A stretch of DNA of 37,197 nucleotides from Microcoleaceae cyanobacterium (lineage in GTDB: Bacteria > Cyanobacteriota > Cyanobacteriia > Cyanobacteriales > Microcoleaceae): the NCBI GenBank assembly GCA_051652765.1, contig JBOFUV010000032.1, forward strand, positions 1 to 37,197, given 5' to 3'. A program made the position numbers and the translations under genes. Positions 1 through 37,197 of this stretch are shown here, piece by piece (position 1 is the first letter of the stretch; each line of letters opens with the position of its first letter). Under the pieces are notes generated by a model. The model had not been told where the DNA came from, did not search any database, and saw nothing but the letters and a program-made list of their open reading frames with translations.

Positions 1-143
1 CTACTGCCATGAATATTGTTCGTTTAGTCCATTGGTTACATGGAGTTCCTTTTTCCGCCACACGATGTTCTCATTTCGCTTCCCTTGCTCCCACAACTTT
101 ACTCCTGTAAACCAAGATTAAGTTCGCCAGCAGTATCAATCTT

Positions 144-203
144 GGGGGATTTAGGGGGCAAGGAAACTTACAACTCAGACAGATTCATCTCTACATTCAG
201 CAA
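144..203 (+). repeat. 60-bp dispersed repeat, copy 1 (cyanobacterial REP/MITE-like end, continuing as ATTCAGCAACGCC)
   Basis: GGGGGATTTAGGGGGCAAGGAAACTTACAACTCAGACAGATTCATCTCTACATTCAGCAA is 58/60 identical to 3690-3749. Confidence 0.9.
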
Positions 204-330
204 CGCCTGGATTCTCAGGTCAATTGTCTTCAGGTTAGCTTAAAAAGTTTGGCAGTTTATGAAACTTTGTTTCAGCGACGTTTTATTGCAGCCGCAGTGG
301 AACGCTATCAAACGCAAAAAAGCAATTCAA

Positions 331-1089
331 TTATTTCTCAGTGTTGGGTGTAGAAGGAAGTAATGTCGTCAATTGTGCTTGTAAACTCGGCAGAATTGTA
401 GTGATCATTCTCCAGATTTGAACATGATTAACCTGGTCATATTGATGGGCAACAACATTCCGTAATCCAATGACTCCACTCCAATCCACTTCTGGATAAT
501 GGGTACGAAACTCTGGTGTAATTCTGCCCCGCGCCGCTTCCCCAATAATTTCCAAATTTTGTTCAACGGCCTGTTGAACCAGAATATTCTCCAAATACGC
601 TGCCTCATTCAAGCCTTGAGTGAAAGTTTGAATTCGTTGAATGGCTTGCACCATATCCCAAAGGGCAGCATGATTGCGAACGCTGTCCTGCATGGTTTGA
701 TTCGTAACCGTAATCGTAATCGGTTCTGCCTTTTCAAGGGGGTAAATTATCCGGTGTTGATCAAGAATTGCCCTACGACTAAAGGGATTAACCAAACTCT
801 GTTTCTGAGTCAAATCTACAGCTCGACCAAACAAAGATTCTAGTTCAGTTTGGGCGAGTATTGAATGGTTCAGAGTTTGTTCAGTTTCAGGATTATAAGT
901 CACCAGCACATCCACATCACTGGTTGGACAAAAATCATCCCGCAACACCGAACCAAATAATGCAAATTCAAAAATCTGCCATCGCCGACAAAACTCAGCA
1001 ATTTCTAATAGTGAGGTGTGCAATCGTTCCTGTAGAATCCAGGGGAGATCAGTTGAGTGTTTAAGTTGCTGCATTGAGACTGACAACAC
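331..1089 (-). CDS. Fused minimal nucleotidyltransferase (MNT) and HEPN/DUF86 RNase, MntA-HepT type toxin-antitoxin in one ORF
   Basis: N-half has the GS-x10-DxD motif (FGSVLRDDFCPTSDVD) and GRAVDL; C-half has LEIIGEAA and the HEPN Rx4H motif (RNVVAHQY). Start may be the ATG at 1074. Confidence 0.85.
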   Translation of the reverse strand: MLSVSMQQLKHSTDLPWILQERLHTSLLEIAEFCRRWQIFEFALFGSVLRDDFCPTSDVDVLVTYNPETEQTLNHSILAQTELESLFGRAVDLTQKQSLVNPFSRRAILDQHRIIYPLEKAEPITITVTNQTMQDSVRNHAALWDMVQAIQRIQTFTQGLNEAAYLENILVQQAVEQNLEIIGEAARGRITPEFRTHYPEVDWSGVIGLRNVVAHQYDQVNHVQIWRMITTILPSLQAQLTTLLPSTPNTEK

Positions 1090-1231
1090 TTCAAAGACAG
1101 GACTACTCTAATCTTAAAAGCTTCTGGGTCAACTCAGGGACAAAAAAGCTATTGCATAACTCTCTACCCCATGGCAATAGATTTTTAGTGAGAAACTATT
1201 TAAAATTCTATTTATCCCTGAAACCCTAACC

Positions 1232-3526
1232 ATGTCTCAACTTAAGCGTCGTCACTTTCTACAATTTGCCGGATCAACTCTGGCTGCAATGGGTCTAAGC
1301 CAATTGGATTTCTTCCATCGCGCCGAACAGTATGGTCGAGTTCTGGCCCAGAGTACGCCGCGAAAGTTAGCCTTGTTAGTCGGTATCAACGAATATCAGG
1401 GAGCGACAAAACTCAGGGGATGTGCTATGGACGTAGAGTTGCAGAAACAACTGCTGATTCACCGCTTTGGTTTCAATCCTCAAGATATTCTGATTGTTTC
1501 TGATGAATCTAAGCTCCAGCCGACCCGTGAGAATATTCTGCAAGCCTTTGAAGAGCATCTGATCAAACAAGCCAAACCAGGTGACGTAGCAGTGTTTCAC
1601 TATTCTGGGCATGGCGGCCTAGTGAAAGATCCGTCCCCTCTGGATCTAACGGTCTGTCGTCAGGAAACGGGTCAAGTTAATAGCTGTCAATACAACGGCA
1701 CGATTGTTCCAATCAACGCTGAACCCGTGAAACAGGAGGGAGAAACTCTCGCTGTTTCAGACATCATGGGACAAACTCTATTCCTGCTCATGAGTCGGGT
1801 TCCCACCGACAACCTAACGACCATTCTAGACAGTTGCCATTCTGGAGCGGGAACACGGGGAAATGTGGTGGTGCGCTCTGCCCGATTATCAAGAAGTGAT
1901 GGACAGTTGGTTCCAAGCGAAGATGAATTTGTGGTTCAGGCAAAGTTACTGAGTGAATTGGGTTGGTCTGATGCAACATTCAAACAGAAACGACAGCAAG
2001 GAATTGCTAAAGGGGTTGCTCTGGGTTCGGCGGGACGGACTGAAGAAGCGATTGATGCCAAGTTTGACGATTTTTATGCCGGTGGGTTTACTTATCTGTT
2101 GACTCGTTACCTTTGGCAACTGACTTCCGAGCAATCTGCTCAATCCATCTACGTCAATCTCCAACGTAGCACTCGCAGTTTGGCAGAGGCCAAAAACCAC
2201 CGCACCTCCCAGATTCCCACCTTTGAATTCCAGCCTGGAACCAGCTTTGACCAACAGCCATTATTTTTTACGAATCTGCCCACGCCATCGGCTGAGGCAG
2301 TCATTACCAAGGTTAGTGGTGAGCAAATTCAGTTCTGGATGGGGGGTGTAGCCTCTCAGAATCTTGCTCTAGATAAGGGTAATGTGTTTTCGGTGCTGGA
2401 TGAATCAGGCAAGATCGTGGGAGAAATTGAGCAAACTTCACGGGTTCCAGGCAGTTTATCGGGGATTGGCAAACAGATTGCCGGAGATGCTTCAGCGATT
2501 CAAGTGGATCGGCTGTTGCGGGAGAAAATTGTGGGATTTCCCGCTAATCCCAAACTGCAAATTGCCTTGGATGAGTCTCTGGGAGCAGAACGCGCTGCCG
2601 CAGAAGCAGGACTGAAATCCCAAAAATGGGTTGAAGTGGTTCCTAAAAATCAACTGTCCACCAGTGGCTACTTTTTGGGGCGCTTCACTGAAGCTTACAA
2701 GCAGGAACAGACTGGCAGAGGACTCGACATCAAATTATTGCCACCTACCAGCAGCGTAGGGTTGTTTCAAAGTGATTTGACTCCTAATAAAAGTTCGTTT
2801 GGAGATTTGCAGGAAACTGTAGCCAGAGCAACTGCACGTTTGCAACCCACCTTCAAACGGTTACTGGCGAATCAGATTTTGGGACGGTTGCTGGATGTGG
2901 GCCGGGGTTCTCCATTGCAAGTCAGGGCGAAAGTGTCAGGTGGCGGAAAGAGTTTGCAGGTGGCGAGTCGGGGTGTGGCATCAAGCAAGGCTGTGGTTGA
3001 TCCGCTTCGGGTTGCTGCTAGAACAGAGCTAAAAATTACAGTGGAAAATCTGGAAGATCAGGAACTTTACCTGGGTGTGTTGGTGATCGGTGCGACCGGA
3101 AATATCACTATTCTCTTTCCGGCTGACTGGGATGCTCCTGAAGAGGCATCCCGGATTGACAAAAAGGGGAATGGAAATGATGGCCAATTGACCGTACCGC
3201 GTCCAGATGAGGGACGGTTTGAGGTTCAGGGAACCTCGGGTGCGCCGGAGTTGCTGTTGTTGGTGAGTAAGGAACCGCTGCGTCTGGCGTTGAAGGCGAT
3301 GCAGAATATTGCACGGGGTCGAGGACTGTCTCGTGGGCCAATTGGAGGATTAGGGGATGATGAGCCAACGGAGTTGATCACCGGGTTGCTAGGGGATTTA
3401 ACCGAACTGACCCGTAGTAGTCGTCAGGCCGATGGAGATATTGTTTCTGTTCCACCTGGGAGTAAGGCAAGTATGGATACTTCTACAATGGCTGTGCTGT
3501 CGGCAGTGATTGAAGTCGTGGCTTGA
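1232..3526 (+). CDS. Caspase-family (peptidase C14, meta/orthocaspase-like) protein with Tat signal and C-terminal DUF4384-like domain
   Basis: Twin-arginine KRRHFLQF leader; KLALLVGINEY; catalytic His in HYSGHG and Cys in DSCHSG. Confidence 0.85.
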   Translation: MSQLKRRHFLQFAGSTLAAMGLSQLDFFHRAEQYGRVLAQSTPRKLALLVGINEYQGATKLRGCAMDVELQKQLLIHRFGFNPQDILIVSDESKLQPTRENILQAFEEHLIKQAKPGDVAVFHYSGHGGLVKDPSPLDLTVCRQETGQVNSCQYNGTIVPINAEPVKQEGETLAVSDIMGQTLFLLMSRVPTDNLTTILDSCHSGAGTRGNVVVRSARLSRSDGQLVPSEDEFVVQAKLLSELGWSDATFKQKRQQGIAKGVALGSAGRTEEAIDAKFDDFYAGGFTYLLTRYLWQLTSEQSAQSIYVNLQRSTRSLAEAKNHRTSQIPTFEFQPGTSFDQQPLFFTNLPTPSAEAVITKVSGEQIQFWMGGVASQNLALDKGNVFSVLDESGKIVGEIEQTSRVPGSLSGIGKQIAGDASAIQVDRLLREKIVGFPANPKLQIALDESLGAERAAAEAGLKSQKWVEVVPKNQLSTSGYFLGRFTEAYKQEQTGRGLDIKLLPPTSSVGLFQSDLTPNKSSFGDLQETVARATARLQPTFKRLLANQILGRLLDVGRGSPLQVRAKVSGGGKSLQVASRGVASSKAVVDPLRVAARTELKITVENLEDQELYLGVLVIGATGNITILFPADWDAPEEASRIDKKGNGNDGQLTVPRPDEGRFEVQGTSGAPELLLLVSKEPLRLALKAMQNIARGRGLSRGPIGGLGDDEPTELITGLLGDLTELTRSSRQADGDIVSVPPGSKASMDTSTMAVLSAVIEVVA

Positions 3527-3597
3527 GTCTGTGAGTTTATGCCAAAAATCAAACATCTGTCCTTAGAGAAATTATCAATGTTGAATGGCGTTAATTC

Positions 3598-3749
3598 GCC
3601 CCCCAGCCCCCGTTCGGCTGAGCTCAACATCGAAGCCACGACGAAGCCAATACTTGGGGGAGCCGGATTTCTCAAAGTCCCCCAAACTCGGGGGATTTAG
3701 GGGACGAGGAAACTTACAACTCAGACAGATTCATCTCTACATTCAGCAA
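3598..3749 (+). repeat. Composite cyanobacterial REP-like element with a nested short repeat; ends in copy 2 of the 60-bp repeat (3690-3749)
   Basis: CCCCCAGCCCCC...TTGGGGGAG and AAAGTCCCCCAAACTCGGGGGATTTAGGGG hairpins; the first hairpin is interrupted by GTTCGGCTGAGCTCAACATCGAAGCCACGACGAAGCC. Confidence 0.7.
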
Positions 3750-3856
3750 TATGACACAAGCCAGTCGTTAAGGGCACTTCACCCTGAACGGCGAAGCCCA
3801 ATAAAGGTTCCAGCAGGTTGAAATCCGTTACTAAGAGACCAAATGGGTTCTATGAA

Positions 3857-4008
3857 AACTTCAAGTTGGGTTCAGACTAAGTTCAAGTTGAGTTGAGTGT
3901 CAGATCAGGTTGAAGTGTGAGTAACTTCAACTTGATCTGGATCAAAGTTAGCGTTGAAGTGTGAGTAACTTCAACTTGAACATGACCTAAGATCACGTTC
4001 AAGTTGAG
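3857..4008. repeat. Cluster of TTCAAGTTG/CAACTTGA motifs with two identical 27-bp hairpin units
   Basis: GTTGAAGTGTGAGTAACTTCAACTTGA at 3909-3935 and 3953-3979; the first extends to a 16-bp stem (3901-3939, one G-T pair). Lies between convergent genes. Confidence 0.8.
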
Positions 4009-4125
4009 CCATAATCAACCGGAACATGATGTAAACTCACCGGGAAAGTACGATAGATCCTCAATAGATCTTTGATGAATTCCTATTGATCAGTGCCAGT
4101 GACTTCACAAATTTAATCTAACAGG

Positions 4126-4746
4126 CTAACAAATGGGACGTTGTCCTAGCCTAACCGCGTGAATTGTTTCACTACCAGACTGGGGCCAGCCTTGCCGATC
4201 CAAGGCTTCTCCAGGTTGTCCCCACCCCAGTTGTAACAAGATTTCCAGGAAACTAGACTTTTCCCACTTCCAGATACAAGCCCATTCTGTACGTTGAGCG
4301 ATCGCCTCAACTTCATAAGATTGAATCCGACGATGGTTTTTGCCTGCATTCAAACTCAGGTACAAGTCCATCGCTGCAGTGACTTGGTTCCAGAACTTCA
4401 ACACCTCTGCTTTTGCTGCTTTCAGCAGTTGTAGATCTTCTGGCAGCGCTATTAGTTGGTCATTCACAACTGGATAATGCAGCGATTGGCTCTGAACAGT
4501 GACTGCCTGCCAGGTGACTCCTGAAACCTGATATTCAAGTTGATACTGATGAATAGCAGCCTTGAAATCCTGATAGGCGATGAATTTTTGAATGCCTTCT
4601 GGTTTGAGAAAACAATCAATCACGGGATTTCCTACCGCTGGAGTTACTTTCAAGTTAAGCCGCTGCCCTGACAAACATGCCTTGCGCTCTTCACATAGGA
4701 TTTGAATTAGTTCCTCAGTGTTATAGACTCTGGACATCAGCAGCAT
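4126..4746 (-). CDS. Hypothetical protein (cyanobacterial-type)
   Basis: 206-aa ORF with natural composition; no motif recognised; start may be 4737 (MSRVY). Confidence 0.7.
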   Translation of the reverse strand: MLLMSRVYNTEELIQILCEERKACLSGQRLNLKVTPAVGNPVIDCFLKPEGIQKFIAYQDFKAAIHQYQLEYQVSGVTWQAVTVQSQSLHYPVVNDQLIALPEDLQLLKAAKAEVLKFWNQVTAAMDLYLSLNAGKNHRRIQSYEVEAIAQRTEWACIWKWEKSSFLEILLQLGWGQPGEALDRQGWPQSGSETIHAVRLGQRPIC

Positions 4747-4933
4747 CCTTTAGGTGCCAGATTATTATCAATAACCTATGAAATATTTGTATGCTTGTAG
4801 TGCAGGCTTCTATCCTGGGCGGGTAAGATGCCTACTCCGCGTTCACGCTTCGAATCAGATCGGCACATCGCTTAGCGTCTCATAACTTAGCTTTTGGGTT
4901 CCTCACTGGTGAGGAGGGACAATGGACGTAGAC

Positions 4934-6061
4934 TTATCCATTGTAATAATTTTCAATGATCTGAACAATTCGTTGGGATGCTTGACCGTCTCCGAAAGGA
5001 TTGATGGCTGTTGCCATTTGGTGATACTTCTGAGAATTGCTGAGTAATTCTACTGCTGCTGCCACAATTTCTGTTGTTTCAGTCCCTACTAATTTTGCAG
5101 TTCCCGCCGTCACTGCTTCAGGTCGTTCTGTCGTTTTTCGGAGTACTAAAACAGGTTTTCCTAAACTCGGGGCTTCCTCTTGTAACCCCCCTGAATCAGT
5201 TAGGAGAAAATGGGCATGGGAAATCGCGGCAACCAGTTCAGAATAATTTAATGGCTCCGTCAGAAACACCCTGGGATGATGGCTTAAAATTGCCGTTAAT
5301 GGTTCTCGAACCGTTGGGTTGCGATGTAAGGGCAGGAGTAATGCTGTATCTGGAAACTTGTCTAAGATTTGCAGAAATGCTTGAGCAATATTTTCTAACG
5401 GCTCTCCCCAATTTTCCCGCCGGTGAACCGTGGATACAATCAATCGATATTGACCAAGGTTCAAGCCAGGAATTTCGAGTTTGGGCTGACGTTCTGCAAC
5501 GGATATCAGTGCATCAATTACAGTATTTCCAGTGTGATGAATTTCTCCTAAAACCCCAGAATTTTTCAAGTTTTCAACTGCTTGAATCGTTGGAGCAAAA
5601 TGGAGTTGGCTGATCTGGGAAATTAATCGCCGATTGGCCTCTTCAGGATAGGGGTTTAACACATCATCCGTTCGCAGTCCGGCTTCAACATGGCCTACGG
5701 GAATTTTTTGATAAAATGCACTCAAGGCCGCCGCAAAAGCAGTGGTTGTATCGCCCTGAACTAGAACCAGATGCGGCTGGAGTTGTTGAAATAAAGTGTC
5801 TAAGCCCTGTAAACTTCGACAGGTAATGTCTGTTAAGGTTTGCTGAGGTTGCATGATTGCCAGATCGTAATCTTCCCTCAGATCAAACAGTTGCATTACC
5901 TGTTCAACCATTTCTCGATGTTGACCAGTGAGAATAACTGTGGTTTCAAACTGATCTGACTGTTTTAGGGCTTGGATGACGGGTGCTAATTTGATTGCTT
6001 CTGGCCGGGTTCCTAATACAACTGCGACAGAAATTCGAGGTGAATTTTGAGATGTTGACAT
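4934..6061 (-). CDS. wecB: UDP-N-acetylglucosamine 2-epimerase (non-hydrolysing)
   Basis: GTRPEAIK, TGQHREM, QGDTTT, HVEAGLR, PEEANR, TDSGGLQEEAPSLGKP and NPFGDG motifs. Confidence 0.95.
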   Translation of the reverse strand: MSTSQNSPRISVAVVLGTRPEAIKLAPVIQALKQSDQFETTVILTGQHREMVEQVMQLFDLREDYDLAIMQPQQTLTDITCRSLQGLDTLFQQLQPHLVLVQGDTTTAFAAALSAFYQKIPVGHVEAGLRTDDVLNPYPEEANRRLISQISQLHFAPTIQAVENLKNSGVLGEIHHTGNTVIDALISVAERQPKLEIPGLNLGQYRLIVSTVHRRENWGEPLENIAQAFLQILDKFPDTALLLPLHRNPTVREPLTAILSHHPRVFLTEPLNYSELVAAISHAHFLLTDSGGLQEEAPSLGKPVLVLRKTTERPEAVTAGTAKLVGTETTEIVAAAVELLSNSQKYHQMATAINPFGDGQASQRIVQIIENYYNG

Positions 6062-6083
6062 TATTTAAACTCTGAGATTTTTG

Positions 6084-6147
6084 TCTTAAAAACTTAACAT
6101 CTTAAAAATTTAATGTCTTAAAAACTTAATTTCTTAAAGATTTAAAA
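6084..6147. repeat. 4 x 16-bp tandem repeat in a divergent promoter region
   Basis: TCTTAAAAACTTAACA / TCTTAAAAATTTAATG / TCTTAAAAACTTAATT / TCTTAAAGATTTAAAA. Confidence 0.85.
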
Positions 6148-6151
6148 TTCA

Positions 6152-6826
6152 ATGCCCTATCAATATATTTTATTCTACAAACCTTACAACGTTCTAAGTC
6201 AGTTTACGGATTGTAATTCTGACCCAGGTTCAGAACAATCAGGTTCTGAACAATCAGGTTCAGAACAACCAGGTTCAGAACAGAGCTTAGGAACCTTGCA
6301 GCGGCAAACGCTAAAAGATTATATTCCAATTCCCGCCGTTTATCCGGTGGGGCGCTTGGATCAAGATAGTGAAGGGTTGCTGTTGCTCACGAACGATACT
6401 CAACTACAACATCGCCTGAGCCACCCCAAGTTCAAGCACCCCCGTACCTACTGGGTTCAGGTCGAACGGATTCCGGATGAAACGGTATTGTCAACGCTGC
6501 GAACTGGAGTGGACATCAAAGGCTATCGAACTCAACCTGCTCAGGTGAAGTTGCTCCCCACTGAGCCACAGTTGCCCCCGCGTGATCCACCAATTCGCTT
6601 TCGCAAAACCGTACCAACGACTTGGCTGGAGATGACGCTAACGGAAGGAAAAAACCGTCAAGTGCGTCGAATGACGGCTGCCGTGGGTTTCCCAACTTTA
6701 CGGTTAGTGCGGGTGGCGATCGCTCACCTCCATTTAACAGGTTTAGAACCAGGGGGCTGGCGAGAGCTAACTCCGGTAGAAATTCGGCAGTTACTGAGGG
6801 TTAAATCCTCACGCAATCAGAATTAG
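6152..6826 (+). CDS. rluE: rRNA pseudouridine synthase, RsuA/RluE family
   Basis: [28 protein letters not shown] (catalytic Asp), [23 protein letters not shown]; contains a 4 x 15-bp in-frame repeat (6224-6283, GSEQ[S/P]). Confidence 0.85.
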
Positions 6827-6845
6827 GGAAGGGTTTTAACGGTTA

Positions 6846-6882
6846 GTTTCAGTCCTGAACACGGGATTTGAGTTTTTGCGAG
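6846..6882 (-). CRISPR. Solitary degenerate type I-D CRISPR repeat downstream of cas2 (no array)
   Basis: Minus strand CTCGCAAAAACTCAAATCCCGTGTTCAGGACTGAAAC: 37 nt, ends in the ACTGAAAC handle typical of cyanobacterial I-D repeats, one mismatch in the stem, shares AAATCCCGT-TTC-GGACTGAAA with the repeat at 16582-16618. Confidence 0.75.
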
Positions 6883-6955
6883 TTGACATTCTCACCCCAA
6901 AACAACAAGAAAAATTCCCTCGCCCATCCTGGGAGAAAGATTTAGGGTGCAGGCA

Positions 6956-7249
6956 TCACAAAACAATCGCACTCTCTTGGCGCGGCTTGTCCGAACCATA
7001 AGTCAGCGTCCGCTTCACCGACCCCGAATCCAACACATAAATTCGCACTGAATCCTCCTGCGACTTCACCAACTTCTCCAACTGCACCTGCAACCGCGCA
7101 AACTGCACCGCCGTCAAAAAACATTCAAACACACTATACTGCGTCCACTTCCCATAACCCGAAAGCATTTTGTGCAGGCGAGTTCGCCGTTTATTCGCCG
7201 CCTTATTATCCGGCAAATCATAAATAATCAGATAAAACAACGTCGTCAT
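6956..7249 (-). CDS. cas2: CRISPR-associated endoribonuclease Cas2
   Basis: YLIIYDLPD, QYSVFEC and DSVRIY motifs; last gene of the cas run. Confidence 0.95.
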   Translation of the reverse strand: MTTLFYLIIYDLPDNKAANKRRTRLHKMLSGYGKWTQYSVFECFLTAVQFARLQVQLEKLVKSQEDSVRIYVLDSGSVKRTLTYGSDKPRQESAIVL

Positions 7250-7252
7250 CCA

Positions 7253-7390
7253 TCAATCCTTAAACTGATACTCCTCCTTCACCACCCGCTTCACCAACTT
7301 CCCCTTCGGCGCAGCCGGAGCAGGAGTAGGCTTCTTCTGCATCGACGCAGCAATCAAAATCCCAACAAAAATCGCCAACAACTCCATCAT
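7253..7390 (-). CDS. 45-aa single-pass membrane microprotein between cas1 and cas2 (absent from the ORF track)
   Basis: MMELLAIFVGILIAASMQKKPTPAPAAPKGKLVKRVVKEEYQFKD*; GGGAGG ribosome-binding site upstream; stop is 3 nt before the cas2 ATG. Confidence 0.65.
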   Translation of the reverse strand: MMELLAIFVGILIAASMQKKPTPAPAAPKGKLVKRVVKEEYQFKD

Positions 7391-7421
7391 TCAACCCTCC
7401 CAATATGACCAGAATTTCTTG

Positions 7422-7487
7422 AAAGTCCCCCTTTCCAAGGGGGATTTGGGGGGATACCTCAGTTCCCTTTCCAAGGGGAATTTAGGA
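7422..7487. repeat. Pair of REP-like hairpins
   Basis: AAAGTCCCCCTTTCCAAGGGGGATTTGGGGGG and TTCCCTTTCCAAGGGGAATTTAGG, same family as 3674-3703. Confidence 0.7.
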
Positions 7488-7495
7488 AGATCTCC

Positions 7496-8473
7496 CTATC
7501 GCAACACCAGCGGTTTATACGGCACACCCTCCTGCAAATGCCGACTCAACAGCCGCGCCTGCAACTCAATCGCCCGCCGATAGGTACAGCGATACTCAAA
7601 CACCGGATGCTTAAACTCATCATTCAACTTCTGATCAAACCCCTGAAGAAACTCCTTCCGAGCCCCATCCGTCAACCGATACGCTCCCAAACTCTCATTA
7701 AAATCCTTCAGACTCAACTGTTTCCGGTTTAACATCGACAACACCACACTATCCGCCACCAAAGGTCGAAACTCCTCCATCAAATCCAACACCAACGCAG
7801 GCTGACCATGATGCACCTCATGCAAATAGCCAATATACGGATCTAGCCCTGCTAGATGCACCGCAGCCCTGACTTGAGTTTGCAGCAATCCATAGGCAAA
7901 ACTCAACAGGGAATTCACCGGATCAGTCGGCGGTCGGCGGTTACGCCCGTTAAATCTCCACTCCGAACCAACAATTTTGCCCAAGTGAGCAAAATAATCC
8001 CGCGCCGCCAGCCCTTCCACTCCCCGCACCTGATCCAACGTCTCCTGAGTAGGAACCAGTTTCTTGTGCAACTTCAGCGGATTCTCTGTCTGACCCTGGC
8101 GATACAACACTAAATATTGATTCTGAATCTTAGCCGTGACAATGGCTTTCACCAGTTCCAATCGTTTAGCAACATCGTGATACAACCCATACTGGGCCAG
8201 TCGCAAGGCTCCATTCCGGGACTGCCCCGGCAACGCACTACCCAAATACTTGCCAAAGCTCGACAGATAATGAATCGGCATTCCCAGTTCCAGCGCATAA
8301 ACAAAAGCATCCCCAGTCACCTGCGGATTTCCCATCAGCACCACCTGTTCTACTGTTTGGGCGGGAATCGCTTGTTTCTTCCAGGAGCCATCCTCCTGTT
8401 TGAGCGCAACATTAAAAGCTTCATACGCCTTACTCAGAACTGCTTCTGGTTGCGTAATGTAAAGAATTGACAT
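7496..8473 (-). CDS. cas1: CRISPR-associated integrase Cas1 (I-D type)
   Basis: RGVEGLAARDYF, RRPPTDPVNSLLSFAY, GYLH and DLMEEFRP motifs; ATG at 8473 (MSILYIT) preferred over the upstream TTG. Confidence 0.95.
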   Translation of the reverse strand: MSILYITQPEAVLSKAYEAFNVALKQEDGSWKKQAIPAQTVEQVVLMGNPQVTGDAFVYALELGMPIHYLSSFGKYLGSALPGQSRNGALRLAQYGLYHDVAKRLELVKAIVTAKIQNQYLVLYRQGQTENPLKLHKKLVPTQETLDQVRGVEGLAARDYFAHLGKIVGSEWRFNGRNRRPPTDPVNSLLSFAYGLLQTQVRAAVHLAGLDPYIGYLHEVHHGQPALVLDLMEEFRPLVADSVVLSMLNRKQLSLKDFNESLGAYRLTDGARKEFLQGFDQKLNDEFKHPVFEYRCTYRRAIELQARLLSRHLQEGVPYKPLVLR

Positions 8474-8538
8474 GATTTTTTTCAGTTGAAAACAAGTAAT
8501 TGAAAACAAGTAGTTGAAGACAAGTAAAAGTTGGTGTT

Positions 8539-9120
8539 CTAAGCTCTTTCTGACAAATACCTCACCTCAAATGGCAAACAAATCGACTGCAAACTACAGG
8601 CTTGGCACTTTTTCTTCTGGGTCAGAGGTGGCGGCATCGGACGTTGATCCGCAGAGCGGGCAGCAACAATTGCCAATTCCGTAGCCTGACGCAGTTGATC
8701 GGTAAAGGGAACTTGCTGGCGACGACGATTGGCATGATAAAAAATCTCCCCATAGGCAATGGTTTTCCCTGTCCGTTCCTCTAAACACAACGCTGCTGCA
8801 CAAAGCTGAAAATGATCATTCAAATGTTGTGCCATCCGTCCCTTTTTGTACTCTAGTGGAACCAATTGTCCATGACACTCTTCTACAGCATCAATAATTC
8901 CAGCGACTTGTAGGCGATCGCTCCACACCCACTGTTGCTGACGAATCGTAATTTCTCCTGCTTGAATCACACTGTCTTCATTAATATTTCGATGCAGATG
9001 ATTCCCCAGGATAATATGTTCATTTTCCGCCCATTCTCCTAACACATATTCCAGATAAAAACGGCGGGGACAATATTCCCAAGCATTCAAATAAGCTAGA
9101 GGCAAATAATCTTCAGTCAT
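8539..9120 (-). CDS. cas4: CRISPR-associated exonuclease Cas4
   Basis: YCPRR, GIIDAVE, EYKKG, QLCAAALCLEE and C-terminal CxxCSLxxxC Fe-S cysteines. Confidence 0.95.
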   Translation of the reverse strand: MTEDYLPLAYLNAWEYCPRRFYLEYVLGEWAENEHIILGNHLHRNINEDSVIQAGEITIRQQQWVWSDRLQVAGIIDAVEECHGQLVPLEYKKGRMAQHLNDHFQLCAAALCLEERTGKTIAYGEIFYHANRRRQQVPFTDQLRQATELAIVAARSADQRPMPPPLTQKKKCQACSLQSICLPFEVRYLSERA

Positions 9121-9154
9121 GATTAACTTTTATTTGAGACTTTATTTGAGACTT

Positions 9155-10033
9155 TTATTTGAGATGTTTATTAACATTAATTCGCCTGACCATTCCCATT
9201 CCCATCGGGGTTTTCCGCCCAACCCCTGCATATAATGCAAAGTCTGTCAAGGCGTTAATCTGTTGAATAATCACCGGTTCTACTTCTCCTAAAATCTGAA
9301 ACGTAATGTCTCCCAGACACCCAATCAACTTACTACGACTATCCGTTACCATCTCTGTCCGAATATTAAAAAAACTGGGATAAATTGACTCTAAAATTGC
9401 TTCAGAAAATACCCTGTCACTGTATTGATTCCAGCGCCGCAACAAACTCTTGAACACCAATTCTTTAGTGGGCAAAGCACAATCATATTTTGTCAATCGA
9501 AACGTAGTTGGTGTGCAAAATTTTAACTGCAATTGCCGTTCCGTATCTGAAGCCTGTTCAATAATTTGGTCATAGGAAATAAACCCTGCCCAGGGTTGAC
9601 TGGGTTGGGGATTCCCGAAAACACTGGTGACTTGCAATTCTGCACCCCCCAGATGCCAAGGTTGATTGGGATTAAGGCTCAACCACAGATGCATCAACTG
9701 ACTAAACAATCTTTCATCCAATAATGAAACCCGCCACCAACAGGGAGTTCCCGCCGGAATCGGGCGATCCTGCTGGAACTGTAGAACGGAAGCATTCGAG
9801 TTCAGGGAACGCGAATCAGAGCTATTTCGCAAACTCAAATTTCCATTTCTAGCAACTTGCAATGGACTCAAGGTAAATGCCTTATCTACAGATTGCTGAT
9901 GTAAAGTAGCTGACAGATTGGAATCAACAGATTCCACCAGTTCCAAAAACAAGGCGTGAAGATGACGACCACTCAGATGAGCTTTTGAAATGGGCGATCG
10001 CGGTAATAAATTCAGAACCAAACTATAGGGCAT
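9155..10033 (-). CDS. cas6: CRISPR-associated endoribonuclease Cas6
   Basis: GRHLHALF, FTLSPL, FCTPTTF and the C-terminal Gly-rich loop GVGRKTPMGMG. Confidence 0.95.
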   Translation of the reverse strand: MPYSLVLNLLPRSPISKAHLSGRHLHALFLELVESVDSNLSATLHQQSVDKAFTLSPLQVARNGNLSLRNSSDSRSLNSNASVLQFQQDRPIPAGTPCWWRVSLLDERLFSQLMHLWLSLNPNQPWHLGGAELQVTSVFGNPQPSQPWAGFISYDQIIEQASDTERQLQLKFCTPTTFRLTKYDCALPTKELVFKSLLRRWNQYSDRVFSEAILESIYPSFFNIRTEMVTDSRSKLIGCLGDITFQILGEVEPVIIQQINALTDFALYAGVGRKTPMGMGMVRRINVNKHLK

Positions 10034-10072
10034 AATTCAGGCTAATTTAAGTGAATTGACTAGACTAATTGA

Positions 10073-10678
10073 CTAGGCTAACTTTGCTCGAACCGTCGCT
10101 CTCGATTCAATCGTTAGTTCAGGAATCTCTTGCAACTCCTCCTCGCTCAAACAATATTGTTCACAGACCAAACTCAATCGCCTTCCCGGTGTTCTAACCT
10201 CATTCACGGCATGGGTGAGATCCCCCTGAAAAGATACTAATAAATTCGTCTGGGGTTTGATCTGCCCCACCTGTTGACGATGATTTCGTAACACTAATTC
10301 TCCCCCCTCCATCCCTTCAGGCACCTCTACATACAAGACACTCACCCGCAAAGGCGGTTCAATCGTCTTACAATAGGAACGTAGGGAGCGATCAATATGC
10401 GGATCAACCCGCGATCCAGCTTGTAGAATTAAGGGGTTCAAATAAAACGCATTACAAGACGGTTCCAATGCACGCTCTAGATAGGGTTGAAAAAACGGGA
10501 ATTGCTGTTCAACCTGGGAAAGGTGCGATCGCTGAAACACGATAGAAAATCCCTTAGTTCCAATAAAATCCCGGTTAAGGTTATTAGTGGCCAGATAAGG
10601 ACAGGCCAGGATTTTTTCGCGCAATTTGCTCAGATAGCGTTCAGAAAAAGCAGTTGGATAACGTTGAAAATAACTCAC
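10073..10678 (-). CDS. 2OG-Fe(II) oxygenase embedded in the cas operon
   Basis: HxD (PHIDRS), GGEL, distal His (LTHAV) and RxS (RLSLV) of the double-stranded beta-helix dioxygenase fold. Confidence 0.85.
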   Translation of the reverse strand: MSYFQRYPTAFSERYLSKLREKILACPYLATNNLNRDFIGTKGFSIVFQRSHLSQVEQQFPFFQPYLERALEPSCNAFYLNPLILQAGSRVDPHIDRSLRSYCKTIEPPLRVSVLYVEVPEGMEGGELVLRNHRQQVGQIKPQTNLLVSFQGDLTHAVNEVRTPGRRLSLVCEQYCLSEEELQEIPELTIESRATVRAKLA

Positions 10679-10831
10679 AGATAGTAACTCACAATTGACT
10701 TGACTTGTTTATTCCTATTTATTCGATTAATACCTGCACTAAAATCGCATTAAAGGATCTAAATCATCCAGAACTGGGTAGCGACTCAAGCCTTGTTCAA
10801 TTTGTTCAGGGTTCAGTATGGATGTCATGAT

Positions 10832-11539
10832 TTAGTCTCCAAAACAATACTGCATTTGAACCGGAATCTTGAGACCATTCGAATTTTCAACCATATAAGA
10901 TTCTCCTCGCATTTTTACGTTCCGAATCAAACTAACAGGTGGCATATTGATAGTGTCGTAGCTTAAGACCTGATTAGTAAACATGACATCTAGTGGATTG
11001 AGCGGATGAGTACAATCAAACATTGTCTCCGAATTACGCTTGAACTTTACGGGTTGAAAGTCCAACTTTGCTTTACTTGCCCATTTGCCGATCCGTACCC
11101 ACCTAGGTAATTTCAGCTCTCTCTCTGAAATTACAAAGAATTCAAACTGGCTCTCTGGTGCAATTTCCTTAGTTCTGCCAAAGCTTGGAATATTTTGAGC
11201 CATTTTTTCCATCTCAACGTGGTAGTTGTTATTTGCATATTTCCAGGTATTGAGAACTGTTGCGTGATTGAGTGCTTGTGCAGGAGTGACATAGATTTTC
11301 TGCTGATTTAATGGAGTTAAGTGCTCCTTATATCTAGGAATCTGTTCAGCACAAAAATAGCGGTAGGAATACTCATCAGCAACAGTAGTATTAAATCTTG
11401 GATTGTCTACAAGACCTAACACATAGGAAAGAGCATAGTTGTGGAGGATTGGTTCAGTCTCATACAGCCGTCCAATTTCACGGGTAGCAAAATAAAGGCT
11501 GTCATGAAGTTCTAGAATACATCGGTAAATAATTGTCAT
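10832..11539 (-). CDS. cas5: Type I-D Cas5 (Csc1)
   Basis: YFATREIGRLYETEPILHNYAL and PRWVRIGKW; position after csc2. Confidence 0.9.
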   Translation of the reverse strand: MTIIYRCILELHDSLYFATREIGRLYETEPILHNYALSYVLGLVDNPRFNTTVADEYSYRYFCAEQIPRYKEHLTPLNQQKIYVTPAQALNHATVLNTWKYANNNYHVEMEKMAQNIPSFGRTKEIAPESQFEFFVISERELKLPRWVRIGKWASKAKLDFQPVKFKRNSETMFDCTHPLNPLDVMFTNQVLSYDTINMPPVSLIRNVKMRGESYMVENSNGLKIPVQMQYCFGD

Positions 11540-11544
11540 CAGTT

Positions 11545-12579
11545 TTACTCTGCTGAAGCTGCAGTGGCTTTTTTTCCTCTCTTCTTTCCCTTATCTGTGG
11601 TCGAGAAAATGTATTTCTGAGCATACGCCTCTGATTCTTTATTTGCTTGAATGAGCATTTCTTTTAGTTGCGTTTCATTACTAGTAATCGCTTTCACTTC
11701 TGCCAGTAAAGATTGAAGTGAATCGTCCATAAAATCAGTATGAGGAATGCACTCTTCGTTCATCAATTCCGCGATCGCCTCTTCTGCTGCAATTCGGACA
11801 TGATCTTCATTTAGAGGATCAGGGGCTTGGATTTGATTTCTCTCCATCATCAAGTCATAAATTTTCTGTGTCCATCTGAGATTACTCACGATCTCGCCAT
11901 CAGCAAAAACTACTCCAATTAATTCATTACGAACGCGACCTGTACGAGTGGTTTGTGCTCCGTAGTGGCGAGTTCTCAAGATATTGTTGAACACGTAGAG
12001 GAAGCCTGCTTCTGTTGGATCTTTCAGTGTGACAATACTGGGAAAGAAAACCTGTGGCAAGATATGGTCTTGGCTATTAATACGACTTGTGACCTCTCCT
12101 TGGCGGCTCATTGTTCCGTTTTCAAAGGGAGCATTTAAGGTGAAGTTGAGATGAGAATCATCAAAGGGGGTAATAGAGTAAGCAGTGTCAACTACAACTT
12201 TTGATTTTTCAGAACCAGCATCTCCGATCGCAAATCCATACAAAATGCAATCAGGTGTTGTTTTGCTGAAGTCTACGTTGTAGTCACACTTTTCCCAGTC
12301 GCCAATCTGATAGTTACGGAGTAGTTCTCGTCCTGTTAACCGCTCAGGAGTTGACTGCTTGCGCTTGAACAGTGCTAGGCGGCTGATGATTTTTCGGCTT
12401 TCTGCATTGTCTTTCTGCATCCCTGCGTGAACTCGCGCTCGATTAAGTTCACTATCGGTCTGAAAGAGCGGGTAGGATTCTGTCACTCGGATTGTTACAA
12501 AATGAACATACTTGCCCATTGGTTTGGCAGGAATTTCAGTGTGAAAATGCTTGGCATCGACGGTTTTTAGAAAAGTCAT
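11545..12579 (-). CDS. cas7: Type I-D Cas7 (Csc2)
   Basis: FKRKQSTPERLTGRELLR, DCILYGFAIGD and YGAQTTRTGRVRN. Confidence 0.92.
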   Translation of the reverse strand: MTFLKTVDAKHFHTEIPAKPMGKYVHFVTIRVTESYPLFQTDSELNRARVHAGMQKDNAESRKIISRLALFKRKQSTPERLTGRELLRNYQIGDWEKCDYNVDFSKTTPDCILYGFAIGDAGSEKSKVVVDTAYSITPFDDSHLNFTLNAPFENGTMSRQGEVTSRINSQDHILPQVFFPSIVTLKDPTEAGFLYVFNNILRTRHYGAQTTRTGRVRNELIGVVFADGEIVSNLRWTQKIYDLMMERNQIQAPDPLNEDHVRIAAEEAIAELMNEECIPHTDFMDDSLQSLLAEVKAITSNETQLKEMLIQANKESEAYAQKYIFSTTDKGKKRGKKATAASAE

Positions 12580-12613
12580 GGTGATTCCTTAGGTATGAAT
12601 AAGTTGGATGGAA

Positions 12614-13108
12614 TTAAGCGATCGCTTCGATTTCTTCGGACAGTTCTTCTGGTTCAGGTTGCTGAACTACTTTGCGATCGCGATCGTCCTCTAAGCGGTA
12701 CAGATAATCGCAGGTGTCTCGAATGAGATTAAGTTGAATACCAGCGAGACGAGCGCGATCGCTCTTAAAGGCTCCCTCAAAAATCTCTTTGATAAAGAAC
12801 GTGGCAAAGTCATAAACAGCTTGTCGTTCTTGTTCTGAAGTCAAGGCAGGTTTCCACTTGCCATCTACAAAAATCAGGGTGGGTTTACCTTCTGCGGTTC
12901 TGCGACGAACATTCACCATGAGCTTAGCCAGTCTGGCAGCAACAACGTCTATGAGCGACTCTACATCATTGACTAATGCTTTATCGATTTTCAGAATTAC
13001 GTCTGCTGCTTCGTCAATTGGTTTAAGTACCGCATTGGGCTTGGCATACTGACTCTTTGCTCGATAGAATTTCCGATAGCGTTGAGTGAGTTCACGAAGT
13101 TGATTCAT
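12614..13108 (-). CDS. cas11d: Cas11d small subunit from an internal in-frame start in cas10d (164 aa)
   Basis: Minus strand GAAGGAAAAGACATG gives an RBS and in-frame ATG (MNQLRELTQRYRKFY); internal Cas11d translation is established for I-D. Confidence 0.75.
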   Translation of the reverse strand: MNQLRELTQRYRKFYRAKSQYAKPNAVLKPIDEAADVILKIDKALVNDVESLIDVVAARLAKLMVNVRRRTAEGKPTLIFVDGKWKPALTSEQERQAVYDFATFFIKEIFEGAFKSDRARLAGIQLNLIRDTCDYLYRLEDDRDRKVVQQPEPEELSEEIEAIA

Positions 13109-15931
13109 GTCTTTTCCTTCTGAGTCGAAACAATAGTAGAAATCCATGTAAAGCTTGATCTTGGAAATCGGAGGCGAATCCCAATCCAGCTTACGAACTA
13201 ATTTGGTGAGATAGTGAAACACATACAAAGGGCTGGTTTCTAAGTCCCGCGCCAATGCTGCAAGCTTTCCCCAGTCAGGATCGCCATCTTTTTTGCGGTT
13301 TACCTCCAAATGAATACAGTAAGCCGCGCTTAGTGCATTCAGTGGGGAAAATTGATGAGTCGGCACGATCGCATCTAGCCGGGTTCCATCTTTTTCCTGC
13401 TTAGTTAGTGATGCGATCGCTTGATGTACTCCATCTAAAATCGTAGTTTTCTCAAATTCTGCACCACTGATGAACGGTGGTACCGGGGATTCTGAGGTAA
13501 CGATTTTTACATCTAGTACAAGCGGCAACGCCAATGCTAACCAGGCAGGCATCACCCAAGATTCAGTGTCTGTTGCATCTCGTCCTGGCGGAATTGCCAT
13601 AAAGAAGAACGTCATTGGTTGCTTAGTGGGATAGCTTAATTTGAAAGTTTGATCGCGCTCAGCCGCTTCCTGAATCAACAGAGAATCAACCTTCTGATAG
13701 TTCTCAATCGTGAATTTTGCTTCATTCTGATCTGTGACGAGATGCTTGCGAATGTCAGAATCAAAACGAGTTCGTCGAATATAACCGTATGCTTTTTGAA
13801 GAAAGTTATTCGTCTCAGGTGTGAAGAAGTAAGCAGGATACAAGTAGAGATAGCGGTATTTACGTCCTTCAAAGTCTCCTCCAGTTGCATTGGTTTGGTT
13901 CATCAAAATCTGCCTCAGCATGATTTCAACTGACCAGATCGAACAGATTTGCCGCTTTGCTGCCTGTACATTAAATAGGATTTGCCGATTGCTGTAGACT
14001 TGCGGTGCAAATAGCGTTGCTGATTCCATTTGCTCGGTCACAGTATAAGCAGAACTGGACATTGCACAAACATTTTCTCGCCCTCGTCCTGTGGTAATCT
14101 TGGCAGCTTGATAGCGCTTGAGTTCTATCAAGAATGGATCGGTTTCAGGCGATATCACGGCTCCGGTCGGCAAAGTCACAATTCGACTTACATAGGTTCG
14201 CACGTCGTCCCATCCATCTGGTAGTGTAACTTCTTCAATCAAAGGGTTAATCAAGCTAACCGCAACTGTGACCATATCCTCCATGACTTCACGAAGTTGA
14301 GCATCATCTAGTCCAGAATTTTTCTGATTGTGTTGTGCTGCCAAGTAGTACCAATCGAGCGGCACACCTCCTGTATTCTTAAGAGATTGCACGGCTCTCA
14401 AGCCAGGAATTGCATCAGATAAACCTAAATGTTCTGCTAGTTTTTGAGTCAAATCGAATTCAGGCAGGGTTTTACGGCTCGCTTTGGGTTGCTTTTTTTG
14501 ACAATCATTGAAGCGATCACGCCATTCCTGCCAAATTTTCCGGCATAATACATCCCCAAATTCTGCTAAACGATCAATGCGATAGTCATCTCCAAAAGCA
14601 ACATTTAAAGATGCAGGAATGTCTCCATTAGTCTGAGCAGCAACTAAACTTGCACTGCGTTTTGCACCCGATGAAGTTTTAGCAGAATGAAGGATTCGAC
14701 AGGCTGCACTCACGGCAACTTTCATCAGAGATTCAATATCAAAATAAAGCCGATAGTAGTCGGCAAACTTAATTCCTTTGCCATCTCGACTAAATCCAGT
14801 TTGAGTTTCTTTAAGTTTATCGGCACAGAGATGTTTAATCTTATCAACGACTTTGCTGGGAATCAGAGTTGCATCAATTGGAGGGGCATCAGCTTTAGCC
14901 AAATAGACCACACCATCTGGTAGATACAACAGCGGTAGATAAAATTCTTTAGGATGCAGTTCCATCACCGCATTGTTTACAACATTTGTTAAAACGCCGC
15001 GATTATCAGAGAGAGAATGATAACTAAACTTGAATTGGTCTTGACTTAAATTCTGCAAGATAAACGGTAAACTGCCTGCAGACATGGCATCACGAGGATG
15101 TTTGATCACAGACGCAAAGCGATCGGACAATTTCACAAGATTGACAAGAACATTGCGAATTCTGCTGTCTAATCGATCGTCATCTAGCGGCTTCAGTCCA
15201 CGAGTAATTAATCCCAAGTCTGCATCATTCTTGTCGCCTGCATTGCTGCTGATCCAAATGATGTCGTCAATGTAATCTTGCCATTGGTTGCCGAGAAAGC
15301 GATCGAGGTTGAAGTCTAGAATCTTCTGTCTGATATAGTCTCGCCCAAGATTAGGGGCATCGCGTTTATCGGGAGAATCTTTTATCCAATCGCGATCGCA
15401 CAATATTCCACTGATATCATTGGCGCGTAACCAAGTTTTGTAATCCGGGAATTTTTCGTAGTCATGCAAGAGATAGGAAGTGATGTATACTCGACATTGC
15501 AAGTCATTACAATAAGATTTGACTTGATTCTTTTGGATATCTTTCTGTTTTAGGTATCTAAGAATGCGATAGGTTGGAAAAAAGCCATTGAGTAAATGCG
15601 AGAGAAGTGACTGATCACCTGCACTACGCCGACTCAGCTGAGACTTTTTATCCTTTTGGCGTTGCTCAGCAACTCTTGCTTCAATGCGCTCAAAGAATAA
15701 GCCGCCTTTAGCCGTTGCACCTGCAAGCTGCCACATCAAGTTTGGCAAAACAAACTCTGCAAAATCGCTCAGAATTTTATCTTCTGCATTCCCTGGGGAT
15801 TCTTGGATTGCTTGCTTGAATAGCTTAAGTGTCAGTAGTTCTGGGACTTCTGACTGTTCATCATCCTCCCTATCAGCATCAAGGTCTAGTGGCTGATCAT
15901 CCAGTAATAACTCTAACTGTTCATCATTCAT
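12614..15931 (-). CDS. cas10d: Type I-D large subunit Cas10d (Csc3) with N-terminal HD nuclease
   Basis: DQSLLSHLLNG and LHDYEK (HD), DNRGVLTN, LYLPDGVVYL. ATG at 15931 has a GGAG RBS and an ATGA overlap with the upstream stop, so it is preferred over the TTG at 15946. Confidence 0.93.
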   Translation of the reverse strand: MNDEQLELLLDDQPLDLDADREDDEQSEVPELLTLKLFKQAIQESPGNAEDKILSDFAEFVLPNLMWQLAGATAKGGLFFERIEARVAEQRQKDKKSQLSRRSAGDQSLLSHLLNGFFPTYRILRYLKQKDIQKNQVKSYCNDLQCRVYITSYLLHDYEKFPDYKTWLRANDISGILCDRDWIKDSPDKRDAPNLGRDYIRQKILDFNLDRFLGNQWQDYIDDIIWISSNAGDKNDADLGLITRGLKPLDDDRLDSRIRNVLVNLVKLSDRFASVIKHPRDAMSAGSLPFILQNLSQDQFKFSYHSLSDNRGVLTNVVNNAVMELHPKEFYLPLLYLPDGVVYLAKADAPPIDATLIPSKVVDKIKHLCADKLKETQTGFSRDGKGIKFADYYRLYFDIESLMKVAVSAACRILHSAKTSSGAKRSASLVAAQTNGDIPASLNVAFGDDYRIDRLAEFGDVLCRKIWQEWRDRFNDCQKKQPKASRKTLPEFDLTQKLAEHLGLSDAIPGLRAVQSLKNTGGVPLDWYYLAAQHNQKNSGLDDAQLREVMEDMVTVAVSLINPLIEEVTLPDGWDDVRTYVSRIVTLPTGAVISPETDPFLIELKRYQAAKITTGRGRENVCAMSSSAYTVTEQMESATLFAPQVYSNRQILFNVQAAKRQICSIWSVEIMLRQILMNQTNATGGDFEGRKYRYLYLYPAYFFTPETNNFLQKAYGYIRRTRFDSDIRKHLVTDQNEAKFTIENYQKVDSLLIQEAAERDQTFKLSYPTKQPMTFFFMAIPPGRDATDTESWVMPAWLALALPLVLDVKIVTSESPVPPFISGAEFEKTTILDGVHQAIASLTKQEKDGTRLDAIVPTHQFSPLNALSAAYCIHLEVNRKKDGDPDWGKLAALARDLETSPLYVFHYLTKLVRKLDWDSPPISKIKLYMDFYYCFDSEGKDMNQLRELTQRYRKFYRAKSQYAKPNAVLKPIDEAADVILKIDKALVNDVESLIDVVAARLAKLMVNVRRRTAEGKPTLIFVDGKWKPALTSEQERQAVYDFATFFIKEIFEGAFKSDRARLAGIQLNLIRDTCDYLYRLEDDRDRKVVQQPEPEELSEEIEAIA

Positions 15932-16428
15932 AAAGCACTTCTCCAAATTTTTCGTAACTCATCCAGGCAGATCCATTGCCCATCTCGTTTGATCTCGATG
16001 TACTCCCAACCGTTAACAGGACTACCGTTAACTTTCGCTGCTAGGGGACTTGACTTGTCAAATTCCTCGCCGTCGTAAATTATGGTTCCTTTTGGAGAAA
16101 TTTGAATTCCTGAAGTGACATAGCTATAACCAAGATGGTTGGCATTGTCTCGCTTCAATCGAACTCGCACTTGAGTACTTTTTGTAAGCAACCCCTTGTC
16201 GAAAAGCTGCGACATCCTCACATGGGAGTGATTGCCTGAATTTTCAGAATCAATCTGTTCGATTTTAGAACTTTGAATAAACTCAGAATCATTTGGCATA
16301 GGTGGATTAATCTCAAGAGTAGGTCGTTGAATAATTCTGGATTGCGGGGCTTGAAGCCATTTCAACAGTTCGTTGCATAATGCAGTTGGCATTTTCTGTA
16401 AGTCTTGATCGGTCAATTGAATAATCAT
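15928..16428 (-). CDS. RAMA-like (restriction enzyme adenine methylase associated) domain protein, 166 aa, first gene of the Cascade operon
   Basis: C-terminal GTIIYDGEEFDKSSPLAAKVNGSPVNGWEYIEIKRDGQWICLDELR resembles the RAMA pattern; GAGGGG RBS precedes the ATG at 16428; stop overlaps the cas10d ATG. Confidence 0.65.
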   Translation of the reverse strand: MIIQLTDQDLQKMPTALCNELLKWLQAPQSRIIQRPTLEINPPMPNDSEFIQSSKIEQIDSENSGNHSHVRMSQLFDKGLLTKSTQVRVRLKRDNANHLGYSYVTSGIQISPKGTIIYDGEEFDKSSPLAAKVNGSPVNGWEYIEIKRDGQWICLDELRKIWRSAL

Positions 16429-16455
16429 GGGAATCCCCTCTAAAGAGTTTCCACT

Positions 16456-16484
16456 ATTCTGGCAGATTTTTTTAATTTTTGCAA
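16456..16484 (-). promoter_or_regulatory. Predicted sigma70-type promoter of the RAMA-cas10d operon
   Basis: Minus strand TTGCAA-N17-CAGAAT with an extended -10 TG. Confidence 0.55.
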
Positions 16485-16486
16485 TG

Positions 16487-16531
16487 GTTGTCATTAGCAT
16501 ATGAGTAAGCAGTTGTCATGAGCATACGAAT
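16487..16531 (+). promoter_or_regulatory. Two tandem PAM plus protospacer-like sites for the solitary-repeat guide
   Basis: GTT(16487-89)+GTCATTAGCATATGAGT and GTT(16512-14)+GTCATGAGCATACGAAT compared with guide GTCATGAGCATCTGAGT. Confidence 0.75.
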
Positions 16532-16560
16532 AGACCAAAGTGCAAAAATCGTGTTATTCT
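16531..16560 (+). promoter_or_regulatory. Predicted promoter of the CRISPR-like RNA
   Basis: TAGACC-N18-TATTCT with an extended -10 TG; start site expected near 16567. Confidence 0.45.
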
Positions 16561-16566
16561 TCTGTC

Positions 16567-16660
16567 AAGGAGAAAGAACAAAGTTCTACTGTCTAAATCC
16601 CGTATTCGGGACTGAAATGTCATGAGCATCTGAGTTTACTGCTCATTTCCTTTCTCCTCA
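16567..16660 (+). ncRNA. CRISPR-like regulatory RNA (CreR/CreA-like): single I-D repeat (16582-16618) plus self-promoter-targeting guide starting at 16619
   Basis: Repeat AGTTCTACTGTCTAAATCCCGTATTCGGGACTGAAAT with an intact TCCCG-TATT-CGGGA stem and 8-nt handle ACTGAAAT; the guide matches two PAM-flanked sites upstream. Confidence 0.75.
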
Positions 16661-16666
16661 AGCTTT

Positions 16667-18796
16667 CTAGCATATCCATGCAACATTTTCTTTTGGCTTC
16701 TGATGCCAGATTAGGGTTTCTAGCATAAGAGCAGATTGTCCAAACGCAACTGTGTAAGGCGGATTTGAATAATCATCGGTGCGATCGCTCAAGCCATAGG
16801 CTTGAAAGTGCATTGGTAGTCCGAGCTTGCTTCGAAGTATTCCGCGATCACGATCTGACACAAAACAAACCATCCCCCGCTGACTCACTGCTCTCCTCAA
16901 TCGAGTTGGAATATCTGCACCCTCAATCTCCAGTTGCTTCAAAATCTGGACTCTGCCCAATTGTTTTACGGTGCTGAAATCATTCTGTGCATAGTAGAAG
17001 TACCAATTTTCTCGAACCTCTCGGTAATCTTTCAGTTTGAGATAGCATAAAGCGTCTTGGAAACGTTTTTGAGGTAATCCAGCCCCTTGAACTCGTTCCA
17101 AAAATTCATTTTTCTCCATCAAATCAAACACAAAATTGCTCAGAAGTCCCGGCAAATTGTAGGTCTTAAATCGTTCTGGTTCATGCTCTTTCGGATTTGT
17201 TGCATCGTACACCGCACAATCCAACTGGCTACTGCCTCGAAATGAACGTACTTCATCAATAATTTTGTGCTGCTTTTGCTGTAAACAATGATGAACCTGC
17301 CCCCGCCTCTTCGACATTTCAAACCGAAACACATTTTCCGTATCTGTCTTAAAGCCCTCGGCTGCATCGGGATAAGTTGCTTTCATGTGAGTTGAACACA
17401 GTTCATTCCATACACAGAAAGATTGCACACTCCCCCACCGTTTTGGATAATATTCAAACTGATTGGTAAAAGACCAGCTATCATAAACTGCTTGATTGAA
17501 ATAAACGCGATCAAATTCCTCGCTATCTTTCAAGATCTCTTCTTTGTCAAACAACCGGCTCACCAAAAAATTTGGAATTAATGCATACGCCTGATAGGGG
17601 CGAGGTAAAAAATCCGGATGCCTTCCTAATCGTCCAAAGCGTTGAATAAAGTTTCCTGCATCCGAGGCTTCAAATACAAGGAAATTAATCTTAAAGTCAA
17701 CACCAACATCAATTGTTGAGGTTCCAACTAATAAATCTGCTTGGGCAACTGACTGTGATCGCTCCGTTTCACCCGTTAGACTAGTATTCGTTAAAACCTT
17801 AAGATCATGCTGTTCAAATAAAGGTTTAAGTAATCCTGCCAACTTATAGACAGATGCAATTGAGTTGAGAATAATCGCCCCCTTACTACTAGGATGGTCG
17901 AGAAAGAACTTTAGAATAGTCTCTTCGGCGTTTTCCACTAACCATTGATAACTTGCCTTTGCATTCGGTTCTAATTCACTTGGAAAATTTAAAGTAATCG
18001 GCTGGCTAATTGATCGCCAGGTTGCAGTCTCCATAGTTGAGGAAAATCGATATTTGTCTTCAGCAACTGGATCAATTACCTGAAATCTTAAGTTGGCTTG
18101 GCGCAAGAAGTCTTGAAGCGCTTTATTTGGAGTCGCTGACAAAAATAGAAACTTTTTACCGGGCGAAGTGTGTTTCATCAATAAAATTGAGTTCATCACA
18201 CTCGCAATTTGCGGCGAAGAGAAAACATGAAACTCATCAAAAATAAACAGCTTGTATGCCTCATCAATTTTTCTGAAAAGCTTATCTGCGTTATCTCCTT
18301 TGTGTGGCTTCTTAGCACTACGTCTGAGATATCGAAATGAATGAATATAGTGAAAAATATCAGGATTTGTGAGCAATATTTCCGAATTATCTACACGATC
18401 GATAATTCCTTGCTGTTTAGAGGAAAGATTGTTAGTCTCAACAAAGTCCTCAAGTGTTGCACCTGTTAAACGATAGATCTGAGGCTCATACTTTGGCTGA
18501 AATTGATCTTTATAGTTACAAACTTGCCGTTCTTGATCCCGTGCTAATTCATTAGTTGGATACATGGCTAGGGTATAGCTCCGCCCTGTCATGGCTTTAA
18601 GATAAGCGGCCAAACTTTTGCCATCCCCTGTCATTGCAGTGTTAAACACCACATCAATGTTTGGATCGCTCAGAGCATTAAAGGTTTCAACCTGATGCCA
18701 GGAAAGTGTCCAACCTTCAGGCAAATTAACACCTTCAGAGGTTTCTTCCGCAGGGCACGAGTAAACAGGTTTGAGTGTGATGCTATATTCATTCAT
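16667..18796 (-). CDS. cas3: Type I-D helicase Cas3' (no HD domain)
   Basis: AMTGDGKS (Walker A), DEFH, SAT, TSTIDVGVDF and QRFGRLGRH. Confidence 0.93.
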   Translation of the reverse strand: MNEYSITLKPVYSCPAEETSEGVNLPEGWTLSWHQVETFNALSDPNIDVVFNTAMTGDGKSLAAYLKAMTGRSYTLAMYPTNELARDQERQVCNYKDQFQPKYEPQIYRLTGATLEDFVETNNLSSKQQGIIDRVDNSEILLTNPDIFHYIHSFRYLRRSAKKPHKGDNADKLFRKIDEAYKLFIFDEFHVFSSPQIASVMNSILLMKHTSPGKKFLFLSATPNKALQDFLRQANLRFQVIDPVAEDKYRFSSTMETATWRSISQPITLNFPSELEPNAKASYQWLVENAEETILKFFLDHPSSKGAIILNSIASVYKLAGLLKPLFEQHDLKVLTNTSLTGETERSQSVAQADLLVGTSTIDVGVDFKINFLVFEASDAGNFIQRFGRLGRHPDFLPRPYQAYALIPNFLVSRLFDKEEILKDSEEFDRVYFNQAVYDSWSFTNQFEYYPKRWGSVQSFCVWNELCSTHMKATYPDAAEGFKTDTENVFRFEMSKRRGQVHHCLQQKQHKIIDEVRSFRGSSQLDCAVYDATNPKEHEPERFKTYNLPGLLSNFVFDLMEKNEFLERVQGAGLPQKRFQDALCYLKLKDYREVRENWYFYYAQNDFSTVKQLGRVQILKQLEIEGADIPTRLRRAVSQRGMVCFVSDRDRGILRSKLGLPMHFQAYGLSDRTDDYSNPPYTVAFGQSALMLETLIWHQKPKENVAWIC

Positions 18797-18944
18797 GTCA
18801 TCAGAAGTTATGTGTCAATTGCTGAAACTTGAGAAATCTCAGAGAGTAACGAGGCAGTGTCCGTAAACTGTTGCATAAATTCATCATTACACCGAAAATA
18901 GAAGATGACAAGATCTCAAACAGACAAAGTATCCGTACAATTTA

Positions 18945-19856
18945 ATGAGCCAAAAAGGACGATCAATCACACTGTCGATTTCCGAACAGGACAAACAGGA
19001 ACTCGAAGCCCTTGCCCTGGAATTTGGCAAAACCTGGGGCGATCGCCCAAATATCTCCAAGCTAATCGAAGCGATCGCTCGGCGTAAACTGGTGATTGCG
19101 CCCAACCAGGGTTGGAGTGCAGAGCGAATTCAGGTGTTGAACCGCGCCAGAACAGCTCTAGTTGATATGGGTGAACTGCAAATGGCCCTGGCCATTACCG
19201 ACCTGTTGCTGGAGCGCAGTGAGCTGACCCTACCGTTGAGGAATGAATTAGAGCAATTCCTCGCCAGACCGATTGCCCCTTGGCGTTTGCAAATTGATCG
19301 CTATCTTCGCCAACAGCAACCCTTTCAACTTTCTTATCAAGACTCGGCAGAGCGAGTTTGGGAATTTACCATTCATTATGCTGAATTGGCTACCCACGAA
19401 GATCGGCAATATCTGGACTGTTGGTGTGAAGAAACTCAGGGCAATCAGGATTTACCCGAACTCCAACACAATTGGTGCTTGCGGCTAGATCGAATTCAAG
19501 ACGCAGCGCTCGTTTCAACATCGGGAGAGTGGCGACCCGGTTTAGCAACCATTGCAGTGGAATTGCACCTGTTCCGAGGATTGGCTTTTGCCTATCGGAG
19601 TAAAACGGCCCAAGATGAGGTAAATGAGTGGTATCCAGAGATCCCGAATGTGCGGCGGGTGGTTCGTAGAGTGTCCAATACATTTTGGTTGATTCGAGAA
19701 GTTTTGCGCTATGGACAAGACTGCGAAATCATTGCGCCAGAGGTAGTTCGGGAAAAGTTCAGGCAGGAAGTTGCTGTCATGTACCAACGTTACAATCCTG
19801 AGATCGTCAATCTCGAGGACAGTAACTCTATCAATAATGCGGATGAAAGGACTTGA
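18945..19856 (+). CDS. WYL-domain transcriptional regulator with N-terminal ribbon-helix-helix-like region, divergent from cas3
   Basis: SITLSISEQDKQELEALA N-terminus; YLDCWCEE, LRLDRI, REVLRYG. Typical I-D regulator position (Sll7009-like). Confidence 0.88.
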   Translation: MSQKGRSITLSISEQDKQELEALALEFGKTWGDRPNISKLIEAIARRKLVIAPNQGWSAERIQVLNRARTALVDMGELQMALAITDLLLERSELTLPLRNELEQFLARPIAPWRLQIDRYLRQQQPFQLSYQDSAERVWEFTIHYAELATHEDRQYLDCWCEETQGNQDLPELQHNWCLRLDRIQDAALVSTSGEWRPGLATIAVELHLFRGLAFAYRSKTAQDEVNEWYPEIPNVRRVVRRVSNTFWLIREVLRYGQDCEIIAPEVVREKFRQEVAVMYQRYNPEIVNLEDSNSINNADERT

Positions 19857-19919
19857 ACCTTCACTTCTTGCGAAACTAGAACCTAAATCTAGCGCGTCTA
19901 CCAATTCCGCCACATCCGC
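19838..19919 (-). tRNA. trnL: tRNA-Leu (anticodon UAG), CCA not encoded
   Basis: GCGGATG/CATCCGC acceptor stem, D-loop AATTGGTAGA, CTAGA-TTTAGGT-TCTAG anticodon arm, long variable arm, GGTTCAAGTCC T arm. Confidence 0.95.
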
Positions 19920-20001
19920 AGGCTACTCAGTCTTTAAGTATAGCAAAGTTTTTTGCGGATAGCGCTAGATATTTTGCCGAATTCACGCGAGGTCAGCAAA
20001 C

Positions 20002-21555
20002 TTATTCATCCTCTGCCCGAACGCCTTGAATAATGCGAGAGAGTTCATTTTTCTCGTTGACTGAAATTCGAGACGGAGAGCCACTGATAATTCGTTCGTA
20101 ATCTCGGAAAGAATCCGTAATGTGAGGCCCTTCAGCGGTAATGGTATACTCTCGAATCCCCTTGTCATGCCAAGATCCGCGCATTTTAAACACATTGAGG
20201 GCACGGGACATTTCTCCCCGAATCTCAACATATTGCAGCATCAAGATCGTGTCGGTAATGGTTGAAATATGGGAATCTGTGATGGAATGAGACCCCATAA
20301 ATTGATCGGTGGTGTTGGTAAAAAACCCCGTAATTTCTTCTTGCTTGGCATATCCAGTTACACCAATCACAAACTGTCGAAAGGCATTGTTGCTTACGCC
20401 CCGCGCCAAAGCAGACAGAGAATCAATCGCAATTCGGGCAGGCTTAAACTCGGAAATCTCTGATTTGATGATTTGCAAGTGATCTTCTAGTCCGGCTGAT
20501 TCGGGATAGGTACAGAGAATCTTGAGCCAGCCTTCCCGTTCCATTCCCTCAAAATCAATCCCCCAAGAGTTGGCATTGCGTAATAGTTGGGCTCGGGATT
20601 CTTCATAGGCAAACAAGATCGCCCGCTGATTATTTTTGCAGGCATCATCCAGGAAGGTACTGACCAGCAGGGTTTTCCCGGTTCCTGTCGCCCCCGTTGC
20701 CAAAATAATTGAATCCTTGAAAAATCCGCCCCCGCACATCGCATCAAGGGTTGCATTACCCGAAGACACCCGAGCATTAGAGGATCGTTGGGTAAGGCGC
20801 ATGGCTCCCAGGGGAAAGATACTAATGCCGTTATTGGTCATCGTAAAGGGGTATTCTCCTTTCATGTGAGTGGTTCCCCGGAGCTTGAGAATTTCCATTG
20901 TACGGCGGCGACGTTCCCCCTCCAGAACGTTGCGAACGATAATAACATTATCTGAAACGAATTCTTCAACTCCGAACCGGGCCACAGAGCCATATTCTGC
21001 CTCTCGCTCCGTTGTCATGATCGTTGTCACGCCGACTTGTTTGAGGCGAGCAACTAACCGAAAAATTTCACGTCTCACGACCCTAGCAGCATCGTACTGT
21101 TGAAAGACTGCCGTCACTGAATCAATAGAGACTCGCTTCGCTTTGTATTTGCGGATGGCGTACTGAATGCGTTCTAATAAGGCCGATAAATCAAAGTTCC
21201 CAACAATATCTTGACCCTCTGGATCAGGGGAAGCATCTAAAATAAATAGTTTTCCCTGATCAATTAACCCCTGTAAATCCCAGTTAAAACTAGAAGCATT
21301 TTTAATGATATCGCTGGGGGATTCTTCAAAGGTAACAAAAATTCCTGGTTCATCAAAATGGGTAATTCCGTTGTAGAGAAATTGAACTGCAAACAGGGTT
21401 TTTCCGGTTCCTGAAGTCCCACTCACTAACGTTGTTCTGCCTACGGGCATTCCACCATGACTAATGTCATCAAATCCCTCAATCATCGTGCGGATTTTCT
21501 GAACACCGATCATTTGGCGTTTGCTCTGTTGCTCGTCTTGACTCGTTTCACTCAT
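20002..21555 (-). CDS. kaiC: Circadian clock kinase/ATPase KaiC
   Basis: Two RecA-like domains (GTSGTGKT, GATGTGKT), phosphosite DSHISTIT and A-loop ERIISGSP. Confidence 0.98.
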   Translation of the reverse strand: MSETSQDEQQSKRQMIGVQKIRTMIEGFDDISHGGMPVGRTTLVSGTSGTGKTLFAVQFLYNGITHFDEPGIFVTFEESPSDIIKNASSFNWDLQGLIDQGKLFILDASPDPEGQDIVGNFDLSALLERIQYAIRKYKAKRVSIDSVTAVFQQYDAARVVRREIFRLVARLKQVGVTTIMTTEREAEYGSVARFGVEEFVSDNVIIVRNVLEGERRRRTMEILKLRGTTHMKGEYPFTMTNNGISIFPLGAMRLTQRSSNARVSSGNATLDAMCGGGFFKDSIILATGATGTGKTLLVSTFLDDACKNNQRAILFAYEESRAQLLRNANSWGIDFEGMEREGWLKILCTYPESAGLEDHLQIIKSEISEFKPARIAIDSLSALARGVSNNAFRQFVIGVTGYAKQEEITGFFTNTTDQFMGSHSITDSHISTITDTILMLQYVEIRGEMSRALNVFKMRGSWHDKGIREYTITAEGPHITDSFRDYERIISGSPSRISVNEKNELSRIIQGVRAEDE

Positions 21556-21677
21556 ATCTACTAGGGTTTCAGCAATTCACCATCACGGTTGCAGCTCAAC
21601 TCACCAAACTTTGCACTATTGCAGGCAATTCATGATTTGCATTTCTGGCAAGAAATTTACCACTGACGTTCTCACAG

Positions 21678-21738
21678 GTAATCCATAGTTTGCGTTCCCG
21701 CAAGTAATTCATAGTTTGTGTTCCCGCAAGTAATCCAT
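21678..21738. repeat. 26-bp tandem repeat (2 full copies plus partial) between kaiB and kaiC
   Basis: GTAATCCATAGTTTGCGTTCCCGCAA / GTAATTCATAGTTTGTGTTCCCGCAA / GTAATCCAT; unit contains the hairpin TTGCG-TTCC-CGCAA. Confidence 0.85.
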
Positions 21739-21753
21739 TATAAATTAAGACTG

Positions 21754-22083
21754 TTATAAATTTAGACTGTCCTGTAAGTCGAACTCATCATCACTCAGCT
21801 CCTCATACAAAAGGTCAAGGCCGATTAGAACTTTTTCCCGATCAGAAAGATCCCCAATAATTTTTCGTACAGGCGGAGGCAGAATTTTTGACAGGGTAGG
21901 AGTTGCCAGGATCTTGTCCTCCTCTGCTAACTGAGGATTTTTGAGTACATCAATCACTTTTAAGGCATAGACTCCTTGAAACTCTTGTTCCAAAATATCC
22001 TTGAGGGTTTTGAGAGCCCGCACTGAGTTCGAAGTATTGCCAGCAACATAGAGTTTGAGAACGTAGGTTTTTTGAGAATTCAT
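21754..22083 (-). CDS. kaiB: Circadian clock protein KaiB
   Basis: [31 protein letters not shown] and acidic tail. Confidence 0.98.
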
Positions 22084-22163
22084 TAGAAATCGATGAATTT
22101 ATAAAGGTCAATATAAGGTTTAGGGACTGTCAGCATCACACCATTTCAACCTAGTTTTTTGAA

Positions 22164-22625
22164 CTAGTTAGGCGTTTGACCCATGGCTAAGATTTTGCTG
22201 GCAATTTCCGCTGACATTGGCATCACAGAAAGGCGATTTCCTCGCCGAACTAATAATAGATCATCGCAGGTAAATGCCTGTTTTAAACGAGCCAATGTAA
22301 TGATGTGGGGAAACTGTTCGACAAATTCCACTCGAACCGTTTGCCATCGGGGAGAGTCGGGAGTTGACTTAGAATCATAATACTGACTTTCAGGATCAAA
22401 TTGGGTCGGATCAGACAAATTCACGTCAATTACCCGCATCAAACCTACAATCCCTGGATATTTTGTATTGGAGTGATAGAAGAAAGCCAAATCTCCCAGA
22501 ATCATCCGCCGTAAAAAGTTACGGGCTTGATAGTTCCGCACCCCATCCCAAATTGAAGTGTGATTATTCTTCAAATCTTCAATACTGTATACATTCGGTT
22601 CCGATTTCATCAACCAATAATTCAT
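22164..22625 (-). CDS. EVE domain protein
   Basis: YWLMKSEP, WDGVRNYQARN, FFYHSN and RLSVMP. Confidence 0.93.
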   Translation of the reverse strand: MNYWLMKSEPNVYSIEDLKNNHTSIWDGVRNYQARNFLRRMILGDLAFFYHSNTKYPGIVGLMRVIDVNLSDPTQFDPESQYYDSKSTPDSPRWQTVRVEFVEQFPHIITLARLKQAFTCDDLLLVRRGNRLSVMPMSAEIASKILAMGQTPN

Positions 22626-22838
22626 CTCAATTTTGTCTCAATTTCATCTTAACTAAAAGTTTTAAACAAACTTTTAATTGGTTTTAATATTCAGTCCAGT
22701 TAATGAGTCTACAGTTAAAATTTGGACATCTGAGTTTACTACAGCGATCCTAAATCAATCATGAGAAAACTATAGAGGGGTTTGAGGACTTCGTCCCCAA
22801 GGAGGCGGCAGCGACTCCTCCACCTTGAACCTGATGAT

Positions 22839-25232
22839 CTAGAGCATATCTTTGCGTTTCTGAAGCATCCAAGTTATTCCTAAATAACACACTAAATGTA
22901 AGACTAACATCCCCCAATTGAGTCCTAGATTTTCCCAGGTTGAATCATACACAGCCGAAGGGTCTAGGGGCTGTTCTAAAGTTGTACCGTCTGGCAATTG
23001 AATCGGTTCAGGAATCAACTGATTCAAATCAACTAATGTACCGTAAGCTCCCATTGACCAACGACTCAGCATCAACCAAGAGAGCACACGACCCACCCCT
23101 TCCATTTTAAATAGCACCCCAGAAAAAATAATTTGAGGCAGCAAAATTAGAGGTAAAGCACTACTAGCTTGAGCATTATTTCTAGCTGCGGCAGAGAGCA
23201 TTAATCCCAAACCAATACAACTGATTAATGTAAAAAAAGTTGTTAGGCCGACTCCAATTGGCCAGGGAATCAATTGAGAGTTTGGCCATTTAAATCCAAC
23301 TAAAATCACCAGGGTAATCAGAATCGTCTGCAATCCAGCCAACCCAGAGAGAATACTGAACTTTGACCCCAGGTAAGACCAAATTCTTAAATTCACCAGT
23401 CGCTCTCGCAGGTAAATGACAGATTCCTTAATGATTTCCGTAAGTGAACCTGAGAGTCCAACCCAAAGAGCGGCGCAGGTAAACACAAATAAAACTTGTT
23501 TTGCCAGGGATGCCAATGAAACACTGGGTTCCCCAACAAACGGATCTTGATCTCGAATTGCTAATCGAATTAAGGTAATGCCAATTGGAGCAGTCAACAA
23601 ACTTAGAGATAAGTTAACTGGATCTCGACGGTTCAATTGAAAATATCGTTGACTTAAAATCAGAAATTGCTCCCAAAAAGAGGCTTGTTTTGGCGTTGGA
23701 GGAACGAGGGTTGTGAGTTGTAATTGTTCTCCAATACTGAGGTGATTTGCGACATAACGCCGAAAATAATCAGATCGTTGGAACTGAGTTGCCCAGGATT
23801 GAGCAACAGCCTCCCCTGCTTCTAATAAATTATAAATATCGGCAAAATCTTCGCTGTTGACTTGAAAAAATTCAAAGGCTTGAACCGGAGGGCCAAAGTA
23901 ACATAAGCGCCCGCCTCGCCCCAGAAAAACAATCCGATCGCACAATTGAATATTGGCTGTGGCGTGAGTCACTAAAATAACAGTTCGGCCCTGATCTGCA
24001 AGCTTTCTGAGCAATTTCATCATTTTTTTATCCAGGCCGGGATCGAGTCCAGAGGTTGGTTCATCCAGGAAAAAGAGTTTTGGATCAGTAAGCAATTCCA
24101 TCCCAATACTGACCCGTTTGCGTTGACCGCCGCTGAGGTCTTTCACTAGAACCTCTTGACGATCCAACATTTCAATTTCAAACAGGGTTTTCTGAACTAT
24201 TTCAGTAATTTCAACATCTGCAGGCAAACGCAGTTTTGCCGCGTAGGTCAGCACTTCAGCAACCGTCAAGTGAGTGTGAATGATGTCGTCTTGAGGAACA
24301 TAACCAATCTGACTGCGATAAAGGTTGAAGTTTTTGTTCAAACTCTCGCCATTAATATAAACTTTTCCTTTAGTAGTCGGATTGATTCCCAGTAACGTTC
24401 TCATCAGGGTTGATTTTCCAGCCCCACTCCCACCGACTAACGCCACAAATTGCCCCGGTTCAATGGCAAAGGACAAATCATTCAGTAAAACTTTGGCTTT
24501 TCCACCCTGGGTCTTCACGAGGAGTAACAACCGTTGCACATCCAGGCGAATTTGAGTTCCAGAATCAACGATTTCCAGAGTGCGATCACGGCGCATTAAG
24601 GTAAAAGGGCCAATCCGCAGGGTGGCCGGGTTCGGGAGCTGAATCAGGTGATGAACCCGTTGACGATTGACAACCACACCATGCACACTAGAATCCCGCA
24701 AAATATAGTCCCCTCGACCATTGGGTGCAATCGTGGCATGACGACGGGAGACCAAGGGCGAGTCTAGCCGCAGGGAAGCCTGGGGATCACGACCCAGCAA
24801 AATTAAGGAATCTCCCAAGACAATCGACTCGTTCAGTAGCAACCCTGAGGAGCCTGGATGTTCAGGATTAAAATAGCGCAGGCGGATCAGATTTTTGGGA
24901 TTTTGACCGATTTTGATCTCAATCCCGCTGTAGAGCAAATAGCCCGCGTCAACGGTGATCCGACTATGATTCAGAAACAAGCCGTTGGTACTCGGATGCT
25001 CCCCATCCCCATCAGAAATTAGGTAATGATCACCCGAACGACGCAGAACTGCTTGGGTACTGGAGATCACCTGCCAGCTCTCAGGCACAACAAAATCTGC
25101 ACAGATGCGATCACGCCCCAGAATATGTCGATTCTGGGTGAGGTCAAAATGCAGAATCTCTCCCTGATTATTCAACTCCAAATAAGGCCACGAACTAGAA
25201 GGTGTTCGCTTCCCCCCGGATGCTCCAGCCAT
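22839..25232 (-). CDS. FHA-FHA-ABC transporter ATPase/permease fusion
   Basis: Two FHA domains (GRD...STNG; GRD...SRRH), GGSGAGKS, LSGGQRKR, LDEPTSGLD and C-terminal ABC-2 membrane segments. Confidence 0.93.
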   Translation of the reverse strand: MAGASGGKRTPSSSWPYLELNNQGEILHFDLTQNRHILGRDRICADFVVPESWQVISSTQAVLRRSGDHYLISDGDGEHPSTNGLFLNHSRITVDAGYLLYSGIEIKIGQNPKNLIRLRYFNPEHPGSSGLLLNESIVLGDSLILLGRDPQASLRLDSPLVSRRHATIAPNGRGDYILRDSSVHGVVVNRQRVHHLIQLPNPATLRIGPFTLMRRDRTLEIVDSGTQIRLDVQRLLLLVKTQGGKAKVLLNDLSFAIEPGQFVALVGGSGAGKSTLMRTLLGINPTTKGKVYINGESLNKNFNLYRSQIGYVPQDDIIHTHLTVAEVLTYAAKLRLPADVEITEIVQKTLFEIEMLDRQEVLVKDLSGGQRKRVSIGMELLTDPKLFFLDEPTSGLDPGLDKKMMKLLRKLADQGRTVILVTHATANIQLCDRIVFLGRGGRLCYFGPPVQAFEFFQVNSEDFADIYNLLEAGEAVAQSWATQFQRSDYFRRYVANHLSIGEQLQLTTLVPPTPKQASFWEQFLILSQRYFQLNRRDPVNLSLSLLTAPIGITLIRLAIRDQDPFVGEPSVSLASLAKQVLFVFTCAALWVGLSGSLTEIIKESVIYLRERLVNLRIWSYLGSKFSILSGLAGLQTILITLVILVGFKWPNSQLIPWPIGVGLTTFFTLISCIGLGLMLSAAARNNAQASSALPLILLPQIIFSGVLFKMEGVGRVLSWLMLSRWSMGAYGTLVDLNQLIPEPIQLPDGTTLEQPLDPSAVYDSTWENLGLNWGMLVLHLVCYLGITWMLQKRKDML

Positions 25233-25628
25233 TAGATTCTTGAACGTTGTTTAGATGGTGTTAGCATATATGCAGTTAAACGATTTGTAAAAACCAAGCC
25301 CTAGAATCTTGTCGATCGATTAGCTGTTTGGCCTCTGACTAAGTTTTTGACTGGTTCTTGACTAGTTTTTGACTAGCTTTTGACTAAGTTCTGCCAGTCG
25401 TCCCTGGGCTAGAAACTGTAAAGTGTCTACGTTGAAAATTTGTCAGGCTAACCAGATTGCGATCGCAATTAACTTAACCTCAGAAGCAGTGATCGTACCG
25501 CTAGCTACAGACACTCAGGCCAGAGATTTGTAAAAATTAAAACTAAGATAACGACTCTATGCATGTGAAGCGCAAGTTTCACGACCAGTCCTCCCTTAAC
25601 TTCTACTCAATTACTTAGTGTAACAAAG

Positions 25629-25850
25629 ATGACAAACTCGACCTCAGCTTCCAAAAACACCTCAGCCCTGATGGCTGATTTACCAGAAGACTCTCAAATT
25701 TGGCAGAGCTTGAAGCAGGCGATCGCTACAAGTTCTGGATTTCAGCGATGGCAGCAGGAAAAGGAGCTGAAAGAATCCATCCGGTCTCTGAGCCTAGATC
25801 GTCAAGTTCAAATCTATCTTCGAGAAACGCTGGAAACCTTAGCCTATTAG
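25629..25850 (+). CDS. Small hypothetical protein (cyanobacterial-type)
   Basis: 73 aa with WQSLKQAIATSSGFQRW and YLRETLETLAY, a pattern I associate with a conserved small cyanobacterial family. Confidence 0.75.
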   Translation: MTNSTSASKNTSALMADLPEDSQIWQSLKQAIATSSGFQRWQQEKELKESIRSLSLDRQVQIYLRETLETLAY

Positions 25851-26152
25851 ACAGGGCTTATGATAAGGGACGTTTAGAACGTTGATTGTGCTTCCCCCCC
25901 CCCCTGAGGGGATATTTGAAAACTTTTACTGTTCGTAGAAAAACGATTTAGATCTCTCCAAACCCCTTGTTAAGGGGTTTTAGGTGCTAATGGTCTATTT
26001 TTCAAAGGGCTAGGAAAGGTCTGTATTGCTCCGCAGAAGCAAACTACGACCCAACCTATAAAGGCTTGTAGACAAAGGTTTGTAGACAAAGTTTGCTTTG
26101 ATCAATCACCAGGTTTTTGCTGGAAAAGAAAGGGTTTGCAAGAGGCAATGCA

Positions 26153-26542
26153 CTATGTTGGCAGACCTGAACTAAGCCAAGTTTGAATCAATCGATTCAT
26201 CAACGTTAGGGCTGCGGCCCCAATTATTGCACTCCAAACTCCCCAACGCAACCGAAAGCCATGTACCAACCCAGCGGCCAACCCAAAGACGATGACGTTA
26301 ATTGCAAATCGGATGATATCAACTTCTACTGCGGGATTAGCAAATTCAACGGCACCAGCTAGATTTGAGAGAATAGGCACAACGGTGACATTGAGCAGAC
26401 CAAATACAATTGATGACCATAGGGCTTTACCGAAGCTATCCACCTCAACTCCAGTAAATTCCTTCAGTTGAGCGATCACGAATAGGCTAATTGCAGTCAC
26501 CAGCCAAGCAATAACTAAGCCAATCAGTGCTTCTGAATTCAT
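26153..26542 (-). CDS. Four-TM membrane protein, phage holin family (YvlD-like)
   Basis: AWLVTAISL, GVEVDSFGKAL, GLLN and GFRLRWGVWSA; AGGAGG RBS. Confidence 0.8.
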   Translation of the reverse strand: MNSEALIGLVIAWLVTAISLFVIAQLKEFTGVEVDSFGKALWSSIVFGLLNVTVVPILSNLAGAVEFANPAVEVDIIRFAINVIVFGLAAGLVHGFRLRWGVWSAIIGAAALTLMNRLIQTWLSSGLPT

Positions 26543-26845
26543 CAATTGATGCCTCCTAATGTTCAGACTACGGGTCAGATCCGACTTACATGATTTCTCC
26601 TACACTGAAAGCGATCGCCGATACCACACAACCCACTCTTTTCTGAAGGTTCCTCTAGCAAACCCTTGAATATCTTTTGATATTGAGAGGTTCAGCAGAA
26701 ATTGTATTGGCCCGATCACCCAGTCAGTGGAGAAGCTACAGCAGCTACACTTTAGCAGTTACGCTTTAGCAGTCACGCTTTGATAATCACACCTTATAGT
26801 CTCATGTGTAGTGCCATATCCATCTGAAAACGGCACATTAGCTTT

Positions 26846-27062
26846 GTGACCCATTCCAAACGCCTCTTCTTAACGGAGTGGGTCTGCTGGAAACGTGGGG
26901 TGCACTTTGCCAAGGTCAATCCTCACAAGACAAGCCAAACCTGCCCAAGCCCCCTTGCAACGGTCAACAGAGTATCATGAACTAAAGAACGTAGGGGCAA
27001 TCCAAGCGCGATCCTAGGAAGCTCACGCTGTACCTATGGGGTCAGGGTCAGGAGGATGTCAC
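26846..27062. mobile_element. Probable non-autonomous IS200/IS605-derived remnant
   Basis: Bounded by GTGAC...GTCAC; right part GAAGCTCACGCTGTACC...GGAGGATGTCAC resembles cyanobacterial IS200/IS605 ends; no ORF. Confidence 0.45.
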
Positions 27063-27217
27063 AATCTAGATTCAGTTGCGAGACAGAGAGTTATGTCACA
27101 CTAAAGAAAGAACAGTTCTAGAGCTAGACCTCGCTGAACAGTAATGATTCAGATCTCCATCAGTTCTCTCTTGTATTAGCTGAGAGATTCTGGTCGTTCT
27201 CCACTCAGTTCTATCCT

Positions 27218-28750
27218 ATGCCAGACTCTCCTCTCTCAATTGCTCAGCATTTCCATGAGCGTACCAAGTATGCTCCCGAAACGATCAATGGCAAAGGCCA
27301 AATGATCGATTGGGACAAGCAACCTGTCCCGTTCAAAGAGTACAAGCTTGGTCAGCATTTCGATTTGCAACCCTACCTGCGGGAGATTTCAGACCCTTTG
27401 TCTGATGATCCCAAGGTCAAGGAAGCCCAGCAACTCTCGCATCTTTTGCTGCATAGCTACGGTCTAACAGCTAAACTTCAAACCGCTGAGGGGTTCCACT
27501 ACCTGCGTTCATCTCCTTCTGCTGGAGCCCTATATCCGGCTGAAGTCTACTTGATTTCCCGTGGGACATTATTTCTACCGGCAGGTCTTTACAACTATCA
27601 AGCCCAAACCCATTCTCTGTTGCAATTTTGGCAAGAACAGGTTTGGCCTGAACTGAAATCAGCCTGCTTTTGGCATCCCGTCCTCGAACAAACTCAACTG
27701 ATCATTGTAATCACAGCAGTTTTTCACCGTTCTGCATGGCGATATCAAGATCGAGCCTATCGCCGGATTTTTCTAGATACGGGTCATCTTTTAGGAAACC
27801 TGGAACTAGGTGCAGCAATCAATAATTACCGCCCCCACTTAATTGGTGGGTTTGCAGATGAGCAGGTGAATCAAATGCTCTATCTTGACCCGGCTGCGGA
27901 GGGCGCGATCGCCCTCCTTGCCTTAGCAGACTTATACAATCTTGAGCAAAACTTGCCCCCTTGTCGCACGGCTCTCCCTTCAGGAACACAAACCACTTAC
28001 TCTGACATTCCTGATGGCGAGTTACTAAGTTACTTGCACAAAATGACACAGTTGGATCAAGATACTTCGGGTGAGCAAGGCTGGAAATTACCTGAACAAT
28101 TCATGGCCTTGGAAGACAAGTACAACTTTCCATTTTGTACAAAGGTCTCCACAGTCACCGAATCGATTGATTGGCGCAAGAACTTGGAGGGACTAGATGC
28201 GACGCTGCTCCGTCGTCGTTCAACCCGTGCCTACTCAGGTCAAGACCTGAAATTAGAAGAATTATTAGCACTTTTGGATTTTACTTACCAACCCCATCAC
28301 TATATTCTGCAGGGGCTAGATGGCTCCCCAGATTATTTTGATCTCAGTTTGCTGGAAACGTTTATCGCAGTTTCTGGGGTGGAGGGCTTGGAGGAAGGTT
28401 GTTACTATTACGCCCCTAAAGCTCAGGAACTCCGTCAAATTCGGTTTAAAAATTTTCGGCGGGAATTGCACTATCTTTGCCTAAAACAGGATCTGGGTCG
28501 GGATGCGGCTGCGGTACTCTTTCATACGGCTGATTTAAAGAAGGCTGTAACCCAATATGGCGATCGCGTTTATCGCTATTTGCATCTGGACGCGGGTCAC
28601 CTGGGACAACGGTTAAACTTAGCTGCAACCTATCTCCGTTTGGGCGTGAGTGGCATTGGCGGATTTTTTGACGATCAGGTGAATGAAGTTTTGGGGATTC
28701 CACCTGACGAAGCCGTGATTTATATTACTACTCTGGGTAGACCTCGCTAG
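27218..28750 (+). CDS. SagB/ThcOx-family dehydrogenase (tandem nitroreductase domains)
   Basis: RSSPSAGALYPAEVY, WRYQDRAYR, RRRSTRAY and GIGGFFDD. Confidence 0.9.
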   Translation: MPDSPLSIAQHFHERTKYAPETINGKGQMIDWDKQPVPFKEYKLGQHFDLQPYLREISDPLSDDPKVKEAQQLSHLLLHSYGLTAKLQTAEGFHYLRSSPSAGALYPAEVYLISRGTLFLPAGLYNYQAQTHSLLQFWQEQVWPELKSACFWHPVLEQTQLIIVITAVFHRSAWRYQDRAYRRIFLDTGHLLGNLELGAAINNYRPHLIGGFADEQVNQMLYLDPAAEGAIALLALADLYNLEQNLPPCRTALPSGTQTTYSDIPDGELLSYLHKMTQLDQDTSGEQGWKLPEQFMALEDKYNFPFCTKVSTVTESIDWRKNLEGLDATLLRRRSTRAYSGQDLKLEELLALLDFTYQPHHYILQGLDGSPDYFDLSLLETFIAVSGVEGLEEGCYYYAPKAQELRQIRFKNFRRELHYLCLKQDLGRDAAAVLFHTADLKKAVTQYGDRVYRYLHLDAGHLGQRLNLAATYLRLGVSGIGGFFDDQVNEVLGIPPDEAVIYITTLGRPR

Positions 28751-28784
28751 AGTTGTTGGCCAACTGCTTTCCCTTGGATTAGCA

Positions 28785-29189
28785 CTACACTGCACTAGTC
28801 CTGTCATCCTGGACGGAACATTGTTCACAGACCCCGAAAAATTCTAGGGTATGGTAGTACACCTTGAAGTGATGAGATTCTTGCAGGCTATCTTCCAAAT
28901 GATGAACTGGGCAGTCATCCAGCGGGAAAGATTTTCCACACTCAACACAGGTCAGGTGATGTTCATCTTGTTGTAGGGAACTGTAGACAGATTCCCCAGT
29001 TGATAGAGTTCGCATCTGCACCAGTCCTTCTCGCTTCAGGGCATCTAGGGCACGATAGACTGTTGCAAGCCCCATCCCTTGGTCGCTTTCACGGAGCTTC
29101 AGGTACAGATCTTGAGCTGAAATAAAGCTCTTAAGACTTTTAAGGAGGCTAAGAATTCGATCTTGGTTATGGGTGCGACGAGATTTCAT
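28785..29189 (-). CDS. Fur-family transcriptional regulator (Zur-like)
   Basis: GLATVYRAL helix, HHLTCVECG and FFGVCEQC. Confidence 0.92.
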   Translation of the reverse strand: MKSRRTHNQDRILSLLKSLKSFISAQDLYLKLRESDQGMGLATVYRALDALKREGLVQMRTLSTGESVYSSLQQDEHHLTCVECGKSFPLDDCPVHHLEDSLQESHHFKVYYHTLEFFGVCEQCSVQDDRTSAV

Positions 29190-29496
29190 CGTTCTTAATC
29201 TGAACCAGTTTATCTTTCTCTAGGCTATCTTAAATAACTCTAGCTCTACATTCTAACTAGCTCTACATTTTAAATGAACAGCTTTAAAGGATGTTGTAGC
29301 CAACGCTATTGCCAACGTGACCAACTTGGAAAACTGTGCAATCGTCTCCTATTGTTTTGTTCTTGACTGGAAGAGTTCGAGATTTTAAGACGACTCTTGG
29401 TTTCTCGCACGACTTACCCTATAGTTGTTTTTATATTGCGCTTGCTTTGAGATTGCGCTTGCCTTGAATCGATGTCCATTACCCCAATTGATGACA

Positions 29497-30777
29497 ATGA
29501 CGCTCGAGAGTAACTTAGGTGCTAATCCAGGTCATCGCAGTCTAGAAGCACCAAATCTGTGGCTGGCTGCAGGTTCTGGTACATCTGGAAAGAGTGAAGT
29601 TTTAGTAAACTCCAACAGAGAGAGTAGTGTTATGCCTCACGATGAGTCTTGGACTAGTGAAATTGTCCCAAGCAATGCTGCAAGGATTAAGGTAATTGGT
29701 GTTGGCGGAAGTGGTGGCAACGCGGTCAATCGCATGATTGAGAGTGATGTAACGGGGGTAGAATTCTGGACAGTCAACACCGATGCCCAAGCTTTAACTC
29801 AGTCTAAGGCTCCTAAGCGCTTGCAGATTGGACAGAAGCTTACCCGTGGCCTGGGAGCAGGTGGAAATCCCGCCATTGGTCAGAAGGCTGCCGAGGAGTC
29901 TAGGGAAGAGATTGCCCAGTCTCTTGAAGGAGCTGACCTGGTTTTTATTACGGCTGGATTAGGCGGAGGCACTGGGACAGGAGCGGCCCCAATTGTTGCT
30001 GAAGTTGCGAAGGAGTTGGGGGCTCTGACCATTGGTGTGATGACTCGACCCTTTGTGTTTGAGGGACGACGACGAATTTCTCAAGCCGATGAAGGAATTG
30101 CCGCATTGCAATCCCGCGTCGATACCCTGATTGTAATTCCCAATAACAAGCTGCTGGCTGTGATTACAGAGCAGACTCCGGTTCAGGAGGCATTTCGTTA
30201 TGCGGATGATATTCTCCGTCAGGGAGTGCAGGGGATCTCCGACATTATTACGATTCCAGGTCTAGTGAATGTTGACTTTGCAGATGTCCGAGCTGTGATG
30301 GCAGATGCAGGTTCAGCACTGCTTGGGATTGGGGTTGCGTCAGGTAAGTCCCGCGCGAAAGAAGCTGCTATTGCCGCGATTTCTTCGCCTTTGTTGGAGG
30401 CTTCTGTCCATGGCGCGAGGGGAGTTGTTTTCAATATTACCGGCGGAACCGATCTGACTTTACATGAGGTGAATGCTGCAGCCGAAGCCATTTATGAGGT
30501 TGTTGATCCCAATGCTAATATCATCTTTGGGGCTGTGATAGATGACAGACTCCAGGGAGAAATCAAAATTACAGTCATTGCGACAGGATTTTCCTCAGAG
30601 GAGAAGCAGGCTACCTTGACGGCAAGAGAAACTCAAGCAATGCGTTCTACTATGGCTGCGCCATCTGTCTCTGCAACTCCACAACCCAAACCCATGTCTC
30701 CCCCAACTGACCCAAGCAAAGGGCAGCCCGGTCTTGATATTCCTGACTTTTTACGACGGCGACGGCCCCAGCGATAG
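29497..30777 (+). CDS. ftsZ: Cell division protein FtsZ
   Basis: GGGTGTG, NVDFADV and C-terminal LDIPDFL; start at 29497 (MTLESN) or 29491 rather than the TTG at 29425. Confidence 0.97.
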
Positions 30778-30792
30778 AAGTAAAGGTCAAGT

Positions 30793-31665
30793 ATGGCTGA
30801 AAACCCTATAACTGAAGCTCATAGGGCTGAAACTGATAAATCAGTGCCCGTTGCCCTCACGATTGCCGGGTCTGATAGCGGGGGCGGTGCTGGGATTCAG
30901 GCAGACCTCAAAACTTTTGCGTTTCACTGTGTGCATGGGACAAGCGCTCTCACTTGTGTTACAGCTCAAAATACGTTAGGGGTAATGCGAGTAGATGCGC
31001 TCTCCCCGGAGGCCGTTGTGGCCCAGATTAAAGCCGTTGTAGAGGATATTGGAGTTCAGGCTGTTAAAACTGGGATGCTCCTCAATTCTGAAATTATTGA
31101 AGTGGTCACGGCTCAAGTCCAAAGTCTAAATCTCTATCCACTGATCGTTGATCCCGTTATGGTATCCCGAGCTGGTGTTCAACTGATTAATGATGAAGCC
31201 GTAGCAGTGCTCCAGAAATTACTCATGCCTCAAGCAACTCTCGTGACTCCAAATCGTTACGAAGCTCAAATTCTAGCCAAGCAAGAAATTCAGACGCTGG
31301 AGGATATGTACGAGGCCGCAAAAAAGATTCATGACCTAGGCCCTAAAGCGGTCTTGGTCAAAGGAGGAGGAATGGCAGGAACGTTGCGTGGGGTTGATGT
31401 GTGGTTTGATGGGTGTCAGTTGAGAACCTTGAAATTTCAGACAATAGATACCCTTAATACCCATGGCACAGGCTGTACTCTATCTGCGGCAATTACGGCA
31501 AACCTTGCCCTCGGGAAAGATTTGTTGCCTGCCGTAGAAGGGGCTAAAAAATATGTAACCCAAGCCCTTCAATTCTCACTAGAGTTAGGTCAAGGACAAG
31601 GGCCAGTTGGCCACTTCTTTTCTTTAGTTAATTCTCTGACTCAAAACTCTCTGACTCCAAACTAG
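30793..31665 (+). CDS. thiD: Hydroxymethylpyrimidine/phosphomethylpyrimidine kinase
   Basis: TIAGSDSGGGAGIQADLK, DPVMVS, TPNRYEA and HGTGCTLS. Confidence 0.95.
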   Translation: MAENPITEAHRAETDKSVPVALTIAGSDSGGGAGIQADLKTFAFHCVHGTSALTCVTAQNTLGVMRVDALSPEAVVAQIKAVVEDIGVQAVKTGMLLNSEIIEVVTAQVQSLNLYPLIVDPVMVSRAGVQLINDEAVAVLQKLLMPQATLVTPNRYEAQILAKQEIQTLEDMYEAAKKIHDLGPKAVLVKGGGMAGTLRGVDVWFDGCQLRTLKFQTIDTLNTHGTGCTLSAAITANLALGKDLLPAVEGAKKYVTQALQFSLELGQGQGPVGHFFSLVNSLTQNSLTPN

Positions 31666-31715
31666 GTTTGAGTCAGTCTAGGAAACCACTCCATATCTGA
31701 CGATACTTCTAGCAA

Positions 31716-32150
31716 CTAGTAAGCCGTTTGTTTAGACCGAGACATCTGGTTCTGTCGCCAATAGTAAGGATGGTTCGGCATCTGCTTACTGGGAGCAGTC
31801 ATTTCAACCTGTTCCTCAACGACCTTTGCAGCAGGTTGATCCTCTGACTGCTCTTTGACTAAGGGGGTTGAGCTTCTTAAGGGATCTCTCTGAATCGCCA
31901 TGAGAGCTTGACGTACCGCTGTTTTAATTTGTCCATGTAGCTCAAGTCTTGCCCGCTTTTGTTGGTGCAGCCAACCTTCTCTGCTAGAGGCATATAGATT
32001 TGGCAAGCGGTTCAACGCATAAGTCTCAACTTCACTGCGCTTAATATACTGGTTCAACCGAGGAGACAACTGGGCCAACTGGCTACGAACTTCCTCAGCG
32101 ACCAAATCTTCCATAACATTGTGATACCGTCTCCGCTGACTTGCTGACAT
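31716..32150 (-). CDS. ComFB-domain protein
   Basis: NVMEDLV and YALNRLPNLYASS; GGAGG RBS before the ATG at 32150. Confidence 0.85.
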   Translation of the reverse strand: MSASQRRRYHNVMEDLVAEEVRSQLAQLSPRLNQYIKRSEVETYALNRLPNLYASSREGWLHQQKRARLELHGQIKTAVRQALMAIQRDPLRSSTPLVKEQSEDQPAAKVVEEQVEMTAPSKQMPNHPYYWRQNQMSRSKQTAY

Positions 32151-32535
32151 AAAAACCACCTCCGAACCGAACTCTGGTATTCTTTGAGACTAATCTATCA
32201 CTACCCCATCTTCCAGTTATAACCGAAGAACGGCTAATGGCTGCAACAATAGCTGAGAAAGTGTTTAAAGTTCTACGCTTAAATCAGATAAAGGGGCTGA
32301 GCGCGTTCAAAGGGCAGTCAGGAAAAACTAAATCCAATGACGCTAAGGAACCTGCATAGTCCAGCCTTGAAAAGGCACTAAGAACAACCCTGAACTTCGC
32401 AAAGACTTATGCTACAAGGGGAGAAGAGGTACGATCTGTGACACGTATAACCCACAAGAGGCTTTGAGACAACCTCTAGCATTACCTAAATTATACACAA
32501 TATCTCTATAGGTTATCAGAAAGTTTATCAGAACG

Positions 32536-32973
32536 TTAAGGAAGGTATTTTTGCACCACACTCCAGCCTGTTAAAGTGACGAATATGAACCCAAACAGTA
32601 AACTCATGTTTACACCAATATGTAAGGGTCTTGCCCAAGAATTTTTAGGGTTAATTTGAGTGGCACTCCAAGCCGAAATCAGAGTCAGACTGACCACAAT
32701 GAGTCCGGCAGGTAAATGAACTGAATGGCCAAGATTGCCATAGTAACCGAGGGTGCCGACAAGGCCCACGGCTAGTAAAATCACAACTAGGCTGACTAGC
32801 GTACCCCCTGTTGAGTAGTGAGCGACTCGTACCCATTGAGGTCGGGGCTGTTTGGTTGTTCGAGTATAAAACATCCATCCTCCAGTCATTCCTAGGAGTA
32901 GATACGCGCAGAGAGAAAAACCCATTGACCATGCAGCAATTTTCCAGAGCCAAAGGAAGGAGGGGAGGTTCAT
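32536..32973 (-). CDS. Membrane protein, DUF4079-like (four TM segments with His residues)
   Basis: LWLWKIAAWSMG, LGHSVH and RPLH; directly abuts the lysS stop. Confidence 0.75.
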   Translation of the reverse strand: MNLPSFLWLWKIAAWSMGFSLCAYLLLGMTGGWMFYTRTTKQPRPQWVRVAHYSTGGTLVSLVVILLAVGLVGTLGYYGNLGHSVHLPAGLIVVSLTLISAWSATQINPKNSWARPLHIGVNMSLLFGFIFVTLTGWSVVQKYLP

Positions 32974-34536
32974 CTAAGGCTCCTGCATAGAACGCATGGT
33001 TGGGAACATAATCACATCTCGAATGCTTGCAGTATTTGTTAACAACATCACTAACCGATCAATGCCAATCCCCATACCACCGCAATTTGGCATTCCCAAA
33101 GACAAGGCTTGGATGTAATCTTCATCCATGGGATGGGCTTCTTCATCTCCAGCATTTTTCTGGGCCAACTGTTCTTCAAAGCGCTGACGTTGATCCTGGG
33201 GATCATTCAATTCAGAGAAGCCATTCGAATATTCGGTGCCATGAATAAACAACTCAAAGCGTTCGACAAAACCGGGCTTAGAACGGTGGCGCTTTGCTAA
33301 GGGACTGACTTCGACAGGAAATTCAATGATAAAGGTGGGTTCAATCAGGGTTGACTCTACCTTCTGATCAAAGACGGCATACAGTAAATATCCTAAACTT
33401 TGAGTCTCTAATTTAGACAGTTTTAGGTCTAACTTTTCCGCAGCTTGAACGGCTTCATCCAGTGTCAAGCTGTCAAAATCAAGCCCTGTTTGATCCCGAA
33501 CTGCACTCACCATTGTTTTGACTTGCCAATGGTTTCCAGGGAATTCAGGATACTCTTTACTATGGTCATATTTCCGTTTTAAGCTAATATTTTCTCCCTG
33601 GTAGTCTAGTTCGGTTTTGTCTCCTACAACGTCTTCGGCAACCGCACAGATCAAGTCTTCCACCAGAAGAATAATATCAAAATAGTCTGCATAGGCTTGA
33701 TAAACTTCAATGGAAGTAAACTCGGGATTGTGAGTACTATCAATGCCTTCGTTTCTAAAGACTCTCCCAACTTCAAAAACCCGTTCAAACCCACCACAAA
33801 CTGCTCGTTTTAAAAACAGTTCTGTGGCAATTCTTAAATATAAATTAATATCTAATGCGTTGTGATAAGTGATAAACGGACGAGCCGCCGCCCCACCATA
33901 AATAGCCTGGAGAACGGGGGTTTCAATTTCATCAAATCCAGCATTCCAGAGATAGGTGCGAATACGTCTCAGAATCTGGCTGCGGAGCTTAAAGGTCTCC
34001 AGAGATTTTGGGTCGCTGACCAAGCCCAACTCTCGATGACGACGACATAGTTCAGGATCATGAATGCCGTAGTAAGCATCCGGGAAGGGAAGAGTTGCTT
34101 TTGAGAGGAGATATAGGGTGTTGACTTGGACTGAAAGCTCCCCTCGATTGGTGCGACAGGCAATGCCCTCTGCTCCAACAAAATCTCCGGTGTCCAAGAA
34201 TTTTTTGATCTGATTAAACTCTAGTCCGCCGTTCTCCGCCGTGACTAATTTTTTCTCAATTTTGAGCTGAATTGTGCCGGATGCATCGGTTAACCCGATA
34301 AAGCCAATGCTGCCACTGTCTCGCTTGAAGGTAATTCGGCCACAAACCTTGAGGGAGAGTTCTTCCGGATCGGTTTCCCCGTCTCCTAGGGCTTCCCCGA
34401 ACACTGTCTGAATTTGCAACGCCGTGTGCGATCGCCCAAACGACTGGCTTGGATAGGGGTCAATTCCGAGGGCACGCAAATCTTCAACTTTCCGGGAGCG
34501 GACTTCTGCCTCGTTGCGAGTCTCGTTCTGAGCCAT
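32974..34536 (-). CDS. lysS: Lysine--tRNA ligase (class II)
   Basis: GGAAARPFITYHN, YLRIATELFLKR, FRNEGID, HNPEFT, ERFELF and GIGIDRL; start at ATG 34536. Confidence 0.93.
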   Translation of the reverse strand: MAQNETRNEAEVRSRKVEDLRALGIDPYPSQSFGRSHTALQIQTVFGEALGDGETDPEELSLKVCGRITFKRDSGSIGFIGLTDASGTIQLKIEKKLVTAENGGLEFNQIKKFLDTGDFVGAEGIACRTNRGELSVQVNTLYLLSKATLPFPDAYYGIHDPELCRRHRELGLVSDPKSLETFKLRSQILRRIRTYLWNAGFDEIETPVLQAIYGGAAARPFITYHNALDINLYLRIATELFLKRAVCGGFERVFEVGRVFRNEGIDSTHNPEFTSIEVYQAYADYFDIILLVEDLICAVAEDVVGDKTELDYQGENISLKRKYDHSKEYPEFPGNHWQVKTMVSAVRDQTGLDFDSLTLDEAVQAAEKLDLKLSKLETQSLGYLLYAVFDQKVESTLIEPTFIIEFPVEVSPLAKRHRSKPGFVERFELFIHGTEYSNGFSELNDPQDQRQRFEEQLAQKNAGDEEAHPMDEDYIQALSLGMPNCGGMGIGIDRLVMLLTNTASIRDVIMFPTMRSMQEP

Positions 34537-34931
34537 GCTAATTTTGCTACAGTTATTGTGCTGAAAAATAGTTAAATCTAAAGGTCTATGATAACGGTCA
34601 GTTAGACTATTCTGCCGATGAGTTTTGGAATCAGCTTTCTCTAGGTTCAAAACTCGCTATAGTATCGCTATGGCAGTTTTAGTAGGTTGGTCAGGACGTT
34701 TAGTTCAGCATCTTGTGAGTTCCTTTTGCGGGTCACCCATTCCTAACTGAGATGGGATTGTTGTGAACGAATCACTGTGAATGAATGACCTGCTATATCT
34801 TGTTAGTAGAGGACTGTAGCAAGCTGATTTGAAGCATGAACGTGTTGCAGGTATTTTGCCTGTGCGGGCGAACCCTGCAACACAAAATCTCATAAATCAT
34901 TGCGGATTGCCATACATCTGAGTTACTAGAA

Positions 34932-34979
34932 GACAAGTTCTTAACAGACAAGTTCTTAACAGACTAGTTCTTAACAGAC
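34932..34979. repeat. 3 x 15-bp tandem repeat
   Basis: GACAAGTTCTTAACA twice, then GACTAGTTCTTAACA. Confidence 0.8.
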
Positions 34980-35044
34980 TGAACCCGAGAAAAGCTGGCC
35001 ATAGACAACAAACTGATTAAAAACTCGTCAGGTGTGCGAGGAAT

Positions 35045-35722
35045 ATGAGTGTTATGAAAGGAAGAACAGTTCTAGCGACCAGTGTCTTGAGCGGGTTAGT
35101 CTGGGCCGGATCTGCCCTAGCCCAAAGTCCAGAAAAGTGCCCCCAACCCGCCCTAAATGATATTGGGCAGGTCGCCTATGTGGCCCTGCGATATGAAACG
35201 GCTGAAAACGTTGTGATCATCTGTGAAGTCCGAAGCGGTCGTCTCTATCTCCATAGTGCTAAGAGAGAGAGTCACTCTGACCCACACGTCACCTTGCCTG
35301 CGTCTCCGACCCGTCGTAAGTATGAGTACTCGGCTCAAAGTGGAGAGACCCGATATATTGTCAACTCAAACAGCGGCTTTACCAAGATTGAGGATGGCAA
35401 AATTATCATGCGGGAAGGTCTCTACTCCTGGGATATTCAGCCCATGCCCGACTCTTGGCGAGGAGCAAGTGCAAGTTCAGGATCTTTTAAAGGGCGTGAC
35501 TTTGCCCTGGGAACGGCTGCTCAAGTGACTCCGCAACAAGTAAACGTTCGAAGTCGGCCTAATGCCCGTTCTGGCGTTGTTACAAAGCTAAAGCGAGGCA
35601 CAACTGTGGAGGTTACGGATCGAGAAGACAATTCAACCGATGGCTACATCTGGTATAAAATATCTGTCCCTCAAAATGGCAGACAAGGTTGGATTCGAGG
35701 GGATCTTTTACGTCCTTCCTAA
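35045..35722 (+). CDS. Secreted protein with C-terminal bacterial SH3 domain
   Basis: Signal peptide ending ALA; VNVRSRP...WYKI...GWIRGDLL. Confidence 0.85.
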   Translation: MSVMKGRTVLATSVLSGLVWAGSALAQSPEKCPQPALNDIGQVAYVALRYETAENVVIICEVRSGRLYLHSAKRESHSDPHVTLPASPTRRKYEYSAQSGETRYIVNSNSGFTKIEDGKIIMREGLYSWDIQPMPDSWRGASASSGSFKGRDFALGTAAQVTPQQVNVRSRPNARSGVVTKLKRGTTVEVTDREDNSTDGYIWYKISVPQNGRQGWIRGDLLRPS

Positions 35723-35789
35723 GTTTTTATAGCCATTTTTATACCTGTTTTAATATCCACCCACCCGAACTTTATCGCTCATCTTTAGT

Positions 35790-36176
35790 ATGACCCATCA
35801 GATCATTTATACCGATCAAGCCCCAGCTCCAGTTGGCCCTTATAGTCAAGCCATTGTTGCCAACGGTATGGTGTTTGTTGCGGGACAAATTGCCATTGAT
35901 CCTGTCTCAAACCAGGTTGTTCATTTAGAGGATGTGACAAAACAAACCGAACAGGTGATGCAAAATTTGGGCAGAGTGTTAACGGCAGCCGGAGTCACCT
36001 GGCAAGACGTAGTCAAAACGACCATTTTTTTGAAAAATATGAATGATTTCGCTGCAGTTAATATGATTTATGCCCAATACTTTGACTACAAAACAGCTCC
36101 GGCAAGAGCTTGTGTGGAAGTTTCGCGCTTGCCCAAGGATGTCTTAGTCGAAATTGACTGCATTGCAGTTCTCTGA
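35790..36176 (+). CDS. ridA: RidA/YjgF/UK114-family reactive intermediate deaminase
   Basis: APAPVGPYSQA, AGQI, PARACVEVSRLP and VEIDCIA. Confidence 0.9.
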   Translation: MTHQIIYTDQAPAPVGPYSQAIVANGMVFVAGQIAIDPVSNQVVHLEDVTKQTEQVMQNLGRVLTAAGVTWQDVVKTTIFLKNMNDFAAVNMIYAQYFDYKTAPARACVEVSRLPKDVLVEIDCIAVL

Positions 36177-36353
36177 GGTTAAAGGAAAAACACAATCTCC
36201 CACTGAAGACCTAACTGAATATCTGCTCAGAATTCAGGGTGATCGCCCTAGGTGGCTTCCCCCTCGACAACGCAGTTGGTAAACTAGGCTACAAAGGGTT
36301 AGAGATTAATTCCGTCCAATTCAGACCTTTATCCTAACGGAGATAGATTCCCG

Positions 36354-37197
36354 ATGAGTACTCCTCCCAAGATTTCCCCCGCCTTTGAACAGTTTCTTGC
36401 CGGTGCTGATGCCAATACTCACAAAGCCGCTGTCGTACTATTCCGGGGAGCACAGCCACCGAGTGTTCTCCCTGAAAAAGGAACCCAAGCTTACTTCAGT
36501 GCAATCAACTCCCAAGCCCAAAGCAATCAGGCAGTCGTTGCGGAGATGGCGGTCAGTTACCGGAGTGAAACCGGGGAATCCCTGAATGCTGAAACCATCG
36601 GTTCTGGCGCGTTACCAGCGGCAAAGGTAGAAGTGACTCCTGAAACGCTTTCAGCACTGGCATCCCAACCGAATGTGATTGCCATCCTACCCAACCAAAG
36701 GATTAAGCTAATTAAGCCTCAAGCCATTGACTATTCAGATCTCAATAGTCAAGAGGAGAAAGCCAAACTGACTTGGGGATTGCAGACCATGGAAATTCCA
36801 AAGGTTTGGGAGACCACAAAGGGCAAAGACATTACCGTGGCAGTTTTGGATACCGGAGTTCATGATGAACACCGAGCCCTGCAAGGCAAGGTCAAGGGCT
36901 TTGTGATTATTGATCCTCAGGGACGACGGATTACGGCTACGCCAGCCTTTGATGGCGGAGAACATGGAACCCACGTTTGCGGGACAATTGCTGGGGGAAC
37001 AACTGAAACCGGAGTGGCAATTGGGGTGGCACCGGAGGCCAAATTGTTGGCCGCAGGTGTTCTGATTGGGGACTCAACCGTTCGAACTTTGATCGAAGGT
37101 ATGTCCTGGGCCATTGAACAGGGAGCGAATATTATCAATATGTCCCTCGGGCTGAGCTACTACGAACCCCTATTTGCCCAGGTGTTTGATCTGCTGA
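36354..37197 (+). CDS. S8 (subtilisin-like) serine peptidase, truncated by the window end (absent from the ORF track)
   Basis: Open frame from ATG 36354 (MSTPPKISPAF) containing VAVLDTG, HGTHVCGTIAG, GVAPEA and IINMSLG. Confidence 0.9.
   Translation, partial: MSTPPKISPAFEQFLAGADANTHKAAVVLFRGAQPPSVLPEKGTQAYFSAINSQAQSNQAVVAEMAVSYRSETGESLNAETIGSGALPAAKVEVTPETLSALASQPNVIAILPNQRIKLIKPQAIDYSDLNSQEEKAKLTWGLQTMEIPKVWETTKGKDITVAVLDTGVHDEHRALQGKVKGFVIIDPQGRRITATPAFDGGEHGTHVCGTIAGGTTETGVAIGVAPEAKLLAAGVLIGDSTVRTLIEGMSWAIEQGANIINMSLGLSYYEPLFAQVFDLL

Follow-up and report, generated by a model that had tools for sequence, protein, structure and literature searches.

In CreTA of Haloarcula a toxin is repressed by the CRISPR effector, and in type II systems the scaRNA and the long-form tracrRNA make, by partial pairing, a transcriptional repressor out of a nuclease effector. 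The latter two work with the class 2 protein Cas9, and their RNA architecture and PAM side differ from those of the type I-D element described here. Experiments have shown that CRISPR effectors regulate themselves through cr-like RNAs in I-B, I-E, I-F, V-A and type II, and for type I-D the published literature that we searched holds predictions only. The CreR of Liu et al. (2023; bioRxiv 10.1101/2023.03.10.532045) are cas-regulating RNAs derived from degenerated mini-CRISPRs; the accessible part of that preprint also reports creA-like I-D elements found by hand (their Fig. S7), the I-D case being a prediction there. Elements resembling the I-D repeat, located between cas3 and cas10d and with PAM-flanked targets in cas10d or cargo-gene promoters, are described in the available text of Shmakov et al. 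(2023; bioRxiv 10.1101/2023.03.03.530964), where a single-repeat (SRU) form is among those treated and scaRNA and long-form tracrRNA are also mentioned.

We have analysed a window of 37,197 nt (the whole contig JBOFUV010000032.1 of a Microcoleaceae cyanobacterium) in which a lone I-D repeat lies between cas3′ and a gene, here called X, that precedes cas10d. The first-pass annotation of this DNA had suggested that its two-target I-D instance may be undescribed, which was too strong, as such I-D elements already appear in Shmakov et al. (2023) and creA-like ones in Liu et al. (2023). As portrayed in the text of Shmakov et al. (2023), the I-D elements share with ours the position in the cas3-cas10d gap, the (here predicted) transcription opposite to cas3, a seed beside the better-conserved repeat, partial matches flanked by a canonical PAM in a cargo promoter upstream of cas10d, a mismatch noted at the sixth position, and a variable cargo region rich in toxin-antitoxin genes with “empty” relatives. 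What differs, in a comparison made without their figures or supplements, is that here one repeat (SRU type) goes with two targets between predicted diverging promoters, that there is a co-varying closing stem with a tail of 37-40 nt, and that a RAMA-domain cargo is strictly linked to the RNA. With CreR (Liu et al., 2023, in the part accessible) our element has in common a cr-like RNA of limited complementarity to a cas promoter, a target that adjoins the predicted promoter and a putative autorepression of Cas. However, the CreR experiments concern I-B, I-E and V-A only, whereas ours is an I-D element, CreR genes are mini-CRISPRs with two repeats instead of one, and the first gene that would be regulated here is not a cas gene. 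In CrePA and CreTA, as the available text of Shu et al. (2024; bioRxiv 10.1101/2024.01.05.574328) presents them, Cascade targets the promoter of a non-cas gene beside the cr-like RNA gene, and RNA and cargo travel together, much as here; but these I-F or I-B systems repress toxins, whereas X, in an I-D locus, has no toxin-family match and is co-oriented with cas10d, which it overlaps. New here are the strict linkage between RNA and RAMA gene, the co-varying closing stem and the spacer-sized tail.

The lone repeat and its genomic surroundings

The features on which the argument rests are the following.

9155-10033, minus strand: cas6, the sole cas6 of its family found in the genome
10073-10678, minus strand: inserted gene for a 2OG-Fe(II) oxygenase
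10832-11539, minus strand: cas5d/csc1
11545-12579, minus strand: cas7d/csc2
12614-15946, minus strand: cas10d (csc3), large subunit reading the GTN PAM (TIGR03174, 8e-186)
15928-16428, minus strand: gene X, 166 aa, its end overlapping the cas10d ORF
16456-16484, minus strand: predicted promoter of the unit formed by the RAMA gene X and cas10d, read from the sequence
16487-16506, plus strand: PAM 1 (GTT, 16487-16489) and protospacer 1 (16490-16506), 15/17 match
16512-16531, plus strand: PAM 2 (GTT, 16512-16514) and protospacer 2 (16515-16531), 14/17 match
16540-16568, plus strand: predicted promoter of the cr-like RNA, a conserved block after site 2
16569-16576, plus strand: 5′ arm of the closing stem, GGAGAAAG, pairing with 16650-16657
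16582-16618, plus strand: solitary type I-D repeat, with stem-loop (16598-16611) and handle (16611-16618)
16619-16635, plus strand: guide (pseudo-spacer) of 17 nt, GTCATGAGCATCTGAGT, directly after the 8-nt handle
16622-16646, plus strand: hairpin between guide bases 4-10 (16622-16628) and 16640-16646
16650-16657, plus strand: 3′ arm of the closing stem, CTTTCTCC, its end 39 nt after the handle
16667-18796, minus strand: cas3′ helicase (TIGR03158, 4.1e-89)
18945-19856: WYL/WCX regulator, next to cas3′

Judged by the signatures of Cas10d/Csc3, Csc2 (Cas7d), Csc1 (Cas5d) and Cas3′, the system is a type I-D CRISPR-Cas (TIGR03159 at 2.2e-66 and PF18320 at 1.9e-117, besides the two matches given above), and the Csc2 and Cas6 of this operon are the only ones of their families in the genome. 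The oxygenase gene was considered as a partner of X and rejected, being missing from all seven related loci. The RNA gene is oriented antisense and convergent to cas3′, and the element follows directly after the cas3′ stop codon.

The repeat consists of a stem (TCCCG, 16598-16602, and CGGGA, 16607-16611) closed by a TATT loop, followed by the 8-nt handle ACTGAAAT (16611-16618), with a predicted Cas6 cut between 16610 and 16611. The array repeat of the same genome, present in 30 copies on one contig (C21) and four on another (C82), is identical to it at 23 of the last 25 nt, with the stem unchanged and a single change each in loop and handle, while the first 12 nt have diverged; by this comparison the lone repeat is a true relative of the I-D array repeat. 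The window holds one copy of it at up to 3 mismatches, and no second, degenerate repeat of the mini-array form was found 3′ of the guide by repeat matching (up to 3 mismatches), by direct-repeat search or by eye; a visual comparison gave 8/37 bases in common between the array repeat and the 37 nt that follow the tail. The element is therefore of the single-repeat (SRU) form. No Rfam family was found in 16350-16750 at E values up to 1 besides a chance miRNA match. There is no second repeat to account for the formation of the 3′ end, a counterpoint to the reading as a cr-like RNA. Another lone repeat lies 3′ of cas2 (6846-6882, minus strand), and a GTN-plus-seed target for its guide is absent genome-wide.

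The guide, its two targets and their covariation

Between guide and site 1 the mismatches are confined to positions 6 and 12, and between guide and site 2 to positions 12, 13 and 16, so that positions 1-11 are identical. Both sites are preceded by GTT, the DNA of the guide itself by AAT. The first-pass annotation had described the site 1 mismatches, the identity of site 2 at positions 1-11 and these triplets, along with the I-D repeat with its stem, loop and handle and a predicted -35 box (TTGCAA, 16479-16484) lying 2 nt from PAM 1, and every one of these features was seen again when the sequence was re-read. Type I-D systems are characterized by a GTN/GTH PAM, an 8-nt handle and the flipping of every sixth base, according to the accessible text of a review (PMC10212523). 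That the PAM is found beside the targets and is missing from the guide locus is, as far as sequence can tell, what is expected for self-avoidance. The two GTT-flanked sites lie 100-130 bp from the guide, and GTN followed by the seed (positions 1-5 and 7-11) occurs three times in the 5.04 Mb genome, two of these being sites 1 and 2 and leaving a single further occurrence elsewhere. The rest of the window, including the spacer region between the WYL gene and cas3′, has no further copy of the motif.

Among 400 other genomes of the order, 14 have homologues of X, and seven more loci came from named records. After dropping three duplicates and two loci without the element (L017 and L021), 17 unique loci were kept, which span at least five families of the order (f1, f15, f18, f29, f33, f36). 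Repeat, guide and CTCC tail are present in all 17, with the guide copy starting exactly after the 8-nt handle of the Cas6-type repeat. A scan that made no PAM requirement placed the best match of each guide in its own upstream region next to GTT, GTC or GTA in 17/17 loci, on the strand of the guide in 16 of them; in the remaining one (L019) both sites are inverted and still flanked by GTT. The triplet before the guide locus is AAT, AAC or AAA, never GTN. The seeds themselves vary with the lineage (GTCAT, ACTAT, TTTAT, ACTGT, AAGAT, GCTGT, ACGAT), and the targets vary with them. Guides compared with their own regions have on average 0.41 mismatches over the 10 seed positions (at most one in every locus), as against 3.49 in cross-pairings of different seed classes (n = 180), and only one of 3400 shuffled regions (17 loci) reached the value of the own-guide match. 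In one locus (L028), guide position 9 and both of its targets have changed together. The covariation that the first-pass annotation had proposed to look for in homologous I-D loci is thus found in 17/17 of them, and these counts exclude a chance origin of the guide-target matches.

The mismatches are also distributed in a very particular way. Over 34 sites, a count that takes in a spurious second site each in L011 and L023, there are 0-3 mismatches at each of positions 1-5, 28 at position 6, 2-8 at positions 7-11 and 30 at position 12, rising in the distal part to 9-18 at positions 13-17 and 17-29 at positions 18-24. The tolerance at positions 6 and 12 that had been noted in this one window is therefore borne out across the 17 loci, and the two peaks are, in sequence terms, a match to the way Cas7 flips every sixth base.

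Promoters, fold and the proposed mechanism

The promoter predicted for X has its -35 box TTGCAA at 16484-16479, a 17-nt spacer and a -10-like CAGAAT at 16461-16456. A -35-like TTGnnn box adjoins PAM 1 in 15/15 aligned loci. A consensus scan gave a different candidate on the minus strand, with the -35 box (16494-16489) inside site 1 and the -10 box at 16471-16466; with the conserved candidate, the target sites would lie upstream of the -35 box and not over the core promoter. For the RNA, the candidate consists of the block AAATCGTGT (16546-16554), with TG at 16552-16553, and a -10-like TATTCT (16555-16560). The block is kept across loci and followed in most relatives by TATATA-type boxes; the candidate is weak in this window, where the consensus scan listed no plus-strand promoter.

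The closing stem co-varies, with GC/AU exchanges in relatives, and the distance from the handle to the end of its 3′ arm is 37-40 nt in 17/17 loci. Within the stem, three pairs of the guide hairpin are also kept in all 17, each with two-sided change. This means that a conserved hairpin keeps guide bases 4-10 paired, which counts against the reading of the RNA as a cr-like guide. We also considered whether the closing stem might hold the Cas6-bound hairpin in trans at the guide's 3′ end, and judged this unlikely, because the 3′ arm is part of the 37-40 nt over which the Cas7 backbone would extend.

Taking all this together, we consider it probable that I-D Cascade, guided by a cr-like RNA of the CreR/SRU type, represses the promoter from which the RAMA-domain gene X and cas10d would be read. 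We infer the following course of transcription, processing, loading, binding and repression from the sequence. The RNA would be encoded on the plus strand of the cas3′-X spacer region, antisense to the cas genes, as a precursor of ca. 95 nt with paired ends, which the only Cas6 of the operon would cut at the base of the repeat hairpin to give a 5′ end at 16611. The 8-nt handle with its spacer-sized body of 39 nt would then be loaded into type I-D Cascade. Of the guide, the first 17 bases would pair with both GTT-flanked sites, except at positions 6 and 12. Both sites would be situated between two diverging promoters, site 1 abutting the -35 box of the one for X and cas10d-cas7-cas5 and site 2 just upstream of that of the RNA itself. 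Since pairing ends after ca. 17 nt, Cascade would be expected to bind without triggering cleavage by Cas3′/Cas10d, although we know of no demonstration, for this subtype, of stable Cascade binding through 15-17 bp without cleavage. Bound in this way, Cascade would be both a repressor and a roadblock to read-through from cas3′, and X and the effector genes would be expressed more strongly at any time when free Cascade is in short supply or inhibited.

Gene X and the possible role of the RNA

X starts 59 nt beyond site 1 and has a conserved N-terminal helix, a variable linker and a C-terminal RAMA-like DNA-binding domain. A Pfam search with X itself gave no match, sequence searches of the PDB with X alone and with an X profile gave nothing useful, and the match to the CcrM C-terminal domain in NCBIfam is weak (E 0.004). 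PF18755 is precomputed in 16 of 28 X homologues, and the closest Atlas clusters belong to RAMA. AlphaFold models the C-terminal domain with a pLDDT of 89-93, and its top Foldseek matches are CcrM (6pbd) and the RAMA domain of MPND (7ydt/7ydw), with probabilities of 0.99-1.00, a TM to target of 0.65 and E values of 3e-3 to 4e-2, above the 0.001 line of the tool. On the model, the domain has the RAMA fold, and the family given to this gene in the first-pass annotation stands on that fold match, on the PF18755 hits of the homologues and on the nearest clusters. No family match hints at a toxin. As X overlaps cas10d in this window, the two are probably co-transcribed.

The presence of the predicted RNA follows that of X. 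Within the close Cas10d clade (24 genomes), the lone-repeat RNA is found in 12/12 X-positive and 0/12 X-negative loci, so by its distribution it is tied to X and not to cas10d as such. A covariance model (R1), searched in 151 genomes of the order with the best 25 candidates per genome considered, matched in two (G000 and G050), both X-positive. A crude scan of 16 X-less loci for a handle-like motif with GTN-flanked targets gave no convincing case (3-4 mismatches in 10 at best); one X-less locus (L070) has a repeat-like unit with a weak match to the model (19.3 bits, E 0.14). As the RNA occurs only together with X, autoregulation of Cascade may not be its primary purpose, and autorepression may be just a part of its role.

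This leads to a different view of the same mechanism, in which the RNA acts at the promoter of X as a guard of the CrePA/CreTA kind, silencing a harmful or defensive X until Cascade is gone or an anti-CRISPR blocks it, the regulation of cas10d being a side effect. Besides the strict linkage, it is in keeping with the cargo hotspot at the cas3′-cas10d junction, where DUF433/DUF5615 (PIN-like) toxin-antitoxin pairs and an XisH/XisI pair are found, with the enrichment of toxin-antitoxin genes behind I-D mini-arrays stated in the text of Shmakov et al. (2023) and with the experimentally shown precedent of I-F CrePA, as given in the accessible text of Shu et al. (2024). But RAMA domains are DNA readers (as the top folds CcrM and MPND illustrate) and not known toxins, the overlap of X with cas10d means that derepression would also raise Cascade, which fits autoregulation, and there is one X homologue (that of L017) away from cas3′ and without such an RNA. 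We regard this view as possible but rather doubtful.

Another explanation would be that the structured element acts as an RNA on the cas strand, either as a terminator or processing site between cas3′ and X-cas10d or as an antisense RNA to read-through transcripts; the guide matches would then be secondary. The position right behind the cas3′ stop codon would suit this, and in this window the closing stem with its internal hairpins folds at least as well on the minus strand (-31.8 vs. -26.4 kcal/mol). For the closing-stem duplex alone the plus strand is better in 8/17 loci and the sums are practically equal (-304.8 vs. -304.5 kcal/mol), energies that leave its strand undecided; G-U pairs, at one time taken as proof of the plus strand, were dropped as such. 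Yet there is no U-tract terminator, the X-less loci of the clade do without the element, and the PAM-flanked co-varying targets and the 6-nt periodicity would be left unexplained, which makes this explanation very unlikely. The three copies of GTCATKAGCAT could also be operators of X, which carries a DNA-binding domain, or of the WYL/WCX regulator (18945-19856) beside cas3′, and the direct-repeat spacing of ca. 25 bp is typical of operators. In that case it would be a coincidence that one copy follows exactly the handle of the repeat in every locus, that GTN flanks the two targets and never the third copy, that conservation has a period of 5+1+5+1+5 with positions 6 and 12 free and that the inverted sites of L019 keep their polarity towards the PAM; the motif, moreover, has no further copy in the window, not even between the WYL gene and cas3′. 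We find operators of this sort highly improbable. Finally, a functionless, decaying remnant of a CRISPR array, to which the diverged 5′ 12 nt of the repeat, the missing second repeat and the other lone repeat after cas2 might point, has a negligible chance, being contradicted by a position, length, structure and guide-target match kept in 17 loci of at least five families.

Returning to the cr-like RNA that would guide Cascade to the promoter of X and cas10d, we can tentatively imagine that RNA and X form one mobile two-part module of the cas3′-cas10d hotspot, in which Cascade silences a reader of modified DNA that is freed only once Cascade has been titrated or lost or an anti-CRISPR blocks it, and this derepression would also boost the Cascade genes. 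The closing stem and the fixed tail of 37-40 nt would let a single repeat yield a guide of crRNA size. Whatever its purpose, the family provides a clean natural data set, with 17 co-varying loci, a visible 6-nt periodicity, a fixed PAM and one lineage with inverted sites, and it shows precisely which mutations and compensatory swaps a test of RNA-guided repression by I-D Cascade would need. The RNA is linked to a RAMA-domain protein, and if this were truly a CRISPR-repressed effector, the idea of CrePA would extend to the I-D systems of cyanobacteria. The module would then be a CrePA-like anti-anti-CRISPR or a back-up of I-D defence with a RAMA effector in place of a classical toxin.

The type I-D locus and its lone repeat

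The window is the entire contig C32 of a 5.04 Mb genome in 158 contigs, and its minus strand encodes a type I-D operon, in which a gene with a RAMA-like domain (here gene X) lies between cas3' and cas10d.

Features of the type I-D locus
18945-19856 (+), WYL/WCX regulator, divergent to the operon
16667-18796 (-), cas3'
16582-16618 (+), lone I-D repeat of 37 nt, 23 of its last 25 bases as in the array repeat
16515-16531, site 2, preceded by GTT, guide mismatches at positions 12, 13 and 16
16490-16506, site 1, preceded by GTT, guide mismatches at positions 6 and 12 only
15928-16428 (-), gene X, 166 aa
12614-15946 (-), cas10d
11545-12579 (-), csc2/cas7d
10832-11539 (-), csc1/cas5d
10073-10678 (-), 2OG-Fe(II) oxygenase, between cas5d and cas6 (Pfam PF13640, E 5.6e-8)
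9155-10033 (-), cas6
8539-9120 (-), cas4
7496-8509 (-), cas1
6956-7249 (-), cas2

Csc2 and Cas6 of this operon are the sole members of their families in the genome, and the CRISPR arrays are elsewhere: C21 has 30 repeats and C82 has 4, both arrays lying at contig ends, and C36 has 7 copies of a variant repeat. The oxygenase gene looks like a locus-specific insertion, since it is missing from all seven related I-D loci examined. A KaiC-family double-domain ATPase gene (20002-21555, -) adjoins the WYL regulator. The window also has a pair of 67-nt direct repeats, 94% identical and 3.5 kb apart (137-203 and 3683-3749), and several short tandem arrays whose units recur every 22, 16 or 15 nt (3857-4008, 6082-6145 and 6225-6282), all unrelated to the RNA described here.

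The last 25 bases of the lone repeat, which resemble the array repeat, span the whole Cas6 hairpin and seven of the eight handle bases, while its first 12 bases have diverged. The 17-nt guide that follows the handle (16619-16635) recurs twice upstream of the repeat, each copy preceded by GTT, and AAT precedes the guide's own DNA. According to PMC10212523, the type I-D PAM is GTN (GTH in Microcystis) and Cas6d cleavage leaves an 8-nt 5' handle. The genome has three copies of GTN plus the seed (guide positions 1-5 and 7-11), and sites 1 and 2 account for two of them; on re-reading the sequence, all coordinates and counts of the first-pass annotation for repeat, guide, sites and PAMs proved correct. 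The only other seed match, also GTT-flanked (contig C71, ~51772, -), is a possible off-target; roughly one such GTT-flanked match is expected by chance in the genome. A second lone I-D repeat lies ~70 nt after cas2 (6846-6882, -), with a stem mutation (CAGGA) and unique flanking sequence on both sides; this contig carries no CRISPR array, and a genome-wide scan found no GTN-flanked seed targets for the sequence downstream of that repeat.

Conservation of guide, targets and RNA structure

A search of 400 other genomes of the order yielded X homologues in 14, and we added seven loci from named records (Chamaesiphon, Nostoc, Leptolyngbyaceae, Aliterella). Duplicates were dropped (L024 = L010, L029 = L020, L030 = L023), and L017 and L021 were left out, which left 17 unique loci, that of the window among them. 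In L017 (G366:C335) X is not adjacent to cas3' and the element (repeat, guide and tail) is missing; L021 (G059:C9) lacks a canonical element and has two unlike repeat-like units ~70 nt apart with no clear target. All 17 loci share one layout. Read in + orientation, the start codon of X is followed by a -10-like box, a -35-like box of the form TTGnnn, site 1 with its PAM, site 2 some 25 nt beyond it, a conserved promoter-like block, a GGAGAAAGG-type arm, repeat, guide, hairpin, a CCTTTCTCC-type arm and the cas3' end. The Chamaesiphon polymorphus record (L010/L024) has two tandem repeat-like units before the guide, the first one degenerate, and a poorer guide-target match (5-6 mismatches of 15 scored positions).

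When each locus was scanned for the best match of its own guide, with no PAM required, this match was flanked by GTT, GTC or GTA in 17 out of 17 cases, and 15 loci had a second GTN-flanked site. Seeds vary among lineages and the targets change along with them: over positions 1-5 and 7-11, guides had 0 or 1 mismatch to their own region (mean 0.41), against a mean of 3.49 in 180 pairings with regions of different seed classes, and 1 of 3400 shuffled regions matched as well as the own value. The guide-target covariation that the first-pass annotation proposed as a check is thus found in the alignment of homologous I-D loci. In L019 (G289:C112), where the X homologue is preceded by both sites in reverse orientation with respect to the guide gene, GTT still stands on the PAM side of each.

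Mismatched sites among the 34 best GTN-flanked sites (including two spurious second picks, in L011 and L023), by guide position
Positions 1-5: 0, 2, 1, 1, 3
Position 6: 28
Positions 7-11: 2, 6, 4, 8, 5
Position 12: 30
Positions 13-17: 11, 9, 9, 18, 16
Positions 18-24: 17-29

Pairing is thus confined to three 5-nt segments with free bases between them and none beyond, which is the pattern that a Cas7 backbone would impose; in I-D every sixth base is flipped (PMC10212523). That the guide copies are instead operators of a DNA-binding protein is very improbable, as neither the 5+1+5+1+5 pattern nor the absence of GTN at precisely the copy following the handle would be expected of a protein operator.

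For the 17 elements, RNAalifold predicted a 9-pair closing stem and a 3-pair hairpin in which guide bases 7-9 pair with a GGC further downstream. Paired cells reached 93.2% versus at most 66.2% with the partners slid, two-sided changes were seen in six pairs, and none of 500 shuffles reached the observed pairing values, a figure flattered by the structure having come from the same alignment. From handle end to 3' arm end there are 37-40 nt in every locus, which is spacer-sized; this genome's own array spacers measure 34-45 nt (array period, 71-82, less the 37 nt of the repeat). The predicted product (16611-16657) would be 47 nt long, and native I-D crRNAs are of 45 and 39 nt (PMC10212523). Folding energies do not discriminate the strand of the closing stem; repeat polarity and the conserved upstream promoter block point to a + strand RNA. 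Repeat-match and direct-repeat scans of the window found no second repeat in the element region. On the cas strand (16622-16660, -), GAGGAGAAAGG comes immediately behind the cas3' stop and precedes a possible 8-codon ORF, probably not a gene because none of the relatives inspected has an ATG there.

Gene X and the cas3'-cas10d junction

In gene X and its homologues, a variable linker joins a conserved N-terminal helix (~25 aa) to a C-terminal domain of ~95 aa that is likewise conserved. A Pfam search gave no matches for X itself. PF18755 (RAMA) is precomputed on 16 of 28 homologues, the CcrM C-terminal domain is a weak NCBIfam match, the nearest Atlas clusters are RAMA, and the modelled C-terminal domain (pLDDT 89-93) is closest to CcrM and to the RAMA domain of MPND; the RAMA label assigned at first pass therefore holds. 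Our literature search found no paper tying RAMA proteins to CRISPR loci.

Among 401 genomes of the order, 163 have a match to Cas10d residues 101-400, and 24 other genomes make up the close clade, with E no higher than 1e-99. Twelve of these have X, all with the RNA; a covariance model (E up to 1) detected it in none of the 12 X-less loci, where the stretches scanned all cover the whole cas3'-cas10d junction. By this distribution the RNA belongs with X. X-less junctions hold a DUF433 + DUF5615/PIN-like pair, remnants of it or almost nothing (L049, L053), and in several X-positive loci such a pair, or XisH/XisI, sits between X and cas10d.

Cargo at the junction
L035, L038, L041: DUF433 + DUF5615/PIN-like, between X and cas10d (L035 ORFs by Pfam, others by eye)
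L046-L048, L052, L056: DUF433 + DUF5615/PIN-like, between cas3' and cas10d (by eye from similar translations)
L037: XisH/XisI pair (Pfam matches)

Given these varied contents, the junction is therefore a cargo hotspot, exactly as described for an I-D Cas3 clade (Shmakov 2023, bioRxiv 10.1101/2023.03.03.530964).

Proposed regulation and its place among known systems

The repeat-guide element is genuine and very probably has a function. The RNA-guided Cascade repression proposed at first pass is backed by strong comparative evidence from the loci, from which we infer its function. The + strand RNA would be cleaved by Cas6 and taken up by I-D Cascade, which would then bind both PAM-flanked sites through ~15 paired bases, by analogy with CreA/CreR too few to lock a full R-loop and recruit Cas3'. 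Bound Cascade would repress the promoter of X-cas10d-cas7-cas5 and should also stop read-through from cas3'. Site 1 adjoins the conserved -35-like box. On the + strand, site 2 is followed after a few bases by the predicted promoter block of the RNA, which may thus limit its own expression too; the layout would be one of two diverging promoters.

Systems of this kind, among them an I-D form whose cargo lies in the cas3-cas10d gap, are already in print (Shmakov 2023), and the element is a single-repeat variant of them that introduces no new principle. CreR-type autoregulation of Cascade has been shown for I-B, I-E and V-A, with I-D elements found by hand (Liu 2023, bioRxiv 10.1101/2023.03.10.532045); our literature search found no experimental test of such regulation in I-D. 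Two roles, not mutually exclusive, fit the mechanism: autoregulation of Cascade, resembling that of CreR, and control of a cargo effector, resembling that described for CrePA (Shu 2024, bioRxiv 10.1101/2024.01.05.574328). The strict linkage of RNA and X favours a module centred on X, and co-regulation of the effector is favoured by the fact that X overlaps cas10d in the window.
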